Shown here: positions 1-64,000 of the stretch, one piece after another | Position numbering within the stretch: the stretch's first letter is position 1 | Layout: every line of letters starts with the position of its first letter | Assembly (NCBI GenBank): GCA_018813285.1 | Contig: JAHJBY010000033.1 | Span: forward strand, 69,157-133,156 | Reading direction: 5' to 3' | Source: Candidatus Omnitrophota bacterium | Lineage (GTDB): Bacteria; Omnitrophota; Gorgyraeia; Tantalellales; Tantalellaceae | DNA length: 64,000 bases | Program-made: the position numbers and the translations under genes | Notes under the pieces: model-generated | Told to the model about the DNA's origin: nothing | The model's input: only the letters and a program-made list of their open reading frames with translations | Database searches by the model: none

Positions 1-331
1 TGACCATAACGTCAACATCCAGAGTATTTGGCATGATCCTCCGGATTTCCACGCTCTTCAATTGTGGAAAACTTTCAGCGATCATTACCGTCGCGTGATC
101 AAGATCAATAGAAAGTACATTCCTTCTGAGGTACATATCGTTGAGTTTTTCGCGGCCGCCCGTAAAAGAAACATCGTTCTGACCGTTTATCGTTATATCC
201 GTAATAGTGAAGAACGAGTCGTTAAGTAAAAAATAACGAGTCCAAAAAAAGACACCCGTCAACAACCCCATCAAAGCCAGCATGGACAGAAACCTCTTAT
301 TCTGAAAAACCTTCATCAACCGCGCCCGCAT
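1..331 (-). CDS. ftsQ: Cell division protein FtsQ/DivIB, N-terminal part only; C-terminus lies before window start
   Basis: Reverse-strand translation from ATG at 329-331 gives MRARLMKVFQNKRFLSMLALMGLLTGVFFW... (TM anchor followed by POTRA-like sequence). Sits immediately downstream of ddl as in dcw clusters. Not in the ORF track because it is truncated. Confidence 0.55.
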   Translation of the reverse strand, partial: MRARLMKVFQNKRFLSMLALMGLLTGVFFWTRYFLLNDSFFTITDITINGQNDVSFTGGREKLNDMYLRRNVLSIDLDHATVMIAESFPQLKSVEIRRIMPNTLDVDVMV

Positions 332-407
332 ACCGCTATTTTTCGGCTGTTTCTTTTTTGCCACGGTTCTCTCCTTCCTGTTCTCCTTCCCGGGGGCTCC
401 CGCCCTT

Positions 408-1349
408 TCAGGGCACCGCGTTATTTAAAATCCTTAAACACAGTTCCTCAAAACTAACGCCCAGCGACTTTGCCGCCAACGGCAAAAGGCTTCGCTCAGT
501 AAAACCGGGGATCGTATTTACCTCAAGAACAAAAAGCTCCCCAGACGCCGTAAGCCTCATGTCTACCCGGGAAAAACACCCGCATCCAAGAAGCGAATGC
601 GCTTTCTTCCCCAGCTCCATGGCCTTCCGGCAAGTACCCTCATCAATTACAGCAGGCACCACGTACCTCGTTCGATCATCTTCATATTTTGCTTTGAAAT
701 CGAATACACCATCGCCGGTGATGATCTCAACAACAGGCAGAGGTTCATCTTCCAGTATGCCGACTGTCAATTCCCTTCCGGGTATATATTGCTCAACAAT
801 GACATTTCCCGCGTACAAACCGGCCTTATCCACTGCCGCCGCTATCTCGCTGATAGCTGACACCACGGAAAGCCCGACACTCGAACCTTCCATACCGGGT
901 TTGATAACACAAGGTAACTGAACATCATTACACGAAAAACTACCATCCGCCCCGCGCGCCGTATACTTCGGAACGGCCATATCCGCCTCGATAAATCGCT
1001 TTTTCGATAATAATTTGTCGAAAGCAAGACGCGAAGCCGCGGGTCCTGAACCGGTATATGGGATCCCTTTCCCGGCCAACATTTGTTGAATGGTACCATC
1101 TTCCCCAAATCCTCCATGCAAAGCGATAAATGCCAAATCAAAATCAAACTTCCCAATAAAGGAATCAGTCTCTTCTTCCACATCTATCAATACTACATCA
1201 AGCCCGGCAGCACACAAAACATCAAAAATGGCCTGACCGCTCTTTTTGCTTATTTCCCTCTCCTCGGAACATCCACCGGCCAATACGCCTATTCGATATT
1301 TTTTCAATTTGTCCACCAGCCGTCGCATCTGTATCCTCATGGTTCTCAT
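408..1349 (-). CDS. ddl: D-alanine--D-alanine ligase
   Basis: 313-aa ORF with ATP-grasp Ddl signatures (GIPYTGSG, LPCVIKPGMEGSSVG, EVNTIPGFTERSLLP). Start overlaps murB stop. Confidence 0.9.
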   Translation of the reverse strand: MRTMRIQMRRLVDKLKKYRIGVLAGGCSEEREISKKSGQAIFDVLCAAGLDVVLIDVEEETDSFIGKFDFDLAFIALHGGFGEDGTIQQMLAGKGIPYTGSGPAASRLAFDKLLSKKRFIEADMAVPKYTARGADGSFSCNDVQLPCVIKPGMEGSSVGLSVVSAISEIAAAVDKAGLYAGNVIVEQYIPGRELTVGILEDEPLPVVEIITGDGVFDFKAKYEDDRTRYVVPAVIDEGTCRKAMELGKKAHSLLGCGCFSRVDMRLTASGELFVLEVNTIPGFTERSLLPLAAKSLGVSFEELCLRILNNAVP

Positions 1350-2302
1350 GAAGGGCGCGGAAACCGCTCCCCTACGTACCCTTCACCCGTCAGTATCTCG
1401 ATCTCCAGTTCCAATTCCACTCCGAATTTCTCTTTGACCCCGTCACGCACCACCCGGATAAGTTCTTTCACATCACCGGACGTCGCGCCTCCGTCGTTCA
1501 CAATGAAATTCGCGTGCTTTTCAGAAACAACCGCGCCACCCACCCTGCGTTTTTTCATTCCGGCCATTTCTATCAATCGCGCGCCGCTCTCGCCACCGGC
1601 GGGCGGGTTCTTGAAAACACACCCCAGCGTCTTTTGTTCAAGCGGTTGAACGCGCATCTTTTCCAAAAAAAAGCTCTCCATTCTTTTTCGGATATCCCCG
1701 GGAGGCGCTTTGTCTAGATGGAAAGCCGCTTCGATGATGATGGCGTTCCTGTCAAAAGACGCTTCTCTGTATCCAAAGATAATATCGTCCTTTTCCACCT
1801 TCCGTATACGCCCCAAAACATCTATGATCTTAACCCGCAAAAGCCGATCGCTGATCACCGACTTATATCCCGCGTTCACGAATAATGCGCCGCCAACCGT
1901 CCCGGGGATACCTGCAAGTCCTTCCATCCCGCTGAGCCCCATAGATGAACAATCGGAAATAAACGAACTTAGCTTTTTCCCCGCGCCCACCGTAACCTGG
2001 CCAAGCTCATCATATGCCGCGTGATTGAAATAATCGCCCGCGAGACTTACCATGACCGCATCCAGGCCCTCTCCGGGCATCAGTGTGTTGCTTCCGTTAC
2101 CGATAGCGATCACACGCGCCCCATGCTCCCTGAGTGACTTGCTGATCTCTGACAGCTCCTCCGGGCACGACGGCGCGTACCACACAGCGGCTGTACCGCC
2201 TATAGCGATAGTGCTGTGCCGTGAGAGCAACTCATCATAAAGAACCGACCCGCCTCCTCTCTCCGCCTGAGCGCTCAAGATGTCTTTTATCTCTTCTTTC
2301 AT
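1346..2302 (-). CDS. murB: UDP-N-acetylenolpyruvoylglucosamine reductase
   Basis: 318 aa, FAD-binding MurB-like sequence (IGGTAAVWYAP ... GLSGMEGLAGIPGTVGGA). Position in dcw cluster. Confidence 0.88.
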   Translation of the reverse strand: MKEEIKDILSAQAERGGGSVLYDELLSRHSTIAIGGTAAVWYAPSCPEELSEISKSLREHGARVIAIGNGSNTLMPGEGLDAVMVSLAGDYFNHAAYDELGQVTVGAGKKLSSFISDCSSMGLSGMEGLAGIPGTVGGALFVNAGYKSVISDRLLRVKIIDVLGRIRKVEKDDIIFGYREASFDRNAIIIEAAFHLDKAPPGDIRKRMESFFLEKMRVQPLEQKTLGCVFKNPPAGGESGARLIEMAGMKKRRVGGAVVSEKHANFIVNDGGATSGDVKELIRVVRDGVKEKFGVELELEIEILTGEGYVGERFPRPS

Positions 2303-2331
2303 GTAACACGTCTCCTGCGGCCGAGCTTTAG

Positions 2332-3717
2332 TTAACTTCTCACAGCCTGCTTGCGTATCGCATTCGACAACGGCCGCGCGATGTCCCTTATGTCACCGGC
2401 GCCCAGGATCAGTACCATGTCTCTCTCCCGCGCTATACCGGAAACATACCCGGGGATCCGATCTTTTTCCACAAAATCAACCAACTGAAATTTACTTCTA
2501 TCAATAGCTTTTAAAATATCACGCACTCCCCTGCCGACGAAAGGTTTTTCATCCGCTGAATATATGTCCGTAAGTATCAGCACATCCGCGTCGTAAAACG
2601 AATGAGCAAAATCTTCCGCGAGATCGTGCGTACGGCTGTATCTGTGCGGCTGAAAAATCGCTACAACCCTGCCCTCTCCGCTATATTCTCCGGCAGCTTT
2701 GATAACCGCCCGCAATTCCGTAGGATGATGCGCGTAATCCTCAACCACGTCAATATTACCTATCCTTTCCACAAAGTCAAATCGCCGTCTCACTCCATCG
2801 AATGTGCTAACCGCCTCGGCGGCTTCTTTAAAACCGATCCCCCGTTCCAGGCAAAGAGCCATTGCTCCAAGTATGTTCATAGCGTTGTACCGTCCAACAA
2901 TGCCACACTCAACTTTTCCCAGGCGCTCGCCTTCTCTTAAAAGATCAAATCGAATAGACCTCGCACAGGAAAGATCCGCGTATGAATATCGAAAACAACC
3001 GTTTTCCATCGCTCCAAAATCCACTCTTATCGCGGTTGAATTTTCCGCGACGTTCCGGGCAACCACATCCTCCCCATTGTAAACGATCAATCCATCGGAC
3101 GGGATACGTCCTGCGAATTCCACGTACGACGCGAGGAGATTTTCCATGGTCCCGTGGTGTTCCATGTGTTCTCTCTCAATGTTCGTAAGTACCACGCATT
3201 TAACAGACATCCCCCGGAAGAGGCCGTCACTTTCATCTACTTCAGCAACGACCAGGTCTCGCGATCCATTCTTCGCGTTGCCTCCAAAACGGCTGATTTC
3301 TCCGCCTATAATAACCGTGGGATCCCGGTCGCAATAATCCATTATATGCGCTATTAGAGCGCTTGTCGTCGTTTTTCCGTGAGTGCCGGTCACCGCGATG
3401 GACACACTTGCGTCTTTCATCACGTCCGCCAGCATCTCGGATCTATGAATAACCTTGATCCCGAGTTCTTCAGCCTTTACCAGTTCTTCATTGGCCGCGG
3501 GAATACATGTAGATCTCACCGCGAGATCCACGTCCGGAGGTATGTTGTCCGCGCTGTGCCCACAGAAGACCACAGCGCCTTTCGCGCGAAGCTTGTCGGT
3601 AAGATCATTCGGCCGAAGATCCGATCCGGTCACAATGTTTCCTCTTGAGATCGCCACTTCCGCCAGGGCGCTCATTCCTATCCCGCCGATCCCTATGAAA
3701 TGAATGTGTTTTGGCAT
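2332..3717 (-). CDS. murC: UDP-N-acetylmuramate--L-alanine ligase
   Basis: 461 aa; starts MPKHIHFIGIGGIGMSALA (Mur ligase N-terminal Rossmann). GTHGKTTT P-loop and DYAHHP motif present. Confidence 0.9.
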   Translation of the reverse strand: MPKHIHFIGIGGIGMSALAEVAISRGNIVTGSDLRPNDLTDKLRAKGAVVFCGHSADNIPPDVDLAVRSTCIPAANEELVKAEELGIKVIHRSEMLADVMKDASVSIAVTGTHGKTTTSALIAHIMDYCDRDPTVIIGGEISRFGGNAKNGSRDLVVAEVDESDGLFRGMSVKCVVLTNIEREHMEHHGTMENLLASYVEFAGRIPSDGLIVYNGEDVVARNVAENSTAIRVDFGAMENGCFRYSYADLSCARSIRFDLLREGERLGKVECGIVGRYNAMNILGAMALCLERGIGFKEAAEAVSTFDGVRRRFDFVERIGNIDVVEDYAHHPTELRAVIKAAGEYSGEGRVVAIFQPHRYSRTHDLAEDFAHSFYDADVLILTDIYSADEKPFVGRGVRDILKAIDRSKFQLVDFVEKDRIPGYVSGIARERDMVLILGAGDIRDIARPLSNAIRKQAVRS

Positions 3718-3759
3718 ATTTCCTCTATTAGCGGTTCTCTGTTACTCTAACTATCTTGT

Positions 3760-4857
3760 TCATGCCGCGGCCATACCTATAATCTCTTTTGCGAGTTCTC
3801 TTCCCGCGCCCGGCGCGGCCAACCGCGCCGCGGCCCCTGACATTTTTCGGCTTTTTTCGCTATCCGCGAGTATATTAGTGATCTCACAAGCCAGCATATC
3901 AGCTGAAAGCCCGCTTTCTTCCAAATAAACAGCGGCTCCGGCTCGCGAAAATGACATGGCATTGCTCCTCTGGCTGTTCCGCGGATTCGGATACGGTATA
4001 AGTATCATCGGACGCTCATAATACGCCAACTCAAAAACAGCCGCCGCGCCGGCCCGGCTTATCGCCATATCACAAGCCGCGTAAGCCATGTCAATACGAT
4101 CGATAAACGCGTACACCTTTGCCGGTATCCCTTTTTCCTCATAGAATCGCTCAATAAGATCGTGATCAGCTTTTCCCGTCAGGTGTATGAATTGAACGCG
4201 AGCGTCAGGCCGGAAAACACGCTCCGCCGCCTGTCGGGCAACCTTATTCAGAAAAACCGCCCCCTGGCTTCCGCCCATTATCAACACTGTTCTCCGATCA
4301 CAACGAAGTCCCAAAAACCGCAAAGCTACTGATCTATCCTTCGACAACATTTCCAAGCGGATCGGATTTCCGGTCACTATGACCTTTTTTTCGGCACCCG
4401 GAAAATACTTCTCTGTTTCGCTAAAACTGACAGCTATCCTGCCCACGGCCCGGCTAAGCATACGGTTCGCCCTGCCCGGATAAAAATTCTGCTCATGCAC
4501 AAGAACCGGAATGCCGATCAAAGCGGCGCAGCGAACAACGGTTCCGGCGGAATATCCACCAAACCCGGCGACAACAGTTGGACGCAGCCGGAAAAGCAAA
4601 TATAATGAAACGCAAGCATCTGCCATCAGCTTTAAAAAAAACACGATCCATCTAAATATGTTCGGCCCAAAAGGCATTGGATTCACCGAAAGAAAAAATG
4701 TCCGGTATCGAAGGGTCGTCATGACGCGCTTATCAAGTTCCCGCTTGCTCGAAACAAAGCATATATCATCAACACCGGCTTTTTCAAGTTCCATGGCCGT
4801 GGCTACAGCCGGAAATATGTGTCCGCCGCTGCCACCGGCGGCTATCATCACTCTCAT
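3760..4857 (-). CDS. murG: Undecaprenyl-PP-MurNAc-pentapeptide UDP-GlcNAc transferase
   Basis: ORF 3760..4947; likely true start at internal MRVMIAAGGSGGHIFPA (about 4857), just downstream of ftsW stop. GT28 family C-terminal motifs present. Confidence 0.85.
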   Translation of the reverse strand: MRVMIAAGGSGGHIFPAVATAMELEKAGVDDICFVSSKRELDKRVMTTLRYRTFFLSVNPMPFGPNIFRWIVFFLKLMADACVSLYLLFRLRPTVVAGFGGYSAGTVVRCAALIGIPVLVHEQNFYPGRANRMLSRAVGRIAVSFSETEKYFPGAEKKVIVTGNPIRLEMLSKDRSVALRFLGLRCDRRTVLIMGGSQGAVFLNKVARQAAERVFRPDARVQFIHLTGKADHDLIERFYEEKGIPAKVYAFIDRIDMAYAACDMAISRAGAAAVFELAYYERPMILIPYPNPRNSQRSNAMSFSRAGAAVYLEESGLSADMLACEITNILADSEKSRKMSGAAARLAAPGAGRELAKEIIGMAAA

Positions 4858-4894
4858 AAGACTCCTGTTGTCCCTTGCGTCATGTCGTTTCGCG

Positions 4895-5986
4895 TCATGC
4901 GTCCTCCATTTTCCTCGCCATGTTAAGCAATATGCCGATAGCCGCAAAATGCATTACCAGGGAACTCCCTCCATAACTTATGAACGGCAGAGGCAACCCC
5001 TTGGTCGGCACCGCCCCGGCAGAAACGCCAATGTTCACTATCGCTTCAAAAGCGATCATGACACTGATGCCAAAAACTACCCGCGCGGCAAATAACTCTT
5101 TAAGTTTGAAAGATATCTTAAGGGAGAACCATACCAGAAGCGCGAATAAAATGAGTATTGCCGTTGCCCCAAAAAGCCCCAGCTCCTCCCCGATTATCGA
5201 ATAAATAAAATCTGTGTGCGATTGCGGAAGAAAAAACAATTTCTGCCGGGACCCTCCCAGGCCGACGCCGAATATTCCCCCCGATCCCAGCGCAATGAAC
5301 GATTGAATAAGCTGAAAGCCTGCCCCACGCGGATCCTCCCACGGTTTTAAAAAAGTTACGATCCTTTGCAATCGATATGGAGCGCTGGCCACAACAACAA
5401 ACATGACCGGCAACGCCCCGGCCGCCACGATCAACAGGTGTTTGATCCGGGTACCGGAGATAAACAACATAAGCGAGGCTATTACCCCTATGGCGACAGC
5501 TGAACCCATGTCCGGTTCAAGCAGCACCAATCCAGCGGCAAGTCCCACCACAAGAAAGGGGGGCAGAAATCCTTTGATAAACCTCGATATTTCGTACCGT
5601 TTGCGGCTGGTAAAATCGGCCAGGTAGAGGATCATCGCCAGTTTAGCAAACTCTGAAGGTTGAAATCCTCCCCCGAAGACCCGTATCCATCTGCGGGCGC
5701 CGCCTCCTACAAAACCGATACCGGGGATAAGCACGACGACCAATAACAAAAGCGCCGCTATGATCAAATACTTCGCTTTATCCCTTATGAGGTCCGCGGT
5801 AACTTGCATGCAAGTTACCGCGGCTGCGATCCCCATCCCGACAAACAGCAGATGACGCTTGACGAAATACAAACTGTCTCCGTATACCATGTACGCATAG
5901 ACCGCGCTTGATGAATAGATCATCACCACACCGGTCATTGCCAGCGTTACCGCAACCAAAAATACGATTCGCGCGTCTCGTCTCAA
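4895..5986 (-). CDS. ftsW: Peptidoglycan glycosyltransferase FtsW (SEDS family)
   Basis: 363 aa polytopic membrane protein with SEDS motifs (GGSRQKLFFLPQSHTDFIYSIIGEELG). Located between murD and murG. Confidence 0.85.
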   Translation of the reverse strand: MRRDARIVFLVAVTLAMTGVVMIYSSSAVYAYMVYGDSLYFVKRHLLFVGMGIAAAVTCMQVTADLIRDKAKYLIIAALLLLVVVLIPGIGFVGGGARRWIRVFGGGFQPSEFAKLAMILYLADFTSRKRYEISRFIKGFLPPFLVVGLAAGLVLLEPDMGSAVAIGVIASLMLFISGTRIKHLLIVAAGALPVMFVVVASAPYRLQRIVTFLKPWEDPRGAGFQLIQSFIALGSGGIFGVGLGGSRQKLFFLPQSHTDFIYSIIGEELGLFGATAILILFALLVWFSLKISFKLKELFAARVVFGISVMIAFEAIVNIGVSAGAVPTKGLPLPFISYGGSSLVMHFAAIGILLNMARKMEDA

Positions 5987-7230
5987 GGCAATACCTCTTT
6001 CCTGAAGGCCTCTCCTCTTTCCCTGTAATTTTTGAACATATCAAAGCTGGAACACATCGGCGACAAAAGAACGGCCTCGCCCGCGACAGCTTCGCGTGAG
6101 GCACACTCGACAGCTTCCTTCATTGTATCAGCGGCAATCACGGGAATTATATTCGAAAATATTGAAATCAATTTTTCTCGAGATTCCCCGATGACAACCA
6201 TCGCTTTTACCTTTTCACGGATTATCGGTAATATCCGCCGATAATCTCCTCCTTTACCCCTTCCCCCGGCTATGAGTACGGCCCTTTTCGCCATGGACTC
6301 AAGAGCGCGTTTCGTCGCGTCTATGTTGGTTGCTTTTGAGTCGTCTATGTACTCAATACCGTTAAAAGTTCCCAGGCTTTCAAATCGGCAATCCAGGGTT
6401 TTAAAATTTCTGATCCCCGAGTGTATCTGTCGTTCCGCAACTCCCATTAACCGCGATGCCGTAACGGCGCATCGGACATTTTCAATATTGTGTTCCCCTT
6501 TCAGCGGGATCTCCGCCGCATCCATATTGATATCGGTCCTGTCAAAACAGATAATCTTTCCTCTCATTTTTTCCGCAAGCACATCATCGCGCAAGCATGA
6601 GCGCACAAGCGCATAGTCGTTTTCATCCTGGTTGATAAATATCCGAAGTTTTTCTTTTTTATACCTGTCGTAATTCTCATGCCGATCATAATGGTCATCG
6701 GATACATTCAGCAAAACAGCTATCCGCGGTTTAAAATTCCTTACTGTTTCAAGCTGAAAAGAACTGACCTCGACCACAGCAACGCTGTCTTCGTTCAGAT
6801 CGCAGGCCACAGAAGTCAGTGGTATACCGATATTCCCGCACACTACAGCCTGTCTGCCGGATGAGTTGAGAATATGGCCGATAAGTTCGACAGTTGTGCT
6901 CTTGCCATTCGTCCCGGTCACAGCTACCATGGACGCGGCGCAATACATCGCGCCCAGTTCAAGCTCACCGATAACGGGGGCGCCGCGCGGGATAACGGCG
7001 GCAATTTCCGGCATACGAAGATCCACACCCGGTGAAACAACCACCATAAATGGGTCTCCGCAGAACTCCCTCGTATGGCCGCCGGTTTCCGCGCGAATGC
7101 CGGCGCGATCAAGATCCGCTTCGCGCGTGTCGAGACCGGGTGTGGAAGCGCTTTCTGTAACCCTGACCCGCGCCCCTTTTTCCGCGAGAAACCGGGCGGC
7201 CGAACATCCGCTCGCGCCCATGCCGATCAC
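5983..7230 (-). CDS. murD: UDP-N-acetylmuramoylalanine--D-glutamate ligase
   Basis: 415 aa, Mur ligase motifs (VTGTNGKSTT, DDSKATN). Overlaps ftsW start by 4 nt. Confidence 0.9.
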   Translation of the reverse strand: MIGMGASGCSAARFLAEKGARVRVTESASTPGLDTREADLDRAGIRAETGGHTREFCGDPFMVVVSPGVDLRMPEIAAVIPRGAPVIGELELGAMYCAASMVAVTGTNGKSTTVELIGHILNSSGRQAVVCGNIGIPLTSVACDLNEDSVAVVEVSSFQLETVRNFKPRIAVLLNVSDDHYDRHENYDRYKKEKLRIFINQDENDYALVRSCLRDDVLAEKMRGKIICFDRTDINMDAAEIPLKGEHNIENVRCAVTASRLMGVAERQIHSGIRNFKTLDCRFESLGTFNGIEYIDDSKATNIDATKRALESMAKRAVLIAGGRGKGGDYRRILPIIREKVKAMVVIGESREKLISIFSNIIPVIAADTMKEAVECASREAVAGEAVLLSPMCSSFDMFKNYRERGEAFRKEVLP

Positions 7231-7282
7231 CAGTATGTTCTTGTTTCTAAGATCGATCGCTGATCACCTCCTCGCCGTCTTT

Positions 7283-8371
7283 TTAGCGTACTTTCAACGC
7301 AGCCATGCTCAACATCGCGAGTATGGCGGATATTATCCAGAAACGCACGGTGATCTTAGACTCGGACCACCCTTTCAACTGAAAATGATGATGGATCGGG
7401 GACATTCGGAAGAGCCGCTTCCCCTTTGTTTTAAAAAACAGTACCTGTAAGATCACTGAGACGGATTCCATCACGAATACCCCTCCCGCGATCAACAGCA
7501 AAACCTCTTTTTTCAATAGAACACTTACTATCGCGATCGAACCGCCGAGCGCCAATGAGCCCGTATCCCCCATAAAAACTTCGGCAGGATGGCTATTGAA
7601 CCAAAGGAATCCCAATCCCGCGCCGATCATCGCCGCGCAAAAACATGTAAGTTCACCCGATCCCGGCAGATAAAAAATGTTCAGGTACCCGCTAAGGACC
7701 GAGTTACCTGTCACATATGCCATCACGGCGTACGTGAACGAAACGAACAGCATACAACCGATGGCAAGGCCGTCCAACCCGTCCGTAAGATTTACAGCGT
7801 TAGAGGCGCCTACTATCACGAGCAAAATAAATAATATGTAAAATATCCCAAGACTCGAAACAGCGTTCTTTATGAACGGAATATAAAGATCCGTACCGAT
7901 TGCCTTGCTGTGCAACACAACTCCCCCGACTATCAGCGCGAGAACCACCTGTCCGAGAAGTTTGGTGATCACCCTGAGCCCTTTCGCGCTTTGGTTCTTC
8001 AATTTCAGGTAATCATCTATGAAACCGATAAATCCCATCCAGACCATTCCTCCGAGAACCAGAATAACGTAATCGTTGTCAAGCCGGCACCACAGAAGGG
8101 ATGAGATCAAGAGGGACGCGATGATCAGCATCCCGCCCATCGTAGGTGTCCCTTCCTTGGCATCATGAAAATCTGACAGGGCGCTCACATGTTTTTTTCT
8201 GACATACTGTCCTATATCCAACTTGCGCAACACCCGAATTATCATCGGGCCAAAAACGACGCACAGGACAAACGATGTTACCGCGGCCATGCTTGCCCTA
8301 AAAGTTATGTAGCGAAATATGTTGAACCCAAACCAAATATCTTTTAACGGAAACAAGAAGTAGTAAAACAT
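7283..8371 (-). CDS. mraY: Phospho-N-acetylmuramoyl-pentapeptide transferase
   Basis: 362 aa polytopic protein with MraY motifs (NAVNLTDGLDGLA, HHHFQLKGW). Confidence 0.9.
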   Translation of the reverse strand: MFYYFLFPLKDIWFGFNIFRYITFRASMAAVTSFVLCVVFGPMIIRVLRKLDIGQYVRKKHVSALSDFHDAKEGTPTMGGMLIIASLLISSLLWCRLDNDYVILVLGGMVWMGFIGFIDDYLKLKNQSAKGLRVITKLLGQVVLALIVGGVVLHSKAIGTDLYIPFIKNAVSSLGIFYILFILLVIVGASNAVNLTDGLDGLAIGCMLFVSFTYAVMAYVTGNSVLSGYLNIFYLPGSGELTCFCAAMIGAGLGFLWFNSHPAEVFMGDTGSLALGGSIAIVSVLLKKEVLLLIAGGVFVMESVSVILQVLFFKTKGKRLFRMSPIHHHFQLKGWSESKITVRFWIISAILAMLSMAALKVR

Positions 8372-9723
8372 TTCAGGATATCCTCCATTCTCATCTTTCG
8401 TGAACCCTTAAGCAATATCATGTCTTCCGGACGCGCGATCTCCCGAATGATGCGAGCGGCCTCTTCGTGATCCTTGGCGCGAAAAACATTTTCAGCATCC
8501 ATTCCCGCAAGAACCGCTTCCCGCGCTGTTATCGACGCGGCATCGCCGAGTGTTATTAAAAAATCAAAATTCCCGGCCGCGACGCGCGCCCCAAGGTTCC
8601 GATGCGATTCTTCGGAACGACTGCCAAGTTCCAGCATATCTCCGGCGATCACCCATTTTCTCCCCGCGAGATCCATGCCCGCTAATGTTTTCAGGGCGCA
8701 TTCAAACGAAGCCGGATTGGCGTTATACGCGTCATTTAAAAAAACCATCCCTCCTGCTGAAACCCTTTTCATCCTCATCGCGGGAAGCGCTGTTTCAAAA
8801 AGTCCGGCGCGTATCGCGCTGTATTCAACCCCCATGAACGCGGCAACAGCCGAGGCGGCCGCGGCATTATAAACATTGTGTTCCCCATCAAACGGTATTC
8901 GCAAAAGTTCGCCGTTTAACCGGAAATCATATCCAATTTCTTTTTTTTGTATGTCCTGAATATGAAACTCACAACCCGGCGTTTTTCCAAAGAACATGAT
9001 CTCCCTGCCGCAGGCGCGCAAGGAACGCAAAGAATCATCGTCGCCGGAAAGAAAAGCCGCGCCGCCTTCCGGGAGACACTCAAGAACGCCAGCCTTCTCC
9101 CTGAAAACACCATCGGTGTCCCCGAAAAACTCCAGGTGACCGGGGCCTATGTTCGTGATAACCGCGTGACCCGGCCGTACAAGCCTCGCAAGAGAGACGA
9201 TCTCACCGGGATGATTTGTCCCCAATTCAAACACCGCCGCCTCATGTGTCCTGTCAAGCCCGAACAGCGTAAGGCTTACGCCGACCATGTTGTTGTACGA
9301 AGAAGGGCTTTTAAGTGTATGATATTTCTCTGAAAGCAAACGCTGCAATATGTCTTTAACGGTCGTTTTTCCATTAGTTCCTGTCACCGCGATAATTGGA
9401 ATATCTACTTTGCTCCGAATATGGCCGGCAATAGATCCCATCGCGCCGACTGAACTAACAACGCGAATAAAGTGGCTCTTCCCCGATCCATCGATCACAT
9501 CGCGCGGGCGTTCAGATATCACTCCGGCCGCGCCTCTGGCGACGGCTTCAGCGATATGATCGTGCCCGTCGGCGTTCTTTCCCGGAATGGCAATAAAAAA
9601 CTCTCCGGGTTTTATGGTCCGGGAATCAATGGAAAATCCCCGGACTGCCGCACCCGCGGCGCTCGAATAACTCAACTCTCCGTCCGATACGTCAGCGATA
9701 TCTTTTACACCGATCTCTATCAT
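8344..9723 (-). CDS. murF: UDP-MurNAc-tripeptide--D-alanyl-D-alanine ligase
   Basis: 459 aa Mur ligase (VTGTNGKTT). Position between murE and mraY. Confidence 0.85.
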   Translation of the reverse strand: MIEIGVKDIADVSDGELSYSSAAGAAVRGFSIDSRTIKPGEFFIAIPGKNADGHDHIAEAVARGAAGVISERPRDVIDGSGKSHFIRVVSSVGAMGSIAGHIRSKVDIPIIAVTGTNGKTTVKDILQRLLSEKYHTLKSPSSYNNMVGVSLTLFGLDRTHEAAVFELGTNHPGEIVSLARLVRPGHAVITNIGPGHLEFFGDTDGVFREKAGVLECLPEGGAAFLSGDDDSLRSLRACGREIMFFGKTPGCEFHIQDIQKKEIGYDFRLNGELLRIPFDGEHNVYNAAAASAVAAFMGVEYSAIRAGLFETALPAMRMKRVSAGGMVFLNDAYNANPASFECALKTLAGMDLAGRKWVIAGDMLELGSRSEESHRNLGARVAAGNFDFLITLGDAASITAREAVLAGMDAENVFRAKDHEEAARIIREIARPEDMILLKGSRKMRMEDILKCFTTSCFR

Positions 9724-9732
9724 CTTCTGATA

Positions 9733-11184
9733 TCAATATCCCCTCTCCCGGAGCGCCCGTCCGGCAACCTCACGATCATCAAAATGAACCGTCCGATCCC
9801 CAATGATCTGGTAATCTTCATGCCCTTTACCGGCAATAATCACCGCGTCACCGGGCCCGGCCATCGCGACAGCCAAAAAAATAGCGTCACGTCGCAATTT
9901 TATTATACTATGGTTGCCCCTCGCAATCACTCCCTTTTCTATCTGTCGTAAGATCTCATCGGGGCTCTCGCTTCGTGGATTATCGCTTGTCAGTATCACG
10001 TGATCCGCGAACCTGGACGCAATTTCCCCCATTACCGGTCTTTTCGACCGATCACGATCGCCGCCGCATCCAAAAACACAGATAAGCCTGTTCCTCGTCA
10101 ATCCCCTCAAACATTTCAAGACATTTTCCAAAGCGTCGGGCGTATGCGCGTAATCAACAAAAACATCAAAAGCTCCGGAATGGTCTATCCTTTCAAAACG
10201 TCCGGGTACCGGAAAAAATGTTTCGATAGCCCGGGCGATAACCGTAATATCGATATCGGATGAAAGAAGCGCGGCCGCCGCGCCAAGAATGTTGTAAACA
10301 TTATGCTTCCCGGCCAAACGGGTCACAACATGGATCGCTCCGTAATTTTCCGTTACAATGTCGAATTCCGCGCCGTAAGATGACAATTTAATATCTTCCG
10401 CCCGGATATCCCGGCTGCGGCCTACTCCAAAAGTCACCACAGACAGGATCCCGGAAGATCTGAGAACATCGGCAGCCATAGGATCATCCGCGTTAATCAC
10501 GCCAAGGCCGCCGGGCTTAAGAATACCAAATATCCCGGATTTGGCTTTGAAATACGCTTCCATGTTTTTGTGATAATCGAGATGTTCCGGCGTTATATTG
10601 GTAAACACCGCACGGTCAAGCTCAAGCCCGGAAACCCTTCTCTGCGCCAATGCGTGTGAGGATATTTCGATCACGGCGGCATTTTTGCCGCCATCGAACA
10701 TCTTGGATAAAAGACTGTTGAGTTCCATAACACCCGGAGTGGTCATGGCCGAGCGAGATCTGATATCATCTGAAACGATCGTACACACCGTGCTTACCAG
10801 ACCGCTTCGGAACCCGGCAGTCTCCAAAATATGACGCATAAGAAAAGCCGTCGTGGTCTTACCATTTGTCCCGGTAATGCCATAGGTCCGCATTTTTGAG
10901 GACGGGTCACCGTAAATATTCTTCGCGATATCCCCAATGGCTTCGACTGTGTCGGGAACGACCGTAAATTTTGCGCAGGCAGCATGAACTCCGGCCGGAA
11001 TGTGTTCACACAGGACGGCCGCCGCGCCGTTCCGAACGGCTTCCCGGATAAACGCGTGTCCGTCACGCGATGTTCCCTTTACCGCGATAAAAACGTCGCC
11101 GGATGAGACTTTGCGCGAATCTATCCTGATCCGTCCGGGATCCGATGAAACCGGTTTAAGAAATTCTTTTACACCTTTAATCAT
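9733..11184 (-). CDS. murE: UDP-MurNAc-L-Ala-D-Glu--2,6-diaminopimelate ligase
   Basis: 483 aa Mur ligase (ITGTNGKTTT, DYAHTPDAL, GGDRDRSKR). Confidence 0.88.
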   Translation of the reverse strand: MIKGVKEFLKPVSSDPGRIRIDSRKVSSGDVFIAVKGTSRDGHAFIREAVRNGAAAVLCEHIPAGVHAACAKFTVVPDTVEAIGDIAKNIYGDPSSKMRTYGITGTNGKTTTAFLMRHILETAGFRSGLVSTVCTIVSDDIRSRSAMTTPGVMELNSLLSKMFDGGKNAAVIEISSHALAQRRVSGLELDRAVFTNITPEHLDYHKNMEAYFKAKSGIFGILKPGGLGVINADDPMAADVLRSSGILSVVTFGVGRSRDIRAEDIKLSSYGAEFDIVTENYGAIHVVTRLAGKHNVYNILGAAAALLSSDIDITVIARAIETFFPVPGRFERIDHSGAFDVFVDYAHTPDALENVLKCLRGLTRNRLICVFGCGGDRDRSKRPVMGEIASRFADHVILTSDNPRSESPDEILRQIEKGVIARGNHSIIKLRRDAIFLAVAMAGPGDAVIIAGKGHEDYQIIGDRTVHFDDREVAGRALRERGY

Positions 11185-12847
11185 TCGAATTTGACTCCAG
11201 ATATTCTAATGTTTTTTCCGCTATGTTCTTGAATGTCGGCCCGGCCACTGTTCCGCCAAAATGAGACGGATGTGGATCCCTCGCGGTGACAATCATGCTT
11301 ATCCGCGCGTCCTCCTTCGGCGCGAAGCCAATAAATGTAGCGTCATATTTGTTCTTGTAATAACCACCTTCCGAGTTTACCATCTGAGCGGTTCCCGTTT
11401 TACCGCACATGACATAGATCTTAGAGCGTGCGCGGCGGCCGGTCCCTGTCTCGACTACATCGGCAAGTATGGACCGCATTTCCCGGCATGTCTCATTTGT
11501 TAACACTCTTCTCCTTACGAGAGGATGATTGGAGCGGACAACACCGCCCTCCCAGGTTGTTACGCGATCAACAATATACGGTTTCATCAAGTTACCCCCG
11601 GCAGCTATTGCACTAACCGCGCATACAAGCTGAAGCGGCGTAACCGCTATTCCCTGTCCGATAGGTATGGTAGTCATATCGCTGGGCGTCCAGCCATCCG
11701 GAGAACGGTATATGCCCGGGACCTCCCCGGCGAGATCAATGCCGTTTATCTTTCCAAATCCAAATCTCTCGATATACTCGCAGAATTTCTTCTTCCCAAG
11801 TTTGCGCGCGATCTTCACGGTCCCTATATTGCTCGATTTAGATATGACCTTATCAAAGGTTAGTTCTCCATACGGGTGATAGTCGCTCAATATCCGCCCG
11901 CCAATAGAGTAGCTTCCGTTCTCGCAATCAAACTTTTCATCAAGTGAGCATATTCCCTCGTTCAGCGCGGCGCTCGCTGTAATGATCTTGAACACGCTGC
12001 CGGGTTCAAACACACTTGCTATGGCGGTATTTTTTTTTGCCGCGGCTCGGACGTTGGCGGAATCATTAAGATCATATCCGGGATAACTTGCCATCGCGAG
12101 GATCTTCCCGGTCGAGGGTTCCATCACTATTATCGACGCGCCTTTCGCTTTGAACTTTTTGACCATAGCATCAAGTTCTTTCTCAACGATATACTGGATC
12201 ACACTGTCGATGGTAAGCACCACGTTAAAACCATTCTGGGCCGGGACAGAGCTTTTTTCATCAAACAATATCGGTTTTAACCGGGCATCCCGGACAACAT
12301 ACCTGAGGCCGGGTTTACCCCGCAGTTTACTGTCATAAAAAAGCTCGATACCCTCAAGCCCCGCATTGTCGAGTCCGGCAAAACCAACAATGTGCGCCGC
12401 CATCGCGTCGTTAGGATAATAACGTTTGCTCTCATTGGTGAGATAAATACCGGGGAGTTCTAATCCCTTCACTTTCGCCGCGATGGGAGGAGCCACCCGT
12501 CGTTTTACCCACACAAATGCCTTATCACGTCTGAGGCGTTCTAACAGGACCTCTTCGTCAACATCAAGAGCGCGGGATAACTGATGAGCGGTATTTTCCT
12601 TATCGTCTATCGATCGGGGATTAGCGCAGATGCTCGGCGTATCCAAATTTATCGCCAAAGGCTCGCCGAATCTATCACAGATCATTCCACGGAGAGGCTC
12701 TATTCGGTAAACAGTGTTGTGTTGTTCTTCAGCCATCTCCTTGAATTTTTCGTGGTTGAAAATCTGTAAATACATTAGCCGAAAAAAAAGGGATAAAAAA
12801 ACCGCTGATAGAACAATAAAAACCGCGTATTGTCGTCGCCTGAACAT
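11177..12847 (-). CDS. ftsI: Penicillin-binding protein, division transpeptidase (FtsI/PBP3 class)
   Basis: 556 aa, N-terminal TM, PBP dimerisation plus transpeptidase domain (SVFK, KTGTA motifs). Located between ftsL and murE. Confidence 0.85.
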   Translation of the reverse strand: MFRRRQYAVFIVLSAVFLSLFFRLMYLQIFNHEKFKEMAEEQHNTVYRIEPLRGMICDRFGEPLAINLDTPSICANPRSIDDKENTAHQLSRALDVDEEVLLERLRRDKAFVWVKRRVAPPIAAKVKGLELPGIYLTNESKRYYPNDAMAAHIVGFAGLDNAGLEGIELFYDSKLRGKPGLRYVVRDARLKPILFDEKSSVPAQNGFNVVLTIDSVIQYIVEKELDAMVKKFKAKGASIIVMEPSTGKILAMASYPGYDLNDSANVRAAAKKNTAIASVFEPGSVFKIITASAALNEGICSLDEKFDCENGSYSIGGRILSDYHPYGELTFDKVISKSSNIGTVKIARKLGKKKFCEYIERFGFGKINGIDLAGEVPGIYRSPDGWTPSDMTTIPIGQGIAVTPLQLVCAVSAIAAGGNLMKPYIVDRVTTWEGGVVRSNHPLVRRRVLTNETCREMRSILADVVETGTGRRARSKIYVMCGKTGTAQMVNSEGGYYKNKYDATFIGFAPKEDARISMIVTARDPHPSHFGGTVAGPTFKNIAEKTLEYLESNSND

Positions 12848-12925
12848 ACTTCCTCATTGGTAAACAGGAACCGCGGATCCCCAGATGCTCTTCATGCCGG
12901 TTAAACCCCCGCGCCCGCATCCTCC

Positions 12926-13288
12926 CTACCTTCGTGATTTAGCTTCAGCTTTTTCGGTAAAAACATCCATTACCCGGCTGATGAAACCGTCCGCGTACTC
13001 TTCGTCCGCGTGGTCACGCCAAGATAACACATAGGACCCTCTCTGCTGCAAGCGCTGTCCGGCGAAAACGATCCGGCCGCTATCAAGCGAAGAGAGCAGG
13101 TTTTTGGAGGATTCCAGCTTGGAGAGATTATACATTAATTTGGAATTTTGGTCAACCAGGTGAGAAAGCTGTTTTCTGTTCTCCTCCCGGCCATACCCGG
13201 CTTTGATTATCTCGACGCGCTGGTGCACGTAACCAAAGGCAAGCGCACTGATAACAAAATATGTGAACAAACTCCTGTAAACCCTCAT
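12926..13288 (-). CDS. ftsL: Cell division protein FtsL-like (small bitopic coiled-coil protein)
   Basis: 120 aa, single N-terminal TM (LFTYFVISALAFGYV) then coiled coil. Canonical position between rsmH and ftsI. Confidence 0.6.
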   Translation of the reverse strand: MRVYRSLFTYFVISALAFGYVHQRVEIIKAGYGREENRKQLSHLVDQNSKLMYNLSKLESSKNLLSSLDSGRIVFAGQRLQQRGSYVLSWRDHADEEYADGFISRVMDVFTEKAEAKSRR

Positions 13289-14172
13289 ATTTTCTTCTCC
13301 GCCACCCGCAATTTCGCGCTGCGTGATCGCGGGTTATTCCGGATCTCATCGAAGCCGGGGCCAAGAGGCTTTTTGGTCACGATATCAAGGTGCCCTTCCT
13401 TTTTTTTATCCCTAAAAATATTCTTTACGATCCGGTCTTCCAGCGAATGGAACGATATCACACAGATCCGCGCACCGGGACGCAGGTAATCGATCGCGCC
13501 CGCCGCGCCCTCACGGACGGCCGCAAGTTCGTCGTTCACAAATATTCGCAATGCCTGGAACGTCCTCGCCGCTAGGTGCAACCTTTGATGCCGATATTTG
13601 CTTCCCACCGCTTCGTCAACTATCTTCGCGAGCTCACCAGTTGTATTGATCGCGCCGGCTTTCCTCGCGGAACAGATCCGCCTCGCCACCAGCAACGCGT
13701 GTCTTTCCTCGCCAAAATCTTTTATGATCGTTCTTAACTCATCTTGGCTGTACGTGTTCACCACATCACGCGCCGATATCCCGCCGCGTGTATCAAACCG
13801 CATATCGAGCGGCCCATCTTTCAAAAAACTAAAGCCACGGCTACCGTCATCCAGATGATAAGACGAAACTCCCAGATCAAATAACGCTCCATCAATAGTG
13901 CTAATACCACGAACGCCTAAAATATCGCGGATGTTCCGAAAGTCATCATTGACGCACGTCAAAGAGCTATTAAGTTCCTTGAATTTGGCCATGATCCTCT
14001 CCATTGCTTCGGCGTCCCGATCAACAGCTATCAATTTTCCGCTTGGTCCGATCCGCTTTAATATCTCTCCGGCATGCCCTCCCCCACCGGCTGTGGCATC
14101 AAAAATAACATCCCCGGGTTCCGGCCGCAGGTGTAACAGAACTTCTTCAAATAATACCGGGAGATGCGCCAT
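13285..14172 (-). CDS. rsmH: 16S rRNA (cytosine1402-N4)-methyltransferase
   Basis: ORF 13285..14238; probable start at MAHLPVLFEEVLL (ATG about 14170-14172). SAM-binding DATAGGGGHA motif. Confidence 0.88.
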   Translation of the reverse strand: MAHLPVLFEEVLLHLRPEPGDVIFDATAGGGGHAGEILKRIGPSGKLIAVDRDAEAMERIMAKFKELNSSLTCVNDDFRNIRDILGVRGISTIDGALFDLGVSSYHLDDGSRGFSFLKDGPLDMRFDTRGGISARDVVNTYSQDELRTIIKDFGEERHALLVARRICSARKAGAINTTGELAKIVDEAVGSKYRHQRLHLAARTFQALRIFVNDELAAVREGAAGAIDYLRPGARICVISFHSLEDRIVKNIFRDKKKEGHLDIVTKKPLGPGFDEIRNNPRSRSAKLRVAEKKI

Positions 14173-14176
14173 TTTT

Positions 14177-14371
14177 TTAAGAACAATTTTTGATGCGATA
14201 CTGTTTCTTTTCTTCTTCACCCACCGATGCCAACACATACCGCTCTACACCAAGACGCGAGATCCCGGCCGGCAAAGCCCTTGCCTTTCTCACGCGCTCC
14301 ACCATGTTCACGCAATTTATGAATTCCACTTGCTTCTTATTAAATTTAACAGCGCATCGTCTATACATCAT
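14177..14371 (-). CDS. Small hypothetical protein (about 64 aa) between mraZ and rsmH
   Basis: ORF in track (14177..14389). An in-frame ATGATG start is preceded by GGAGGGATA, directly after the mraZ stop. Its TAA stop lies 4 nt before the rsmH ATG. No recognisable domain. Confidence 0.3.
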   Translation of the reverse strand: MMYRRCAVKFNKKQVEFINCVNMVERVRKARALPAGISRLGVERYVLASVGEEEKKQYRIKNCS

Positions 14372-14381
14372 TATCCCTCCC

Positions 14382-14855
14382 TTACTCAAGATCCATTAAA
14401 TTTTCCGCTATCTCCTCGTATTTTTCTCTGGACGCGCCGTAGAACTTCTCCCACTTGCCGATATCCCATATTTCAATACGGTCAGCTACACCCAGTATTT
14501 TTATGTCACGTGTAAGATCCGCGTATTCCTTAAGATAATCCGGGATGAGGATCCTCCACTGTCTGTCGGGCTCTACTTCTTGAGCGCCGCCAAAAAATTG
14601 ACGCGTAAATTTTCTTACTTCACTCTTCGTGAACGGCATCGCTTTGAACTTCTGTTCCTGGATCTTCCATTGACTTTCCGGGAACATGAAAAGACATTTA
14701 TCCAAACCTCGTGTGACATACAGCTTCTCTATGCCCTTTTCCCGCAGGGTTTCGCGGAATTTTGAGGGTATGATAACTCGATTCTTCCTATCTATCGTAT
14801 GTGAGTATTCGCCGTAAAACACTCCACTTTCCTCCATTTTAAACCACTTTAGCAA
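14382..14855 (-). CDS. mraZ: Transcriptional regulator MraZ
   Basis: 157 aa; tandem MraZ/SpoVT-AbrB-like halves (GEYSHTIDRKNRVIIPSKFRE ... RILIPDYLKEYA). True start may be a few codons in (MEESGVFYGEY). Confidence 0.85.
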   Translation of the reverse strand: MLKWFKMEESGVFYGEYSHTIDRKNRVIIPSKFRETLREKGIEKLYVTRGLDKCLFMFPESQWKIQEQKFKAMPFTKSEVRKFTRQFFGGAQEVEPDRQWRILIPDYLKEYADLTRDIKILGVADRIEIWDIGKWEKFYGASREKYEEIAENLMDLE

Positions 14856-14904
14856 AGTATACCCGCTAAATACCGCTTTGTCAATGATTATGCTGGATCA
14901 GGAC

Positions 14905-15050
14905 TCCCGCAAAAAGAGGCAAGAGGCGAGAAGTGATGAGTGGATGTGTACCGCAAGACGCGAAACGACGTCTCGTCCCGCGTTACGCGTTGACTTTCGC
15001 CCTTTGTTTGTGAATGGTGAATCGTGTGGGTGGTGGATGGTGAACGCAAT
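14905..15050. repeat. Mosaic intergenic repeat element, locus A, upstream of mraZ
   Basis: Contains GAGGCAAGAGGCGAGAAG, GCAAGACGCGAAACG and a run of GTG heptads (GTGAATGGTGAATCGTGTGGGTGGTGGATGGTGAA, 15010-15044). The first two motifs recur, reverse-complemented, at 32910-32953. Confidence 0.6.
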
Positions 15051-15071
15051 AAGCGGAACGCCCAACGCGGA

Positions 15072-16319
15072 CTAAAACACGTAACTTATACCTATCCCGA
15101 CGACTTCGGCGGCGGCGGTGACTTTTGTACCCTGGCCGACTCTACTGTACAAATCACCTGCGCCACTGTCTGCCATGGCATTGAAGAAATGATGCTCCCA
15201 CGTTAGATCCACTCCCCAATTGTCGTCGATCTGGTAAGCGAGGCCCGCCGTAAGGTGATGTTCCATAATAACGCCTAAAAGCGCGTTGGCAAAAATCACT
15301 TTTTCACGAATCGGTGATTTCCCGTAATTATATCCTAAACGCAATTTCCATTTATCGTTTGGGGTGTATTCGGAACCCGCCGAAAAAACCCATTGATCTT
15401 GCCATCCGAACCCTCCCTGCTGCGGGCCGCGGTAACAAGCCTTTGTTCCCTCCCAATTGATCCACCTGGTATCATAAGTGATCTCAAGCTTTTTTATCGG
15501 TTTAAATGAAAACCCAATGGAAGCGCTGCGCGGCGCGTCAATAAGATGGAAAGACTCCTTGTACTTGTTGAAATGTGACATAAATGTTTTACTCTCGTAA
15601 GCCGCTCCGATAGAGATCATATCGTTAAACGTATAGAGTATCCCCGCTGTGAATCCGCCGCCAACAGCCATATCGATCTTTTTATGGCCCGCGGTTTCAG
15701 GATATGTTCCATTAGAAGCAGCAAATGCCATGTCTGTGCTCAACGACGAAAGCCCGATATTCGCCGCTAATCCTATGGAAAAATTATCGGTTATACCCAC
15801 AGCGATCGCGGGTGTCATCCTCGACTGAGTGAGATATATGAACCGGTCGTATTGTCCGACTCCCAACGCAGGGTTTAACCGCGGCTCCGCATATGATCCC
15901 GCAACTCCTGCCAAAGTAAAAAAACCACAACCGACAGCCACCGGATAGTCACCAATACCGGACGTCTGATAACTCAAGCCGGAATCCATACCGGGTAAAT
16001 AGTTAATCTTGCTCTTCTGTCTTTTTCCGGCGTTAGACAGGGCCCCTTCAGTATGCATGGAAACATCATGAGGCAGTAAATTAAGGTATTCCATGTCGAG
16101 GCGGTTCCCTATCCGCACAAGCCCGGCCGGGTTCTTTATCATACATGAAGTATCCGCCGCGGACGCCGTGGTCGCGCCGGCCATGGCGCCGTCACGCGCG
16201 CTGAAACCGAGCATCCGGGTGCCGTTAAGCGCCACAGCGTTTTCCGGGAACATAAATCCCAAAGCTACCGCCACAATAACGAAAAAGATCGCGCATCTAA
16301 CAATTGTGCGTGTTTTCAT
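15072..16319 (-). CDS. Outer-membrane beta-barrel transporter, FadL/TodX-like
   Basis: Signal peptide at MKTRTIVRCAIFFVIVAVALG. Alternating amphipathic strands and a C-terminal aromatic residue (ISYVF). Gly/aromatic-rich, typical of FadL-family barrels. Confidence 0.65.
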   Translation of the reverse strand: MKTRTIVRCAIFFVIVAVALGFMFPENAVALNGTRMLGFSARDGAMAGATTASAADTSCMIKNPAGLVRIGNRLDMEYLNLLPHDVSMHTEGALSNAGKRQKSKINYLPGMDSGLSYQTSGIGDYPVAVGCGFFTLAGVAGSYAEPRLNPALGVGQYDRFIYLTQSRMTPAIAVGITDNFSIGLAANIGLSSLSTDMAFAASNGTYPETAGHKKIDMAVGGGFTAGILYTFNDMISIGAAYESKTFMSHFNKYKESFHLIDAPRSASIGFSFKPIKKLEITYDTRWINWEGTKACYRGPQQGGFGWQDQWVFSAGSEYTPNDKWKLRLGYNYGKSPIREKVIFANALLGVIMEHHLTAGLAYQIDDNWGVDLTWEHHFFNAMADSGAGDLYSRVGQGTKVTAAAEVVGIGISYVF

Positions 16320-16464
16320 AGTGGTTACTCCTTTTTTTAAAAACACTATAATTATCAGTACAAAGTATAGTGCTGAAAATTTGAAAAGCAAACAAAAAAA
16401 TATATTCTCTTCCTGCCATCACGCAATATTCCTATTATTGTTTGATGGTACTCCGAATTTTGAT

Positions 16465-16491
16465 CCGTAAAATATCGCGGAGATTTTACGG
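16465..16491. promoter_or_regulatory. Palindrome CCGTAAAAT-N9-ATTTTACGG in a divergent intergenic region
   Basis: Perfect 9-bp inverted arms read directly. Lies between the OMP gene and the XRE-cupin regulator gene; candidate operator. Confidence 0.35.
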
Positions 16492-16630
16492 ATGGTTCCT
16501 GCCAAAATTTGAAGTTATTCAAAATTTTGACTGCTTCTACAACCGTGTTATTTGTATCCTTTTTGTTTTGCTAACTGAATTTGATTTTTCACAAAAAATG
16601 TTGTATAATATCTGTCATCAAGGAGGAGAC

Positions 16631-17179
16631 ATGATGAAGATCGGGGAAAAACTTCACAATATCAGAAAAGAAAAAAACATGACGCTGGAAGATCTATCAA
16701 AGAAAAGCGGTGTCGCTCTCGCGACGTTGAGCCGCATGGAAAACAACAGGATGATCGGAACACTGGACGCGCATAACCGAATATGCAAAGCGCTTTCCGC
16801 CTCTCTTGCCGATCTGTACCGCGAGATCGAAGACGCGTCCAAAACGGTGGAAACCGTTTCCGAGGTCGCGCGCATAGATCATTTTGTCCATTCAAAAAAA
16901 GTGAAGTATGAACTTCTCGTCGCGAAGACACCGGATAAAAAGATCCTCCCGTTAATGATAAAGCTGGCCGGAGGCGGCAAAACGCGTGAAGAACGAAATA
17001 AGACCGGGACGGAAAAATTTCTATACGTAATGACCGGTTCTGTAAACGCGGTCATCGGACATAAGCAGTATTCTCTGTGCCAGGGAGACTCACTTTATTT
17101 CGACGCGTCCCTATCCCATGTATTCCATAACAGGATGAAATCCGACGCTAAAGTGATATGCATCATTTCACCGGCGTAA
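16631..17179 (+). CDS. XRE-family HTH plus cupin-domain transcriptional regulator
   Basis: ORF track 16442..17179; real start at ATGATG 16631 preceded by AAGGAGGAG. N-terminal HTH (LEDLSKKSGVALATLSRMENN); C-terminal cupin-like beta region. Confidence 0.8.
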   Translation: MMKIGEKLHNIRKEKNMTLEDLSKKSGVALATLSRMENNRMIGTLDAHNRICKALSASLADLYREIEDASKTVETVSEVARIDHFVHSKKVKYELLVAKTPDKKILPLMIKLAGGGKTREERNKTGTEKFLYVMTGSVNAVIGHKQYSLCQGDSLYFDASLSHVFHNRMKSDAKVICIISPA

Positions 17180-17185
17180 GCCTCG

Positions 17186-18511
17186 CTAACCGGATCGGCT
17201 CTTTATCCTGCCTTTCCTGTGCGCCAGGAGAAAAGCACTGACTATTATAGAGTCGAACTGGGTCCCGGAGTTGTCCTTTATCATCTGCACGGCGACTTCG
17301 TCTATTTTTCTCTGTCTGTAGGGCCTGTCGCTTGTAATAGCGTCAAACGTATCCGCTACAAAGATTATACGCGCGACGAACGGTATATCATCGCCCTTTA
17401 AACCATCGGGATATCCGGCACCGTCGTATCTTTCGTGATGCGCCCGAACCTCCATCGCAATGTCACCTAACTCCCGGATCGGATTTAATATCGTAGCGCC
17501 GGTAACGCTATGTTCCTTGATCTTTTCGTATTCCTCACGTGTAAGCTGGCTTGTCTTATTCAGTATGGCATCCGGTACGCCGATCTTGCCGACGTCATGG
17601 AGAAGCGCCGCAATATGCAGGGTCTCCTTGAAATTCGGATACTCTTTCGCTTCCGGGAGTTCCTCGATCTCGTTCGCTATCGCAAGGGCGTACTGCGTAA
17701 CTCGTTCGGTATGCCCGTGTGTGTACTGATCTCTGGCATCGATGGCCGCCGCCAGAGAAATAGCGGTGTGAATGAACATCCTGTGTTCTCTCTCGTAAAG
17801 AACATGGACTTCACGGATCTTATCCTGAAGATCCTGAATAAGTTGAGTGTTGGAAAGCGCCATTGCCACGTCATTCGCAAGTGTGGTAAAAAAACTGATC
17901 TCCTGCCGCGAGAACTTTTTCTTTGAAAGTTTTTCTCCGAAAATAAAAACACCAAGCAGGTCCCGTTTGTAATAGACCGGAACGGCCACATCCCCTTTTA
18001 ACAGCTTCATCTGTTCCGCAACTTGCGGAAGCAAATCGAATGCTGTGTCATTTACGTTTTTTTTCTCGTATTTTTTCGCGATGTTAACAATGTCCGCGTG
18101 AACGATCGCTCCTGAATCCGAGATCTTATAGTTCAGCCTTTCGTGAAAAAGCCGCACCAAAGCGTTGTTCAGGGTCAGCTTAATAAACCCTACCGGGATC
18201 TTACATCCCTCGGATCCCTTACTATCAATGAGGTGATAATAACCTTTACCCTCAGAATATATCAACATGGCAATATGCGTGGTCCTCACCTGTTCATCGA
18301 TGAGCTTGACTATCATCTTTATCAGATGCTCAGGCTTCTTGAACCGTATCATGCTACGAGAAGCTTCTTCAAGAAAAACCTGGTAATCCAGTTCCGCTTC
18401 CTGCCGGTGGGCTTGCAGTTGGTTAGACATTTCCATACCGCCGCCCGGGGCGGCCTTCACCTTGTTAGCCATCCATTCCTCTATTTTCTGCCATTCACTT
18501 TTATAGCTCAT
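17186..18511 (-). CDS. HD-GYP domain phosphodiesterase with N-terminal GAF-like sensor region
   Basis: 441 aa. HD-GYP signatures: HTERVTQYA ... LLHDVGKIGVPD ... HHERYDGAGYPDGL. Confidence 0.85.
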   Translation of the reverse strand: MSYKSEWQKIEEWMANKVKAAPGGGMEMSNQLQAHRQEAELDYQVFLEEASRSMIRFKKPEHLIKMIVKLIDEQVRTTHIAMLIYSEGKGYYHLIDSKGSEGCKIPVGFIKLTLNNALVRLFHERLNYKISDSGAIVHADIVNIAKKYEKKNVNDTAFDLLPQVAEQMKLLKGDVAVPVYYKRDLLGVFIFGEKLSKKKFSRQEISFFTTLANDVAMALSNTQLIQDLQDKIREVHVLYEREHRMFIHTAISLAAAIDARDQYTHGHTERVTQYALAIANEIEELPEAKEYPNFKETLHIAALLHDVGKIGVPDAILNKTSQLTREEYEKIKEHSVTGATILNPIRELGDIAMEVRAHHERYDGAGYPDGLKGDDIPFVARIIFVADTFDAITSDRPYRQRKIDEVAVQMIKDNSGTQFDSIIVSAFLLAHRKGRIKSRSG

Positions 18512-18526
18512 ATCCGTTCCTTTTTT

Positions 18527-18901
18527 TTATGAAGATAGGCTGTGCTCCCCTGCCAGTTTCAGAACAATTTTCGCCAGCTGGCCCAGTACAAGCGGTTTCG
18601 TGATATACTCCGCGACACCGTAGGATCGGGCCTCGTCGATCTTGCCCATATCTTCCACCGCTGTGACCATGACCACTTTGCCCTGATAACACCGCTTTTT
18701 GAGCTCTTTCAAAGTCTCCATTCCATCCATAACCGGCATTTTTAGATCAAGAAGTATGATATCCGGGTTCTGCATCTCAGCAAGCACCAACGCTTCCCGT
18801 CCATTATTAGCTGTGACGACATCAAAATTCCGTTCTTTAAAAAAACTTTGCACAAAATCACAGATCTCGGTCTCATCATCCACAATCATTATCTTTATCA
18901 T
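18527..18901 (-). CDS. Single-domain response regulator (CheY-like receiver)
   Basis: 124 aa. IMIVDDE acidic pocket, DLKMP phospho-Asp region, VVMVTA, KP motif. Confidence 0.85.
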   Translation of the reverse strand: MIKIMIVDDETEICDFVQSFFKERNFDVVTANNGREALVLAEMQNPDIILLDLKMPVMDGMETLKELKKRCYQGKVVMVTAVEDMGKIDEARSYGVAEYITKPLVLGQLAKIVLKLAGEHSLSS

Positions 18902-19110
18902 CCTACGATGTCCTCCTCGACGCTATTGTCCGCTTTTTCAACAAGCTTTTCCAGCTCTTTCAAGCTCGCGACAGACTTTTCAACATAAGCATATGCCCCT
19001 TCATCCAGAAGTCGTGCTTTTGTCTCCCCCGAATCTTTAAAAGCCGTCACGATTATTACGTTGGACGCCTCATCGTCTATCGCCAGGATCTTGATCTTAT
19101 CTCTCCTCAT
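18898..19110 (-). CDS. Receiver-domain paralog with internal deletion; lacks the phospho-acceptor region
   Basis: 70 aa. KILAIDDEASNV aligns with beta1 of the downstream receiver, and IIVTAFKDSGETKARLLDEGAYAYVEK aligns with its beta4-alpha4-beta5. About 55 residues including the phospho-Asp are missing. Own AGGA RBS; ATGA overlap with the next gene. Confidence 0.45.
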   Translation of the reverse strand: MRRDKIKILAIDDEASNVIIVTAFKDSGETKARLLDEGAYAYVEKSVASLKELEKLVEKADNSVEEDIVG

Positions 19111-19122
19111 AATGTTTTTCCT

Positions 19123-21231
19123 TTACACGATCGAGAGCGCGGTGTTAAATAACAATTTAAAACTAGTCCCTTTACCCGGTTCACTATCAACACTGATACG
19201 GCCGTTATTTCTCTCAACAATCTGTTTCACAATAAAAAGTCCGAGGCCGGTACCGCTACCGGGTTCTTTGGTCGTGAAAAATGGATCCCAGATCTGGGCC
19301 AGTTGCTCCCGCGTAATACCGGAACCGGTGTCTTCGATGTTTATCTGCACATTGTTGCCCTTTTCTGACGCCTTTATCAATATCTTGCCGCGCCCCTTAA
19401 TTGCCTGCGCGGCATTCCTTATGAGGTTAAAGAATATCTCCTGCATTTGCTTTCGATCCGCGGAAATATTCGGAAGGTTTTTGGGTATCATTTTCTGTAT
19501 TTCCACATTATCAAGTTTAAGATCATGTTCAAGAAGCGCCATCACTTCTTCTAACTCTTTTTCTACGCTAACATCGTTTTCTTTCTCGTCTTTCGAGGGC
19601 TTGGAAAAAGCTGAAAGTCTTTTCGTTATGCTAGATGCCCTGTCAGTTTCGTTTATAACTTTCTCCATTATCTCCTGTGCCTTGTCGATAACCTCAGCCG
19701 GATCCGCGTTCTCATAGAACCCATCTTCCTTATTTAAAATGAATAACTCACATTGGCCGCGGATAATGCCTAACGGATTACATATTTCATGATTTATACC
19801 CGCGGAAAGTGTTCCGATAACCGCCATCTTTTCCCGCTGCGCCGCCTGCGCCTGGGCCTGGGAAAGTTTAGCAATGAGGCGGGCATTGGTAATAGCTATT
19901 GCTATTGTTCCGGCTAACGGAAGCAAAATATCGATATCGTCCCGTGTGAAATCTTCATCGGACTTCTTCGCCCCGAGTACCAGCAGGCCCAGAATGCTCT
20001 TGTCGCGCCGGAGGGATATGACCAAACTGCCGCCCAGGGTTTTGATAGTTTCGGCGGTATCGGAGGATAATTTCACGTCCCCGCTATCTCCCTTAGGTTC
20101 GATCATGCAATACCCGGATTTCTCCATATCCGCTATCAACGCCGGACAACAAGGCAAAACACACTCCTTGGCAGATGGTTCGCCCACGGAAGCCACAAGT
20201 TTGAAATCGCTGTCATCATCGTCGCGCAACAGAACGGATACGCAACGTAATTTCATTATTTCGCTGAGTTTGTTTGCCGTAAGACCGCCCAGGACCCCGA
20301 TATTCAGTACAGTTAATACGTCATCCGCGAAGGTTTTTAGCAGCTCTTTGTAGTCATATTTTTTCTGGAAAAGAAACTTATCAGTAACATTTACCAGCAC
20401 GTTTTCCAGCGGACGCAGTATGAGCACGATCACGAAAACCGACGGGAATAATGCGATCCACCGGTTCTCGAGCATATTCTCAAACACAAGAGACCCGAGA
20501 TACGCAAAACAGGCAAATACAGCGTAAGACGCCGCGAAAAGGCCGGTAAAAACAAGGGTCCTCTTTATTATGACGTCAATGCCAAGTAATTGGTGGCGCA
20601 CGATGGCATAGAAAATTACGCACGTATAAACGATCACGAAAAGATCATGTGGAACCATTTCCTGGATATTAAAAACCGGTAAAAAATGGACGAAACCGCC
20701 TATTAAAGCGATAAAAAATCCCCAGAATATATAATATAACTGTCTGGTCCTGGTCTTCATCATCACAGCATACAGTCTGCAAAAAGCGTATATGCAAATC
20801 ACGAAAAAAAACGCTATGAAAGCATAGAAGACGCCGCCCGGAACTATTTTCGACGATAAATTTAACCGTCGAATATCCAGGATAAAAAACGGAGAGTACG
20901 CGAACAGCAGAAAAAACACGCATATTATATATGTCGATCTTAAGACGATCTTATCGATTTTTCCGATCCACTTTTCTATGGTGGACAAAATGAAACGCAG
21001 GAATAACGCGGGCGCGAGGATGGCAAATAGATAAACCGCCCTCGAAAGAAACAGATCAGATAACCGGTCGTTGTACGCGATGATCGGGAAAAGGCACCAG
21101 ATGCCGGTAGCCATTGTCACTAAAATAAAATTTCTGTGAACAACGTTTTTGTTTTTCTGACACAAAACAAACATACTCAAGAAAATACATACCAGAGACG
21201 CGAGAAGCGAACTTATAGTATAAATTGTCAT
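19123..21231 (-). CDS. Sensor histidine kinase: polytopic N-terminal membrane domain, GAF-like region, HisKA, HATPase_c
   Basis: 702 aa; about 9-10 hydrophobic helices in the first ~300 aa. H-box (GINHEICNPLG). G1/G2 boxes (DTGSGI, GSGTGLGLFIVKQ). Confidence 0.85.
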   Translation of the reverse strand: MTIYTISSLLASLVCIFLSMFVLCQKNKNVVHRNFILVTMATGIWCLFPIIAYNDRLSDLFLSRAVYLFAILAPALFLRFILSTIEKWIGKIDKIVLRSTYIICVFFLLFAYSPFFILDIRRLNLSSKIVPGGVFYAFIAFFFVICIYAFCRLYAVMMKTRTRQLYYIFWGFFIALIGGFVHFLPVFNIQEMVPHDLFVIVYTCVIFYAIVRHQLLGIDVIIKRTLVFTGLFAASYAVFACFAYLGSLVFENMLENRWIALFPSVFVIVLILRPLENVLVNVTDKFLFQKKYDYKELLKTFADDVLTVLNIGVLGGLTANKLSEIMKLRCVSVLLRDDDDSDFKLVASVGEPSAKECVLPCCPALIADMEKSGYCMIEPKGDSGDVKLSSDTAETIKTLGGSLVISLRRDKSILGLLVLGAKKSDEDFTRDDIDILLPLAGTIAIAITNARLIAKLSQAQAQAAQREKMAVIGTLSAGINHEICNPLGIIRGQCELFILNKEDGFYENADPAEVIDKAQEIMEKVINETDRASSITKRLSAFSKPSKDEKENDVSVEKELEEVMALLEHDLKLDNVEIQKMIPKNLPNISADRKQMQEIFFNLIRNAAQAIKGRGKILIKASEKGNNVQINIEDTGSGITREQLAQIWDPFFTTKEPGSGTGLGLFIVKQIVERNNGRISVDSEPGKGTSFKLLFNTALSIV

Positions 21232-22352
21232 AAATAAACCAACTTTTTATTTTTGTCCGATATACTTTTTGCCGTTCTTGAGATTCTCTGATCAGTTATG
21301 ACTTCATACGCGCTTCGCAGTTCATTTATGCAAAATCCATGTTTTTCCGCCAGTTCCTTCATTTCTATGACCTTGTCAAAATCAACATTAGCTCCAATGG
21401 AATAATTTTCAAATTTTCGTTCCAATGTCAGAATCATGGTCTCCGCTATGCACGCATATGCCAGACCTTTATTTGGGCCAAAGAAAAAATTAAAATCAAC
21501 GTTGCTCGGCGGCCTTATCACGCCACCTTCGAACAACAATATATCATTTCTTCCTTCAAAAATATCTTCCGAAACGTTTTTGGGAACCGAAACATCACAG
21601 ACAATGGCTCCCGGAGGAAAATCATCCTCAGAAACCAAACTCTTGGGGTAGTTGGTCACAAACAGCGCCACATCCGCATGCTTCAAAGCTTCCCTTAAAT
21701 TCGTCGACACCTTCACTTCGCAGCTGTTTCCTATTGAGAGCAGATCATCTTTCTGGGCATCCAGCCTGGATTCGTTCCTGGCGACTAAAGTTACCTTTCC
21801 GACCTGGCCGGACATAACCAGCATTTTTGAACATACCTTCCCAATTTTCCCCGTTGCGCCCACGATCACGCAATTACTTTTTTTGAGATCAAGCCGGACT
21901 TGCGATGCCGCAAGAAATATCGCTTCTATTATGGAAACTATTGTATACGCGGAACCCGTCGTAATGGGAATATCCATTCTTTTAGCGAGTTCCAGGCCTC
22001 TGCGCCCCACTAAAGCGGTATAGGCCCCAAGACCAAGCATGCCGACGCCCATACTCTGAGCCAGTTCTCCGACTTTTACAAGATGACGCAAAAGAACGCT
22101 ATCGTTCATATTCAAAAATTGCTCGGGAACCATCATGCTGACAAAAAAGTAGCCCTCGATCTCTTTGCCGGTTTTGGACTTGATCCCGGTAATGGTCGAC
22201 TGGTAATAAGGATATACCCACCGCAAAACCCGTTCTGTCATCCTCTGTCTATCGGAATTTTCTTCAATGGAAAAATCTAAACGAGGCTCATCGTATGCCT
22301 TGGCGGTCATATGCCAATCGGTATTGTGCAAAAGAAATCCAAATTTATCCAT
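21228..22352 (-). CDS. Acyl-ACP reductase (AAR)-like NAD(P)-dependent reductase
   Basis: 374 aa. From memory it resembles cyanobacterial AAR: FGFLLH vs FGLIGH N-terminus, Rossmann VIVGATGKIGKVCSKML vs VAVVGATGDIGSAVCRWL, LVARNESRLD vs LTARNQERLD, C-terminal ...KHGF. Family assignment rests on recollection, not a search. Confidence 0.5.
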   Translation of the reverse strand: MDKFGFLLHNTDWHMTAKAYDEPRLDFSIEENSDRQRMTERVLRWVYPYYQSTITGIKSKTGKEIEGYFFVSMMVPEQFLNMNDSVLLRHLVKVGELAQSMGVGMLGLGAYTALVGRRGLELAKRMDIPITTGSAYTIVSIIEAIFLAASQVRLDLKKSNCVIVGATGKIGKVCSKMLVMSGQVGKVTLVARNESRLDAQKDDLLSIGNSCEVKVSTNLREALKHADVALFVTNYPKSLVSEDDFPPGAIVCDVSVPKNVSEDIFEGRNDILLFEGGVIRPPSNVDFNFFFGPNKGLAYACIAETMILTLERKFENYSIGANVDFDKVIEMKELAEKHGFCINELRSAYEVITDQRISRTAKSISDKNKKLVYL

Positions 22353-22785
22353 TTTCGCACTTCCTTTTTAGCGATAAAACCATTCCTTTAAGCGCCTTTT
22401 TTGCCTTTCTTTCCAGCATCGCGCCGACGTGTTTTTCCATATTGGGTACGCCCCAATCAAAATAAGCTTCCAGTTTGATATTTGAGCCGTTATCCCCTGT
22501 ATCTTCGATCCGCCATTCCCCGCAATAGATATAAAAATCCCCTTCGAGAGCTTTAAATGAGATGGTTTTGCTCTGTTTGTGGATGATCTCTTCCTCTGTC
22601 CACTCAAAAGGCGCTCCGTCAAAGTCGACCTGCCATCTCATTCGCAGGATATTTCCATTACCCGGCAGTTCAGTGATCTGTTTTACGCCGGAAATAAAAT
22701 CCGCGTACTTTTTAAAATCTTTCACGACCTTAAACACCTCCCCGGCCTTTTTGTTTATTTTATTCACGACTTTTATCCGTATCAT
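22345..22785 (-). CDS. SRPBCC (polyketide cyclase/START-like) ligand-binding protein
   Basis: ORF 22345..22869. Likely start MIRIKVVNKINKKAGEVFKVVKDFKKYADFI, typical of Polyketide_cyc2 N-termini. About 146 aa. Confidence 0.6.
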   Translation of the reverse strand: MIRIKVVNKINKKAGEVFKVVKDFKKYADFISGVKQITELPGNGNILRMRWQVDFDGAPFEWTEEEIIHKQSKTISFKALEGDFYIYCGEWRIEDTGDNGSNIKLEAYFDWGVPNMEKHVGAMLERKAKKALKGMVLSLKRKCENG

Positions 22786-22805
22786 CGAAAACTCCTTTCG
22801 AACAA

Positions 22806-22985
22806 TTAGATCGTTTTCTTCTCTTGTTTCTCTATCCAGTTGTCGATAGTTGATTTTTTGAAGCGCCAACTGGAGCCAACCTTAAAGGCCGGAAGCTTCC
22901 CCTGCTGGGCGTGCTTATAGATGGTAACCACCTTTATTTTCAGGTATTTGGCTACCTCATCTACGGTCATCATTTGACTGGCCAT
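22806..22985 (-). CDS. Excisionase-family helix-turn-helix DNA-binding protein
   Basis: MTVDEVAKYLKIKVVTIYKHAQQGKLPAFKVGSSWRFKKSTIDNWIEK matches the excisionase/MerR-like HTH_17 pattern. Start taken at internal MASQMM. Confidence 0.7.
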   Translation of the reverse strand: MASQMMTVDEVAKYLKIKVVTIYKHAQQGKLPAFKVGSSWRFKKSTIDNWIEKQEKKTI

Positions 22986-23168
22986 AATCCCTCCACGTAT
23001 GCAATCCCCTTCGATCACACTTTTTATGGTTTGTTACCTATTGTTACAAATTACCCTTTATTGACACCTGCTAACACTATTTCATATATAGCGATACGAG
23101 TTAGCAAGTGCTGTAAAGTATAATGACTTCCGGGAAAAAAGCAAGAAACGTGTGTCAAAAAAGCGGTA

Positions 23169-23256
23169 GGGGCGAAAGATTTTTCGCCCACGAATTCACA
23201 AAGGGCGAAAGATTTTTCGCCCACGAATTCACAAAGGGCGAAAGATTTTTCGCCCC
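23169..23256. terminator. Triple tandem hairpin array (33-bp period) downstream of pgpA
   Basis: Three copies of GGGCGAAAGATTTTTCGCCC (8-bp stem GGGCGAAA/TTTCGCCC) separated by the identical ACGAATTCACAAA spacer. On the minus strand the array is followed by CCTACCGCTTTTTT. Confidence 0.6.
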
Positions 23257-23258
23257 TA

Positions 23259-23711
23259 CTAAAATATACGGGAATAGACTAATGAGTGAAGTATAATGTT
23301 GGCGTAAATGGCGGCAACGAGATCATCGAGCATGATCCCCCATCCCCCTTTCAACTTCTCTATCTTGCGAATAGGCGGAGGTTTCACTATATCCATCAAA
23401 CGATATATGATAAACCCCGCTAAAACATATGCCGGACTTAACGGTATAAGAAAAAAAACCGGGAATATGCACGCAAATTCGTCAATCACGATATACGCCG
23501 GATCCCGGACGTCAGAATCCGCTTCAACATTGGCCGCGGAAATCACTCCAATAATGAATAGACACAAAAAAACCAGAGTGTACAGAACGATATGCCCGTG
23601 CAATGCCACGCACAATACAAGCCCGGCAAGGCTTCCCCAGGTCCCCGGAGCTAATGGCAGTTTTCCCAAACCGAAGACTGTGGCTATGTTATGAGATATC
23701 TTTTGATCCAT
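23259..23711 (-). CDS. pgpA: Phosphatidylglycerophosphatase A
   Basis: ORF 23259..23780; start at MDQKISHNIATVFGLGKLPLAPGTWGSLAG (PgpA N-terminal signature). Overlaps pgsA stop. Confidence 0.8.
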   Translation of the reverse strand: MDQKISHNIATVFGLGKLPLAPGTWGSLAGLVLCVALHGHIVLYTLVFLCLFIIGVISAANVEADSDVRDPAYIVIDEFACIFPVFFLIPLSPAYVLAGFIIYRLMDIVKPPPIRKIEKLKGGWGIMLDDLVAAIYANIILHSLVYSRIF

Positions 23712-24294
23712 TTCCACCGTTATGGATATATTTTTTATTCCCCACAATATATGAAACCCCGCTCCCGATAGTAAGCACAACTGTTATAAGCATAAGAACG
23801 AATATCACCTGTCTGTACCAGTATTCAAATGCGGGGTTCCAGAAACCGAATACTTCAACTCCGGCCTCTTTGAAAACTATAAATATCAGGATAACCAGTA
23901 TGGAAAACATCTGTGAAACGGTTTTATGCTTACCTCCCATCCCGGCAGGAAGCACCTCGTTATTCTTGAGCGCGAGTATCCTTAAGCTCGTCACAAGCAG
24001 CTCCCGCATTATGATGATCACAAGTATCCACGCCGGAATGAGTTTCATTTCCACAAAGGCGAGAAAAGCGGCCAGCGTAAGGACCTTATCGGCCACCGGA
24101 TCCATTACCTTACCAAAATCAGACTTCAGGTCGTATTTCTTGGCAATAAAACCATCTAGATAATCGCTCAAAGCGGCTATCATGAATATCACAAAGGCGA
24201 ATATCTTACAAATGATCCCCCCGGAAAAAAGAAGGATCATAAAAATAAACGTAAGGGCTATTCTTGCGACCGTTATTTTATTCGGTAGATTCAT
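23689..24294 (-). CDS. pgsA: CDP-diacylglycerol--glycerol-3-phosphate 3-phosphatidyltransferase
   Basis: 201 aa; CDP-alcohol phosphatidyltransferase motif DYLDGFIAKK ... DPVADK. Confidence 0.85.
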   Translation of the reverse strand: MNLPNKITVARIALTFIFMILLFSGGIICKIFAFVIFMIAALSDYLDGFIAKKYDLKSDFGKVMDPVADKVLTLAAFLAFVEMKLIPAWILVIIIMRELLVTSLRILALKNNEVLPAGMGGKHKTVSQMFSILVILIFIVFKEAGVEVFGFWNPAFEYWYRQVIFVLMLITVVLTIGSGVSYIVGNKKYIHNGGNGSKDIS

Positions 24295-25763
24295 CTTGCC
24301 GCGACCCCGATAAGATCATATTCCATGGCACCGGTGATCTCTACATTGACGAAATCACCTACACATATGTCCTGCCCCTCCACGTATACATCGCCGTCGA
24401 CTTCCGGGGCATCCATATAGCTCCGGCCAATGAATCCTTTCAACTCCCCGGGCTGAAGCCCAGGGGTTCCAGATAGGGATTCATACTGAGGCGGCTCACA
24501 TGTATCCCCGCCGTAAACGGCGGGGTTTAGCGCCGCTGAATGTATAACCCGGCCTGTCTCATCGGATACCTCTTCGTCTATCAGCACCCTTAATGTCTTC
24601 CCAAGATATTTAAGGTTATTTTCGCGGGATATATTCTGCTGCAAACGCATTATCGCATCAAACCTTTCCCTCTTCACTTTTTCCGGGACCTGTTCCGGAA
24701 AACCGGCAGCCGGGGTGCCTTCCTCGGGTGAGTAAATAAACGCCCCGAGCCGCTCAAACCGTGTCTCTTTAAGAAAATCCAGAAGTTCCGCGAACTGGCT
24801 GCGGGTCTCCCCCGGAAAACCAACGATAACCGATGTCCTCAGCACCACATCTTCCATTCGAGCGCGCAAACGATCTATGAGATCTTTAATTTCTTCGCCG
24901 GTAATACGTCGGTTCATCTTCCGCAATATTTCATTGTTTATGTGCTGGATCGGCAGATCAATATATTTGCAAATGTTTTCCTCATCGGCAATAACGGATA
25001 TAAGTTCCCGACTAAAATGCGCGGGATGAGTATACAGTAGTCGTATCCATCCGTCTGACATTACAGGACATAACTTTTTCAAAAGCGCGGGTAGCTGTCC
25101 GGATCCCGTTTTCTCGCTGCCAAAAGCGGTTATATCCTGAGCTACAAGTATAAGCTCTTTCACTTTATTATGTTCGGATCTTATTTTTTTTGCTTCCGCA
25201 ATAACAGAATCCATAGTACGGCTACGCAACGGCCCTCTGAGATCGGGGATAACGCAATAACTGCATCGGTTCGAACAGCCTTCTTGTATCTTCAAATACG
25301 CGTAATGTTCGGGGGTCAAAAAACCCCTGGTATTAGAGTTGTCGTATAGAAAGCACGGGACACTCGACACTTCTGTCACTTTCACGCCGGAAGCGATCGC
25401 ATCCAGAAAAACGGGTATGCGCATATAATCGGATGTTCCGAACACACCATCTATCTCTTTTATCTCATCCATTAATTCCGAAGGATATCGCTGGGAAAGG
25501 CATCCGGTGACTACGATCTTTTCGGGTTTTCCGGCCTTTTTGAGTTCAGCGAGCCTCAATATCATATCAATGGATTCTTGCTTCGCGTCCTGAATAAATC
25601 CGCAGGTATTCACGATAGCGAGATCCGCATCCAGGGGTTCGTCGACAATAGTTAAACCTTTTTCTTTGAGAAACCCCTGTAGGACTTCGCTGTCAACAAG
25701 ATTACGTGAACAACCGAGGCTCAAAATGTATACTCTTTTTATAGACAAACGGCCGGCCGTCAC
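24291..25763 (-). CDS. rimO: Ribosomal protein S12 methylthiotransferase (radical-SAM MTTase)
   Basis: 490 aa. N-terminal MTTase domain (SLGCSRNLVDSE), radical-SAM CSNRCSYC, C-terminal TRAM domain. Confidence 0.8.
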   Translation of the reverse strand: MTAGRLSIKRVYILSLGCSRNLVDSEVLQGFLKEKGLTIVDEPLDADLAIVNTCGFIQDAKQESIDMILRLAELKKAGKPEKIVVTGCLSQRYPSELMDEIKEIDGVFGTSDYMRIPVFLDAIASGVKVTEVSSVPCFLYDNSNTRGFLTPEHYAYLKIQEGCSNRCSYCVIPDLRGPLRSRTMDSVIAEAKKIRSEHNKVKELILVAQDITAFGSEKTGSGQLPALLKKLCPVMSDGWIRLLYTHPAHFSRELISVIADEENICKYIDLPIQHINNEILRKMNRRITGEEIKDLIDRLRARMEDVVLRTSVIVGFPGETRSQFAELLDFLKETRFERLGAFIYSPEEGTPAAGFPEQVPEKVKRERFDAIMRLQQNISRENNLKYLGKTLRVLIDEEVSDETGRVIHSAALNPAVYGGDTCEPPQYESLSGTPGLQPGELKGFIGRSYMDAPEVDGDVYVEGQDICVGDFVNVEITGAMEYDLIGVAAR

Positions 25764-26740
25764 GATCGATCAACCCGCTTGATCCATTTGCCGTTTACTT
25801 TCATGCCGCCCCGGGAGACTTCGATGTCCCTCACTACGCCATCCACGGCTTTTCCGAGATCCCGTCCGTTGATCACAAACTCGAGGTTTTCCCCTTTGCC
25901 GGTCCAAACTGTGAGATTATTCTCTGACTTCAACGTCGCTGATTCTCCGTCTTTCAACGTTCCGACAAAAACAGTGCGGTCATCATCAAATACCTGTATC
26001 CACACCATACCACGAGCCTTGAGTGTCAAGGTCAGCCTATCGCTATCAACGTCCTTTTTTGCCCGGGCCTGCCTGCGAGAAAGAACCAACGCGTCCTCCT
26101 CTCTCTTTGCCTTGACGGTTTCCGGTTTTTCCTCCGCCGGCAGCGCGGGATCTGATTTGGGCGCCGGCGCCGTTCCACGAAACACTGCCGGTTTTTCTTC
26201 TTTCGGGGATGCAGCCTTATCTTTTTTCACGGTTACCCCCGGCGGTACTTCCACGCATCCCGGCGACTTCGGTTTGCCTCCGGACATATTGAGCCGTATG
26301 CTGAACCTGAACAGAAAAATAAAAAGAATGGTTCCTATTATGATTACAACGGCCATTATTAAGCGTGATCTGACCTCACTGGCAGCCCCGGCAGAAGAGC
26401 GCGATCCCTCCTTGGAAGGTTTCCTGAAAAGGATCTTTTCTTCGACAAGTTTTTCGATAACAGGCCGCTCAAGCGTATCCTGTTCCTCCGTCTCTCCGGA
26501 CGGTCTTACAGCAGATTCATACTTTTTTAATATGTCCGTCTGATCCAGTTCAAGAAGTTTCGCGTATTTTTTTATGAACCCTTTTGTATACACCGGCCCG
26601 AGCCTGTCGAAAACACCGTTCTCGAGATCCCGTATTACGTTCGGATGCATGCGGGAATGCCGCCCGACATCGTCGATCGTCATGCCGCGTTTTTCACGAG
26701 TGTTTTTAAAAATGTCACCAAGTTCTCTGGCTGTCATCAT
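25760..26740 (-). CDS. rodZ: RodZ-like cytoskeleton protein (HTH-XRE, TM, C-terminal domain)
   Basis: 326 aa. N-terminal HTH (ELGDIFKNTREKRGMTIDDVGRHSRMHPNVIRDLENG), single TM (LIMAVVIIIGTILFIFLF), Pro/Lys-rich linker. Confidence 0.7.
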   Translation of the reverse strand: MMTARELGDIFKNTREKRGMTIDDVGRHSRMHPNVIRDLENGVFDRLGPVYTKGFIKKYAKLLELDQTDILKKYESAVRPSGETEEQDTLERPVIEKLVEEKILFRKPSKEGSRSSAGAASEVRSRLIMAVVIIIGTILFIFLFRFSIRLNMSGGKPKSPGCVEVPPGVTVKKDKAASPKEEKPAVFRGTAPAPKSDPALPAEEKPETVKAKREEDALVLSRRQARAKKDVDSDRLTLTLKARGMVWIQVFDDDRTVFVGTLKDGESATLKSENNLTVWTGKGENLEFVINGRDLGKAVDGVVRDIEVSRGGMKVNGKWIKRVDRS

Positions 26741-26751
26741 ACTCCCGACTT

Positions 26752-29040
26752 TTACATATTTCCCAATTCGTCCATGTTTTCTATCAGGATCTCCCGCGCC
26801 TTCTGCCCGTTGTACGGCCCCACTATACCGTCTGCTTCCATTATATCTACCATACGGGCGGCCCTGGTGTATCCCACGCGAAGCCTCCGCTGTACCATGG
26901 ATACTGACGCCTGTTTCGTCTGCAAGACCACTTTCACGGCTTCCTCGTACAATTCGTCCTTCTCCTGCCGGACGCCCGCGGAGCTTTTCGCCTGTTCTCT
27001 CGCCACTTCCTCCAAATATTGAGAACCGGTCTGGTCTTTTATGAATTTAACTACATCGCGTATCTCCGAATCTTCCACCAAACTGCATTGACCGCGAACA
27101 AGATTGCTTCTGCCGGGCTCCATAAGAAGCATATCGCCTCTCCCAAGCAGTTTCTCGGCGCCGTTGGCGTCAAGAACCGTTCTGGAATCCACCTTGGACG
27201 CCACCTTGAAAGATATTCTTGCGGGAAAATTTGCTTTAATGACACCTGTTATCACATTGACGGATGGCCGCTGGGTGGCAAGTATCATATGTATACCGGC
27301 AGCCCGGGAAAGCTGGGCCAGACGCATAATGGCCCCTTCTATGTCCTGCTGAGAAACGGCCATCAGATCCGCCAGCTCATCTATGATCACAACTATGTAC
27401 GGAAGGTTTTCCCAATCCGCCTTCGCCTTCTCTTTATACCTGGTAATATTTCTCACGCCGCCTGCGGCAAATAGATCATAACGACGTTCCATTTCGCCTA
27501 TAAGCCATCCAAGAACGACCGCCACTTTTTTAGGAACGGTCACTATGGGGGATATCAGATGCGGAATCCCCTCGAACATCATTAGTTCAACCCTTTTGGG
27601 ATCAACCATAATAAACTTTAATTCTTCGGGTGACGCGGAGAGAAGCATGCTGCATATGACACAGTTAATACAGACCGTCTTGCCGGAACCGGTGGCGCCG
27701 GCTATCAAAAGATGCGGCATCGCAGCCAGATCGACCACCATTGGAATACCGGAAAGATCCTTGCCCAGAGCCAGTTTAAGCGGTGATTCTTCATTGCAAT
27801 ATTCCTCTGACTCAAGTATACATTTCAAGCGTACGATCTCACTTTTGTCATTAGGGACCTCAATACCGATCGTCCCTTTTCCGGGCAAAGGAGCTACTAT
27901 TCTGATATTCGCCGATTTCATTACAAGTGAGATATTATCCCCAAGTGACGTTATCCTGTTCACTTTAGTCCCAATAGCCGGCTCGAGTTCATACATCGTT
28001 ACAACCGGGCCCCTGTTTATCTTCACGACCCTGGCGGCCACTCCGAATTCCAGAAGCGTTTTTTCCAAAAGAGCGGCCTTCATCTTCAGGTCTTCTTCCC
28101 GGGCCGTTTCACCACCGCTTTGTCGGTCTTTTAAAAGATCAAGGCCCGGCAATTTGTAAAACAATGTGCCCCCATCCGACGCGTTTGAAACAGAGGTTAC
28201 CCTCGCGGACGCGGCCGGCGCCTTTCGTATTTCTCCGACGGCAACTACTTTCGGTCCAGGCGCGTGATCTCCGCGGGAGGCCATTTCGCGTTCTTCTTTT
28301 TTGTCCCACGTAGCTCTGCGGGATTCTTCTACCTGTTTTCTCACAACCTCAAGCTTCCTGGCTATTTCTGCTTTAGCATCCTTTAATTTGCCGCCGCCTG
28401 AGGCCACGGTAACGTTTGAAGTGCGGCCCTTCCCCGCTGTGAGTGAAACAATGCGCTCGAGAATACGCGCGGCCTTCTTTAGAAGCCCCGCAAAAACAGG
28501 AAGTATCAGAAATTCAGTAGCTATTAATAAGGATAACACTATCGTGGACGAAACGAACACGACCGCCCCGATCGTACCAAGATATTTCAGTAAAAATTCG
28601 GATACCAGCGATCCGACCAATCCGCCGCTGGCGAACGCAATTGTTCTCGTTGCGTAATTCATCATGCTCAGACTGGCACCCGCGGCGGTGACAAGAAAAA
28701 TCGTTCCGAATATTTTAAAAAAGATCTTTCTTGGTTTAAGTTGAAGAAGACGCGAGATACCCCACACCAGAATGAGCAACGGCAAGACATACGCGGCTTT
28801 TCCTACCAAAAAAAGCATTACGCCGCTAAGATATGAACCAACGATGCCGGTCAAATTCCGCGGTACAAGGTTTGTATCGCTTGCGTAGAATGGGAGGTCA
28901 TACTCGTTGAAAGTGAAAATGCTCAGAAAGACAAACAGGCTTATCGCGAATAACACAACAGCAACTATCTCGTTTTTCCGTACGTCATCCATTTCGTATC
29001 CTGTGCTGCGCAACGTCTGAAACGCTTTATTTATATCCAC
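26752..29040 (-). CDS. ftsK: DNA translocase FtsK/SpoIIIE
   Basis: 762 aa. N-terminal TM helices, Walker A (AGATGSGKT), FtsK motor, C-terminal gamma domain. Confidence 0.9.
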   Translation of the reverse strand: MDINKAFQTLRSTGYEMDDVRKNEIVAVVLFAISLFVFLSIFTFNEYDLPFYASDTNLVPRNLTGIVGSYLSGVMLFLVGKAAYVLPLLILVWGISRLLQLKPRKIFFKIFGTIFLVTAAGASLSMMNYATRTIAFASGGLVGSLVSEFLLKYLGTIGAVVFVSSTIVLSLLIATEFLILPVFAGLLKKAARILERIVSLTAGKGRTSNVTVASGGGKLKDAKAEIARKLEVVRKQVEESRRATWDKKEEREMASRGDHAPGPKVVAVGEIRKAPAASARVTSVSNASDGGTLFYKLPGLDLLKDRQSGGETAREEDLKMKAALLEKTLLEFGVAARVVKINRGPVVTMYELEPAIGTKVNRITSLGDNISLVMKSANIRIVAPLPGKGTIGIEVPNDKSEIVRLKCILESEEYCNEESPLKLALGKDLSGIPMVVDLAAMPHLLIAGATGSGKTVCINCVICSMLLSASPEELKFIMVDPKRVELMMFEGIPHLISPIVTVPKKVAVVLGWLIGEMERRYDLFAAGGVRNITRYKEKAKADWENLPYIVVIIDELADLMAVSQQDIEGAIMRLAQLSRAAGIHMILATQRPSVNVITGVIKANFPARISFKVASKVDSRTVLDANGAEKLLGRGDMLLMEPGRSNLVRGQCSLVEDSEIRDVVKFIKDQTGSQYLEEVAREQAKSSAGVRQEKDELYEEAVKVVLQTKQASVSMVQRRLRVGYTRAARMVDIMEADGIVGPYNGQKAREILIENMDELGNM

Positions 29041-29795
29041 AATAACAACGACACACCTGATAACAAACAGTATACACCAAAAACGTACAATCGGCGGCTT
29101 CTTATCACTTTCAACAAGAACGGTAAAACCATCAGTCCCACAAAAAAAGCCGCGATCGTCCCGGCGGCATATTCCGGTATTTCGGCCGGCAATATATCGG
29201 ACGGACCAATGTTAAGAGCTTGATAGCAGGCCGCTCCTATGATCGCCGGTATGGCCAGCAAAAAAGAGAACCTGAACGCCGTCTCCGGTTCCACTCCGAG
29301 CGCAAGAGCCGCGGATATCGTCGTGCCGCTCCGGGAAACTCCGGGCAAAAGCGCCACCGCCTGGGCCAAGCCGACAAAAAAAGAACCACCCCTCTTAACT
29401 TTCAGTTTTTTGTTCCGTGTCCGAAGGCAATATTGCCCTCCGAAAAGCACCAATGCGGTGACAATAAACATAACAGCCACCACGCGCGGACGGGCAAACA
29501 ACAGCTCGATGTGCTCTTTGAACAAAAACGCCGCAATTATCGCCGGAATCGTACCGATGACCAGACATGAGATCATAAAAAGATCCCTTTCCCGGATTAT
29601 CAGGAATATCTCTTTCCGAAAATAGATCATAACGGCGCCCAGTGTCCCCACATGCAGACATATATCAAAAAAAATACTCGGTTTGGATAAACCTAAAAAA
29701 TGATGCAAAAGGACAAGATGGCCGGAACTTGAGATAGGAAGAAACTCGGTCACGCCCTGCACTATTCCGGAAATTATAGCTTCAAATATGGTCAT
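29031..29795 (-). CDS. uppP: Undecaprenyl-diphosphatase
   Basis: ORF 29031..29879; start at MTIFEAIISGIVQGVTEFLPISSSGHL (BacA/UppP signature). Confidence 0.85.
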   Translation of the reverse strand: MTIFEAIISGIVQGVTEFLPISSSGHLVLLHHFLGLSKPSIFFDICLHVGTLGAVMIYFRKEIFLIIRERDLFMISCLVIGTIPAIIAAFLFKEHIELLFARPRVVAVMFIVTALVLFGGQYCLRTRNKKLKVKRGGSFFVGLAQAVALLPGVSRSGTTISAALALGVEPETAFRFSFLLAIPAIIGAACYQALNIGPSDILPAEIPEYAAGTIAAFFVGLMVLPFLLKVIRSRRLYVFGVYCLLSGVSLLLWI

Positions 29796-29796
29796 A

Positions 29797-30246
29797 TCAG
29801 ATACCTGTGTGGCCAAACCCGCCATGCGCCCTCGCGGTTTCGTCAAGATCTTCGACTTCCAGAAATTCCGCCCGAACAACTTCCTGTATTATCATCTGTG
29901 CCAGGCGCAGCCCGCGTTTTATGACAAAATCTTCTTTCCCGAAATTCGTGACAATAAGATTGATCAAACCACGGTAATCAGAATCTATAGTTCCTGGAGT
30001 ATTGACGATGGTAACGCCATGCTTTAACGACAATCCGCTTCGCGGCCTTATTTGCGCTTCATACCCTGCCGGAATAGCTACATAGATACCGCAGGAAATT
30101 AGTTTTATATCCCCGGTGTTAAGTGTGACGTCGTCTTCAACATCAGCATAGAGATCCACCCCGCTGGAACCGGAGGTAGCATAAACCGGTATGGGAAGAT
30201 CTTTTGCGCTTTCTTTGCGCTTTATTCTTATCGCGATTTTCTTCAA
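29797..30246 (-). CDS. dut: dUTP diphosphatase
   Basis: dUTPase motifs (PVYATSGSSGVDLYA, GTIDSDYRG, RGGFGHTG). Probable TTG start at 30246 giving about 150 aa, just after the pnp stop. The ORF track extends further by overlap with pnp. Confidence 0.75.
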   Translation of the reverse strand: MKKIAIRIKRKESAKDLPIPVYATSGSSGVDLYADVEDDVTLNTGDIKLISCGIYVAIPAGYEAQIRPRSGLSLKHGVTIVNTPGTIDSDYRGLINLIVTNFGKEDFVIKRGLRLAQMIIQEVVRAEFLEVEDLDETARAHGGFGHTGI

Positions 30247-30262
30247 TGAGAAAACTTTCCGA

Positions 30263-32380
30263 CTACTTTTTGTCTTTCGGGCCGGACCCGGCGTCCTTAA
30301 CCCGTTTGACACTGAGATTATTGCGACCCTGTTTATCTATTTCGAAAAGCACGACCTTAACCGCGTCACCTTCTTTGACGATAGACGCAACGTCTTTCAC
30401 GTACCCGCCGGAAAGTTCCGAAACGTGTATGAGACCTTCTTTCCCGGGCATGAATTCACAAAAAGCCCCGAAAGCCATCAGCTTGGTTATTTTGCCGTCG
30501 TAGACCTTGCCGACTTCCGGCTCGGCGATTATGTCGCGAACCATTTTAACCGCCTGATCGAGAGATTCCTTATTAGCCGAGGCCACCTGACACGAACCGT
30601 CGTCCTCTATGTTGATATCAGCACCGGTTTCAGCTATTATTCCGCGTATTATTTTTCCGCCGGGGCCGATAACATCACGTATCTTATCGACAGGAACATC
30701 TATCGTGACAATGCGGGGAGCATTTGCCGCGACTTCGGCCAAAGGTTCCGCGATAGTTTTCCGCATATGATCCAGAATGGATATGCGCGCGTTTCTTGCC
30801 TTTTCAAATCCCTCTTTTAACTCATCGAGGCTTACGCCTTTTATTTTGAGATCCATTTGAAGAGCTGTGATACCATCTTTTGTACCGGCGACCTTGAAAT
30901 CCATATCTCCGCAGTGATCTTCCAGGCCCGCGATATCAGTGAGTATCGCATAATCGTCGCCCTCCTTTACCAGCCCCATAGCTATGCCGCTAACGGCGTT
31001 CTTTACCGGCACACCGCTGGCCATGAGCGATAACGACCCGGCACAAACAGTGGCCATGGAACTTGAGCCATTGGATTCAAGTATCTCTGAAACCAGCCTG
31101 ATGGTATACGGAAAACTGTCCACATCAGGAAGGATCGGCTTCAAGGCTTTCGCGGCAAGGGCTCCGTGCCCGATCTCGCGTCTGCCGGGTCCTCTTAAAA
31201 ACCGAGCCTCACCAACGCTGAACGGAGGGAAATTATAATGCAACATAAACTTCCTTTTATACTCCCCTTCAAGCGCGTCCATGATCTGCTCATCGGAACC
31301 GGTGCCCAATGTAATTACCGCAAGCGCCTGCGTCTCGCCACGCGTAAAAAGAGCTGATCCATGCGTGTTGGGAAGCAAATTGATCTCCGAATCGAGAGCT
31401 CTTACCTGATCAAACGCCCTTCCATCCACACGCTTTTTTTCTTTAAGGACCATGGCTCTCATCAGTTCTTTCTGCATAGCCGAGAAAGCGTCCCTTACAT
31501 TTTTTTCACTGATGTTACTTTCTTCAGTAACTTCTTCTTTTATCCGTTCGTCTTGCAGGATTTCAATGGCTTTGGCGCGTTCATCCGCGTCAGGCATATG
31601 CATGATCTTATTTATTTTATCAGAATTTTTTTCTTTAAGCAGGGCGTAAATTTCTTCATTAAGTTCCGCGCAAACTATGTCTTCCCTCTTCGTTTTTCCG
31701 CATTTCTTCCGCAGTTCATTCTGCAATTTCAGCAAAGGCCCGACGCCTATAGCGCCAAATTTTATCGCTTCAAGCATTTTCTCTTCGCCTATGGCGTCCG
31801 CCCCGGCCTCAAGCATTATTACGTCATCTTCATTCGCTACGACCACCAGATCAAGCTTGCTTTCTTCAAGCTGTTCAAATGTGGGATTCAATACAAATTC
31901 ATCACCGACGAGACCCACTCTAACCGCACCGATAGGGCCGTTAAACGGTATATCGGATATACTCAATGCCGCCGACGCGCCTGTTATGGCCAGCATATCA
32001 GCATCGTTTTCATCATCCAGAGACAGAACGGTGGCAATAACCTGCACTTCGTTCATCTGACCCTTGGGAAAAAGAGGCCTTATGGGCCTGTCGATCATTC
32101 TCGACGTAAGTATCGCCTTTTCCGAGGGCCTGCCCTCTCTCTTAAAAAAACCTCCCGGTATCTTACCGGCAGCGAACGTTTTCTCCTGATATTCTACCGT
32201 CAATGGAAAGAAATCAACGGATTCCCTGGCCGTTTTAGCGCATACCGCGGTGACAAGCACCACAGTGCCGCCGCATTGGACAGTTACCGACCCATGTGCC
32301 TGTTTGGCCATTTTGCCTGTTCCTATCGTTAATTCTTTCCCGCCTATCTCGATTTTTACCTGTTCCGTTTTCATTATCAT
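30263..32380 (-). CDS. pnp: Polyribonucleotide nucleotidyltransferase (PNPase)
   Basis: 705 aa. Two RNase PH domains, KH and S1 C-terminal domains. Downstream of rpsO as in canonical operons. Confidence 0.95.
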   Translation of the reverse strand: MIMKTEQVKIEIGGKELTIGTGKMAKQAHGSVTVQCGGTVVLVTAVCAKTARESVDFFPLTVEYQEKTFAAGKIPGGFFKREGRPSEKAILTSRMIDRPIRPLFPKGQMNEVQVIATVLSLDDENDADMLAITGASAALSISDIPFNGPIGAVRVGLVGDEFVLNPTFEQLEESKLDLVVVANEDDVIMLEAGADAIGEEKMLEAIKFGAIGVGPLLKLQNELRKKCGKTKREDIVCAELNEEIYALLKEKNSDKINKIMHMPDADERAKAIEILQDERIKEEVTEESNISEKNVRDAFSAMQKELMRAMVLKEKKRVDGRAFDQVRALDSEINLLPNTHGSALFTRGETQALAVITLGTGSDEQIMDALEGEYKRKFMLHYNFPPFSVGEARFLRGPGRREIGHGALAAKALKPILPDVDSFPYTIRLVSEILESNGSSSMATVCAGSLSLMASGVPVKNAVSGIAMGLVKEGDDYAILTDIAGLEDHCGDMDFKVAGTKDGITALQMDLKIKGVSLDELKEGFEKARNARISILDHMRKTIAEPLAEVAANAPRIVTIDVPVDKIRDVIGPGGKIIRGIIAETGADINIEDDGSCQVASANKESLDQAVKMVRDIIAEPEVGKVYDGKITKLMAFGAFCEFMPGKEGLIHVSELSGGYVKDVASIVKEGDAVKVVLFEIDKQGRNNLSVKRVKDAGSGPKDKK

Positions 32381-32433
32381 CCTTTTTTGAGTTTTGGATC
32401 GAAGATTATCCGAACGATGAGCCGTTGGGAATA

Positions 32434-32703
32434 TTATTTCCTGAGCCCAAGTTTGGAGATCACGTTCTGATACCGTTCTCTATCGCCCGATTTCAAGTAA
32501 GCCAGAAGCTTTCTTCTCTTATTTACAAGCATCAAAAGTCCCCTTCGGGAGTGATTATCCTTCTTGTGCTTTTTGAAGTGCTCCATTAACTGTTCGATAC
32601 GTCCGGTCAGAAGCGCGACCTGCACCTCGGGAGAACCGGTATCGTTGTCGCTTTTTTTAAAATTGTTAATAATATCCTGTTTTTTCTCTTTTACCAAAGA
32701 CAC
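32434..32703 (-). CDS. rpsO: 30S ribosomal protein S15
   Basis: 89 aa, [39 protein letters not shown]... Confidence 0.95.
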
Positions 32704-32814
32704 TCTTTTTTACCTCCTCGATACGCGCGTTCATCATATTTCCTAGACGACAGTCTGAAACAACGCCATATACTACCACATAGAGCGGTATTTGTAAAGA
32801 GCGGTCAGTTGTCA

Positions 32815-32962
32815 GCTTTTAGTTTCTGGTTTCTGGTTTTTGGTTTCTGCTTTTCAGGGCATCTACTAACCTCTAAAAACTATTTTGCCCCTTGACCCTT
32901 GTCGTTTTGCGTTTCGCGTCTTGCGTTCCGCCTCTCGCCTCGTGCCTCTCGCCTATTCACGA
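32815..32962. repeat. Mosaic intergenic repeat element, locus B (between ribF and rpsO)
   Basis: Tandem GGTTTCT/GAAACCA-type repeats 32821-32850. TTGCCCCTTGACCCT 32885-32899. CGTTTCGCGTCTTGC 32910-32924 (reverse complement of GCAAGACGCGAAACG in locus A). CCTCTCGCCTCGTGCCTCTCGCC and ATTCAC end. Confidence 0.6.
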
Positions 32963-33934
32963 TATGTACTTGTACCTCTTGATCTTGTTCAAAATGCGCG
33001 GGCTGGCGAGAAACTCTCTGGCATGCTCTTTGTCAATTTCTATCTGTTTTCGAAGCGCTCCTCCAGTATGAAATTTTTTCTCGCGTCTTAATTTCTCTAT
33101 GAAAAATATCTCCAGAGAAAGACCATATAGGTTTCCCGTGAAACCAAAAACATGCGCCTCTATCCGTGGTTCTTTTCTTTTCTTAAGGCTCCGGCCGTAA
33201 AAAGTCGGCTTGAACCCGATATTCAATACGCCGTCATGTATGCGTCCCTCTATATCAAGCTTGACCGCATAGACACCGGGAGGGGGTATCACTTCATGAT
33301 GAGGATCGATATTGGCAGTCGGGTACCCGAGTACACGTCCTCTCTCATCGCCTGGGACGACGGTACCAAGGACAGAAACGGGGCGCCGGAGGAGCGCTTC
33401 CGCATCCTTGAGCCTCCCCCCCAAAACAAGACGCCGCACCCATGTGCTTGAAACTATCCTGTTATTTTTCTTTACCGGGTACACGCTGTGAACATCAACG
33501 CCGTAAAGCCTGCCAACCTCGCGAAAGGTTTTTATGCTTCCTTTCTTCTCGCGGCCAAAATGGAAATTTCCCCCCACGCATACCGTTCTGGCTCCTATCC
33601 CTTCGACAATGATCTTTTTGACAAAATCTTCGGGTTTCAAGCGTGCTATGTGCTCGGAAAAGCGCACCACAACAACGGCGTCTACACCCATCTTACGAAA
33701 AATATGTAACCTGTGCTCAAGCGACATGATCCGCTGGAGAGCTCTACCGGGGTTCAAAACATTTTTCGGATGGGGGTCAAAAGTTACGACAACTTTATCC
33801 CGCCCGGGCGCGTTAACACGCAGAAGGCGGTTTATTACACGTTTGTGTCCGATATGCATGCCGTCAAATATGCCGATAGCAGCTACCGGATCCCTTAATT
33901 CACTTACGCTCCTATGTCCGTAAAATATTTTCAT
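32957..33934 (-). CDS. ribF: Bifunctional riboflavin kinase/FMN adenylyltransferase
   Basis: ORF 32957..34000; start at MKIFYG... GIFDGMHIGH. C-terminal riboflavin kinase domain. Confidence 0.85.
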   Translation of the reverse strand: MKIFYGHRSVSELRDPVAAIGIFDGMHIGHKRVINRLLRVNAPGRDKVVVTFDPHPKNVLNPGRALQRIMSLEHRLHIFRKMGVDAVVVVRFSEHIARLKPEDFVKKIIVEGIGARTVCVGGNFHFGREKKGSIKTFREVGRLYGVDVHSVYPVKKNNRIVSSTWVRRLVLGGRLKDAEALLRRPVSVLGTVVPGDERGRVLGYPTANIDPHHEVIPPPGVYAVKLDIEGRIHDGVLNIGFKPTFYGRSLKKRKEPRIEAHVFGFTGNLYGLSLEIFFIEKLRREKKFHTGGALRKQIEIDKEHAREFLASPRILNKIKRYKYIS

Positions 33935-34613
33935 GCAATTCTTCTTTACCCATTTTTGAAAGCACGTCAAACGCGACCGCTTTCTCAAGATCAAACTCAC
34001 CGGATCTAATACGTCTTAATTCCGCAAGATTAGCACCGCAACCAAGCGCGTCGCCGATATCATCGGCCAACTGTCTTATGTAAGTGCCCTTACTGCATAC
34101 GACCCTGAAATGAACCATGGGGATACTTACACTTTTTATCTCTATTTCTTTTATCCAGACTTTTACAGGCTCACGCGGGACCTCGAGCCCCTTATGCGCC
34201 AACTTGTACAGTTTTTTTCCATCTATTTTCTTGGCCGAGAACATGGGCGGTATTTGTTCTATATCCCCGCGGAAATCGTTTATTACTTCCTGCAATTCAT
34301 CTTCGGTGAGGCACACCTCGCGCGCCTTGATAACCTTGCCTTCTGAATCACCCGAATCCGTTTTCTCCCCAAGTTTCATCACCGCTTCATATTCTTTATC
34401 CTGGTTCAGAAACGTTTCCGAAAGTTTCGTGGCTTTTCCCAGCAGGAGAACAAGGACTCCGGTGGCGTTAGGATCGAGAGTCCCGGCATGTCCAACTTTT
34501 TTTATCCGAAAATGACGGCGCACGAGCGTTACCACGCCATGGCTGGTCATGCCCTTGGGTTTATCTACAACCAAGATCCCGCGGGGATCGATATTGTTTG
34601 TTGGTAGTACCAT
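33912..34613 (-). CDS. truB: tRNA pseudouridine(55) synthase
   Basis: ORF 33912..34655. GILVVDKPKGMTSHGVV and HAGTLDPNATGVL motifs. Start ambiguous (MVLPTNN at about 34613). Confidence 0.85.
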   Translation of the reverse strand: MVLPTNNIDPRGILVVDKPKGMTSHGVVTLVRRHFRIKKVGHAGTLDPNATGVLVLLLGKATKLSETFLNQDKEYEAVMKLGEKTDSGDSEGKVIKAREVCLTEDELQEVINDFRGDIEQIPPMFSAKKIDGKKLYKLAHKGLEVPREPVKVWIKEIEIKSVSIPMVHFRVVCSKGTYIRQLADDIGDALGCGANLAELRRIRSGEFDLEKAVAFDVLSKMGKEELHENILRT

Positions 34614-34616
34614 TTG

Positions 34617-34843
34617 CCGCCTCTTGCGGTTTGCGACGCGCGATTCACCATTCACGACATCCCTTATCCGCTTTAAAGTGTCAGAGTGTCAGAGTGTCAG
34701 AGTATCAGAATATAGCAACATTCGAATATAAGCCTTATTCTTTTCTTTACACTTTGATACCAGCGAACGAAGTGAGCGATGACACTTTGACACCCTGACA
34801 CTCTTGCCCCTTGACCCTACGATTCACTTGTTCACTATTCACG
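34617..34843. repeat. Mosaic intergenic repeat element, locus C (between nrnA and truB), with internal long inverted repeats
   Basis: GATTCACCATTCAC 34642-34655. Tandem GTGTCAGA x4 at 34678-34710 with a partial inverted partner TGACACTTTGACACCCTGACACTC at 34780-34803. TTGCCCCTTGACCCT 34804-34818. GATTCACTTGTTCACTATTCACG 34821-34843 (reverse complement of GTGAATAGTGAACAAGTGAATC). Confidence 0.6.
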
Positions 34844-35815
34844 CCCCAAGGCCTTGCGGACTTCCGCCAGCACTTTATCTTTTGCTTCGCCCATTCCACA
34901 TTTCAAAAAACACCCCGCTGCTTTTTTGTGGCCGCCGCCGCCGAATAACGACGCTATGCGGTTAACATCAACATTCCCGTTAGCTCTAAAACTGATATTT
35001 ACCGCACCCGGACCCCACATAGCTTCATTAAAAAACACCGCGATCTCAACGCCTTTTATTGAACGGGGGTAATTAATAAACTCTTCTGTTGAAACACCGT
35101 CAAGACCTTCTTCCGTCAACATTTCACGGGTCAATGTGATATAAGCGATGCGGCTGTCTTCTTCTGTCTCGACCGTCATGAGAACTTTGCCCAACATCTT
35201 TATGCTTGCTACAGGCTTTTGCTCAAATATCTCGCCGTGCATGATACGCGGACTTACTCCGGCATCTATCAATTCACCGACGACCCGGTGGGTCATGCCC
35301 GAAGCGTTGTCATAATTAAACATTCCCGTATCCGTTATTATCGCCGTGTAAATAACCCGGCGGATGGCATCATCCATCTCTACACCGACCCTTTTTATGA
35401 GATGATAAGCCATTTCACCAACGGAACTCATCCCGGATTCCACCCAGTTTACGTCACCATAATATTCGTTACTCACATGATGATCGATATTTATAATGAC
35501 CATGGCTTCGTCCAGGCACCGTTCAACACTTCCGGCACGCTCGCGTATGGGGCAATCCAGGAACACCACGACTTCGGGGTGGTAACCCATGGGAAGTTCG
35601 TAATTAATATTTTTAACCCCGGGGAGAAATCTAAGATTATCCGGGACCGCGTCCTGATCCACTATTACGGCCTTTTTCCCGATCTTCGCAAGAAGATAGA
35701 GCATCGCAAGCTGACTTCCGATAGAATCTCCTTCAGGTTTAACATGCGACGTGATGATAAAATTGTCTTTCTCCTTGAGATCCTTTATGATCACGTCCAT
35801 ATCCTTAAAATTCAT
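34835..35815 (-). CDS. nrnA: DHH/DHHA1 phosphoesterase, NrnA-like oligoribonuclease/pAp phosphatase
   Basis: ORF 34835..35842; start MNFKDMD... DHH motif (NIDHH), C-terminal DHHA1 (GGGGH). Family call; exact orthology uncertain. Confidence 0.7.
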   Translation of the reverse strand: MNFKDMDVIIKDLKEKDNFIITSHVKPEGDSIGSQLAMLYLLAKIGKKAVIVDQDAVPDNLRFLPGVKNINYELPMGYHPEVVVFLDCPIRERAGSVERCLDEAMVIINIDHHVSNEYYGDVNWVESGMSSVGEMAYHLIKRVGVEMDDAIRRVIYTAIITDTGMFNYDNASGMTHRVVGELIDAGVSPRIMHGEIFEQKPVASIKMLGKVLMTVETEEDSRIAYITLTREMLTEEGLDGVSTEEFINYPRSIKGVEIAVFFNEAMWGPGAVNISFRANGNVDVNRIASLFGGGGHKKAAGCFLKCGMGEAKDKVLAEVRKALGRE

Positions 35816-36200
35816 CCTTTTCCCCTTTTTCCGGACCAGCACCGGGATCAGTGTCCCGATGTTCCGTGTTTATTTTTTTGAAAAGCTCGTCTATCGACCT
35901 CTGGTTTTTCTCCAGCTCATCTTCTCTAAAAGATATTCTGGGCATATATTTCAAAGATATCCTGCGGGAAAGTTCCCCTCGCACAAACTTCGCATGAGTC
36001 ATAAGCGCCTTTGTGACACGCGCAATATCTCCGGAGTCTCCGTCCAGTGCAAAATAGATCCGCGCTATACTGAGATCGCTGGTAACCGCCACTCTAATCA
36101 CGGTCACACCGTTTATCTCCGGATCGTCGATCTCAGTCTGCAGAATAAGAGCCACCTCTCTTCTAATAAGTTCCGCGACTCTGCTTAATCTGTCGATCAT
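35805..36200 (-). CDS. rbfA: Ribosome-binding factor A
   Basis: 131 aa; RIARVAELIRREVALIL... KH-like RbfA fold sequence with acidic C-terminal tail. Confidence 0.85.
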   Translation of the reverse strand: MIDRLSRVAELIRREVALILQTEIDDPEINGVTVIRVAVTSDLSIARIYFALDGDSGDIARVTKALMTHAKFVRGELSRRISLKYMPRISFREDELEKNQRSIDELFKKINTEHRDTDPGAGPEKGEKDEF

Positions 36201-36216
36201 TGTAGCTCCTTTCTAC

Positions 36217-36234
36217 CGTATTGCGTATTGAGTA
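36217..36234 (-). promoter_or_regulatory. 5'-leader motif (CAATAC triplet) immediately upstream of rbfA RBS
   Basis: Minus strand reads ATACTCAATACGCAATAC followed by GGTAGAAAGGAGCT and the ATG. Near-identical copy upstream of ribBA at 46149-46168. Confidence 0.4.
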
Positions 36235-36250
36235 TCGCGTACCCGTTTGT

Positions 36251-37729
36251 TTATGGCGCCTGTTTTCTTGGATTGCCACACTCGCTCGCAATGACCTTCC
36301 GCATGTACTTTAGTTCATCTTTCTTTGTGCGCAATTTTCCATCAAGTTTTTCGTACAGCACTTTCCGGAGTATCTCTTTGTACCGCGGCCCGGGAGAAAT
36401 GCCTTCTTTTTTTATATCATGGCCATTTATTTGAAGATCAATTCCGTTATATTCGGTGAAAAATTTCCGTATCCGCCGACGTGCAACTCCGGATCCGGTT
36501 TTTGCCATAATACAAAGCGTCACCTCTTGCGGCAACGGTTCAAGGAATCTGTATACCAGGCTCGGTGATACTTTCCCGCCCTGGGACAACCTTCTTCGAA
36601 CAAGCCTTTCCTGCTCTTTATATGAACGTATTTGCATGGCAACGTTATTAGTGAAAATAAATTTTTCGAGAACTTCTTCCGTCTGATAGAGATCCAGGTT
36701 CTCTATCATTATGAGAAAGTTGATAAGCCATTCATCAATCTTTCTTTTCCTTACAGCCGCAACTCTATACCACTTCAGGCATTTTCTTGCTTCTCGAAAC
36801 GTTCTTTTGGCGGATCTTTTCAAAATAAGATCCGGGTGTATGAAGCGCAGCTCGTGCAGTTGTTTCATGCGGTAAACCGCTTTTTCAGGATGCCTTTCCT
36901 TCAAGATCAGGATGAGCTCCTCGCGTATTCTCTGATCCTCCATGCGCCGGAACATCTCCTGTTTCACCGCGTGTTGTATAAGGCGTTCCGTATGTTTCTC
37001 TATCCTGAAACCGAACCTTTGTTCAAACCTGACGGCCCTGAAGATACGCGTGGGATCATCCAGAAAGCTTTTGTCATGGAGTATCCGAATAACACCCTTT
37101 TCCAGATCTCTCATCCCGCCGAAACAATCGGCAAATGATCCGAAATCTGACCTGTTTATTTTAAGTGCCATCGCGTTGATAGTGAAATCCCGCCGATATA
37201 GATCTTGTTCGAGAGAGCTCGCCCTGACAACCGGCAGGGTAGCGGGTTTTTCGTATTTCTCTTTCCGAGCCGCGGCGACATCTATCTTAAATTCACTGTC
37301 CGGATGGATGGACGGCCCTAACCACGAAGGCCATTTTTTGACAAGTGTCGCGGTGCCGAATTTTCTATGCACGACGAGCGTCCCCCCCAACTTTTCCTTA
37401 AGGATTTTTGCGAAAAGAATGGCATCGCCTTCCACCACCAGATCAAGATCGTAATTTTTCACCCCCAAAAGAATATCCCGCACGAATCCGCCTGTCAAAA
37501 ACGCGTTTATTCCGGCTACGTCCGCATAACCACCTATGGCGTTTATGGTCCGCATGAGCTTTTTTGGGACAAAGGCCCGCATTTTCGAAAGAATACGCGG
37601 CATTTTTTCCAGCACATCGATTCTGGCGCCGATACCCGCAAGTTTGCCATTTTTGATGACCGGCACCCGGCCACGACCTTTGTTGTTCATAATATCTTTC
37701 AAAATGCGCATCGCGGTTCCTGGTGTCAA
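36251..37729 (-). CDS. tRNA nucleotidyltransferase/poly(A) polymerase family protein
   Basis: 492 aa; pol-beta-like head domain GGFVRDILLG...DLDLVV, followed by a long helical body. Cannot distinguish CCA-adding enzyme from PcnB-type enzymes by sequence. Confidence 0.65.
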   Translation of the reverse strand: MTPGTAMRILKDIMNNKGRGRVPVIKNGKLAGIGARIDVLEKMPRILSKMRAFVPKKLMRTINAIGGYADVAGINAFLTGGFVRDILLGVKNYDLDLVVEGDAILFAKILKEKLGGTLVVHRKFGTATLVKKWPSWLGPSIHPDSEFKIDVAAARKEKYEKPATLPVVRASSLEQDLYRRDFTINAMALKINRSDFGSFADCFGGMRDLEKGVIRILHDKSFLDDPTRIFRAVRFEQRFGFRIEKHTERLIQHAVKQEMFRRMEDQRIREELILILKERHPEKAVYRMKQLHELRFIHPDLILKRSAKRTFREARKCLKWYRVAAVRKRKIDEWLINFLIMIENLDLYQTEEVLEKFIFTNNVAMQIRSYKEQERLVRRRLSQGGKVSPSLVYRFLEPLPQEVTLCIMAKTGSGVARRRIRKFFTEYNGIDLQINGHDIKKEGISPGPRYKEILRKVLYEKLDGKLRTKKDELKYMRKVIASECGNPRKQAP

Positions 37730-37733
37730 CCGT

Positions 37734-38618
37734 TTACCCCCGCGGGTGAAACTGGCTATGAACCCGTTTCAATCTTTCTTTGTTAATGTGGGTATACACC
37801 TGAGTCGAGGAAATGTCAGCGTGCCCCAGCATTTCCTGAACACCCCTAAGTTCAGCGCCACCCTCTAAAAGATGCGTCGCGAAAGAATGTCTTAACGTAT
37901 GCGGTGTTACCTTTTTTTTGATGCCGGCAAGAGCTGCGTACCGATGAATGATCTTCCACAAACTCTGCCGGGAAAGTTTTTTTCCAAAACGTGACAAAAA
38001 TAAATGCTTATCGCTTGTATTCCGCCGCAATTTCTCTCTGGATCTCTCGATGTATTTGGCAATAGCTTTTTTTGCCGCGCCGCCCAGGGGAATGATCCTC
38101 TCTTTGCCGCCCTTACCGAAACATTTAATGAACCCGGAGTCTAAATTAACGTCTGCTTTCTTCAGACTTGACGCTTCAGAGGCTCGGACCCCGGTGGCGT
38201 ACATAAGCTCCAGTATGGCTTTATCCCGCGTGCCCATCCACCCTTTACCTGACGGGGCATTCAGGAGAGATTCCACCTCTTTGCTACTCATAACATCGGG
38301 GATATTCTTCCAAGTCTTCGGTGTTTCTACTATCGCGGCGATATTTTCCGAAACAAGCTGTTCAGAAACCAGAAATTTCCAGAAGGTTTTCAGCACGGCA
38401 AGGTTTCTGGCAACAGTAGTGGTGGCAAGTCCGCTATCTTTGAGCAGCATTAAAAAATCAAGGATTACTTCCCTATCGACCGCGGATATATCTTTGTGAA
38501 CGCGGTTAATATAACCGGCAAATTTGACAAGATCCCGCCGGTAGGACTGAATGGTGTTCCCGCTGACTCCCCTTTCCACTTCCATGAAATATATGAACTG
38601 ATCTAACAATTCTTTCAT
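37734..38618 (-). CDS. Tyrosine recombinase XerC/XerD
   Basis: 294 aa. N-terminal SAM-like core-binding domain, catalytic R...HxxR...Y (HTLRHSFATHLL, VYTH). Confidence 0.8.
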   Translation of the reverse strand: MKELLDQFIYFMEVERGVSGNTIQSYRRDLVKFAGYINRVHKDISAVDREVILDFLMLLKDSGLATTTVARNLAVLKTFWKFLVSEQLVSENIAAIVETPKTWKNIPDVMSSKEVESLLNAPSGKGWMGTRDKAILELMYATGVRASEASSLKKADVNLDSGFIKCFGKGGKERIIPLGGAAKKAIAKYIERSREKLRRNTSDKHLFLSRFGKKLSRQSLWKIIHRYAALAGIKKKVTPHTLRHSFATHLLEGGAELRGVQEMLGHADISSTQVYTHINKERLKRVHSQFHPRG

Positions 38619-39250
38619 AAGAACGGATTGGACCGCCTTTCGTGGCCTATGGTGGTTTCCGGGCCGTGTCCGGGCAACACTTTCACATCGTCCGGAAGGA
38701 CCATAAGTTTTTCGTTTATTGATCTCATTAACATGTCATAATCACCGCCGGGACAATCTGTCCTCCCAACCCCTTCAAAAAAAAGCGTATCACCGCTGAA
38801 AAGTATATTTCCGCATCTTAACGATATCCCGCCGGGGGTATGTCCGGGCGTATGTATGACCTCCAATTTGAGGCCGCCCATGTCTATCACATCTCCGTCT
38901 TTCAAGAAACGGCCGGGATGCACCTCTCTTACCGCCCGGCATCCCATGAACGAAAGGTTTTTACTACTGTCGTTCAGATAGGGTCCATCCAGTTCATGGA
39001 TCATTACAAGGAAACCAAATTCGGCGTCTCCCATGATATGGTCAGCATGCCCATGCGTGTTAACGGTGGCAACAACTTCTACCCCCGCCTTCTTGATATA
39101 TTCGTTAATGCCGCGGATAAAATCTCCGGGATCTATCAGTATTCCCTTATGTGATCTTTTTTCATAGACAAGATAGCAGTTTGTCGCGAGCAGGCCGACC
39201 GTGAATTTTTTTACAACAAGTTCTTTCTCACCGTCTGAAATCATCGGCAA
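38615..39250 (-). CDS. MBL-fold metallo-hydrolase (GloB-like)
   Basis: 211 aa; THGHADH metal-binding motif and further His/Asp ligands. Confidence 0.75.
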   Translation of the reverse strand: MPMISDGEKELVVKKFTVGLLATNCYLVYEKRSHKGILIDPGDFIRGINEYIKKAGVEVVATVNTHGHADHIMGDAEFGFLVMIHELDGPYLNDSSKNLSFMGCRAVREVHPGRFLKDGDVIDMGGLKLEVIHTPGHTPGGISLRCGNILFSGDTLFFEGVGRTDCPGGDYDMLMRSINEKLMVLPDDVKVLPGHGPETTIGHERRSNPFL

Positions 39251-39749
39251 TATACCCCTCTATTTTTCGGTATGAAAAATCTTTTTTGACAGCTCTCCCG
39301 ACTGTTTCGATCCTGATCCTAAGACGCACCGCGTTGCCTCCGGTGACCCTCTCCTTCTTTATCACTCTCTCTATGTCCAACATCTCATCTACCAGCGGCT
39401 GCATCTCGGCCGACTTTTCATCGGTAAGCATTTGCTGCATATCGGTTAGATTCGCGATGTCCTGTTCCACGGCGACCATGGTTTTTTTGTTGTTACTGTG
39501 AGCAAGAACAGCCAGCAGTTCTTTATGCCAGGTCTTCCAGTAAATATACCGTTTCGTGTAAAGTTCAATGCTGGGATGGACATCATATTTTTTCAGGGAT
39601 TGATATGTTTTTGGTTTGGCCGGCTCGTCTTTTTTGCTTGAAAACACCTTTTTGAGGCTCGCGCACCCCGTTAACGAACAAAGACAGGCCGCCAGAATAA
39701 AATAAAACGCTATCGTCCTTACCATCATCTTCCTGTTCATAGAAACCAC
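39228..39749 (-). CDS. Hypothetical lipoprotein
   Basis: 173 aa; signal peptide with lipobox LTGC, then charged helical region. Confidence 0.5.
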   Translation of the reverse strand: MVSMNRKMMVRTIAFYFILAACLCSLTGCASLKKVFSSKKDEPAKPKTYQSLKKYDVHPSIELYTKRYIYWKTWHKELLAVLAHSNNKKTMVAVEQDIANLTDMQQMLTDEKSAEMQPLVDEMLDIERVIKKERVTGGNAVRLRIRIETVGRAVKKDFSYRKIEGYIADDFRR

Positions 39750-39758
39750 GCCTTTTTT

Positions 39759-40046
39759 CTAAAACCTTATTTCAAATGTCTCAAACTCGCCCGTATCCGT
39801 TTGCCATTCCACACACGAATCCCCTATATGATCGGACATTCTTTTCGTCAGATCCGTGATAAAAGATTCAAGTTGGCCTCGCGTGCCCTCGCCGACCAAT
39901 AGCACGTTCCCGTTAGACAGATTTTTGACGAATCCAGCCACTCCGGCCGCCTGAGCTATCCTTCTGGCGGAAAATCTAAAACCGACACCCTGGACATACC
40001 CGCTATAAATGACCTGGACCCTTTGAAGTTGGCTCATGAGGCGCAT
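39759..40046 (-). CDS. acyP: Acylphosphatase
   Basis: 95 aa; VQGVGFR and GFV(K)N motifs. Confidence 0.8.
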   Translation of the reverse strand: MRLMSQLQRVQVIYSGYVQGVGFRFSARRIAQAAGVAGFVKNLSNGNVLLVGEGTRGQLESFITDLTKRMSDHIGDSCVEWQTDTGEFETFEIRF

Positions 40047-40405
40047 TTGAACTTGGGTTTCTCGTCACTGTCCTTTAGAATTTGTTCCACTCCTGCTTTT
40101 AGCGCCGGAATATCTTTTCTTGTCGTAGCCCAAACTGCATTGATATCTACTCCAAAGTAATCGTGAATAAGCTTATCCCTCATTTCTGCTATATCCTTCC
40201 ATGGAATATTGGGGTATTTGTTTCGCATGTCAGAGGAAATCTTCTTAGCTGCTTCTCCAATGATTTCGGTCTGCCGGATGACCCCGTCTTGAAGAAGCAT
40301 AGTCTTGGTAAAAATCTCCTCATTAACCCCGGAAAGATATCCTTCGATTCTATCAATCGCGCCTACAATGTGTTTCAGATATACTGTATCATCCCGACTT
40401 TTCAT
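40034..40405 (-). CDS. hepT: HepT-like (DUF86, HEPN) toxin ribonuclease
   Basis: 123 aa; HEPN Rx4-6H region (RDKLIHDY). Immediately downstream of an MNT-family gene. Confidence 0.75.
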   Translation of the reverse strand: MKSRDDTVYLKHIVGAIDRIEGYLSGVNEEIFTKTMLLQDGVIRQTEIIGEAAKKISSDMRNKYPNIPWKDIAEMRDKLIHDYFGVDINAVWATTRKDIPALKAGVEQILKDSDEKPKFKCAS

Positions 40406-40685
40406 AAACTACCTTCATCTCACTTTTAATCCTATCTTTTAAATATGGGCTGATAGAGGCTTCAGTTAATAAATCCGTCTTTCTGCCCAAAACCTCTGAA
40501 AATACTCTTTCAATCCTCACAAGATCAAGCAAGCTCTTGGGTTTTGAAAAACGAGCTAAGAGATCAATATCGCTCTCTTCTGTGAAATCACCTGTTACAA
40601 AAGAACCAAATATCGCCAAGAATACAATATCATTATTTTTGCATATTTCGAGTAACTTCATCCTATTACTACTAACCACTCTCAT
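40389..40685 (-). CDS. mntA: MntA-like minimal nucleotidyltransferase antitoxin
   Basis: 98 aa; GSxxxG...DxD NTase motif (FGSFVTGDFTEESDIDLL). Overlaps hepT start. Confidence 0.75.
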   Translation of the reverse strand: MRVVSSNRMKLLEICKNNDIVFLAIFGSFVTGDFTEESDIDLLARFSKPKSLLDLVRIERVFSEVLGRKTDLLTEASISPYLKDRIKSEMKVVYEKSG

Positions 40686-40723
40686 GATTTCCTCTTCTCA
40701 TTATTCTTACTTCTTTTTACCAA

Positions 40724-40915
40724 TTACCAATTTATCGATAAAAACCTCCGAGTAGAGACTATTTTGGTGGCCGTGGCAATAGCAGGCTCCTTCGCAATTC
40801 CTTGTCCAATTTTTATAAGGATATTATCAGAAACGTCTGCAAAGCGAGCAATTTTCTCCTGCGACAGCCCTTTTTTCATTCTTAGTTTTCCTACATTTTC
40901 CGCAAGCATAATCAA
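40724..40915 (-). CDS. Small XRE-family HTH protein
   Basis: 63 aa; KKGLSQEKIARFADVSDNILIKIGQG fits HTH_3. Confidence 0.5.
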   Translation of the reverse strand: MIMLAENVGKLRMKKGLSQEKIARFADVSDNILIKIGQGIAKEPAIATATKIVSTRRFLSINW

Positions 40916-40983
40916 ACCTTGACAGTCTTACTATTCATGATAGTGTTCTTATGGCGGTATATCCATTCAGCGAACTGCGAAAG

Positions 40984-41061
40984 ATGGTCGGGGCGCTGGG
41001 ATTCGAACCCAGGACCTCCACGTCCCGAACGTGGCACGCTAGCCAAGCTGCGCTACGCCCC
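40984..41061 (-). tRNA. tRNA-Pro (anticodon CGG), CCA encoded
   Basis: Reverse complement reads CGGGGCGTAGCGCAGCTTGGCTAGCGTGCCACGTTCGGGACGTGGAGGTCCTGGGTTCGAATCCCAGCGCCCCGACCA. Cloverleaf with 7-bp acceptor, anticodon loop TTCGGGA, T-loop GTTCGAATC. Confidence 0.85.
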
Positions 41062-41183
41062 GACAACAAAATCCCACAAACGCGGGTATATTATCATGTT
41101 AATAAACATTTTGCAACACATCATTAGTGAAAGGGTTAACACAAAGAAAGCCGTCAGCCATAAGCTATCAGCTTTCAGCTAAA

Positions 41184-41434
41184 GGCGAGAGGCTATAGAA
41201 AAGATAATCCATGGTGAACAAGTGAATGGTGAAAGTGAAGTGAAAACGGAGAACTCATTACAGGAATTTAGCTTTTTATTTGGTCTTGAGCGCGAAATAC
41301 CACACTCACGAGTGTTCGCGCTCTCCGACAGCCAAAAGCTGGAGGAGGGGCAAGTTTCGTGAGGTGCGAAAGGTCGAATAAAAAGCGTTAAGAATTCCTG
41401 TAGAGGCCGATTTTTTACTTCACTTTCATCATCC
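41184..41434. repeat. Mosaic intergenic repeat element, locus D (between ribE and tRNA-Pro), bounded by 12-bp inverted repeats
   Basis: GGCGAGAGGC 41184-41193. Five tandem GTGAA units (GTGAACAAGTGAATGGTGAAAGTGAAGTGAAAAC, 41214-41247). Internal hairpin GAGCGCGAA...TTCGCGCTC 41288-41323. GGAGGAGGGGCAAG 41341-41354. Inverted arms TGAAAGTGAAGT (41230-41241) and ACTTCACTTTCA (41417-41428). Confidence 0.55.
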
Positions 41435-41468
41435 CGCGTTAAAACATAGGCAAAAGGTGAGGACCGAA

Positions 41469-42095
41469 CTAATCCATGAATCCAGCGCGGCGGAGAGTAT
41501 CTTCTGTAATACTGCCCTTTCGCTGCTTCTCCGCGTATTTGGCCATCATGTCGAATTCGACGTTGAGGCGATCACCGGTTTTTTTCGATGAAAGTGTCGT
41601 ATCCTTCAGAGTAAGCGGTATCAGGTATATCCTGAAAAAATCCCGATATACCTCCCCCACGGTCAGGCTCACACCATCGACAGCCACCGCACCCTCAGGA
41701 ACAAGGTACTTCGCGTCTTCCTGAAGGGCGGAAATATCAACAACCCATCCACGGGATGTACGCGAGCTACAGCGTAAGACCCGCACACCGTCAACATGCC
41801 CGGTCACCATATGTCCGGATATTTTTTCGCCAAGCTTCATCGCGGATTCCAGGTTGAGAGGATCGCCGGCACGCAACCGCTTAAGATTCGTCTTGTTAAG
41901 GGTATTCCCCACAACGTCAAAAACCGTTCCGCCTGCCAAACTCGCGACACTCAGACAAACACCGTTAACGGCGACGCTGTCACCGATCGCCAAACCTTCG
42001 GTGACCTTCTCACACGCCACATTTAAACGCCTGACGCTGCCGTCCCATCTAAGGCTTTTTACTTTTCCTATTTCCTTTACTATGCCCGTAAACAC
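41469..42095 (-). CDS. ribE: Riboflavin synthase (alpha subunit)
   Basis: ORF 41469..42242. Lumazine-binding repeats (GDSVAVNGVCLSV ... VDGVSLTV). Likely GTG start at 42095 giving VFTGIVKEIG, or ATG at about 42137; overlaps ribD stop. Confidence 0.8.
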   Translation of the reverse strand: MFTGIVKEIGKVKSLRWDGSVRRLNVACEKVTEGLAIGDSVAVNGVCLSVASLAGGTVFDVVGNTLNKTNLKRLRAGDPLNLESAMKLGEKISGHMVTGHVDGVRVLRCSSRTSRGWVVDISALQEDAKYLVPEGAVAVDGVSLTVGEVYRDFFRIYLIPLTLKDTTLSSKKTGDRLNVEFDMMAKYAEKQRKGSITEDTLRRAGFMD

Positions 42096-43177
42096 TCGCG
42101 CCCCCTTACAATCAAGTCGTCTCCGGATCCTTCCCATCGCACATCTTTCAACTTGATAACATCCATTACACTCCGAACACCCTTGCCCTTGACGGAAGCA
42201 TGATCTCCGCCAATGATCTTTGGCGCGATAAAAAATATCCATTCATCCGCCAGCGCCTCATCCGCAAAACTTCCGGCTATCTCCCCGCCGCCTTCGACCA
42301 GTATATTTACAATACCCTTTTGCCCGAGTTTCTTTAAAAAAGCACGGAGGGAAACCTTCCCACCCTTGCTCTTGGTAACTATCACTTCAACACCTTTAAC
42401 ATTTCTGAATTTTTCCACTCGCTTCGCGGAAGCAAATTCCGTAGTCCCGATAATGAGAGGGGCGCTTCGAGCGGTTTTTACAAGATTCGAAGAAAGGGGT
42501 ATTCTTAACGCGGAATCGACAACGATTCGCGATATGCCGCGGCCGCGCTTCGTCCCGGCTAAAAGTGACGGGTCATCCGCCCTAACTGTATTCGCCCCCA
42601 CACATATGGCATCAAAACATGCCCGCAGTTTCTTCACATATTTTCTGGAACTTGCGCAAGTTATCCATTTTGATGAACCATCACGCGCGGCTATCTTTCC
42701 GTCAATAGACTGAGCAAGTTTTACAGTGACATACGGCAGGCCTGTGGTGATATATTTGAGGTATTTACGGTTCAACCGATACGCGCGGGATCTGAGCAGG
42801 CCCGTATTGACCGATATGCCGCAAGCTCTGAGCGCTTTCACGCCGCGACCGCTTACAAGAGGATTCGGATCAAGCATGGCCACGTTAACTTTTCGGATAC
42901 CGCTTTTTATTATCACCTGTGCGCAAGGAGGGGTTTTCCCATAATGCGCGCACGGTTCGAGCGTTACAAACATCTCCGCTCCGGCAAGCGGCCCGGAAAC
43001 GCTTTTTATAGCCGCGATCTCGGCATGATCGCATCCGGCTTTCCTGTGATATCCGCGGCCTATGATCTTTCCGCCCGCCACGATCACAGCGCCTACCATC
43101 GGGTTCGGGTATGTTCTGTCCTCCGCTTTCGCGGCCAGAAGAAGCGCGGTTCGCATGTATTTGACGTGATCATCCAT
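42080..43177 (-). CDS. ribD: Bifunctional riboflavin biosynthesis deaminase/reductase
   Basis: ORF 42080..43240; start MDDHVKYMRTALLLA. CMP/dCMP deaminase zinc motif (HAEIAAI ... PCAHYGKTPPC) plus C-terminal RibD reductase domain. Confidence 0.85.
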   Translation of the reverse strand: MDDHVKYMRTALLLAAKAEDRTYPNPMVGAVIVAGGKIIGRGYHRKAGCDHAEIAAIKSVSGPLAGAEMFVTLEPCAHYGKTPPCAQVIIKSGIRKVNVAMLDPNPLVSGRGVKALRACGISVNTGLLRSRAYRLNRKYLKYITTGLPYVTVKLAQSIDGKIAARDGSSKWITCASSRKYVKKLRACFDAICVGANTVRADDPSLLAGTKRGRGISRIVVDSALRIPLSSNLVKTARSAPLIIGTTEFASAKRVEKFRNVKGVEVIVTKSKGGKVSLRAFLKKLGQKGIVNILVEGGGEIAGSFADEALADEWIFFIAPKIIGGDHASVKGKGVRSVMDVIKLKDVRWEGSGDDLIVRGRECLRA

Positions 43178-44027
43178 TTTTTTCGTTTCGGATCTTTTCC
43201 GATTCGGCTCGCAATGTTTCGACAACGTCACGGCTGACACGCACCTTGCCCATAAGAAGGCCGTCTTGTTTCAACCCGTGGCAGTCTGACCCGCCGGTGG
43301 CGATAAGCGAGTTTTTCAGGACTAACCGCAAGTATTTGTCGCTCGCGCCCGCTGAATGACGTGTATGATAAACTTCTATCCCCCGCAACCCGGCGGATAT
43401 AAGATCCGGAATATGTTCATCCACACCGGAGGAACCGGGATGCGCCAATACCGGGACACCGCCGGCTTTTTTGATCGCAAGAATGGCATCCCGGAATTCG
43501 AAACGTTCATGGCTGACAAAACACGGCCTGCCGTTGCCTATGTACCGCCCGAACGCCTCACCGGTTGTCTTGACCAGGCCTGATTCCACCATAACGTGCG
43601 CGAGATGCAATCGCCCTATGGTCCCCCCGAAAGACGTATCCATCACCTCGTCTTCTGAGACCTCTATGCCCTTTTCCCGCAAAAGACGTATCATTTCTGT
43701 CATCCTGCCGACACGGCTCTCTTTCCTCTTGTTCAGTCTTTCGACAAAAGGAATGTCCTCGCGATCGATAAAGTATCCCAAAAGATGTATTTCCCGTTCA
43801 CCAATAACGGTTGAGATCTCTACGCCGGGAATGATCTCAAGGCTTGTCCCTGCCGCCGCCTCGATGACCGGCGCCACCCCTTCGATACTGTCATGATCCG
43901 TTATGCTTATGGCCCCAAGGCCCAGACCTATCGCGGTTTTCACCACTCCCCGCGGAGAATACATGCCGTCTGAGTAGACGGTATGTACATGAAGATCGGC
44001 ATACCCTTTATTTATCGCGGCATTCAT
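43170..44027 (-). CDS. PHP-domain phosphoesterase
   Basis: 285 aa; ADLHVHTVYSDG and ITDHD metal-binding motifs. Confidence 0.7.
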   Translation of the reverse strand: MNAAINKGYADLHVHTVYSDGMYSPRGVVKTAIGLGLGAISITDHDSIEGVAPVIEAAAGTSLEIIPGVEISTVIGEREIHLLGYFIDREDIPFVERLNKRKESRVGRMTEMIRLLREKGIEVSEDEVMDTSFGGTIGRLHLAHVMVESGLVKTTGEAFGRYIGNGRPCFVSHERFEFRDAILAIKKAGGVPVLAHPGSSGVDEHIPDLISAGLRGIEVYHTRHSAGASDKYLRLVLKNSLIATGGSDCHGLKQDGLLMGKVRVSRDVVETLRAESEKIRNEKNG

Positions 44028-44424
44028 CTTTTATCTTGTCCAGTATTCCGTTCACAAATTTCCCGGAATCGCGGCTCCCGTATTTCTTCGCTATTTCGAT
44101 CGCTTCATTTATCGATACTTTAGGCGGCACATCGTCCATGAAAATAAGCTCAAAAGAAGCAATTCGAAGGATGTTCCTGTCGATCGTCGCCATGCGATCC
44201 ATCCGCCAGTTCGTGGCATGGCCGGTTATGCCTTCATCTATCTTCTCGAGGTTCGATCCAATTCCGGATATAAGGCACTCCGCGTACTCCATAACAGCAT
44301 CTTCTTCGCCATCGTTGTTGTTGCGGTACGCTTCAAAACATATATCTATCGGATCGCCGGTTATCTCCCACGCGTACAGGATCTTCAGCGCTATTTCGCG
44401 TGCCTTCGTGCGTTTTCTCATCAT
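44008..44424 (-). CDS. nusB: Transcription antitermination factor NusB
   Basis: 138 aa; [13 protein letters not shown] ... NusB fold sequence. Embedded in rib operon. Confidence 0.85.
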
Positions 44425-44891
44425 ATCTCCGCATATAGGTTGCTCATTTCAATGGCAGTTTTGGCCGCGTCCCTGCCCTTATTTCCGCTTTTCGAGCCGG
44501 CTCTGTCGAGGGCTTGCTCAAGATTGTCGGTCGTGACAACACCGAATACGCAGGGGATATCACTTTTCATCCCTACCTGGGCCACGCCTTTGGCTACCTC
44601 GGACGCGATGAGATCAAAATGAGACGTCTCCCCTCTGATAATAGCGCCAAGACATATCACGGCGTCATATTTGCCGGAGGCCGTCATCCTTTTCGCCGTC
44701 ATCGGTATCTCAAAAGAACCGGGCACCCACACAACGGATATATCCGCGTCTTTAACACCATGCTGATTAAGCGTATCTATCGCCCCATCCAAAAGCCTCG
44801 CGGATATGAACTCATTGAATCTGGATACCACAATACCGAACTTCCTTCCTTTCGCGATCAGGTCCGCTTTGATCGTTTTCACATTTCCCAT
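44421..44891 (-). CDS. ribH: 6,7-dimethyl-8-ribityllumazine synthase
   Basis: 156 aa; [12 protein letters not shown] ... lumazine synthase signature. Confidence 0.9.
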
Positions 44892-44923
44892 GTCTCCTCC
44901 TTTTTTCCGGGTATTATCGAAAC

Positions 44924-46123
44924 TTATACATGTTTCAATTTATGCCCTAAACGGTTTTTTTTTGTTCTCAGATATTTTTTATTCCGCGTTACCGGTTTTA
45001 TTTCCAGCGAACACCTTTTGACCACATGTAATCCGTAGCCTTCAAGCCCGACTACTTTCCGGGGATTATTGGTCAGAAGGATGATCTTTTTGAGGCCGAG
45101 ATCGACCAGTATCTGCGCGCCGATACCGTAATCCCTTAAATCAGCTTTAAAGCCGAGCTTTTCGTTCGCTTCGACCGTATCCAGGCCATTGTCCTGGAGT
45201 TCATAGGCCTTTAATTTATTAAATAAACCGATGCCGCGCCCTTCCTGCGAAAGATAAAGTATCACCCCTTTGCCTTCGTCAGAGATCGTTTTCATGGCTT
45301 TTTCGAGCTGGCTGCCGCAATCGCATCGGAGTGAATGAAAAACATCACCGGTCAGGCATTGTGAATGCACTCTCACCATAACTTCTCCGCTGGAAACATC
45401 ACCTTTTATTAACGCCAAATGCTGATAATCATCAAGCATAGAGCTGTACGCGCACATGCGGAATTCTCCGAAAGGTGTCGGCAATGTGGTCTCCGCGATT
45501 TTTTCAATAAGCCTCTCCCTGGTCCGACGATAGCGGATAAGATCTTCTATCGTGCAAATCTTTAGTTTGTATTTTTTAGCAAACCTGATAAGCTGCGGCA
45601 ACCTGGACATCGATCCATCCTCGTTCATGATCTCGCAGATAACGCCGACAGGGCGTTTATTCACAAGTTTCATGAGATCTACACATGCCTCCGTATGCCC
45701 GGCGCGGACAAGCACCCCGCCACGCCTGGCCCGCAGTGGAAATACATGTCCGGGTTTCGTAAAATCCCCGGCAGAAGACTTTTTCGAGGCAAGCAGTTTT
45801 ATGGTCTTTGAACGATCATGCGCGGATATGCCTGTAGTCACGCCCTTTTCGGCGTCTACAGACACAGCCCAGGCCGTCTTATACGGATCTTGCGGATCGT
45901 GCGACATTTGACGTAAATGCAGTTCTTCGGCAACGTCTTCTTCCATCGGCACACAAATAAGCCCCCTGCCATGTTTTATCATAAAATTTATTTTTTCAGG
46001 AGTAGCATGCTCCGCGGAAACTATCAGGTCACCCTCATTTTCACGCGACGGATCATCGACCATTATGACCATCCGGCCGCGCTTAATATCTTTTAGCACT
46101 TCTTCTATCGAGTTCAGTTTCAT
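44924..46123 (-). CDS. ribBA: Bifunctional 3,4-dihydroxy-2-butanone-4-phosphate synthase / GTP cyclohydrolase II
   Basis: 399 aa. N-terminal DHBP synthase and C-terminal GCHII with the CxxC...C zinc motif ([20 protein letters not shown]). Confidence 0.9.
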
Positions 46124-46148
46124 ATTTACCTTCAGCTCTCAGCTTTTT

Positions 46149-46168
46149 AGTATTGAGTATTGCGTATT
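46149..46168 (-). promoter_or_regulatory. 5'-leader motif (CAATAC triplet) immediately upstream of ribBA RBS
   Basis: Minus strand reads ATACGCAATACTCAATAC followed by TAAAAAGCTGAGAGCTGAAGG and the ATG. Paralogous to 36217-36234. Confidence 0.4.
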
Positions 46169-46222
46169 CAAAGTTGCAAGAGCACACGGCACATGTGCGC
46201 CCTGCCGGGCGCGCAATAAAAA

Positions 46223-46245
46223 AGCCCTGAAAAAACTTCAGGGCT
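46223..46245 (-). terminator. Intrinsic terminator hairpin (riboswitch attenuator) between FMN aptamer and ribBA
   Basis: AGCCCTGAA/TTCAGGGCT 9-bp stem with 5-nt loop, followed on the minus strand by TTTTTTATT. Confidence 0.65.
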
Positions 46246-46274
46246 TTATATCACGCATATTTACTTCTTACGTG

Positions 46275-46420
46275 TACTTCTCCCATCCCGGCTGTCTTCG
46301 CGTTTTCACGCGACGGTCGGCACCCGATTCTCACAGGTTCAGACCCTCACGGATCTCGCGGGCTAATCTCCCTTGGGAGCATCACCGCCGGCTAAGGAAT
46401 TGCGCCTTACCCTGAAGTCT
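46275..46420 (-). ncRNA. FMN riboswitch (RFN element) aptamer
   Basis: Minus strand contains CAGGGUAAGG...AUUCC, AGCCGGCGGU, AGCCCGCGAG, GCCGAC and 3' GGGAUGGGAGAAG. These match the conserved RFN blocks in order, directly upstream of ribBA. Confidence 0.78.
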
Positions 46421-46472
46421 TAACCATGCCAACACATACGCGTTGTAAGTCAAGTGTTAAATACATTTAACC

Positions 46473-46510
46473 TTATGGCTTACGACAACATGAGTTGTCG
46501 TAAGCCATAA
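46473..46510 (-). terminator. groESL transcription terminator (perfect 17-bp-stem hairpin)
   Basis: TTATGGCTTACGACAAC-ATGA-GTTGTCGTAAGCCATAA, starting 7 nt past the groEL stop. Confidence 0.65.
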
Positions 46511-46516
46511 TCTCAT

Positions 46517-48175
<1,659 letters not shown>

Positions 48176-48194
48176 TTATCTACATTGTTCCCTG

Positions 48195-48479
48195 TTAACT
48201 GATGATGCCCAGAATATCGTCTTCTCTCAACATGAGGAGATCTTTGCCATCCAGCTTAAATTCTGTTCCGGAATATTTCCCGTACAGCACGATATCTCCT
48301 TTTTTCACTTCCGGCGCGATAACTTTACCGTCCGAAATCTTACCTTTGCCGACAGCGACAACCTTTGCCTGCTGCGGTTTTTCCTGCGCGTTTTGAGGCA
48401 GCACTATACCGCCTTTTGTGACCTCTTCCGCTTCCAGGGCTTCGACAAGTACTCTGTCTCCAAGTGGTTTTACGCCCAT
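48195..48479 (-). CDS. groES: Co-chaperonin GroES (10 kDa)
   Basis: ORF track 48195..48521 uses an upstream alternative start. Real start MGVKPLGDRVLVEALEAEEVTKGGIVLP at ATG 48477-48479, preceded by GGAGGGAAGAGAT. Confidence 0.95.
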   Translation of the reverse strand: MGVKPLGDRVLVEALEAEEVTKGGIVLPQNAQEKPQQAKVVAVGKGKISDGKVIAPEVKKGDIVLYGKYSGTEFKLDGKDLLMLREDDILGIIS

Positions 48480-48530
48480 ATCTCTTCCCTCCATTCGTTT
48501 GTTTTCGCCGCGACGCGGCACATTCCTGCT

Positions 48531-48557
48531 TTAGCACTCCAACTCGATGAGTGCTAA
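48531..48557. promoter_or_regulatory. CIRCE operator (HrcA binding site)
   Basis: TTAGCACTC-CAACTCGAT-GAGTGCTAA is a perfect match to the CIRCE consensus TTAGCACTC-N9-GAGTGCTAA, about 50 nt upstream of groES. Confidence 0.9.
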
Positions 48558-48567
48558 CGAGATTCAC

Positions 48568-48595
48568 ATTATACGAGATGCGCAAATTTTGTCAA
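48568..48595 (-). promoter_or_regulatory. Sigma-70-type promoter of groESL
   Basis: Minus strand TTGACA-16 nt-TATAAT directly upstream of CIRCE. Confidence 0.6.
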
Positions 48596-48655
48596 GGGAT
48601 TTTTTAAAAAAAAATTAAGGAAGGGTTACTTCCTACACGTTACCCGGGAGGGGCA

Positions 48656-50500
48656 TCACCCTCTCCTGCGTTCTGCTAACAACACAATAGTTTTTATTTC
48701 ATCTTTATTCGACGCCCTTGTCCATTCTGTATCAAAATCGGGATTCTCTGTAATCTGCGCTATGGCGGCCAGTATCTTCAAATGCAGATTACGTTCGGCC
48801 GGCGGTCCAAGAATGATGAATATAATGTGCGCGAGTTGATCATCGGGAAAAATAACGCCTGACCTGGCACGCACAAGCATGATATGAAAATCTTTCGTAT
48901 CCACCAGAATATGCGGGATCGCCAGACTTTTCCTTATTACGGTACTTGATTCTTCTTCTCGTTTCATAAATTTCTCAAAAAGTCCGCCGGCAGAAAGTCC
49001 CGTCTCTTTCCCGAGCATATCCGATACCATCTTAAAAAAATCTCCGGCCTTAAGCGGCTCTTCTATCTCCAATACGCTGCTTTTTTCGATAAGCCGATGG
49101 AACCTGTCTTCCGTCACATCGTCTCTTTGCATAACGACATCTTTCAACTCGATGAGCAGGTTATCAGACGTCAGCTCTTTATCCCGGGCGATAAACCTTT
49201 CAAGAAGGTATATCAGCGCTGAATCCTGGCTTACACGTTTTTCAACATATATTTTGTACCAGACGAACCCGAAAAAGATAAAGATCATAGTCAGAAAGAC
49301 AATGAACGTCCCCATTTCTATCAGCAGGAAACAACCACCCAATATCCCGGCGATCTGTAAATACGGATAGAAAGGCGAGCGAAATTTCGGTTTATAGCTC
49401 AAGACATGGCTTTCCCTGAACAGTATCAAAGTGAGATTCGCGAAAGTAAAAAGCAATATAAGCAAACTCGACGCCACCTTGACCATAACCTCTAATCTCA
49501 GGAATAGAAGAATGGCGATCATGAAAAAGCCGGTAAAAAGAACCGCCACATAAGGCACGTTACCCCTCGGGCTTATCTTACTAAAGGCAACGGGCAGGAC
49601 CTTATCCCGGCTCATGCCCAGAGGATACCGCGAAGCCGTCATTAAACCGGCATTCGCTGTAGATATGAACGCCAGGAACGCTCCCAGGGCCACTACCAAT
49701 TGCAGCACCCCGCCCCCTATAACCGCGGCACCGTCGGAAATAGGCGTGAGCGAAACCCTGAGGGCGCTCGCGTCAAGATTTCCAACCGTTACGAATATCA
49801 CCAGGACGTAAACGACAGCCGTCACGATAAGGGATGAAAACAACCCGAGAGGAAGATTTCTTTTCGGATCCTTTGTTTCTTCCGCGAGAGCGGCCACTTT
49901 TGTTAAACCACCGTAGGAAATAAAAACGAAACTTGCTGTCGAGAACACCGCGCCGTATCCCGTGGAAAAGAACGGAGAAAAATTAGACGGATTTATTATC
50001 ACTACCCCTTTCACGACATATATCAAAAGGACCGCCAAAAGCCCTATGACAAGTATCACCTGAAATTTTCCCGCCTCTTTTATTCCCACAAGATTAAGCG
50101 CCATGAATAGGACGCAACAGATCAAGGCGATCATGTTCATGGATAGGTTCGTGAACATGCATAGATAAGCTCCCATACCTATCAAGGCGAAAGCGCCTTT
50201 TAAACTCAAAGAAAACCAGGCGCTAAAACCCGCTATCGTGCCAAGAAGCGGGCCAAATCCGCGCATGATGTAGAAGTAATCACCGCCGGCGCGCGGCATG
50301 GCGGTTATCAGTTCGGCTTTACTTAATAGCGCGGGAATACAGAATATTCCCGCGATTATATAGGAAACGATCACCGCCGGCCCGGCCTTCGCGAAAGCCA
50401 ATCCCGGCAAGATAAAAAGACCGGAACTTATCATGGCCCCGGTCGCCACACAAAAGATATCTAGAAAACCGAGTTCCTTTTTCAATGTCCTTTTCTTCAC
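48656..50500 (-). CDS. APC-superfamily amino-acid permease fused to a C-terminal cytoplasmic domain resembling PTS EIIA(Ntr)
   Basis: 614 aa. About 12 TM segments with an APC N-terminus (GFLDIFCVATGAMISSGLFILPG). The C-terminal ~150 aa are soluble with an AIPH motif. Regulatory-domain identity is tentative. Confidence 0.65.
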   Translation of the reverse strand: MKKRTLKKELGFLDIFCVATGAMISSGLFILPGLAFAKAGPAVIVSYIIAGIFCIPALLSKAELITAMPRAGGDYFYIMRGFGPLLGTIAGFSAWFSLSLKGAFALIGMGAYLCMFTNLSMNMIALICCVLFMALNLVGIKEAGKFQVILVIGLLAVLLIYVVKGVVIINPSNFSPFFSTGYGAVFSTASFVFISYGGLTKVAALAEETKDPKRNLPLGLFSSLIVTAVVYVLVIFVTVGNLDASALRVSLTPISDGAAVIGGGVLQLVVALGAFLAFISTANAGLMTASRYPLGMSRDKVLPVAFSKISPRGNVPYVAVLFTGFFMIAILLFLRLEVMVKVASSLLILLFTFANLTLILFRESHVLSYKPKFRSPFYPYLQIAGILGGCFLLIEMGTFIVFLTMIFIFFGFVWYKIYVEKRVSQDSALIYLLERFIARDKELTSDNLLIELKDVVMQRDDVTEDRFHRLIEKSSVLEIEEPLKAGDFFKMVSDMLGKETGLSAGGLFEKFMKREEESSTVIRKSLAIPHILVDTKDFHIMLVRARSGVIFPDDQLAHIIFIILGPPAERNLHLKILAAIAQITENPDFDTEWTRASNKDEIKTIVLLAERRRG

Positions 50501-51333
50501 TCGCCTGAACTCCCCGGTAATTTCTTATCTTCCTCTTTAGATGCCGGATGAAATAATGTTTCTTCAAATCCTACAACCGTTCTATCCACCGTATTCGCCG
50601 CACCGGCAAGCACGTTTCGCGCCCCGGTACCTGCCCTATTTACAACATCCTGGGCCGGTTGCAATATGCCGGAGACCTGTCGCCGTAATACACCGAGATC
50701 AAAACCCGTAAGATTGGCTATCTGGGTGTTCCTTAACGCCCTTACCACGATCAACCGCGCAAGAGAATCCGGATCGGTTATATTCTCGAATTCCTGATCT
50801 ATATGGATGTTGAAAACTTTGATATCGGGTTTCACATCTTTCGAATAATCTTTAAACACCACTTTATCTATTTTTAGTCGAAAAAGATCTATCTGAACCT
50901 TCTTCGGTTCTTCCTTATTTTTCGGTTCTTCGTCTTTTGTTTTTTTGCCCTTAGCCTCTCTGGCAACCTTCAAGGTGTTCAAATTAAGTTCACCGGCGCT
51001 GCTACGCACCACCATGAATTCCGCCACATCAAGCTTCAGCTGCCGCAGGTGCATTTCCCCTTTTAGCATATCCTGAAGATCAAAATCCGCGTAGATCTCA
51101 GGCATATCGATCATTACCTTATCCGGGTATTCCGGAGGATTATAGATCTTGAAATCTTTTATCTCAATAGTCGCATCAATAATACCTACCTTCAGGCTCT
51201 TCATCCCCAATTGAATACCGGTTATGATCTTTACCTCTTTCACGATCACAAACATCAATATGGCGTTTTTCGCTGAGATCAGCGCCGTGATCACGGCCAT
51301 AACTATCAATAAAATGTATATCCATTTTCTCAT
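50497..51333 (-). CDS. Hypothetical membrane-anchored protein
   Basis: 278 aa; one N-terminal TM (IYILLIVMAVITALISA), Lys/Glu-rich linker, conserved-looking C-terminal region. 4-nt overlap with the permease gene. Confidence 0.5.
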   Translation of the reverse strand: MRKWIYILLIVMAVITALISAKNAILMFVIVKEVKIITGIQLGMKSLKVGIIDATIEIKDFKIYNPPEYPDKVMIDMPEIYADFDLQDMLKGEMHLRQLKLDVAEFMVVRSSAGELNLNTLKVAREAKGKKTKDEEPKNKEEPKKVQIDLFRLKIDKVVFKDYSKDVKPDIKVFNIHIDQEFENITDPDSLARLIVVRALRNTQIANLTGFDLGVLRRQVSGILQPAQDVVNRAGTGARNVLAGAANTVDRTVVGFEETLFHPASKEEDKKLPGSSGE

Positions 51334-51422
51334 CAGACGTCTCCTTTCTGCCTATACTATACCTGCTGTTCTCGGTTTCTCCAACATAAAATTTCGTTTG
51401 CGCCGCCGCCGCGTTTCTGCGA

Positions 51423-51450
51423 CACGGGTCGGTTCACACGGGTCGGTTCA
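51423..51450. repeat. Perfect tandem 14-bp direct repeat CACGGGTCGGTTCA x2 in a divergent promoter region
   Basis: Read directly, between divergent genes 50497..51333(-) and 51522..52079(+). Confidence 0.5.
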
Positions 51451-51521
51451 ATTTGAAAAAGCACGTCTCATATGGTACACTGTACTGGCGGATAACGCCG
51501 GAAACGGAGGAGGAGACCCTC

Positions 51522-52079
51522 ATGAAAAAAATGTTTATTTTACCCGTATTGTTGATTGGCATTATGCTGGCCCTGACGGCGGCTTACGCTTTCGGGGCGG
51601 GAAGCAAGCAGGACACAGAAGCCAAAAAAGAGGATAAGAAAACAGAAACGGCCGGAACGACTGGAACGACCGAAACGAAAGAACTGACAAAAGAACAAAT
51701 AGTCGAACGTTTGAACCATATTTTCCAATATCGTCTGGATATCCGGGAGGGTGTCCCGGGCATCGTGGTCGACGAAACCGGCCAGGGTGTTGTCGTGGAG
51801 TATAACGGCACACAACTTGAACAACTGGATAAAGACACCTTATCCGGCCTTTCAGGAACGGTCAATGAACAAATATCCCTCAAGAATCTCAAAAATATCG
51901 AGAACCTCCAAAAAACACAGCAACAGCTGAGGAATCTCAGGGAAATAGATAATATCAACCGGACACAACAAATGCTTCGCCGGCAAAGAGCTGTTTCGCC
52001 GAATATCCCAAAAGTATACACTCCACCGAAAATACCGAAGACATACAACGCGCCAAAGACCTACAAGGCACCTAAATGA
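51522..52079 (+). CDS. Secreted hypothetical protein with C-terminal PKxY-type short repeats
   Basis: ORF track 51453..52079. Real start ATG 51522 after GGAGGAGGAG. Signal peptide MKKMFILPVLLIGIMLALTAAYAFG. Thr/Lys-rich linker. C-terminal repeats (IPKVYTPPKIPKTYNAPKTYKAPK). Confidence 0.55.
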   Translation: MKKMFILPVLLIGIMLALTAAYAFGAGSKQDTEAKKEDKKTETAGTTGTTETKELTKEQIVERLNHIFQYRLDIREGVPGIVVDETGQGVVVEYNGTQLEQLDKDTLSGLSGTVNEQISLKNLKNIENLQKTQQQLRNLREIDNINRTQQMLRRQRAVSPNIPKVYTPPKIPKTYNAPKTYKAPK

Positions 52080-52177
52080 TACTAAAACCTCCGACTCCTG
52101 CCTCGCCTTCTGAGATAGCAATAGAAAAAGATTTCTCGTCGCGGCCTTTAGCTTTCAGCCCAGAGCCATTGACAGCT

Positions 52178-55100
52178 TTACAACGCCACAGCGGTCTTTG
52201 TGATGGCATCGATCTCCTGCCGGATCTCTTCGCCTATGTTCAGCCTGGTGATCTTAATCAACAGGTGAAGAATATCTTTTAGCCCTTTTTCTAATCGCTT
52301 TAAGGTTTCTTCCGCGCATTCTACGGCCATTATCCGGGGCGCGTCCTTCTCATCCAGTGTCCTCTTAAGAAGGCTCACCACTGCCACTTCCGGCAATATC
52401 CGATTTATCCTCTTTCCTGCGGCGTCATCCGTTAATACATTCTTTCCCAAAAGCACAAAACCGGGAACATTCTCTTTCCCTTCCGCGCGCATATAGTTGA
52501 TCAAATTTTCTGTTAAGGCCCCGGATTCGACCGCTGCCATTGAAACGTCTGCAGGCCGTATATTCACTCCCTTGACTTCCAGGCTTTTCAATACCTCTTT
52601 AACCGTATTGGATATATTTTCCTTCTTCCGGTTTGGATCAAGCACAACAGGTATGACATTCTTTAAACTTATGATTTCTTCCGGGATCGGAACATCACGC
52701 GTTGTGGCGACACATATATAAAAACGCTTATCCGCAAATGCCTTTATCGCGGGAATCATTTCGCCTATGTCAACACCCGGAAATCTTGTATCAATGACAA
52801 TCGCCTTCGGAACCTCAGGGATCAGCTCCATCAAACTCTTCTCCATACCCTTGATCTTTTCATCCTCATGCTTTGCCGCCATATTTTTGAAATCCAGAAG
52901 ATCGCCAAACGGCATTTTCGGGTTGTCATTAAGATATTTCACAAATCCGGAATGATAGCCGAGAAATCTGTCCCTGAGATCCGCCTTTTCTTCATCAGAA
53001 AGGCTGTCATCACGATCTGCGGTAACCGCTTCGCCAGCTGATTTGCAATACTCGTCGGCCCATTTTTCGTTATCACCCGGGACTATGGAAGGAAATCGAA
53101 ATTCTTCCCCGGCCAATGCCCTGGGATAATAATCCCGCATGATAGAACCCAACACATCATGATGAGCCTCATCCGGCAATACATCCTGCAATACATTAAG
53201 TATATTTCCCATGTCATCAAGAGTCTTGCCTTCCAGGGCCATCATCGCGCCTTCATCCAGGCCGCCGGCATACGGATGAATAAGGTATGGGAACATATTC
53301 GCAAGAGCCTGGATCTCCGCGATCCTTACCGCTTCCTTTATCGCGTCTTCCATATCCGTTTCTTCTCTCATTTCAATGAGCACATGCGGCTTTAAGCCAG
53401 CTTCCGTCGCGATCTTTTCGAAAGCTTCTTTATTTTTTACCGCGATAAATTCTATATTCGCGTAATTTTTTATGATCGGATATTTTTTCTCCATAGCGCC
53501 TTCATCCGCGCCCACGATCCCGATAACGGCTACAGGCGTGATTACCGGCGGCATCTTTTTCGTCGTCGGCGGCAAGGATGCCGGTCCTGACCTTATCGTA
53601 GCGTAAGGAACGGCTTTTCTCCCGACTACCGTATTTGTAATAAAAGCGGTTAGATTTACCACTGAATGAAGCGCAACAGCAACAGTTAACAACTGCCACA
53701 CACCGGTCTCAATCACGAAAGGCATAAATATATTTAATCCGGTAACAAGGAGCGCTGTTTTCCACCCGTGTTTATGCAACAGCACGAAAAATATCCCGGA
53801 TAATATCTGAAGAGACGCTAAAATAAGCACAGATGTCTGAACCGAAGGGCTCACCCCCATAAGCCCTGTGATAACAGGCGTAAGACACTGCGTTAAAAGA
53901 AGAGGAACGCCGAAGTATACCATCCTCTCTCGGAAAGGCGCCAGCAGCAAATGCTCCATACCGAATTTAGTCTGATTCCATAAAATGGAATCATCTTTCC
54001 CTATCCCAAGTTTGTTACGGGCACTATTTACGACAGACGAATAAGGTGCCTCTTTATGCATGGCATAAAACACCTGAAACGCGCCCGCCCTGTCACCTTT
54101 ACCCAAATAAGCATGGACCAACAATCTCCGCGCTTTTAGTCTGAACTCGCCTTTTAAAGACTTATCAAAAAATGGTATAGCGCCATCAAAATCCCTCGCG
54201 GCGAGATTCATTAAAGCCAGGCAAAAATATAAATTAGTTTTTAATTCTTCTTCCGCAAACTCGATTTCTCCCAGGTTATTTACCGCATTTTGAATCGAAT
54301 CAAATAACAACACTTTTTCTCTGATTGTTTTTATCTCTGGAAGGAATGTTCCTTTACCAGTAATAGCCCGGATAAGAGTTTCCGAAAACCTGGCATTAAG
54401 ATGACCAAGGAGAGTGCTTATAAACAGTTTGTCTTTTTCCCCTTGCCTCGAAAGCATCGCCGATAACACGGCGTGATACGCGCCGTCATTCAGAAAGAAT
54501 AAGTTAATAAGCTCCTTTGCCAATGTCTCGTTAAACGTTTTTTCGGAAATCGCTTTAATCCCATCAATTAAGACCTTATCGTTTATAAGCCGCTTTCTTA
54601 AGTTTTTCCTCTTTCTCTCTCTCAACCCGTCGTCAAACAATACGGATTTCCCGATCTCCTTAATGCAAATTTCAAACACGCTGTCCGCACTCTTACTGTA
54701 GGGAATCGTTTTTAGCAGATAAACCGACAGATTAAATACCTTATCGTTTTCATTCCGCACCTTCCAGAAAGTGAACATCTTCTCCAGCAACGCCGGCAAT
54801 TCTTCCAGGACAGTTTCGAACTCATCGCTCTTAAGACCCCCTATAACCGCAGCAACATCATCGTATGCTTTCGCTTTGCCAGAATCCGCATCTTTCTGTA
54901 ACTTTTCAACACGCCGCTGTTTCCTCTCCCGCGTTTCCTGTGACACTTTCCTGCCCGATTCTATCCGGTACACTTCTTCATGGCATGATATAATATCTCC
55001 GTATATCTGTATCTTTTCCCGCGCGTTTTTCCCTTTCGCGGATAATGTCAAAATATGCCCTTTCAATAAATCGTCCATCCGGGCTTTGTCGCCTCCTTTA

Positions 55101-58100
55101 AATACAAGCTCCTTTGACAAATCCTTCAATCTTTCACTTCCGGGAGCTATCTCTTGCGCCTTCCTTAGCAAAATCTCAGCCCTCACAAGCTCGCCATTCT
55201 GCAGCGCCCTCGCAGCCATCCCGAGAATAAGATTTACCGTCGGTTTTTTATCAGCATCCTCGAGCCCGGAAGGTTCAAGTTTCTGTTTTTCGGCAACCGC
55301 AACGTTTTTCTTCAGGCTTAACTTCCTCCTTTCAAGAAGACCCCGGACCTGTTCGAGCCTTTTTTTTCTTTCGGCTTCTTCTTTTTGATCTTCGCTCACT
55401 TTTTGAACGGCTTCTTCACGATCCTTTTTCATATAAGGTTTTTCAAGAATTTCTTTCTCTCTCGAACCTAACAAATCCTCCAGGCCGTCTTCCCGTGACC
55501 GTATCCAGGAAATGATCTCTCTTCTGCGCCTTTTTTCTATACTCGCATCCTTTCCTTCCTTTTCCAACTGCCGCAATTCGGTTTCCAGTCTCGCTCTCTC
55601 ACCCTTGAGTAGTGTTATCCCTTTACTTATTTCTTTTTCTTCTTTTTCGAACCGCGCCAAATCCTGCCTAGCTTTCGCTGATCCTGCTATTGTCCGGTTT
55701 ACATTCTTTCTAATTTTGTTAATCTTATCGACCCTTTCCTTCACTTCTCCCCTTGTCTCACCGGCCAGGTCATCTTCCGCGTCCAATTCTTTCAATACGC
55801 GACTTGCTTCTTCGAATTTGCCCTCATCAAAATATGCCTCGGCCAGGTTTAACCTGTTTTCCGGCGTGGAACTGAGTTCTGCCGCCTTCTTTAAATCTTC
55901 TATCCTATCCCCTGCCTTTTTCTGTCCCTTTGCCCGATCAACAAAAATATCTGCCATCTGTTGTCCCGCTGTCTTCCGTGCAAAATCGGCATCCAACGCT
56001 ACCGCTTCTTCATGCCGCTCGATCGCTTCAGCTGCCGCTTCTTCATTCCGTTCGACCGCTTCGGCTTCCGCTTCCCTGCCTTCTTCCAGCGCCAGGTCCC
56101 TGAGACCGACTTTCGCAAGAACGCAGCGTTTATCCATCCATAACGCCCGATAGAAGCTTTCTTCTGCTTTCCGAAAATCCCTAACTTCTCCCTTAAGATA
56201 CGTCAGTCCTTTAAGCACGGTAAGCCGCGCCAGTAACGGCCTGTTGTTTCTTTGTTTTCTGCTGGATAAATCAGAATACGCCCCCTGCAACACGTCGATA
56301 CATATACCTATTGCAAAACTGTCCGTGCGAAACGTGTCGGGAAAAAACTCATACATCTTTTCAAGATAATCAACTCCTTTTTCCACAAAAGCCGCATCCC
56401 TGTCCACCCCGGCAGAATACGCTCCCATATGTTCTATCACACTCTTATACATGCCGCGAAGTTCATCGATAAAGCCGCTGTCCTCTTTCAACTTCTCATC
56501 TAACTGCCTCGCTTTTTCCATGTTATCTATTGCTAAATCAAAAAGTTTTTGAGATTCCGTCATGTTTTTCGCCGAAACTTCGAATTCCGCCAGCCCCCGT
56601 CCGGACAGCGCCATAAACCTGTAAAGCTCGGCTTTTTCATAACCGGACTTTTCGGCTTTCAGGAAAAGTGAATAGGCCTTACTGAAATCATTCCTTTCAT
56701 ACGCTTCGATACCTGACCTAAACAAACTTTCCGCTTTAACTTCTTCCCCTGCTTTCGCGGCACGCCAGAAGCGAAAGCGAGCCCGCATCCTCCTCCCCCG
56801 GAACCTGTGTATATAACCCCGGATCATATACGCGTACTGACGGCACGCTTTAATATTTTCGAGTTTCTTAATGGCAAGTGTCAGGGCTCCAAGATCAACA
56901 CTCGTCGGCACTATTCCGCGGACAAGCATGGTTTCTCTTATTTGCCCCATTAAAAGCCGAAGAAGCTCCGTTTTATCTTCCACCGAGAGAAGTTTAGGCT
57001 CAAGGACCTCGATAATAAGTTTTCCGTTATTAAGACCAAACCGTTCATTCAATAAAACAATGCTCACTTTTTTTGCTCTATGAGGAGCACTGAACATCAC
57101 CTTCTTGAAACCATCATCCGAGATAAAATACTGCACCCTGGATGGAATACTCTTCCCCAGCCCTCCAAGTTCTTCTATCCGACTGGTCCAAGAGACGAAA
57201 AGTTCAATAATCTGGTCGTCATGCCTCGAGTCATACCTGAGCCTTATCGCTTCTTTAAGGTTTTCCGCGACAGTTTCCTCGACGTCCCGCGTTTCGTCCG
57301 AAGCAAGCCCCAGTTTAGCCTTCAGTAAATAAAACAACATCCATTCGTCAATGTTTTCAACATCTCCCGCTCTAAACTCATTCAGAAGCTCTTCTGACTC
57401 TTTGATCCTTGTCCTGGCAATTTTTGAGACATCCGCCTCTTGCAGCAACAGTTCGGCAAGTATCAATTTGGAGCTGTTCAAATATTCTCCCAGCTCTGTC
57501 TTTTTGACGCTTATAACCCACCTTAAGAGCGAAATCGCGCCCGCCCTTTTTTCGCCGTCCAGCCCCCGTTCCCTGAGGATATAGACAAGTTGTTCATACG
57601 AAATATCCTTCATGGAATCAAATGTTCCCGTGATATCAGTATTAAGCGGGCCGACTTCCTTTTCGAGCTTACCTATGCGCCCCCTAACCGCCGCCGTCAT
57701 ACCGGCTCTTTTCGGAATTTTCTCGAATTTTTTAATATATTCCTCTAACGCTTCCTTCTTCTGTCCGAGTTTCCATGTTTCCCGGGCTTTTTCGGCCATG
57801 ACAGAAATATTTCTCTCTCTGACTGCCTTCTTTATCTTTTCCTTTCTTGTCACGACATATTTTTCGATTTCCGCGTCTTTCTTTCTTTGCAATTCATTCA
57901 GTTTTACACGATGTTCCTGAGCTTTCGCGTTATTCTTAACCGCGGTGTCATCGCTCTTTTCGTACAACCCGATCAATTTCTCATGAGCGTCTGCGGCGTC
58001 CTCATCATTAAGACCTTCCCCAACAGCCTTTTCCAGATCATCCGCTGCCGGCCGTGTTCTGCCGTCGGCCAGATGCAAAAGCCCCCGTTTAAAATGTGCC

Positions 58101-61100
58101 CTGCCGTTTGACTGATTCAAAGATAAAGCTTTTTCATAATCTATCAATTTTTGTGCACGCGTCATGGGCGCGACTTCCGCGTATAAAAGATATGCGTTTG
58201 ACAATTCCCCAGTAACATCCGGGGCGTTTTCTCTGCCGCTTAACTTTTTCATAATAGATTTCGCTTTCCCGAACACCCTTTCTTTATATTTATCATCGGG
58301 TATGGCCTTCCCCTGTTCTATCAGCGCCTGTGCCAGCTTAAACCGGGCGGCATATCTCTTGCCGGCGCTGATATACCGCAAAGGAGCCTGCCACCACCCA
58401 TGCAGGGCTACGATCCTGCTGTGCGCCTTACCGGTAATCCTATCAAAATGTGATTTGAGTTCTTTTTTCCTGGTTTCATCCTCAATATTCTCGATATGTT
58501 CTTTAGCCGAAGAAACTTCATGGAGGACCTCCCGCAAGCGTTGTATTTTCGAGGCGGGTCTACGCAATACATCCCTCCATTTCCATTCCATTCTTTTTTC
58601 TATGCGCGCCTTCAGCGCTTCCACAAGTTTTGTTTTTATCTCGTCCAATTTATCTTTTGTTTCGTTTTTCTCTTTCTCATCAGTTATCTCATCGGGTTTG
58701 ATATTTTCTATCGCCTGCCGCGCGTACGTAATGACCTTCTCCTGTTCTTTCACTTTCCACGCGAATTCAATAACTTTCTCATAAAGCCCTGCATCTTTTC
58801 CATCCGCCTCGATCGCCTTGTCGTAATACTCAAACGTTTTCTTTCTATCATCGATAGGCCTGAAAATGAGATATTTACAGACTAAATACGCAACAATGAG
58901 TGTCCCGAGAGTTCCGATAACATAGGGCATTATTCCGTGCAGATGTGTACCGGCGGTTTCAAGCATGCCCATAAACTGCAGCACACCGACTCTGCGGCAA
59001 TACGACAACAACAGTAGCAAAGATAACAAAATAATGACTCCTCCAGCGCAAAGAACGACACTTTTCACGTCGCTATACGTCCTGTATCTGTTCATATAGC
59101 CTTCGGCGATCCCTGCATATGTCTCTTTTGAAACGTCTTTCAGCTTCTCGCATTTTCTGAAATCTGAAAATGCTTTTCCCTTCCAGTTCTTGTCACGATT
59201 TATCTCCGCCCTCAGAAGCCGCGCCTTAAGTTCCGCGTCGTTCAACCCGCCGGGCAACCTCTTCTTCATCCTGAACGAAAGAAACTTCCTTAACCTGGAA
59301 AAATCCTTCCATCTCAAGACCTCATTCAACTCTTCCAATGCCTCGTCCGTTCTGCCCACCAAAAGCTTAAGTGCTTCCGCTTTCAGCACCATCGCCTCCG
59401 CCGCGTAAGAAAGCACTCTTTTCGCCGATTCGACTGCTTTAAGACCCTCATCAGCGTATTCACTCGTAGCATCCGTATTCCCTTCCTTCGATTCCTCTTC
59501 GCTTTTTCCATTATACGCGGCCGCGAGAGCGATATAAGCTTTATGCAGTTCCAACGGATTATAAAGTATCCTCTCGAGTTTTATTGTAAGTTTGTGTGCT
59601 TCAAAATTGTATTTATCCTTTTCCACGGCTTTTTTCGCTTCAGCGAGCGCTTCCTCAAAATGGTTGAGGCTAAAATGCGCCCGGGCAAGCTTGTAATGCG
59701 CCTCGCTGTTTTCCGGGTCAAGTTTCACGGCCTCTTCGTACATAGCAATGGCGGAAAGGAGATTACGCGCGCGTTTTATCATTCCTTCTTCACCAAACTT
59801 TTCATATAAACCTTCTTCGTCCACTCCCGCAAACACATCCGCCTCATTGATCAACTGCTTGAAATCGCTTTTTGACAGCTCATAAGACGCTAATTCGTCT
59901 TCGGCGCTCTTTCTTTCCGTTTCAGGAATGATTTGAGTTTGTCTCGCGAGAAAACACTTTTTCTCTTCACCCGTCATATCATGCCAGGACTTCTGTTTCT
60001 TATCCGCATGACACGTCTTTATGTCCGTGTAAAGCACTTCAAGATCACTGATAAGTTTCTCGACATAAAGCGCTTTAAGATCATCGGCAAGTTTTTCAAC
60101 CACGTTCATCTTGCCTTTGCCTTTAGCGATAACATCTAAAATGGCGTCTTCAAGCCCCGGTTCTTCTGCCAAACGCGTAAGTTTAAACACGTCTTTTATC
60201 ACTTCCCGCAGAAATTCGTCAAACTCCGGTAATATCTCTCGACTTGACAGGTTTGACTTTTCGTACGCGAGGTCGATAAAACCTTCAAGTGCCGTAACGC
60301 GCGCCAGGCGGCTGATCTTACCGTTCATAAAAACAGCAAGCAGCAATCTCGCGAGTTTGCCGGTCTTGTCGTCTTTTTTAAGTTTTTCTGTTACATATTC
60401 CAGGAGTTCAAGCACCGGAAAATCCACTCCTTCGATCAATACTTTGTCCTTCTGTGCGCTCGCAAACGCCTCCGCCATCGCGTCAATCCCAACAACCTTT
60501 TTTGCCAGCCGTAGCCGCAGGTCCCGAAATCTTTCCTCAAGCATCCTTCGTTTCTTCCTGTCCGTTTCCGTATGTTTGATCCTTTCGAGTCTTTTGTCTA
60601 TTTCCCCTGTCAGCTCCACAAGCTTCTCTTTATAGCCATAAATATAATCCAACAACTTGTCGGCGACTTCCTCGGCGACCTTCTTCCCGTCGTCAGAATC
60701 GTCCGCCAATTCAACGGCATCAAGATAAGCGTTGCGCGCCCGTTGCAAAGCATCATCCCCCTTAGCATCATTTTCACCCTTTTCGGCTTTTCTTTTCTTT
60801 TCCTTCTCCTGCGCCTCGGCAAACTCTTTACTTGATTTTTCGACTTTTTTCTTCAATGTTTCTTTCTCTTCTTCCAATTTATCGAGTTTTTCTTTTATTT
60901 TTTGAACCCGTGCCTCTTTTTCTTTTATCGCTCCATCATTGCCTTCTTTTTGCTTACGAACTCCGAATATTTCCCCCTTAATTCTGCTTTGTTCTTCTAA
61001 TTGCAAAGCAAGTATCGCCTCATCAAGCTTCCCCCGAAGCTGATCGATTTCTTTGTCTAAAACGTCCCGTTCGCGTTTTAATCCATCCATTTCTCTTTGC

Positions 61101-64000
61101 AATTTACCTCGTTCTCCTGTCACCTCAACCAGATCCTTTTCCACCCTGCTTTTAAAGTCTTCATCCTCTCTTAACACTCTTTCCGCTTCCGCCCGCGCCC
61201 GCGCGGCTTCGATATAATCACCCGCCATCGCGTCAGCGTATTTTTTCCTGACAGAGGCATCATTCGGCGCTATTTTGACCGCACGCCTGAGCGCCCTGTA
61301 ATAAGCACTCAATGGATCACCCACATCGGTAACAACGGTCTGTTGGGAATGTAGCGCCAGGTACTTGTTGAGAAGGGCATTCGTCTCTTCAGCTTCAGCG
61401 TTCTTGCCCTCCCTGGCGTAAAGTCTTTCCTTCACTTTATGGGCAATGATAACGCGGTTGTTAAGCATGAAAAGTCTTTTTGTGAGAAGTTCCTTTTCTT
61501 CCTTCTGTAACGATTCCTCGAGCTCTTTTTCAAGTTCCTCCACCTCTTCCTTAAAAAGCTCTACAACCTTTCCATACTCCTCATTCGCCTCCTTATATTT
61601 TCCTTCCGTCTCAAATGTCCGCACCCGGAGTATATGCAATTCAAACTGCCTTTCTTTTGCCGTCCAAAGACGGATTCTTGCCTGTTTCTTTTCGGCTTCT
61701 TTAAACTCCATGACTGCCGTGTTATACTCATCTAACAAACTCTCTATCTTATCCAGAATCTGCCGGTTATTATCCGCAACTCGTTTCCTTTCAGGATCCC
61801 CGTTCAAGTCGGCGTAGACAATCCCGGCAAGAACATTCCTGACCGTTATGAGAATACCGGCCTTCTTTAACCTTATCTCATCGCTGCCTGTCTCCCTTAT
61901 TTCCAAATGAAAAGAAATAGGCCCAAACGCTCCGGCATCGTTAAAAATGCCCAAAAACCTGACCGCTTTTTCATAATTCCCGGCTTTGGTCATGTCACCT
62001 CTATTTTTTATAAATTTTTCAAAAAATTTCATAAACTTATCCACCCTGTCAATCCTGTCGCCCCGGATACCTAATACTTGTGTAACTATTTTCGTTTTTT
62101 CGTTATCGGAAATATCCGTATCCGGGGTGGAAATAACCTTTTCTAACATCATATCAAGCACCTCATCAAAACTGAACTGCCCGTCTTCGTCGCCTACCAG
62201 TTTGTCTTTATGCCATTGGATATGACCGATAATTACGCCAATAATTCCCGGGGACGGGCCTTCCATCCTTTCTATCTCACACTTAAGGAGTTTTACGAGA
62301 AAAGGTTTTCTCGTCTTCATCTCTTCCTTCAGCAACAAGTCTTTTACTTTTTTCAGCCTTGCCGTCGCATTGGCAAAGTTTTCAATATGAACATCTGTCA
62401 AAAGTCCCACGATCCTTTCCTCGTACCTCTTTTTTTCTTCTTCGGCCGCCATTTCCGCCAGGAGCGTATAAGTTTCTATCAAATCCTCGAGATCCGGTTC
62501 AGACATTATCGTTTTAGGCTTGCCATCTTCAAGTTTCTTATCTAACATCTTTTCCATACAAAACGCTTTTGCCATAAGAAGAAGCCGACTGTCAGGATGA
62601 TCTCTTAACTCTATATTCACCTGACCAAGGACATTTTTTATCGTCTCAAGCGTGATCCTTCCGTCATTCAACAAAACCTCAAAAACTCCAAATGCCGCAT
62701 CCCTCACTTCATCAGAATCCGATAAGAAGGGCCCAATTATATTGTTATAAACGGCATTTGCGTTATTAATCCAATTTTTTTCTCTTTTACGATAATTTTC
62801 ATCTCCCTCTCCTTCTTTTCTCGATAAATGCAGAAACCTGGATTTTTTCATCCATCCTAACCACGCCAAACGTAAATGGTCGCGTATTTCATTGACGTTT
62901 TCTATCCCGGCCGGCACGATTTCATTTGCAATCCTTTGTGCTTCCTTGAACTCCACAATTACAGCGCCGATAAACTTATCAAGATTACTCGTCTGCTCAA
63001 TGATGTCTTCAAAAACAGGAACAATTTTTTCCTCGACAATTTTCTTCACGGCTTCAGGGTTCTTGACCCCTTCCAGCTGGGCCTTGATCTCTTCCTGAGC
63101 AAGTTTTTTATATGCTTCTATGAGCTTTTTCCGTATTCCTGTCAATCTTGTCTTTTCGCTGTCAAGGTCGTCTTCTTTCCATGTTTTTTCCCCTTTTTCC
63201 CGGCTCTCCCCGACAATCTCCAGTTGTTCTGTAAACGCTTTTTCGGTCTCCGCCACTTCTCTGCGGACCTGCCAGAGGGCTGAAAACATCTGTTTTTCTT
63301 TTACTCCGGATAATTTGCCCAGCACATCCTCATGTAGCGTGGCTAAAACGTCATGACCCTTCTTGTTTTTTTCAAGCCACTCGACAAACCCCTCAAGATA
63401 TTCTTTTCGCCGTCTTCTGGCCGCCTTGACCCAAAGAATTCCCCCGTGCAACGTGTCGTAATCATCCGCACTGAAAAGCAAACGCGCCAAGCTTTCAAGA
63501 TTACGGACAGCCAGCTCTATTCTTTTCTCATGTTCCTCTTTTTCCTTATCGTCAGTGATCTCATTTGATTTCTCTTTCAGCGTCTTTACGTCTCTCTGCC
63601 CTTCGCTTAATACCTTTCTTACATGACTTTTTTGCCGGAAAATCCATTTGAAAAAGCTCCCGCGCTCTATCCTGACAGCGGTAAGGTTGCGTCGGATGTC
63701 ATCAAACAGTCTACGCCCTTCCTCATCAAGCGTTCCTCTCTCTTCTTCCGTCACGTCAAACCGCCTGAGCGCGTAACCCGCGACCATCCTGCCGGCGGCG
63801 AGGTTAATAACCCGCACTACGCCGTTACAAACAGCGTGAAGAAGCACGGCTATCGCGAAATACAGGATATACTGCGTATAAACTCCGGTAAGAAGACCCG
63901 GTAATAAATCGAAAAGGGGTGATATGTTACCCATAACGGCGGGAATGGATATATTGAGAAAGACCCCTAAAACGGCTGGGGGAAGGCGCGTTCCCCACAT
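52178..64000 (-). CDS. Giant multi-domain membrane protein (C-terminal >=3,940 aa; N-terminus beyond window). TPR-like repeats, extensive coiled coil, two TM clusters.
   Basis: Single uninterrupted 11.8-kb reading frame running to the window edge. Multiple TPR-like units (e.g. SEAHYKLARAHFSLNHFEEALAEAKKAVEKDKYNFEAH). Long K/E-rich heptad segments. TM clusters near 58.9-59.05 kb and 53.56-53.96 kb, and in the first in-window residues. A ~460-aa C-terminal domain of unknown fold. Confidence 0.8.
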   Translation of the reverse strand: MWGTRLPPAVLGVFLNISIPAVMGNISPLFDLLPGLLTGVYTQYILYFAIAVLLHAVCNGVVRVINLAAGRMVAGYALRRFDVTEEERGTLDEEGRRLFDDIRRNLTAVRIERGSFFKWIFRQKSHVRKVLSEGQRDVKTLKEKSNEITDDKEKEEHEKRIELAVRNLESLARLLFSADDYDTLHGGILWVKAARRRRKEYLEGFVEWLEKNKKGHDVLATLHEDVLGKLSGVKEKQMFSALWQVRREVAETEKAFTEQLEIVGESREKGEKTWKEDDLDSEKTRLTGIRKKLIEAYKKLAQEEIKAQLEGVKNPEAVKKIVEEKIVPVFEDIIEQTSNLDKFIGAVIVEFKEAQRIANEIVPAGIENVNEIRDHLRLAWLGWMKKSRFLHLSRKEGEGDENYRKREKNWINNANAVYNNIIGPFLSDSDEVRDAAFGVFEVLLNDGRITLETIKNVLGQVNIELRDHPDSRLLLMAKAFCMEKMLDKKLEDGKPKTIMSEPDLEDLIETYTLLAEMAAEEEKKRYEERIVGLLTDVHIENFANATARLKKVKDLLLKEEMKTRKPFLVKLLKCEIERMEGPSPGIIGVIIGHIQWHKDKLVGDEDGQFSFDEVLDMMLEKVISTPDTDISDNEKTKIVTQVLGIRGDRIDRVDKFMKFFEKFIKNRGDMTKAGNYEKAVRFLGIFNDAGAFGPISFHLEIRETGSDEIRLKKAGILITVRNVLAGIVYADLNGDPERKRVADNNRQILDKIESLLDEYNTAVMEFKEAEKKQARIRLWTAKERQFELHILRVRTFETEGKYKEANEEYGKVVELFKEEVEELEKELEESLQKEEKELLTKRLFMLNNRVIIAHKVKERLYAREGKNAEAEETNALLNKYLALHSQQTVVTDVGDPLSAYYRALRRAVKIAPNDASVRKKYADAMAGDYIEAARARAEAERVLREDEDFKSRVEKDLVEVTGERGKLQREMDGLKRERDVLDKEIDQLRGKLDEAILALQLEEQSRIKGEIFGVRKQKEGNDGAIKEKEARVQKIKEKLDKLEEEKETLKKKVEKSSKEFAEAQEKEKKRKAEKGENDAKGDDALQRARNAYLDAVELADDSDDGKKVAEEVADKLLDYIYGYKEKLVELTGEIDKRLERIKHTETDRKKRRMLEERFRDLRLRLAKKVVGIDAMAEAFASAQKDKVLIEGVDFPVLELLEYVTEKLKKDDKTGKLARLLLAVFMNGKISRLARVTALEGFIDLAYEKSNLSSREILPEFDEFLREVIKDVFKLTRLAEEPGLEDAILDVIAKGKGKMNVVEKLADDLKALYVEKLISDLEVLYTDIKTCHADKKQKSWHDMTGEEKKCFLARQTQIIPETERKSAEDELASYELSKSDFKQLINEADVFAGVDEEGLYEKFGEEGMIKRARNLLSAIAMYEEAVKLDPENSEAHYKLARAHFSLNHFEEALAEAKKAVEKDKYNFEAHKLTIKLERILYNPLELHKAYIALAAAYNGKSEEESKEGNTDATSEYADEGLKAVESAKRVLSYAAEAMVLKAEALKLLVGRTDEALEELNEVLRWKDFSRLRKFLSFRMKKRLPGGLNDAELKARLLRAEINRDKNWKGKAFSDFRKCEKLKDVSKETYAGIAEGYMNRYRTYSDVKSVVLCAGGVIILLSLLLLLSYCRRVGVLQFMGMLETAGTHLHGIMPYVIGTLGTLIVAYLVCKYLIFRPIDDRKKTFEYYDKAIEADGKDAGLYEKVIEFAWKVKEQEKVITYARQAIENIKPDEITDEKEKNETKDKLDEIKTKLVEALKARIEKRMEWKWRDVLRRPASKIQRLREVLHEVSSAKEHIENIEDETRKKELKSHFDRITGKAHSRIVALHGWWQAPLRYISAGKRYAARFKLAQALIEQGKAIPDDKYKERVFGKAKSIMKKLSGRENAPDVTGELSNAYLLYAEVAPMTRAQKLIDYEKALSLNQSNGRAHFKRGLLHLADGRTRPAADDLEKAVGEGLNDEDAADAHEKLIGLYEKSDDTAVKNNAKAQEHRVKLNELQRKKDAEIEKYVVTRKEKIKKAVRERNISVMAEKARETWKLGQKKEALEEYIKKFEKIPKRAGMTAAVRGRIGKLEKEVGPLNTDITGTFDSMKDISYEQLVYILRERGLDGEKRAGAISLLRWVISVKKTELGEYLNSSKLILAELLLQEADVSKIARTRIKESEELLNEFRAGDVENIDEWMLFYLLKAKLGLASDETRDVEETVAENLKEAIRLRYDSRHDDQIIELFVSWTSRIEELGGLGKSIPSRVQYFISDDGFKKVMFSAPHRAKKVSIVLLNERFGLNNGKLIIEVLEPKLLSVEDKTELLRLLMGQIRETMLVRGIVPTSVDLGALTLAIKKLENIKACRQYAYMIRGYIHRFRGRRMRARFRFWRAAKAGEEVKAESLFRSGIEAYERNDFSKAYSLFLKAEKSGYEKAELYRFMALSGRGLAEFEVSAKNMTESQKLFDLAIDNMEKARQLDEKLKEDSGFIDELRGMYKSVIEHMGAYSAGVDRDAAFVEKGVDYLEKMYEFFPDTFRTDSFAIGICIDVLQGAYSDLSSRKQRNNRPLLARLTVLKGLTYLKGEVRDFRKAEESFYRALWMDKRCVLAKVGLRDLALEEGREAEAEAVERNEEAAAEAIERHEEAVALDADFARKTAGQQMADIFVDRAKGQKKAGDRIEDLKKAAELSSTPENRLNLAEAYFDEGKFEEASRVLKELDAEDDLAGETRGEVKERVDKINKIRKNVNRTIAGSAKARQDLARFEKEEKEISKGITLLKGERARLETELRQLEKEGKDASIEKRRRREIISWIRSREDGLEDLLGSREKEILEKPYMKKDREEAVQKVSEDQKEEAERKKRLEQVRGLLERRKLSLKKNVAVAEKQKLEPSGLEDADKKPTVNLILGMAARALQNGELVRAEILLRKAQEIAPGSERLKDLSKELVFKGGDKARMDDLLKGHILTLSAKGKNAREKIQIYGDIISCHEEVYRIESGRKVSQETRERKQRRVEKLQKDADSGKAKAYDDVAAVIGGLKSDEFETVLEELPALLEKMFTFWKVRNENDKVFNLSVYLLKTIPYSKSADSVFEICIKEIGKSVLFDDGLRERKRKNLRKRLINDKVLIDGIKAISEKTFNETLAKELINLFFLNDGAYHAVLSAMLSRQGEKDKLFISTLLGHLNARFSETLIRAITGKGTFLPEIKTIREKVLLFDSIQNAVNNLGEIEFAEEELKTNLYFCLALMNLAARDFDGAIPFFDKSLKGEFRLKARRLLVHAYLGKGDRAGAFQVFYAMHKEAPYSSVVNSARNKLGIGKDDSILWNQTKFGMEHLLLAPFRERMVYFGVPLLLTQCLTPVITGLMGVSPSVQTSVLILASLQILSGIFFVLLHKHGWKTALLVTGLNIFMPFVIETGVWQLLTVAVALHSVVNLTAFITNTVVGRKAVPYATIRSGPASLPPTTKKMPPVITPVAVIGIVGADEGAMEKKYPIIKNYANIEFIAVKNKEAFEKIATEAGLKPHVLIEMREETDMEDAIKEAVRIAEIQALANMFPYLIHPYAGGLDEGAMMALEGKTLDDMGNILNVLQDVLPDEAHHDVLGSIMRDYYPRALAGEEFRFPSIVPGDNEKWADEYCKSAGEAVTADRDDSLSDEEKADLRDRFLGYHSGFVKYLNDNPKMPFGDLLDFKNMAAKHEDEKIKGMEKSLMELIPEVPKAIVIDTRFPGVDIGEMIPAIKAFADKRFYICVATTRDVPIPEEIISLKNVIPVVLDPNRKKENISNTVKEVLKSLEVKGVNIRPADVSMAAVESGALTENLINYMRAEGKENVPGFVLLGKNVLTDDAAGKRINRILPEVAVVSLLKRTLDEKDAPRIMAVECAEETLKRLEKGLKDILHLLIKITRLNIGEEIRQEIDAITKTAVAL

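Follow-up and report, generated by a model that had tools for sequence, protein, structure and literature searches.

A 64-kb stretch of DNA from an uncultivated Omnitrophota bacterium (the window) carries a run of seven open reading frames on the minus strand between positions 17186 and 22985. In the 5'→3' direction the genes encode a small HTH_17 DNA-binding protein, an SRPBCC protein, a COG5322-family reductase, a HisKA_7TM-GAF sensor kinase, a 70-aa receiver, a CheY-like receiver and a GAF-HD-GYP protein. An earlier sequence-only reading had proposed seven head-to-tail genes with tight junctions, and this was borne out both by an ORF check of the window, in which all seven coordinates were verified, and by public contigs from the same organism, whose independently called genes include the identical seven. 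The successive junctions are a 20-nt gap (HTH_17 to SRPBCC), an 8-nt overlap (SRPBCC to reductase), a 4-nt overlap that places the kinase start over the reductase stop, a 12-nt gap (kinase to 70-aa receiver), a 4-nt overlap (between the two receivers) and a 15-nt gap (124-aa CheY-like receiver to GAF-HD-GYP). Co-directionality alone is uninformative here because nearly every gene of the window lies on the minus strand; what stands above chance is the close spacing of the genes together with an order that is kept across genomes (see below). The strand bias lends some room to the reading that an ordinary two-component/HD-GYP operon simply lies beside an unrelated dehydrogenase and an SRPBCC gene, as do promoter and terminator scans that are compatible with internal promoters and demonstrate none.

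The intergenic region 5' of the operon is 273 nt long and holds a hairpin array, a perfect 33-bp tandem repeat in 2.6 copies (23170–23255, minus strand; TRF, 100% matches) located just after the pgpA stop codon, between pgpA and the operon. Each unit forms a GGGCGAAA/TTTCGCCC hairpin and is unique to the array within the window (6 hits against 0.01 expected). The RNA fold of the array (−53.4 kcal/mol, z = −7.85) is followed by UUUUUU, and the array is terminator-like and sets the upstream limit of the operon. The downstream limit is set by a convergent gene (16631–17179, plus strand), whose end lies 6 nt from the stop codon of the HD-GYP gene and which encodes a 182-aa regulator with an XRE-type HTH and a cupin domain (Pfam HTH_26, 4e-10; Cupin_2, 4e-09). 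This XRE-cupin gene is convergent at the same position in four related loci and occurs in 13 loci with the 7TM sensor, some of which lack the reductase, making it a conserved companion of the module. Divergent from it in the window lies a gene (15072–16319, minus strand) for a 415-aa outer-membrane channel of the FadL/TodX family for hydrophobic compounds (Pfam Toluene_X, 2.2e-21). Long-chain acyl signals are carried by FadL-type channels (PMC9938287), a FadL gene is located directly upstream of SRPBCC in one related locus (L009) and FadL-like genes are found in three further 7TM-sensor loci; the channel possibly belongs with the module, in a weaker association that is seen in few loci.

The first gene of the operon (22806–22985, minus strand) has a GGAGG ribosome-binding site ahead of its ATG and encodes a 59-aa excisionase/MerR-type protein (Pfam HTH_17, 1e-18) that scores above the cutoff of TIGR01764 (62 bits) and below that of MAD1 (77.6, cutoff 80). 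The gene is also present upstream in five related loci, and no integrase was found near it.

The third gene (21228–22352, minus strand) encodes a 374-aa protein of the COG5322 family of NAD(P)H-dependent thioester reductases, which includes acyl-ACP reductase (AAR) and the PigE N-terminal domain. The match to NCBIfam PigE is full-length (7.7e-52, residues 3–367 on profile positions 1–360), and the PDB matches are 4PPM (8e-28) and 6JZQ (5e-22). Cys294 of AAR aligns with Cys301 in the PDB comparison; C301 and the GATGxIG motif (G165-A166-x-G168-x-x-G171) are invariant in the family alignment, and the catalytic cysteine is kept in 92 out of 93 members. Family membership and active-site conservation are thus evident at the sequence level, in agreement with the earlier proposal of an acyl-ACP-reductase-like enzyme and not with placement in an unrelated dehydrogenase family. 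Public annotations label the homologs "shikimate dehydrogenase", a label that favors the reading of an unlinked neighbor; however, the Shikimate_DH match is confined to the Rossmann domain (residues 149–266) and the full-length match is to PigE-N/AAR. The protein was rejected as an AAR equivalog, its score against TIGR04058 (1e-32, 113.8 bits) being below the cutoff of 449.7. All characterized members of the family turn thioesters into aldehydes (PMC8341465, PMC6498172), and the enzyme is predicted to reduce acyl-thioesters, most likely housekeeping acyl-ACP. Neither a dedicated ACP nor an aldehyde-consuming enzyme is encoded within the window.

Immediately upstream of the reductase, the second gene (22345–22785, minus strand) encodes an SRPBCC protein of the Polyketide_cyc/START-like type that binds hydrophobic ligands (Pfam Polyketide_cyc, 6.5e-16). 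The protein is 146 aa long counted from an ATG, and the longest open reading frame reaches a TTG at 22869. At least 11 homologs, and also four of the related loci, have SRPBCC fused to the N-terminus of the reductase, and SRPBCC accompanies 15 out of 22 kinase-linked reductases as against 0 out of 72 other reductases.

The sensor histidine kinase (19123–21231, minus strand; 702 aa, HisKA_7TM-GAF-HisKA-HATPase) contains no loop longer than 20 aa and no periplasmic or extracytoplasmic domain. The predicted fold of its 7TM bundle matches GPCRs, lipid receptors included, a likeness of topology and not of homology in a model built on an 11-sequence alignment (pTM 0.65). The next gene (18898–19110, minus strand) encodes a 70-aa receiver remnant that matches only positions 65–109 of Pfam Response_reg (E = 0.003): β1 (ILAIDDE) runs straight into β4-α5 and the segment with the phospho-acceptor Asp is deleted. 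The same 70-aa ORF was found in three independent assemblies, and eight related loci carry full-length receivers of 120–133 aa in this slot, confirming the earlier suggestion of a deletion derivative. The following single-domain receiver (18527–18901, minus strand; 124 aa, Pfam Response_reg 2.6e-27) has an intact phospho-acceptor site, with D8, D9, D52, T80 and K102 present on reading of the sequence. The last gene (17186–18511, minus strand) encodes a 441-aa HD-GYP phosphodiesterase (Pfam HD_5, 2.1e-38; HD, 2.3e-21) that lacks a receiver domain and has a GAF-like N-terminal region with weak Pfam GAF matches. Its HD (305), HHE (358) and GYP (366) motifs are present, and it matches V-cGAP3 (5Z7C, 2e-36), PmGH (4MCW, 5e-32) and PA4781 (4R8Z, 1e-24) in the PDB; the hydrolyzed nucleotide is uncertain because the best match is a cGAMP-specific enzyme. 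The polytopic kinase, CheY-like receiver, HD-GYP and SRPBCC assignments made in the sequence-only reading all agree with Pfam, and its excisionase-type HTH with both Pfam HTH_17 and TIGR01764.

A survey of gene neighborhoods found the order of reductase and 7TM kinase kept in 21 other loci, in which the reductase is located directly upstream of the kinase, reductase identity ranges from 58% down to 25% and the flanking genes differ. The kinase-linked reductases form a separate clade (30/30 NJ bootstraps) and many of the linked loci share the same 4-nt reductase/kinase overlap. In the reverse test, loci were fetched by the 7TM domain alone; a lipid-type enzyme cassette occupied the upstream slot in 30 out of 57 informative loci, and the reductase itself was recovered in nine of these 30. 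Together with a fusion of PilZ to the reductase, the conserved order amid different flanks, the context-specific reductase clades and the recovery of the reductase from the sensor domain already contradict a chance adjacency of unrelated genes, which is very improbable. The suggestion made from the sequence, that a lipid enzyme is linked in function to a two-component system and to c-di-GMP, has strong support from conservation, from gene fusions and from the replacement of the reductase by non-homologous enzymes.

The non-homologous replacement is found in L102, where the upstream slot holds a FAAL, an ACP and an NAD_binding_4 thioester reductase unrelated by homology to the COG5322 enzyme, followed by a 7TM kinase, a REC, a second kinase and a REC-HD-GYP; this set is taken as a functional equivalent of the reductase. 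Other cassettes comprise ICMT/PEMT methyltransferases, CMAS-like methyltransferases, desaturase-like FAD oxidases and KAS/ACP/FabA. Of the 14 reductase-kinase loci whose sequence extends far enough downstream, six have HD-GYP there; it is absent from the other eight and hence not an obligate part. L105 adds a REC-GAF-GGDEF, and in other loci HD-GYP or GGDEF is joined straight to the 7TM-GAF module in a single protein.

These data also bear on the idea that the reductase acts as a cytoplasmic sensor of metabolic state, binding NAD(P)H or acyl-ACP and reporting redox or fatty-acid-synthesis status by contact with the kinase, with catalysis secondary. The recurrent 4-nt overlaps are consistent with such contact, as is the arrangement in Anaerolineales, where a cytoplasmic 9xGAF-PAS kinase and a REC-GGDEF protein accompany the reductase and there is no membrane sensor. 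However, the near-universal catalytic cysteine argues for catalysis, the SRPBCC fusion implies a hydrophobic product in need of handling, and the FAAL-ACP-thioester reductase and KAS-ACP-FabA sets that fill the slot are implausible as mere sensors, so that this role for the reductase is improbable.

The preferred reading is that the seven genes form one signaling module with the lipid enzyme as its input, the aldehyde product being sensed by the 7TM kinase; its probability is put at roughly 45%. The COG5322 reductase would work through a Cys-thioester intermediate, with NAD(P)H as reductant, and convert an acyl-thioester, most likely acyl-ACP, into a hydrophobic aldehyde; SRPBCC would hold this reactive, insoluble aldehyde and pass it to the membrane; and the GPCR-like 7TM bundle would detect it or a derivative inside the bilayer, with GAF relaying to the kinase core. 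Phosphoryl groups would then pass from the kinase to the CheY-like receiver, the neighboring 70-aa receiver lacking its acceptor Asp in this lineage, and the phosphorylated receiver may modulate the GAF-HD-GYP protein to change the level of c-di-GMP or another cyclic dinucleotide. This last step is a guess because the HD-GYP protein of the window has no receiver domain. The XRE-cupin and HTH_17 proteins and the FadL channel are probable accessories, in transcription control and in outer-membrane passage of the hydrophobic molecule.

In related systems signaling acts on the enzymes as well. PilZ is fused to the reductase in L124, to a methyltransferase in L102 and to a radical SAM protein in L115, and REC to KAS in L098; these architectures tie lipid enzymes to c-di-GMP and phosphorelay control and suit enzymes that are effectors no less than enzymes under feedback, the output likely feeds back on the enzyme, and the direction from product to sensor could therefore be reversed or circular. 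The main rival explanation, a membrane-lipid homeostasis loop in which the 7TM domain senses the physical or compositional state of the membrane in place of a specific product, signals by way of the receivers and cyclic-dinucleotide turnover, and has the reductase and SRPBCC as lipid-remodeling outputs, draws on the same fusions, on the membrane-lipid-type enzymes among the alternative cassettes and on the missing extracytoplasmic domain of the kinase. Its precedent is des-desK-desR of Bacillus subtilis, where a lipid-modifying enzyme gene likewise adjoins an intramembrane-sensing kinase; that system consists of the 5-TM sensor DesK, a DNA-binding response regulator and a desaturase as the regulated target, with no c-di-GMP component. 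At the locus studied here, however, the enzymes appear to be co-transcribed and translationally coupled upstream of the kinase with no separate regulated promoter, and the window contains neither a DNA-binding response regulator nor a PilZ protein to return the output to the enzyme. Furthermore, the making of bulk membrane lipid does not usually stop at an aldehyde and a downstream enzyme of lipid assembly is missing, chemically diverse cassettes on one sensor scaffold look more like signal diversification, and the FadL channel and soluble SRPBCC carrier suggest traffic of a discrete molecule. A homeostasis loop is, on balance, rather unlikely.

The signaling module as preferred here would follow the logic of a synthase-receptor operon of the DSF/Rpf or agr/ComQXPA kind. 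In the agr (AgrBDCA) and ComQXPA systems a single operon combines the enzyme that makes or modifies the signal with a polytopic kinase, which has no large extracellular domain, and with the receiver of that kinase; the receptor scaffold stays constant across different enzymes and signals, as would hold for the loci described here. Their signals are peptides, bearing a thiolactone in agr and an isoprenyl group in ComX, and their outputs are DNA-binding regulators, whereas the outputs here are cyclic-dinucleotide enzymes. The kinase itself shares its overall architecture with PrsK, the HisKA_7TM kinase of XrtA/PEP-CTERM systems, over a full-length alignment (TIGR02916, residues 10–694 on profile positions 5–677) but scores only 138.5 bits where the cutoff is 300, and its neighborhood lacks a PrsR-type sigma-54 regulator, an exosortase and PEP-CTERM genes.

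Cyanobacterial AAR (TIGR04058; PDB 6JZQ/6JZU) belongs to the same family as the reductase, with the NADPH-binding GxGxxG and catalytic Cys aligned, and hands its aldehyde to a partner protein, aldehyde-deformylating oxygenase (ADO), analogous to the role proposed for SRPBCC; here SRPBCC would take the partner's place, the setting is signaling instead of hydrocarbon synthesis, and no ADO gene lies near the reductase. The best sequence match (PigE residues 1–360; PDB 4PPM) is among the thioester-reductase domains of PigE, TamH and KecF from the prodigiosin, tambjamine and koreenceine pathways (PMC8341465, PMC9594044, PMC6498172), which also channel an aldehyde made from a thioester to the next protein. 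In those pigment/alkaloid clusters the domains form part of larger proteins with PLP aminotransferases, whereas the present reductase stands alone or is fused to SRPBCC, and an aminotransferase is missing.

The sequence-only reading did not recognize the arrangement as a described system, and no prior description of it was found. That reading overlooked the closest known analogue, the DSF/Rpf system of Xanthomonas with the synthase RpfF, the sensor kinase RpfC and the REC-HD-GYP protein RpfG (PMC4159695, PMC3609779). In that system, as is proposed here, a clustered enzyme makes a hydrophobic molecule from a fatty-acyl-thioester, with a membrane-embedded sensor kinase in the cluster, a phosphorelay to an HD-GYP phosphodiesterase lowering c-di-GMP and a synthase that is itself controlled by the signaling system; the related loci L102 and L114 carry an RpfG-type REC-HD-GYP. 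In contrast, the synthase here is a COG5322 reductase with SRPBCC and not the crotonase-family RpfF, the sensor is HisKA_7TM-GAF whereas RpfC is a hybrid kinase of the 5-TM type that carries REC and HPt, the receiver and the HD-GYP (with its GAF-like domain) are separate proteins in the window, and the product would be an aldehyde and not a cis-2-enoic acid. The input parts share no sequence homology, and the operon is not a member of the Rpf system. It resembles fatty-acid (DSF) signaling but is built from different, undescribed and non-homologous parts.

The seven minus-strand genes that the sequence-only reading had described between 22985 and 17186 were confirmed from the window sequence, and the same seven genes are present in public gene calls for contigs of the same organism (MAG GCA_018822625.1 and a 166-kb ENA contig). 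In the 5' to 3' direction they encode an HTH_17 protein (22806-22985, 59 aa, Pfam 1e-18), an SRPBCC/Polyketide_cyc protein (22345-22785, 146 aa from the ATG, Pfam 6.5e-16), a reductase with PigE-N and AAR matches (21228-22352, 374 aa), a kinase with the Pfam domains HisKA_7TM-GAF-HisKA-HATPase (19123-21231, 702 aa), a receiver fragment that matches the C-terminal half of the receiver profile only (18898-19110, 70 aa), a CheY-like receiver (18527-18901, 124 aa, Pfam 2.6e-27), and a GAF-like plus HD-GYP protein (17186-18511, 441 aa, HD_5 2.1e-38). Three of the six junctions are gaps (the first, fourth, and sixth, of 20, 12, and 15 nt), and the other three are overlaps (the second, third, and fifth, of 8, 4, and 4 nt). 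Co-directionality alone is weak evidence for an operon because almost every gene of the window lies on the minus strand; the GC skew is negative throughout. A consensus scan of positions 16300-23400 was uninformative for operon structure (17 promoter-like sites compared with 13.1 expected, two terminator-like sites compared with 8.2 expected).

The operon is flanked by the rimO-pgsA-pgpA genes on one side and the mraZ-rsmH dcw cluster on the other, and a spacer of 273 nt separates it from the pgpA stop codon. Just after that stop codon lies a perfect 33-bp tandem repeat (2.6 copies, 23170-23255) that is found nowhere else in the window. Each unit forms a hairpin with an 8-bp stem, and the array (RNA fold -53 kcal/mol, z = -7.9) is followed by U6; it may represent a terminator array or a REP-like element. 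On the downstream side, a convergent XRE-cupin regulator gene (16631-17179, plus strand) ends 6 nt from the HD-GYP stop codon and is divergent from the gene of a FadL-type outer-membrane channel (15072-16319, minus strand). The hairpin array and the convergent gene are plausible boundaries of the operon. In 13 loci, not all of which contain the reductase, an XRE-cupin gene is found together with the 7TM sensor. Elsewhere in the window, one uninterrupted reading frame of 3,940 codons or more reaches the window edge (52178-64000, minus strand) and hence marks a giant gene, and an Rfam scan identified an FMN riboswitch (46271-46423, minus strand, 70.6 bits) and a tRNA gene (40988-41062, minus strand).

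Two interpretations of the HTH_17 gene were rejected. A near-cutoff match to MAD1 (77.6 bits, cutoff 80) prompted a MADS anti-phage reading, which was dismissed because PADLOC returned generic domain matches only (a generic HTH match and no other MADS component). A prophage or excisionase reading was dismissed as integrase and phage genes are absent and the flanks consist of pgpA/pgsA/rimO and the dcw cluster.

The assignment of the third gene as an AAR-like reductase was borne out by profile and PDB searches, which gave full-length PigE-N/AAR homology, though below the cutoff for the AAR equivalog. The N-terminal thioester-reductase domain of PigE matches the entire protein (model residues 1-360, E = 7.7e-52) and the AAR model TIGR04058 matches residues 57-341 (113.8 bits, E = 1e-32, equivalog cutoff 449.7); the protein's PDB matches are PigE (4PPM, 8e-28) and AAR (6JZQ, 5e-22). 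This full-length homology to both places it in the COG5322/PigE-N superfamily, as a family member that is not an AAR orthologue or equivalog. An annotation as shikimate or amino-acid dehydrogenase was rejected, the Pfam Shikimate_DH match being confined to the Rossmann domain. The AAR motif FACFAEAM around Cys294 aligns with YACIAETM of the reductase at Cys301. Both Cys301 and the GATGxIG motif (GATGKIG in the window protein, residues 165-171) are invariant in 29 diverse homologs, and the catalytic cysteine is kept in 92 of the 93 family members collected. From these conserved active-site residues alone, the enzyme would be expected to reduce an acyl thioester to an aldehyde in an NAD(P)H-dependent reaction. 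Reduction of a thioester to an aldehyde that is handed to a partner is common to all characterized relatives (PMC8341465, PMC6498172). All neighbors in the window were identified, and none of them resembles an aldehyde-deformylating oxygenase. The SRPBCC protein scores 59.2 bits against Pfam Polyketide_cyc (gathering score 23.4), and its best PDB sequence hit is a weak one (TTHA0849, 2D4R, 2e-05). At least 11 of the best 120 homologs are SRPBCC-reductase fusions, indicating that the two proteins would work together; the SRPBCC domain is N-terminal in the fusions of four homologous loci (L014, L016, L026, and L097), mirroring the gene order of the operon.

The conservation of the neighborhood, which had been named as a check of the arrangement, was found to extend well beyond the window. 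The reductase family, scanned with one genome per species, occurs in more than 600 genomes. Among the best 80 loci, which were inspected, eight contain SRPBCC (free or fused), reductase, and 7TM kinase in this order, mostly followed by receivers; they comprise one Planctomycetia locus and all seven Omnitrophota loci with sequence downstream of the reductase. The closest relatives (46-58% identity; L007, L009, L170, and L171) retain the operon arrangement: L009 carries FadL, SRPBCC, reductase, 7TM-GAF kinase, REC, REC, GAF-HD-GYP, and a convergent XRE-cupin gene, and L170 and L171 share the same core. Locus L007 contains a tandem duplication of the SRPBCC-reductase pair (7562-10743) followed by kinase and REC, and in L010 a reductase, SRPBCC, a second reductase, and a GMC oxidoreductase (together 6540-10383) all precede the kinase, which suggests diversification of the product. 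Overall, when metagenome loci are counted, 21 loci in addition to the window have a 7TM kinase directly behind the reductase, with identity to the window reductase down to 25%, differing flanks, and often the same 4-nt overlap. A neighbor-joining tree separates these 21 kinase-linked reductases from 72 others in 30 out of 30 bootstraps, and SRPBCC is confined to the kinase-linked group (15/22 vs. 0/72). Lipid enzyme, 7TM sensor, receivers, and cyclic-dinucleotide enzymes thus form a conserved, co-inherited module. A mere coincidence of neighboring genes, to which the strand bias of the window might point, is highly improbable and less likely than a signaling role or a homeostasis loop.

Reductases of other clades have different partners. 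In a second clade (Anaerolineales, bootstrap 28/30), two genes invariably come after the reductase (L050:8001-17044 and 13 other Anaerolineales loci): one encodes a REC-GGDEF protein, the other a kinase of some 2300 aa that contains nine GAF domains along with PAS and HisKA. This is an independent tie of the reductase family to c-di-GMP signaling in which no membrane sensor is involved. A third clade (Bacillota and Armatimonadota) resides in a housekeeping locus (birA-coaX-dus-...-greA-lysS), and the Bacillota loci, examined for pathway clues, did not point to a product. The reductase homolog of Bacillota, Armatimonadota, and related genomes always comes after the gene of a soluble protein of about 300 aa that has no Pfam match (L032:3804-4718 and 35 other loci, e.g., L027:7072-8001); this protein is a second, unexplained partner of the family.

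The kinase resembles PrsK of the XrtA/PEP-CTERM system but remains below the TIGR02916 cutoff (138.5 bits, cutoff 300) and lacks the PrsR/exosortase context: domain search and neighboring gene annotations revealed no sigma-54 regulator or exosortase nearby. A word-index homolog search with the 7TM domain retrieved only 20 proteins, mostly partial, so that the 7TM structure model rests on a shallow alignment. In a reverse test, 80 metagenome loci were fetched by the 7TM domain alone, 57 of which had at least 1.2 kb of upstream sequence. The reductase occupies the -1 slot in nine of these 57 loci, and in 30 overall a lipid-type enzyme is encoded in the same orientation no more than 4 kb upstream. 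The enzyme classes include SAM methyltransferases, ICMT/PEMT-type membrane methyltransferases, paired desaturase-like FAD oxidases, KAS and ACP with either FabA or a thioesterase, and GMC oxidoreductases (also found between reductase and kinase in L010 and L118). In locus L102, a PilZ-methyltransferase, an ACP, an NAD_binding_4 thioester reductase, and a fatty-acyl-AMP ligase are followed by a 7TM kinase, REC, a second kinase, and REC-HD-GYP. This set is a non-homologous route to a product of the same kind, encoded at the equivalent genomic position, and we consider it the strongest single piece of evidence for a functional tie between the 7TM sensor and an acyl-derived aldehyde-type molecule.

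The 124-aa receiver has the acidic pocket, phospho-acceptor Asp, Thr/Ser, and Lys of a two-component receiver domain (D8, D9, D52, T80, and K102). The view that the 70-aa open reading frame is a deletion derivative held up: a receiver of 120-133 aa occupies exactly its position in related loci and the same 70-aa frame recurs in independent assemblies, which argues for a lineage-specific in-frame deletion. Its beta1 (ILAIDDE) is joined straight to beta4-alpha5, a segment of about 55 residues with the acceptor Asp is missing relative to the full-length receivers, and Pfam matches profile positions 65-109 only. MAFFT placed the N-terminal beta1 on beta4 of the relatives, and the deletion boundaries were set by eye (ILAIDDE vs. 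IVAIDDE). The HD-GYP protein keeps its motifs (HD at 305, HHE at 358, and GYP at 366). Its best PDB alignment is to the 3'3'-cGAMP-specific V-cGAP3, followed by the c-di-GMP enzymes PmGH and PA4781, so that c-di-GMP is the probable rather than the certain substrate; GGDEF partners in loci L105 (a 3xREC-GAF-GGDEF protein with GAF-HD-GYP) and L124 (7TM-GAF fused to GGDEF-Trans_reg_C) favor this nucleotide. An HD-GYP gene follows in 6 out of the 14 reductase-kinase loci that extend far enough downstream, and 7TM-GAF is fused directly to HD-GYP in five loci (L107, L115, L143, L148, and L154). When all ORFs of the window were searched by phmmer, using one GGDEF and two PilZ queries, neither domain was found in the 64 kb.

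We infer the wiring of the module as follows. The reductase and SRPBCC would make and carry a hydrophobic aldehyde, the 7TM bundle would sense it in the membrane, the kinase would phosphorylate the CheY-like receiver, the receiver would modulate the GAF-HD-GYP enzyme, and feedback onto the enzyme is likely. All five steps jointly are given a probability of about 0.45. Pfam searches of related loci identified fusions of PilZ with a COG5322 reductase (L124:1976-3511), a CMAS-like methyltransferase (L102:1934-3274), and radical SAM (L115:5420-6610), and of REC with a ketoacyl synthase (L098:821-2509), implying that in related systems the lipid enzymes are themselves targets of c-di-GMP and phosphorylation. 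These fusions are at least compatible with, or even favor, the main rival, a DesK-like homeostasis loop with the enzymes as effectors, which is considered rather unlikely. That the reductase itself serves as a metabolic sensor is improbable, less so than a chance neighborhood, and ranks behind both the homeostasis loop and the aldehyde-signal model.

The closest analogue in logic of the aldehyde-signal model is the DSF/Rpf system, which combines an acyl-derived signal, a membrane kinase, and an HD-GYP protein (PMC4159695, PMC3609779). However, none of the defining Rpf proteins is present and the operon is therefore not a member of that system: in place of RpfF (crotonase family) it encodes a COG5322 reductase and no enoyl-CoA hydratase-like gene was found, the kinase has neither the REC nor the HPt of the hybrid RpfC (TM input, HisKA/HATPase, REC, and HPt), and RpfG (REC-HD-GYP) is replaced by GAF-HD-GYP with receivers in separate genes, although REC-HD-GYP occurs in the related loci L102 and L114. 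No description of the arrangement was found in the literature on HisKA_7TM, COG5322/AAR, SRPBCC, and Omnitrophota c-di-GMP.

More tentatively, and doubtful when taken as a whole, the window could be one example of a widespread unrecognized class of lipid signaling in uncultivated bacteria (Omnitrophota, some Planctomycetota, and others). A GPCR-like HisKA_7TM-GAF receptor coupled to kinase, HD-GYP, or GGDEF output would always be paired with an exchangeable cassette of lipid-biosynthetic enzymes (COG5322 reductase and SRPBCC; FAAL, ACP, and thioester reductase; KAS, ACP, and FabA; SAM or ICMT methyltransferases; desaturase-like FAD oxidases; GMC oxidoreductase). The chemistry of the hydrophobic autoinducer that belongs to each receptor would be set by the cassette, and c-di-GMP would serve as read-out and, via PilZ-enzyme fusions, as feedback; the class would amount to one family of DSF-like quorum systems that uses many signal "dialects." With exchangeable cassettes beside one receptor scaffold, new lipid signal chemistries would become directly accessible to testing, as would the ligand of a bacterial GPCR-like 7TM domain. 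The PilZ-enzyme fusions would put lipid metabolism among the processes controlled by c-di-GMP. If true, a function would be given to three large uncharacterized groups: the non-cyanobacterial COG5322 reductases annotated as "shikimate dehydrogenase," their SRPBCC partners, and the HisKA_7TM sensor domain. The Omnitrophota are a phylum of ultra-small, mostly uncultivated bacteria, and the module would provide a first handle on their cell signaling.

Follow-up and report, generated by a model that had tools for sequence, protein, structure and literature searches.

What does a reductase resembling the acyl-ACP reductase (AAR) of cyanobacterial alkane synthesis do in an Omnitrophota genome, beside a putative lipid-binding protein and a sensor kinase rather than an aldehyde-deformylating oxygenase (ADO)? 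The gene lies in a stretch of 64,000 nucleotides (hereafter the window), and the original prediction had described its product as an AAR-family protein in a functional context of its own.

A predicted thioester reductase of the AAR/PigE type

The open reading frame on which that prediction was based was recovered on the minus strand exactly as placed (Table 1), and the four AAR sequence blocks it named were all located in the translation: F4-G5-x3-H9, V162-IVGATGKIG-171, L189-VARNESRLD-198 and K337-HGF-340. Structure prediction, one of the checks proposed, gave a confident model (pLDDT 92.3) which Foldseek aligned with AAR (TM 0.71-0.79, E 1e-24) and with the terminal amidation domains (TADs) of NRPS/PKS (TM ~0.72), after which the next folds drop to ~0.3. 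The candidate catalytic cysteine, C301, aligned with AAR C294 and PigE C296, is invariant (120 of 120 homologs), and the same alignment retains TTG, GATGxIG, D253-x3-P257, E304 and HGF; an invariant Cys at the start of the C-terminal helix and a TTG at the domain junction are published motifs of the superfamily. From these features of translation and model—three domains, the middle one of Rossmann type, the Cys and the TTG—we assign the protein to the AAR / PigE-N / TAD superfamily (COG5322-type fold).

Table 1. Features of the predicted operon and its flanks, in window coordinates
Feature	Position	Strand	Evidence or remark
XRE-family HTH + cupin regulator, convergent to operon	16442..17179	+	HTH_26/HTH_3 + Cupin_2; start probably ATG at 16631, giving 182 aa
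GAF + HD-GYP protein, 441 aa, predicted c-di-GMP phosphodiesterase	17186..18511	-	PF13487 HD_5, 132.2 bits, + GAF
Stand-alone receiver-domain response regulator, 124 aa	18527..18901	-	PF00072, 95.6 bits
First REC gene remnant, 70 aa	18898..19110	-	In-frame internal deletion, phospho-acceptor region gone
Sensor histidine kinase, HisKA_7TM + GAF + HisKA + HATPase (PrsK-like architecture)	19123..21231	-	PF16927, PF13492, PF00512, PF02518
Predicted NAD(P)H-dependent thioester reductase, AAR/PigE-N superfamily	21228..22352	-	ATG start, 374 aa
Reductase catalytic Cys301 (codon)	21450-21452	-	
Reductase clade-specific Cys252	21597-21599	-	
Reductase R192 and R196	21765-21779	-	
Reductase GATGKIG165-171	21840-21860	-	
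Reductase TTG131-133	21954-21962	-	
SRPBCC protein (helix-grip, START/Bet v 1-like), 146 aa, predicted hydrophobic-ligand-binding	22345..22785	-	PF03364, 59.2 bits (gathering cutoff 23.4); PF10604, 45.7 bits; mechanical ORF reaches TTG at 22869, homologs 145-152 aa
HTH_17 (excisionase/MerR-like) small DNA-binding protein, first operon gene	22806..23018	-	PF12728, 67 bits; 70 aa from GTG, true start possibly ATG at residue 12
33-bp x 2.6 perfect tandem repeat	23170..23255		TRF score 172, 100% matches

Two of the arginines that hold the NADPH 2'-phosphate in AAR have counterparts here, R189 in R192 (118/120 homologs) and R193 in R196 (R or K in 100/120); the third phosphate-binding arginine, R314, is replaced by Ala321 at a position that varies across the family. 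By homology, the best reading is NADPH-dependent acyl-thioester reductase activity, with fatty aldehyde or alcohol formation as its likely chemistry. TADs (CarI; PDB 9E4S and related entries) also have a two-lobed fold, an invariant Cys by the nicotinamide and a TTG at the domain junction, but they are embedded in megasynthases, share 15-18% identity with the reductase and are NAD-specific by virtue of an Asp where it has Arg192. Amidation rather than aldehyde release has been proposed for them; that Cys and NAD may serve such different chemistry counts against an aldehyde reading of the reductase.

Comparison with family models, another proposed check, placed the N-terminal half of PigE ahead of AAR. 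The top match, the PigE model NF053554 (176.7 bits), aligns over positions 1-360 of 837, the thioester-reductase half, and PDB 4ppm (PigE) over reductase residues 3-358 (E 7.9e-28). The reductase is not a full PigE: the cutoff of that model is 850 bits, only the N-terminal half is matched, and the aminotransferase is absent from the window. With PigE-N (prodigiosin MAP pathway of Serratia; compare the reductase domains of TamH and KecF) it has in common FGF..H, R268/D270, the Cys and the Rossmann loop; PigE, however, is aminotransferase-fused and encoded in a pigment cluster, whereas the reductase is stand-alone, SRPBCC-paired and encoded in a signalling operon. PigE-N is reported to reduce a thioester and pass the resulting aldehyde on to its partner (PMC8341465), though reductase activity of the purified protein could not be demonstrated.

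Similarity to AAR, which greatly exceeds what chance would give, extends over residues 57-341, both with TIGR04058 of NCBIfam (113.8 bits, E 1e-32, against an equivalog cutoff of 449.7) and with PDB 6jzq (phmmer E 4.6e-22). AAR (Synechococcus elongatus orf1594; PDB 6JZQ/6JZU/6JZY) and the reductase share the three-domain fold, the Cys, GATGxIG, the equivalent of E297 and the C-terminal HGF, and a ping-pong acyl-enzyme mechanism with NADPH would be expected of both. They are only 24-25% identical, however, and differ in the N-terminal ~50 residues; the reductase has an extra invariant Cys, Cys252, and an anaerobic, non-phototrophic host. It has no ADO partner, and the ADO-docking surface is not conserved: AAR R73, R79, K80 and Y247 correspond to N83, R89, H90 and V256, and the Fr-II loop is missing, the loop of AAR R118 being deleted in 120/120 homologs. 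In AAR, replacement of Y247 by Ala abolishes the binding of both ADO and substrate. Because it falls below the equivalog cutoff, lies closer to PigE-N and has lost ADO-docking residues, we judge from sequence that the reductase is not an AAR ortholog. The AAR-family call thus stands at the level of the superfamily (fold, Cys, TTG, NADPH loop) and fails at that of the ortholog.

The family to which the reductase belongs is large and uncharacterised, with at least 594 GTDB species representatives and 431 cluster representatives at E<=1e-30, overwhelmingly from anaerobic lineages, and is usually mis-annotated as shikimate dehydrogenase.

An SRPBCC partner

The gene directly upstream shares 8 nt with the start of the reductase gene. 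Its SRPBCC product was modelled confidently (pLDDT 93.2), with a TM of 0.90 to TTHA0849 (2d4r) and the ZhuI/TcmN aromatase-cyclases (3tfz) in Foldseek; across these proteins the helix-grip fold and hydrophobic cavity are shared (TM 0.84-0.91), but identity is only 18-20% and the operon has no polyketide synthase. Three Trp, a GD, an Asp and a Lys are its conserved residues.

The original prediction had identified this neighbour correctly but taken it for incidental, which the fusions contradict. In 14 of 15 long homologs an SRPBCC domain stands N-terminal to the reductase in one chain, joined by linkers of ~5-14 aa, and 12 of the top 147 representatives are SRPBCC-reductase fusions; in all, the two are fused in dozens of relatives. 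Since gene neighbourhood and fusions agree, SRPBCC is the predicted dedicated partner of the reductase. Partners are lineage-specific in the family, and each—SRPBCC, a class-III aminotransferase ("split PigE") or an uncharacterised ~304-aa protein—is also seen fused.

A predicted sensory operon with a variable enzyme slot

The window has 51 ORFs of 90 aa or longer, and a Pfam scan of nearly all of them turned up no ferritin-like ADO, in agreement with the earlier statement that none was nearby. What surrounds the reductase is a predicted signalling operon with a 7TM/GAF histidine kinase, REC and HD-GYP; this decisive context, the conserved kinase - REC - HD-GYP cassette, had gone unmentioned. 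In Omnitrophota the gene order is HTH_17 - SRPBCC - reductase - 7TM/GAF histidine kinase - REC - REC - GAF/HD-GYP. A 7TM kinase lies immediately 3' of the SRPBCC-reductase pair at every aminotransferase-free locus with enough flank (14 distinct loci, and L174), and in the window, as in L001, L003, L008, L010 and L023, the kinase start and the reductase stop share 4 nt. The predicted operon is assigned solely from such overlaps and from synteny; a promoter/terminator scan did no better than chance. The tandem repeat, with a GC-rich hairpin in every unit, separates the pgpA stop from the HTH_17 gene and is probably where the pgpA-side and HTH_17 operons meet.

The kinase is not PrsK of the PEP-CTERM system: TIGR02916 matches at full length but at 138.5 bits against a cutoff of 300, and exosortase genes were not seen in the 64-kb window. 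The HD-GYP protein has both its HD (LHDVGK) and GYP (GAGYPDG) motifs intact. The first REC gene, which in L008 and L009 encodes an intact protein of 131-133 aa, is a deletion remnant whose 70-aa translation gave no Pfam match; the signalling cassette may therefore be partly decayed in the source genome or assembly.

Kinase homologs at 34-41% identity retain the HK-REC-REC-HD-GYP / XRE-cupin layout, and three of their loci share the window's chromosomal position, after rimO-pgsA-pgpA. A GAF/HD-GYP gene is at the equivalent position in L007, L009 and L167-L173, and a 181-185-aa XRE-cupin homolog in L167-L173, making the latter gene a conserved flank of the cassette; an HTH_17-type small gene lies 5' of the slot in L167, L168 and L170-L173. 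The signalling part is conserved and the enzyme slot variable between genomes. Its contents in relatives include a methyltransferase, an rSAM or an uncharacterised 457-aa protein; ACP + AMP-ligase + NAD_binding_4 reductase + rSAM; oxoamine synthase + FabF-like KS + methyltransferase; and ALDH + GMC oxidoreductase. In neighbour-joining trees without support values, the kinase-linked SRPBCC-reductases form one clade, separate from the aminotransferase-linked ones, and the kinases adjoining them are not monophyletic, hence give no sign of enzyme-sensor co-evolution.

A proposed enzyme cartridge linked to c-di-GMP

Since the fold and the catalytic residues are retained, the partners occur fused, synteny is conserved and the slot varies, we lean towards the reading that the reductase makes an aldehyde for SRPBCC, and that together they form the enzyme cartridge of an Omnitrophota sensory operon linked to c-di-GMP. 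We infer as follows what the reductase acts on, that it yields an aldehyde which SRPBCC takes over, and which way information flows. By homology, acyl-ACP or acyl-CoA would give up its acyl group to Cys301, and the acyl-enzyme would be reduced with NADPH to a free aldehyde; being hydrophobic, this would pass to the SRPBCC helix-grip protein, with neither an oxygenase such as ADO nor a transaminase receiving it. In the most likely logic, the kinase-REC-HD-GYP cascade would set c-di-GMP levels, with the cartridge as the biochemical arm that makes or remodels a lipid-derived aldehyde.

In relatives a fused PilZ domain, a c-di-GMP receptor, may gate the cartridge directly. P0251 is a PilZ-SRPBCC-reductase fusion (PilZ 42.5 bits), P0245 has PilZ at 34.9 bits, and P0250, of L174, is an HTH_17-PilZ-SRPBCC-reductase fusion followed by a GMC oxidoreductase and then the 7TM kinase; the slot of L003 holds PilZ-methyltransferase-hydrolase. 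Neither SRPBCC nor reductase of the window has a PilZ domain, so that gating there would be by analogy with these relatives.

Alternative readings

Information might instead flow from enzyme to sensor, the reductase and SRPBCC producing a lipid-derived aldehyde or derivative that the adjacent kinase senses as its ligand, at the 7TM or the GAF domain. Such a system would be of an autoinducer-like or self-made-ligand kind, its output being c-di-GMP and its slot providing different signal chemistries by lineage. We regard it as possible but rather doubtful. Enzyme genes lie directly 5' of a multi-TM kinase and are translationally coupled to it; all slot contents, the methyltransferases included, belong to small-molecule, acyl or aldehyde chemistry; and GAF domains, which bind small molecules, are present in both kinase and HD-GYP protein. 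The slot alpha-oxoamine synthase matches the model of CqsA-type autoinducer synthases (196.7 bits, below cutoff) with a ketosynthase alongside, and in Anaerolineae the genes after the reductase encode REC-GGDEF and a protein that has nine GAF domains. Enzyme-receptor precedents exist in cqsA-cqsS, lqsA-lqsS, phcB-phcS and bphO-bphP. Like the window, cqsA-cqsS, lqsA-lqsS and phcB-phcS-phcR have the gene of an enzyme for an acyl-derived small molecule beside a multi-TM kinase and receivers, but the enzyme families are unrelated; operons of the window type differ from those of the cqsA-cqsS type in their 7TM + GAF kinase, HD-GYP output, interchangeable enzyme slot and the PilZ on some enzymes. 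Against it, a synthase and its receptor would be expected to co-diversify, and the grouping of kinase sensor regions does not follow what the slot holds, co-diversification being unseen at the available resolution; PilZ fused to slot enzymes suggests that c-di-GMP acts upstream of them, although both views would fit a feedback loop; the operon encodes no export function; and HisKA_7TM has no known ligand.

On this same footing we would only tentatively propose that Omnitrophota have a modular system of 7TM/GAF kinase - REC - REC - HD-GYP with interchangeable small-molecule cartridges, that of the window making a fatty-aldehyde-type signal sensed by the kinase. If true, a lipid-aldehyde signalling chemistry not described before would be coupled to c-di-GMP here, in a phylum of ultra-small bacteria that is largely uncultured.

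It is unlikely that the aldehyde becomes a primary amine through a class-III aminotransferase from another part of the genome, as with PigE, TamH and KecF. PigE is indeed the top match of the reductase, and a sister clade (Vulcanimicrobiota and others) has the order class-III aminotransferase - SRPBCC - reductase - C1 in 11 full and 2 truncated loci; against the C-terminal half of PigE its aminotransferase scores 413.6 bits, and seven of the top 147 representatives are aminotransferase-reductase fusions. Yet tblastn with the sister-clade aminotransferase against the whole 64-kb window gave no match at E<=0.01, an aminotransferase adjoins none of the kinase-linked SRPBCC-reductase loci, and the kinase-linked clade is distinct from the aminotransferase-linked one.

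That a genuine cyanobacterial-type AAR makes alkanes with an ADO encoded elsewhere is highly improbable: fold and catalytic Cys are common to both, and JGI labels some homologs as acyl-ACP reductase, but the TIGR04058 score, the changed docking residues and the lack of ADO in the window all argue against it, and ADO requires O2 while the reductase family is overwhelmingly anaerobic. Hardly tenable is a shikimate/quinate dehydrogenase or glutamyl-tRNA reductase, the outcome that the original prediction had set against its own: PF01488 (Shikimate_DH) exceeds its gathering cutoff (35.5 against 24.3 bits) and many database names agree, but it covers only the Rossmann part (residues 149-266), AroE/YdiB superpose poorly (TM 0.30-0.36, rmsd ~10 A or more), as does glutamyl-tRNA reductase (TM ~0.3, rmsd >10 A), and hemA TIGR01035 reaches 31.9 bits of the 209.55 required.

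Wider bearing

Under the cartridge reading that we favour, predicted aldehyde-forming lipid chemistry is placed in a conserved operon of two-component / c-di-GMP type, with an enzyme slot that differs from genome to genome, offering a concrete, testable way into the signalling of a phylum with almost no experimental biology. The rule drawn from AAR-ADO, GluTR-GSAM and PigE, that a reactive aldehyde is passed to a bound partner, would extend to partners of two new kinds, the lipid-binding SRPBCC protein and the uncharacterised ~304-aa family, each with neighbourhood and fusion support. AAR is poorly active without ADO; the oxygenase-free SRPBCC-fused reductases could serve as aldehyde- or alcohol-forming biocatalysts. 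The assignment also corrects a widespread mis-annotation, the family being mostly labelled "shikimate dehydrogenase" or "hypothetical": the former is among the NCBI names of homologs, and the JGI label on some of them reads "fatty aldehyde-generating acyl-ACP reductase".

Family, fold and active site of the reductase

The ORF spans exactly the positions at which the original prediction had seen an acyl-ACP reductase (AAR)-family protein, and its product carries all four of the motifs then named: FGxxxH (residues 4-9), VIVGATGKIG (162-171), LVARNESRLD (189-198) and KHGF (337-340). An identical protein in public records is a hypothetical protein from a Candidatus Omnitrophica MAG. The Pfam match, to Shikimate_DH (35.5 bits), is confined to the Rossmann part (residues 149-266), which accounts for the public naming of homologs as shikimate dehydrogenases. 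The best NCBIfam match is to the N-terminal 360 positions of PigE (176.7 bits, E 7.7e-52) and the second to cyanobacterial AAR (TIGR04058, 113.8 bits, E 1e-32), the GluTR model being far behind both at 31.9 bits; the equivalog cutoffs for PigE (850) and AAR (449.7) are missed widely. PDB sequence matches are to PigE (4ppm, E 7.9e-28, residues 3-358) and AAR (6jzq, E 4.6e-22, residues 57-341). Foldseek comparison of an AlphaFold model built from 25 homologs (pLDDT 92.3, pTM 0.92) gives TM scores of 0.71-0.79 with AAR and ~0.72 with the terminal amidation domains (TADs) of NRPSs, and only ~0.3 with shikimate dehydrogenases and GluTR. Since neither the shikimate nor the GluTR families match best and the catalytic cysteine is in place, assignment to the AAR superfamily stands.

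This cysteine, Cys301, aligns with Cys294 of AAR and Cys296 of PigE and is invariant in 120 of 120 homologs. Also conserved in the family are the TTG junction motif, as described for TAD and AAR, GATGxIG, D253-x3-P257, E304, E311 and HGF. The NADPH-phosphate pocket retains two conserved arginines, R192 and R196, the third position being Ala321. The residues with which AAR docks its partner, aldehyde-deformylating oxygenase (ADO), are lost: R73, K80 and Y247 are replaced by Asn83, His90 and Val256, and all 120 homologs lack the loop bearing AAR R118. The protein therefore has the catalytic apparatus of a thioester reductase but not the partner surface specific to AAR. A second family cysteine, Cys252, is found in 119 of the 120 homologs, its place being taken by Ile in AAR and PigE; it stands immediately before the conserved Asp253-x3-Pro257 loop, which faces the nicotinamide in relatives, and might serve as a redox switch or provide a further site for carrying acyl groups.

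The family call and the suggestion of a different functional context hold in outline: the reductase is of the AAR/PigE-N type, its dedicated partner is new, and its place in a signalling operon was not expected.

The SRPBCC partner

No ferritin-like ADO was found among the 51 window ORFs of at least 90 aa, nearly all of them Pfam-scanned, as the original prediction had it. The SRPBCC neighbour that it named is confirmed by a match of the upstream gene to PF03364 (59.2 bits). The true start of this gene is most likely the ATG that gives a 146-aa product; homologs are 145-152 aa long. Its 3' end shares 8 nt with the start of the reductase gene, and in 14 of the 15 long homologs from the first search the two proteins are fused, SRPBCC at the N-terminus and reductase at the C-terminus, by linkers of about 5-14 residues. 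Linkers this short would place SRPBCC beside the N-terminal domain of the reductase, the part that in AAR forms the acyl-tunnel exit and binds ADO. The SRPBCC model (pLDDT 93.2) superposes on TTHA0849 and on the polyketide aromatase/cyclases ZhuI and TcmN at TM 0.84-0.91; three Trp, a GD motif, a second Asp and a Lys of the C-terminal helix are conserved. We found no description of an acyl-ACP reductase paired with an SRPBCC protein in the part of the literature covered.

Membrane anchoring of the fusion proteins was considered and rejected, their N-terminal extensions being PilZ domains or Arg-rich segments, not transmembrane helices. The Arg-rich extensions, of 58-76 aa, are seen on four fusions (P0029, P0039, P0050 and P0051), at the position occupied by PilZ in other relatives; Pfam does not recognize them and they are not hydrophobic, and those of P0029, P0039 and P0050 have in common the motif SWxLLLP(L/M)D ... 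NxR ... RR ... DRR..ERRG.

Contexts and partners of the reductase family

At least 594 GTDB species representatives carry the family motif, the hosts among the matches listed being mostly anaerobes of Bacillota, Chloroflexota, Armatimonadota, Vulcanimicrobiota, Actinomycetota, Coprothermobacterota and Omnitrophota. Searching a library clustered at 50% gave 2771 matching representatives at E<=1e-3, of which 431 reach E<=1e-30. A metagenome scan yielded no relative closer than 43% identity, only further contexts.

ORFs were called in 166 related loci and the neighbours classified with custom HMMs, revealing five recurrent contexts. In the commonest, A, an HTH protein (family C6), a ~304-aa protein (family C1) and the reductase lie between dus and greA-lysS. 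Context B runs class-III aminotransferase - SRPBCC - reductase - C1; the aminotransferase here matches the PigE C-terminal half at 413.6 bits, making this arrangement a "split PigE". Context C, that of the window, is SRPBCC - reductase - 7TM histidine kinase. In context D, from Anaerolineae, a small GTPase, an alpha/beta hydrolase, a hexapeptide-repeat transferase and the reductase precede a REC-GGDEF protein and a ~2000-aa protein with nine GAF domains (seen in L062, L068, L080, L085 and L157); this arrangement, too, links the reductase with c-di-GMP and GAF signalling. In context E an aminotransferase directly precedes the reductase. Contexts B, C and D each form one clade in a neighbour-joining tree of the reductases, drawn without support values.

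Every type of partner is also found fused to the reductase: the best 147 representatives include 25 C1, 12 SRPBCC and 7 aminotransferase fusions. Characterised relatives convert a carrier-bound acyl group to an aldehyde that goes to a bound partner—ADO for AAR, a transaminase for PigE, TamH and KecF—and the simplest generalisation, by analogy, is that the present family would do likewise with lineage-specific acceptors.

C1 is the commonest neighbour across phyla. Comparison with Pfam, NCBIfam and PDB profiles gave no match for it, and hhalign showed no relation to the reductase; C1 members (loci L005-L166, e.g. L024:6072-7001) show many invariant residues, such as GSGLKNTLER and TTTPE..GRSFGTN. 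With the reductase it makes a widely conserved, uncharacterised two-protein system in anaerobes.

A kinase cassette with a variable enzyme slot

Features of the window in and around the reductase operon
Feature	Position	Strand	Remarks
Perfect 33-bp tandem repeat, 2.6 copies	23170-23255		directly after pgpA stop; hairpin units
HTH_17 gene	22806-23018	-	67 bits; first after the repeat, then SRPBCC, then reductase
SRPBCC gene	22785 (start, most likely)		ATG
Reductase gene	21228..22352	-	ATG start; 374 aa
Cys252 codon	21597-21599
7TM/GAF histidine kinase gene	19123-21231	-	start overlaps reductase stop by 4 nt
Receiver (REC) remnant	18898-19110	-	70 aa; between kinase and intact receiver
Intact receiver	18527-18901	-
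GAF + HD-GYP protein	17186-18511	-	HD and GYP motifs intact
XRE-cupin regulator	16442-17179	+	opposite to operon; after HD-GYP gene
FadL/TodX-family outer-membrane channel	15072-16391	-	PF03349, 76.3 bits; hydrophobic compounds; adjoins XRE-cupin gene
tRNA gene	40988-41062	-	in 1.4-kb stretch without long ORFs
ribBA	44924-46123
FMN riboswitch	46271-46423	-	70.6 bits; upstream of ribBA
Giant ORF	52178-64000	-	at least 3940 aa; runs off window end

Each unit of the 33-bp repeat contains a GGGCGAAA...TTTCGCCC hairpin; the repeat could be a stacked terminator, or a regulatory or REP-like element that marks the start of the HTH_17 operon. A scan of 14.8-23.4 kb for promoter and terminator consensus sequences did no better than shuffles. 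The REC remnant has lost ~60 residues in frame, including the phospho-acceptor region, relative to the 131-133-aa first REC of loci L008 and L009. An 83-aa REC fragment stands at this position in L171 too; what might be taken for an assembly artefact may therefore be recurrent decay of the first REC.

The 7TM kinase is the next or next-but-one gene in all 14 distinct SRPBCC-reductase loci that are without aminotransferase and have enough flank, and the 4-nt overlap recurs in five other loci, whose reductases are 40-58% identical to that of the window. A reverse search with the sensor half of the kinase (7TM + GAF) returned 283 relatives, all those with a source label being from Omnitrophota. 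Eight, at 34-41% identity, were looked up. The order kinase - REC - REC - GAF/HD-GYP, with XRE-cupin on the opposite strand, is kept in all eight, and in three the cassette shares its chromosomal position, after rimO-pgsA-pgpA, with that of the window. What differs is the slot between HTH_17 and kinase. It holds a methyltransferase (L167); an unknown 457-aa protein with a weak PilZ N-terminus (L168, L171); an ACP, an NAD_binding_4 reductase, an AMP-ligase and a B12 radical SAM protein (locus of P0172); an unknown 319-aa protein (L169); a methyltransferase, an alpha-oxoamine synthase and a FabF-like ketosynthase (L170); an aldehyde dehydrogenase and a GMC oxidoreductase (L172); or a radical SAM enzyme (L173). 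SRPBCC and reductase are thus one of several interchangeable cartridges on a conserved cassette. Acyl and aldehyde chemistry is prominent among the cartridges. In L007 and L174 a GMC oxidoreductase is inserted between reductase and kinase. This 432-aa FAD enzyme of alcohol/aldehyde type lies directly 5' of the 7TM kinase (L007:8085-9383, L172:3710-5008, L174:3281-4579), accompanying SRPBCC-reductase in two loci and aldehyde dehydrogenase in one.

A neighbour-joining tree of sensor regions does not group the kinases by cartridge, those of SRPBCC-reductase loci being interleaved with others; cartridges have therefore been exchanged, and co-diversification of sensor and enzyme is not detectable. 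Within the literature covered we found no description of this Omnitrophota histidine kinase and c-di-GMP cassette, nor a reported ligand for HisKA_7TM. It is in the SRPBCC neighbour and the kinase cassette that the interest of the finding lies.

Proposed connection with c-di-GMP and proposed mechanism

In close relatives, 40-43% identical to the window reductase, PilZ, a receptor domain for c-di-GMP, is fused ahead of SRPBCC-reductase (P0251, 42.5 bits; P0245, 34.9 bits). P0250 joins HTH_17, PilZ, SRPBCC and reductase in a single polypeptide of 722 aa; next in this locus come a GMC oxidoreductase and a 7TM kinase that is truncated where the contig ends. In L003 a PilZ-methyltransferase-hydrolase gene precedes the SRPBCC-reductase fusion. 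Taken together, the PilZ fusions, the L003 gene and the predicted HD-GYP phosphodiesterase at the end of the cassette speak for a scheme whereby c-di-GMP would be set by the kinase cascade and the cartridge enzymes would be its effectors. The window's own SRPBCC and reductase are without PilZ, so that for this genome the connection is made by analogy.

By homology, an acyl group from acyl-ACP or acyl-CoA would be transferred to Cys301, and hydride from NADPH would then release it as aldehyde; we think this chemistry probable. The architecture suggests that the aldehyde would be captured by SRPBCC at the N-terminal domain of the reductase, and the context that the two proteins would form the biochemical arm of the kinase and c-di-GMP system. 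For the composite of chemistry, capture and signalling role our confidence is modest, leaning towards acceptance.

In the main rival model the same chemistry would make a ligand for the adjacent kinase, an arrangement comparable to the synthase-receptor pairs cqsA-cqsS and phcB-phcS. Kinase phylogeny does not follow the cartridge; we regard this alternative as rather unlikely. A feedback loop would combine it with the effector model. An amine-forming route, as with PigE, would here depend on a distant transaminase and appears improbable. A true AAR-ADO alkane pathway, given the lost docking surface and the lack of an ADO among the window ORFs scanned, and a shikimate dehydrogenase or GluTR role, given the fold, are effectively excluded.

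Surroundings of the operon

The genes around are housekeeping: the dcw cluster, pgsA/pgpA, rimO, rodZ, ftsK, uppP, dut, pnp, ribF, truB, rib genes and groEL. We rejected pgsA/pgpA as a functional clue; they flank the cassette whatever the slot contains, and are absent from other SRPBCC-reductase loci. The FadL-type gene is not at its position in the other cassette loci examined, which have uvrA or giant ORFs instead. Giant ORFs of 3467 and 3922 aa with Laminin_G_3 matches lie just past the cassette in the P0172 locus and in L170, and the window has its own giant ORF, along with a tRNA gene and an FMN riboswitch (see table).

Follow-up and report, generated by a model that had tools for sequence, protein, structure and literature searches.

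Heptanucleotide arrays in intergenic spacers of a Candidatus Omnitrophota bacterium and their possible origin in IVS-type PF05635 cassettes

The spacers between genes in a 64,000-nt stretch of DNA (the window) from an uncultured Candidatus Omnitrophota bacterium, a MAG species, hold patches of short tandem arrays with a limited, lineage-wide vocabulary of units. Four such patches, loci A to D, lie at ~14.9, ~32.9, ~34.7 and ~41.3 kb. The arrays have a period of 7 nt, or 8 nt at locus C, and the units include GTGAATN, GGCGAGA/GGCAAGA, CGCAAGA/CGCGAAA, GGTCAAG/GGGCAAG, CAGAAAC, GCTGAxA, CAATACG and AGTGTCAG. We give a probability of roughly 0.55 to the explanation that the heptad arrays are, at least partly, terminal arrays of IVS-type PF05635 cassettes; that all of the arrays derive from such cassettes we consider somewhat short of an even chance. 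STRR-like heptanucleotide simple-sequence arrays is the better label for them, and their nature as heptad simple-sequence repeats (SSRs) is hardly in doubt.

Period-7 arrays are concentrated between genes: 10 lie in the 3.2 kb of intergenic sequence (5% of the window) versus 4 in the 60.8 kb of coding sequence (95%), and shuffles gave 0.32 +/- 0.57 intergenic arrays (maximum of 3 among 200 shuffles). A wider sample of 113.8 kb from the species has 20 arrays outside long ORFs and 5 inside. TRF detects period-7 arrays of head-to-tail 7-nt copies at 15010, 32822, 32903, 32929, 36217, 40717, 41154 and 46149; at loci A, B and D the base match at lag 7 is 0.46-0.62, with other lags giving ~0.25, and at locus C the match at lag 8 is 0.48. 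The frequency of arrays falls sharply beyond 4 units. Different intergenic regions have 19 12-mers and four 15-mers in common, versus 0.61 +/- 1.0 and 0, respectively, in dinucleotide shuffles. Word sharing is far above the shuffle controls, and an earlier reading of the letters (the sequence-only reading) had rightly called the similarity non-random. Each of the 15-16-nt words common to loci consists of two adjacent units of one unit family. The features are listed below, together with two predicted promoters and three loci (36217-36241, 40717-40732 and 46133-46170) that the earlier reading overlooked.

14856..14884, minus strand: predicted mraZ promoter, TTGACA-17-TATACT, with 11/12 consensus matches; downstream limit of the locus A arrays, outside them
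14913..14948, plus strand: locus A array 1, AAAGAGG CAAGAGG CGAGAAG TGATGAG TGGATGT, GAGGC-type; TRF row 14914-14931; upstream of the mraZ promoter
14952..15000, plus strand: locus A array 2, CGCAAGA CGCGAAA CGACGTC TCGTCCC GCGTTAC GCGTTGA; has a 16-mer in common with locus B
15010..15051, plus strand: locus A array 3, GTGAATG GTGAATC GTGTGGG TGGTGGA TGGTGAA, GTGAATN family; TRF period 7
32770..32798, minus strand: predicted rpsO promoter, TTTACA-17-TAGTAT with an upstream TG; conserved in relatives, everything upstream not
32800..32856, minus strand: locus B array 1, TGAAAAG CAGAAAC CAAAAAC CAGAAAC CAGAAAC TAAAAGC TGACAAC TGACCGC; ends at the -35 box of the rpsO promoter
32866..32959, minus strand: locus B array 2, one unbroken run of ~13 degenerate heptads in a single register
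34641..34655, minus strand: GTGAA part of locus C, GTGAATG GTGAATC G; truB start 28 nt downstream
34677..34709, plus strand: left arm of locus C, octad array (AGTGTCAG) x4.1 (TRF)
34710..34779, plus strand: locus C interior, putative ORF-less cassette with the conserved 3'-end motif CAGCGAACGAAGTGAGCGA at 34762-34780
34780..34818, plus strand: right arm of locus C, inverted octads TGACACTT TGACACCC TGACACTC, then TTGCCCC TTGACCC (the first module of the earlier reading)
34819..34842, minus strand: GTGAA-type units of locus C, GTGAATA GTGAACA AGTGAATCG; overlap the nrnA stop codon
36217..36241, minus strand: extra locus, CAATACG x3.6, within the 50 nt that separate the CCA-adding-enzyme gene from rbfA
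40717..40732, plus strand: extra locus, TTACCAA x2.3 (TRF)
41143..41198, minus strand: locus D array 1, GCCTCTC GCCTTTA GCTGAAA GCTGATA GCTTATG GCTGACG GCTTTCT; upstream of the tRNA-Pro promoter; TRF 41154-41181
41222..41436, unstranded: locus D palindrome, ~215 nt, imperfect, between the ribE stop codon and the tRNA-Pro promoter
46133..46170, minus strand: extra locus, CAATACT/CAATACG and GCTGAGA/GCTGAAG, in the leader of ribBA, after the FMN riboswitch terminator and before the start codon

The sequence-only reading had described the four loci as a mosaic family assembled from recurring modules. The strings it quoted do exist, save for one-base offsets and two small misreadings. TTGCCCCTTGACCCT is found on the plus strand at both 32885 and 34804. 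GCAAGACGCGAAACG occurs at 14953 (+) and 32910 (-), its start having been given one base off, and the maximal word common to loci A and B is the 16-mer CGCAAGACGCGAAACG (14952-14967 and 32910-32925). GGCGAGAGGC occurs at 41184 (+), 32930 (-) and 32944 (-), but 14916, where it had also been placed, carries GAGGCAAGAGGCGAGA instead; GTGAATGGTGAA is at 15010 (+), 41222 (+) and 34644 (-). The word at 32886 reads GGGGCAAA and not, as reported, GGGGCAAG, and GTGAA runs, said to occur at all loci, come down at locus B to the single unit GTGAATAG, which overlaps the ribF stop codon. The idea of a genome-wide family of intergenic repeats was borne out, in that the vocabulary recurs at unrelated spacers in a further 50 kb of the species. 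One element copied as a mosaic does not account for the four loci: they have no common consensus, and self-BLAST of the window gives no alignable similarity, only words of up to 16 nt. Nor are the modules separate entities; each covers two or three units of a longer, degenerate array of heptads or octads, and three of those named at locus B are consecutive stretches of one ~13-unit array in a single register.

At locus B, in the ribF-rpsO spacer, TRF detects array 1 over 32822-32853 (period 7, 4.6 copies), and array 2 passes from GTGAATAG at the ribF stop codon through GGCGAGA and CGCAAGA/CGCGAAA to GGTCAAG GGGCAAA, with matches of 0.62, 0.56 and 0.49 at lag 7, lag 14 and lag 21. Array 2 shows no fold (z = 0.16 and -0.01), and the orthologous ribF-rpsO spacers of relatives are alignable only from the promoter onwards. 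At locus A, upstream of mraZ, the two halves of array 2 are inverted and give a small local hairpin (z only -1.7), and array 3 has a 15-mer in common with 34641-34655 of locus C. Neither locus has terminal inverted repeats (there is only a weak inverted repeat at A and none at B), and neither has a significant fold (z = -1.7 to +0.2). We infer that loci A and B are solo or degenerate arrays, unstructured, left over in the gap that separates a stop codon from the following promoter. A role as MraZ operators was also considered for the heptads upstream of mraZ and was rejected; the triple repeat that resembles such an operator is situated past the promoter, on its downstream side, and the arrays do not include it. 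Breaks in Logan contigs from several runs fall at 32865, 32934 and 34771; repeats at other places in the genome, or polymorphism within the population, could account for them. The 8.6 kb added beyond the left edge of the window has none of the specific modules of the earlier reading; it holds other repeats, namely TGCAAAA/CAATTTG inverted heptads and a 9-mer array.

Locus C, between nrnA and truB, can be compared with a gene cassette on other contigs of the same species. Contigs L166-L170 belong to the window's species; over 888 nt, L169 matches L184 at 100% identity, and L184 comes from GCA_018822625.1, an assembly in which the window's rpsO locus is also found. These contigs have no match to window proteins outside a ~40-aa inserted repeat element, and they carry AGTGTCAG arrays, GCGGAACGCAAGACGCG followed by GGGTCAAGGGG, GTGAACAAGTGAATCGT, TTTTAGTATTGAGTATTGC and AGAGGCA/GGGGCAAG units. 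A MiaB-like gene carries an in-frame element, as an insert of 34 residues. The full cassette in this genome consists of (AGTGTCAG)n, a PF05635 gene and an inverted array; in L169, (AAAGTGTC)x3 is followed by a 121-aa PF05635 ORF (E = 7e-36) and then by TTTGACAC..GCGAACAAAGTGAGCGA TGATACTC. PF05635 is S23p, the four-helix-bundle protein of 23S-rRNA intervening sequences. The AGTGTCAG octads that flank this gene are those of the left arm of locus C, which has one unit fewer (an 8-nt indel) in the same-species strains L001 and L137. The motif CAGCGAACGAAGTGAGCGA of locus C is common to the right ends of the L169 and L174 PF05635 cassettes: locus C and L169 both carry octad arrays and the motif GCGAAC(G/A)AAGTGAGCGATGA, and locus C and L174 both carry the variant CGAACGAAGTGAGTGATGA. 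The right-arm continuation TTGCCCC TTGACCC is also present in L173 and L170, and the 14-mer ATTCACTTGTTCAC is common to the GTGAA units of locus C and to 41214. A further copy was found for locus C at a non-orthologous site in the same species, leuD-leuB (L170 537-635), with 88% identity over 99 nt. Judged by these common ends, locus C is very probably an ORF-less derivative of the PF05635 cassette found elsewhere in this genome. Among loci A-D, homology to the ends of a full-length cassette was seen for locus C alone, and that the arrays of the other loci are cassette termini is something we infer. jackhmmer found no PF05635 ORF in the window, so its loci are possible only as ORF-less derivatives; what ties loci A and B to cassettes is common units, since they have no inverted partner.

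Flanking arrays of 7-8 nt are present at 11 of the 12 PF05635 genes examined, which come from Omnitrophota, Geobacterales, Cyanobacteria and Gemmatimonadota. By a TRF rule, 10 of the 12 have arrays at both ends, versus 7.6% of ORFs as a baseline, even in heptad-rich loci. The genes with flanking 7-8-nt arrays include those of L171, L173 and L174, which are close PF05635 homologues and phylogenetically non-independent of L169; those of L091 and L121, which were drawn from loci selected for heptads; and those of L186-L190 (Pseudanabaena, two Nostoc species, Trichormus and Gemmatirosa). The gene in Pseudanabaena has direct arrays on its two sides and no inverted pair, and a PF05635 gene of Nostoc edaphicum lies between a GGGGAGT/GGGAGTA array and the inverse of that array. 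Cyanobacterial genomes are very rich in heptamer repeats, and some of the adjacency of gene and array could be chance. Many PF05635 genes lie on ~1-kb contigs, a Y1_Tnp gene lies two genes upstream of the L174 cassette, and PF05635 matches the bAvd-like family weakly.

The inverted repeats of locus C have arms of 23-31 nt that are 74-91% complementary, and the hairpin has a free energy of -49 to -52 kcal/mol (z = -6.2 and -6.4). At locus D, between ribE and the tRNA-Pro gene, the outer arms of the palindrome are GTGAA-type arrays (41226-41246 and 41412-41432). The inverted repeats bounding this locus had been noticed before and put at 12 bp; they are 21 nt long and 90% complementary, and form the outer part of the ~215-nt palindrome. 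The locus folds on the minus strand with -83.6 kcal/mol (z = -6.6) and on the plus strand with -100.3 kcal/mol (z = -8.4). Terminal inverted repeats of the kind that form the ~28-bp stem of an IVS are present at loci C and D and absent at A and B. The better-folding plus strand of locus D is antisense to all neighbouring genes, which a simple sense-mRNA processing model does not predict. Intrinsic terminators were considered and rejected, as the hairpins have no T-tracts after them. Array 1 of locus D is partly conserved in the relative L010. The 36217 array has a 12-mer in common with 46157, and its CAATACG unit is also found in the relative L009; the 46133 array has a 19-mer in common with L170 3873, in the same species. 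Both of these arrays are likely to be transcribed, as parts of a leader or an intercistronic spacer.

We propose that terminal arrays, often inverted, would bound a full cassette with its PF05635 gene, and that the arrays would grow and shrink by slipped-strand mispairing. An inverted pair would form a transcript stem of at least 20-30 bp that RNase III could cleave, and such a cut would split the operon transcript at nrnA|truB and at ribE|tRNA-Pro. As long hairpins, loci C and D are candidate RNase III targets, and we regard processing by RNase III as a tentative proposal, a little below evens. Solo direct arrays would be unstructured and probably neutral remnants.

The arrays are confined to intergenic sequence, vary in copy number between strains, are replaced by other arrays in relatives and recur at unrelated spacers. 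Copy number changes amount to 33 nt in L002 and to 24 nt in L013 and L014. Among the near-identical strains compared, no variation was seen in the 7-nt arrays; the octad array at 34677 varied. The orthologous spacers of L009 have different arrays, yet GTGAATG and CAATACG units are in common, and a 125-nt element is present twice in the relative L010, in two different spacers and facing opposite ways. Copies of each locus are all identical (same species) or, in relatives, the spacer is unalignable.

GTGAATN arrays are present in many phyla. In other genomes, 48 pairs of them are convergent versus 5 divergent. The 5' side of a GTGAATN array adjoins the nearest gene, whichever direction that gene has: at 120 GTDB loci, the median distance to the gene is 24-47 nt on the 5' side versus 93-130 nt on the 3' side. 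Of the GTGAA arrays in the window, only about one in two obeys this rule. A PF05635 gene is enclosed by only 2 of the 48 convergent pairs, from which it follows that most arrays exist without the gene; arrays may predate the arrival of the PF05635 gene or be independent of it. Within one genome (L051), the interiors between convergent GTGAATN arrays are unlike each other. In 888 kb of sequence from unrelated phyla, two-unit runs of GGCGAGA, CGCAAGA, CAGAAAC, AGTGTCAG, CAATACG, GCTGAAA and TTGGTAA occur at, or close to, the frequency expected by chance. Only GTGAATN is cross-phylum, and the remaining units of the window are lineage-specific. A scan of viral contigs for GTGAATGGTGAATCGYG gave 26 matches, mostly by chance within coding sequence of redundant phage contigs, with ~5 real arrays, and no sign of phages as a vector of arrays. 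The composite GGCGAGA-N(5-25)-CGCAAGACGCGAAACG had 0 matches in a metagenome scan, which missed even the window's own two sites.

An origin in PF05635 cassettes has to be weighed against plain microsatellites, that is, slippage favoured at 7-nt units that leaves neutral filler with no cassette link, with PF05635 genes landing or persisting in repeat-rich spacers. Mrazek et al. in 2007 reportedly offered a polymerase-footprint idea for such 7-nt slippage. Strict confinement to intergenic sequence and polymorphic copy number are in keeping with microsatellites, as are the unstructured loci A and B and the lack of a PF05635 gene near most arrays, here or in other phyla; the slippage hypothesis is also quoted in PMC4679880 and PMC4692102. 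Slippage alone, however, leaves unexplained the identical units, even 15-19-mers, at unrelated loci, the cross-phylum GTGAATN, the 48 convergent versus 5 divergent pairs, the duplication at leuD-leuB of a 99-nt non-repetitive interior together with its arrays, and the matching arrays at both ends of 10 of 12 PF05635 genes against the 7.6% baseline, and we consider this explanation unlikely. We think it improbable that the arrays are iterated sites on DNA or RNA at which an oligomeric protein binds to organise or regulate the spacers, a possible candidate being a pentameric PF05635 protein related to bAvd, the DGR accessory protein. Such a site would be expected to be conserved, whereas the units differ between loci and between close relatives while promoters are conserved, and both orientations relative to transcription occur at different loci. 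Binding would fit the limited vocabulary, the sharp drop above 4 units (also reported by Rehm et al.), the position of arrays just upstream of predicted promoters at loci A, B and D, the tie between array orientation and nearest gene, and the weak match of PF05635 to the bAvd-like family.

The sequence-only reading had favoured a family resembling MITE or REP elements, or else a structured RNA. A classical MITE or REP/BIME family would be non-autonomous and moved by a transposase encoded elsewhere, for example of the Y1/RAYT type. Consistent with this are the palindromes at loci C and D, the dispersed second copy of locus C, the two oppositely oriented copies of the 125-nt element in spacers of L010, the Y1_Tnp gene two genes upstream of the L174 PF05635 cassette, and the many PF05635 genes on ~1-kb contigs, as multi-copy elements would give. 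A single family is nevertheless unsupported: no consensus covers the four loci, terminal inverted repeats are missing from A and B, and even a single genome (L051) has dissimilar interiors between its convergent GTGAATN arrays. No target-site duplication is recognisable, inspection finding no direct repeats that flank C or D, and in place of a short palindrome with a conserved head, as in REPs, the modules are direct tandem units. No transposase, RAYT or Y1 was found among the window genes scanned against Pfam, and we judge this origin quite improbable. As for a structured non-coding RNA family (an sRNA or a cis-regulatory element) with a conserved fold, C and D fold far better than shuffles, and A and B have no significant fold. 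The 36217 and 46133 arrays, which are likely transcribed, would also suit an RNA. The folds of C and D are, however, those of plain long palindromes, in which both strands fold, and covariance models give no match to Rfam, either in the gathering scan of the window or in scans of the four loci at E <= 1. A conserved structured RNA is unsupported because the orthologous spacers of relatives are unalignable upstream of the conserved promoter, and we regard it as very improbable.

Heptanucleotide STRRs are said to have been described in cyanobacteria by Mazel et al. in 1990, and bacterial long SSRs with 7-nt units reportedly by Mrazek et al. in 2007. Heptanucleotide repeats, known as cyanobacterial STRR since 1990, are the most over-represented class of bacterial long SSRs, and their origin and function are unsettled (PMC4692102, PMC4679880). 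Like these, the Omnitrophota arrays consist of head-to-tail 7-nt units with several unit families per genome, have a strong intergenic bias, are short, vary between strains and close species, and have no established function. They differ from STRRs in their host and unit sequences, in being very degenerate and merging in one register, in having an 8-nt family beside the 7-nt ones, and in their visible link to a defined gene cassette. For the heptamers GGGAATC of Xanthomonas and GGGGA(C/T)T of Nostoc, G-quadruplexes have been proposed (Rehm et al. 2015, PMC4692102), and the Xanthomonas GGGAATC array lies nearer its 5' neighbouring ORF, whatever the orientation of that ORF (PMC4692102). GGGAATC is one base from GTGAATC and shares with the arrays here a usual length of up to 4 units, inverted pairs, a length and sequence that vary widely among close relatives and, as seen for GTGAATN across the GTDB loci, the rule of 5'-neighbour proximity. 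Unlike GGGAATC, GTGAATN lacks G-tracts, as do most units here, which rules out G-quadruplexes for them; that G-poor units show the same length and orientation behaviour argues that quadruplex formation is not the common cause. TAACTGA direct repeats are found in marine Beggiatoaceae, some Cyanobacteria and Bacteroidetes (MacGregor 2015, PMC4679880), and their patchy distribution across phyla suggests horizontal spread; a role in binding a translational regulator has been proposed (PMC4679880). These too are intergenic heptamer direct repeats, with 2-6 copies and often just upstream of start codons. They differ in having one dominant unit per genome and mostly direct arrays, with no cassette or gene association reported.

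Intervening sequences (IVS) with an S23p (PF05635) ORF also lie in the 23S rRNA of Leptospira and Brucella. In Coxiella burnetii the IVS combines an S23p ORF with a 28-bp terminal stem (4 x 7 nt) and with tandem heptamers whose number varies between strains, and experiments show that RNase III cuts it at the first repeat (PMC4990558). The full cassette of the window's species contains the same gene family, ORF-less short forms exist in both cases, tandem heptamers of strain-variable number lie beside the ORF, and the Coxiella stem is an RNase III substrate. Here, by contrast, the sites are spacers between protein and tRNA genes and not inside 23S rRNA, the copies in the window have no ORF, the terminal repeats are multi-unit tandem arrays, and cleavage is predicted from analogy. 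REP/BIME elements and MITEs resemble loci C and D in being palindromic, intergenic and multi-copy; like them, the loci may act as hairpins at RNA 3' ends or in RNA processing and break short-read assemblies. The arrays differ from both in having no REP head, target-site duplication or common consensus, in being microsatellite-like, and in having no RAYT or transposase nearby. In Haemophilus influenzae, a heptanucleotide SSR in the hmw promoter/5'UTR reportedly gives RNase III-dependent phase variation (PMC12721329). This is an intergenic 7-nt SSR whose copy number alters expression, with RNase III acting on the transcript, at a single contingency locus for a surface adhesin of a pathogen; the arrays here flank housekeeping genes genome-wide.

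Heptamer arrays are here shown in a candidate phylum for which the literature searched (by repeat strings and for Omnitrophota tandem repeats) held no relevant report, and at least one array family is tied to a concrete element, a PF05635 cassette of the 23S-rRNA IVS kind. A bolder reading, which we put forward as speculative and on the unlikely side, is that heptamer and octamer arrays in bacteria generally may be the termini or footprints of one pan-bacterial selfish family of IVS-type PF05635 cassettes. Cyanobacterial STRRs, the GGGAATC of Xanthomonas, cross-phylum GTGAATN and the Omnitrophota vocabulary would all be covered. Inverted arrays of ~4 x 7 = 28 bp would serve as an RNase III-processed stem, so that the cassette would do no harm either in rRNA or in the spacers of operons; its decay would leave ORF-less pairs and solo arrays behind, and the PF05635 pentamer may recognise or propagate the arrays. 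In practical terms, the arrays break short-read assemblies and could serve as hypervariable strain markers. If the link to PF05635 cassettes is general, it would count against the G-quadruplex explanation, because G-poor units obey the same length and orientation rules, and it would offer an origin and a molecular role that can both be tested, respectively a cassette with arrays at its ends and a stem cleaved by RNase III, which may help to explain bacterial heptamer repeats of unsettled origin.

The four intergenic loci A to D are arrays of short simple-sequence repeats (SSRs) with 7-nt (heptad) or 8-nt (octad) units, a reading to which we assign a probability of about 0.9. The window is densely packed with genes, nearly all of them minus-strand; its GC skew is strongly negative, and its best protein matches bear Candidatus Omnitrophota names. 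All four loci are found in spacers between housekeeping genes:

Locus A, 14856-15071: spacer between a FadL-like gene and mraZ, with which the dcw cluster begins
Locus B, 32704-32956: spacer between ribF and rpsO
Locus C, 34614-34834: spacer between a DHH/nrnA-like gene and truB
Locus D, 41063-41468: spacer between ribE and a tRNA-Pro gene

Well-defined promoters lie downstream of the arrays, namely those of mraZ (14884-14856) and rpsO (32798-32770) and a conserved tRNA-Pro promoter. Immediately downstream of the predicted mraZ promoter are three direct repeats (AAAGTGG / AAAATGG / AAAGTGG, 10-nt spacing; 14824-14850, minus strand), which we take to resemble MraZ operator repeats; they overlap the RBS and a likely GTG start, and this suggests that the true start of mraZ is near 14823 rather than 14855.

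The period-7 arrays detected by Tandem Repeats Finder (TRF) in the window are all intergenic; at a lower threshold, 10 fall in the intergenic 5% of the window and four in the remainder, with 0.32 expected from shuffled spacers as against the 10 in real ones. At lag 7, 0.46-0.62 of the bases match in loci A, B and D as well as in two other spacers (36210-36245 and 46128-46172); in locus C the period is 8 nt. The segment 32959-32866 (minus strand) reads in register as TGAATAG GCGAGAG GCACGAG GCGAGAG GCGGAAC GCAAGAC GCGAAAC GCAAAAC GACAAGG GTCAAGG GGCAAAA, and three of the recurring modules quoted in the sequence-only reading are therefore successive parts of one degenerate array. Depending on the locus, units run with or against the direction of transcription.

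Word sharing between intergenic regions is far above that in dinucleotide shuffles (19 shared 12-mers versus 0.6, and four shared 15-mers versus none), which bears out the proposal that the similarity is not random. The longest words in common are CGCAAGACGCGAAACG, GTGAATGGTGAATCG, TTGCCCCTTGACCCT and ATTCACTTGTTCAC, and the shared 15-16-mers each consist of two neighbouring units of one unit family. All the words quoted from sequence alone are present in the window, some offset by one base, with two small errors: the word placed at 32886 is actually GGGGCAAA, and GTGAA runs had been attributed to every locus, whereas locus B contains just one GTGAA unit.

An FMN riboswitch (70.6 bits; 46271-46423, minus strand) with a terminator-like hairpin at 46222-46250 precedes a 399-aa gene, presumably ribBA; the heptad arrays there lie between terminator and start codon, and therefore within the regulated leader. 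A perfect 12/24-nt repeat, GCCTGGCATACC, present four times at 46526-46576, lies in the 3' end of a 547-aa ORF (46517-48160), whose product would have a short repeated peptide at its C-terminus. An ORF of more than 3,940 codons (52178-64000, minus strand) with internal 33-nt repeats (55998-56074) continues past the window end; giant proteins of this kind have been reported from Omnitrophota.

The suggestion of a MITE/REP-like or structured-RNA family is right only in part. Loci C and D fold, but the folds of loci A and B are no stronger than those of shuffles (z = -1.7 to +0.2). The inverted octad arrays of locus C form a long hairpin (z = -6.2 and -6.4), and locus D contains an imperfect palindrome of ~215 nt with GTGAA arrays as its outer arms, of which the plus, antisense strand folds better (z = -8.4) than the minus strand (z = -6.6). 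Scans of the window and the loci gave no Rfam match at any threshold applied.

The metagenome-assembled genomes GCA_018823645.1 and GCA_018822625.1, a 166-kb ENA contig and several Logan assemblies contain the window DNA at 99.8-99.99% identity. Logan assemblies from several sequencing runs share break points inside loci B and C (32865/32866, 32933/32934 and 34771/34772), which could stem from polymorphism in the population or from further repeats in other parts of the genome. Using a dispersed element of ~110 nt as query, we retrieved from JGI metagenomes five contigs (L166-L170; 41 kb in total) from one sample. One of them, L169, is 100% identical over 888 nt to a stretch of GCA_018822625.1 (L184), which also has the window's rpsO locus; the contigs are thus from the window's species. 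No window genes were found on them, yet the window's vocabulary recurs in their spacers:

(AGTGTCAG/AGTGTCAA)x5
GCGGAACGCAAGACGCG then GGGTCAAGGGG
GTGAACAAGTGAATCGT beside CAATACG units
TTTTAGTATTGAGTATTGC
AGAGGCT AGAGGCA AGGGGCAAGAG

An adjoining 8.6-kb stretch (L139) has TGCAAAA/CAATTTG heptads as an inverted pair, together with an array of 9-mers and the dispersed element. A lack of further copies in the genome had been named as what would speak against a repeat family; because the vocabulary recurs on L166-L170, the family extends beyond the window, and the array vocabulary is shown to be genome-wide.

The dispersed element itself (~105-117 nt) consists of two hairpins, ATGAATCC...GGATTCAT and CCCCGCCGTAAACGGCGGGG, and often precedes CCTGTCCCG 9-mer and CCCTCGGCTTCGCTC 15-mer arrays. 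At least eight copies are present in 114 kb of this species, including L139 (12832-12935 and 14915-15032), L166-L170 and window positions 24429-24545, within an ORF at 24291-25763 (minus strand). The window copy is in frame in the gene for a MiaB/RimO-like radical-SAM protein, whose TRAM domain thereby has ~34 residues that orthologues lack, a situation that recalls Rickettsia palindromic elements.

The arrays are shown to be polymorphic, with fast turnover. Between strains that are >99.9% identical, the array at 34677 varies by one octad and the repeat at 23170 by one 33-nt unit. The latter is a tandem repeat (2.6 copies, 23170-23255; each unit with the hairpin GGGCGAAAGATTTTTCGCCC plus ACGAATTCACAAA) of which strain L002 is one copy short, and a related hairpin is present in the relative L010 (ribF-rpsO spacer) and at L167 position 6236. 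The ribF-rpsO spacers of four relatives (RibF 86%, 79%, 67% and 64% identical) can be aligned only from the -35 box on, the part upstream having been replaced. L009 (86%) has different heptad arrays in the ribF-rpsO and nrnA-truB spacers, with GTGAATG and CAATACG units reused; the 67% relative has heptads from another vocabulary, and heptads are nearly absent in the other two. L010 (79%) carries two oppositely oriented, 91% identical copies of a ~125-nt element (1871-1997 and 8662-8788) that fill precisely the spacers matching loci D and C of the window.

On L169, octads (AAAGTGTC)x3 are followed by a 121-aa ORF, a clear member (E = 7e-36) of PF05635, the S23p four-helix-bundle family of 23S-rRNA intervening-sequence (IVS) proteins, and then by TTTGACAC TAGCGAACAAAGTGAGCGA TGATACTC TGATACTT. 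Locus C has identical left octads and an identical right end (CAGCGAACGAAGTGAGCGA TGACACTT TGACACCC TGACACTC), with only ~70 nt between them, and is very probably an ORF-less derivative of this cassette of array, gene and inverted array in the same genome. A second ORF-less copy lies between leuD and leuB on L170 (88% identical over 99 nt). Its right-hand array continues into TTGCCCC TTGCCTC TAGCCTC, and that of L173 into CTGCCCTTTGACCCTTTGACAC; the TTGCCCCTTGACCCT module and the GAGGC-type units therefore belong to cassette terminal arrays. More tentatively, the other arrays of the window may be termini or remnants of such cassettes. Copy number would change by slippage, inverted arrays may form stems cleaved by RNase III in operon transcripts, and solo arrays would be neutral.

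Three more PF05635 genes (58-68% identical) each lie between octad arrays and their inverse. Among loci from other phyla, one such gene, of Oryzomonas japonica, is flanked by (GTGAATG)n and (ATTCAC)n, and another by (AGGTTAA)n and its inverse. With one TRF criterion applied throughout, arrays border 10 of 12 PF05635 genes on both sides; the baseline, taken from loci that had themselves been chosen for heptads, is 7.6% of ORFs. A tblastn search of 72,556 plasmids with the ORF matched 25 records, 23 of them cyanobacterial; almost all matches are in those cyanobacterial genera that are known for short tandemly repeated repetitive (STRR) sequences. Heptad or octad arrays abut both sides of the gene in five of the six plasmid cases examined (Nostoc edaphicum, N. 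punctiforme, Trichormus variabilis, Pseudanabaena galeata and Gemmatirosa), four of which have inverted arrays. In plasmids of Nostoc, Trichormus, Pseudanabaena, Calothrix and Gemmatirosa (L185-L190), PF05635 genes are squeezed into spacers within operons, such as the one separating cas6 from cas4 or, on the opposite strand, the one between the two ribonucleotide reductase subunit genes. Two genes upstream of the cassette on L174 is a Y1_Tnp (IS200/RAYT-type) transposase gene (872-1906), an arrangement seen again in 10 metagenome samples; this may hint at how the cassettes move, or it may be coincidental.

A scan for GTGAATGGTGAATCGYG with one genome per species returned at least 120 stretches. 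Among the matches listed, almost all within longer arrays, GTGAATN occurs in Chitinophagaceae, Acidobacteriota, Gemmatimonadota, Burkholderiales, Verrucomicrobiota, Nitrospirota, Omnitrophota and others, including cultured strains; array pairs are mostly inverted and convergent (48, with five divergent), and the 5' side of the array adjoins the nearest gene whatever the gene's direction. Array frequency falls steeply beyond four units. The remaining units of the window showed no enrichment in unrelated phyla. Rehm et al. (PMC4692102) reported the same placement rule and a four-unit preference in GGGAATC and GGGGA(C/T)T repeats and explained them by G-quadruplex formation. The G-poor GTGAATN units behave like these Xanthomonas and Nostoc heptamers and are incapable of forming quadruplexes, so this explanation is at best incomplete.

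The loci fall into kinds of element that are already known, heptanucleotide SSRs and IVS elements. The Coxiella IVS comprises an S23p ORF, a 28-bp terminal stem and two or three GACAGAT heptamers, their number depending on the strain, with RNase III cutting at the first repeat (PMC4990558); its ORF, stem and variable heptamers fit the pattern of PF05635 gene plus array. Our literature search found no paper connecting the PF05635 family with heptamer repeats in general, and we hypothesize a wider link between heptanucleotide SSRs and IVS elements.
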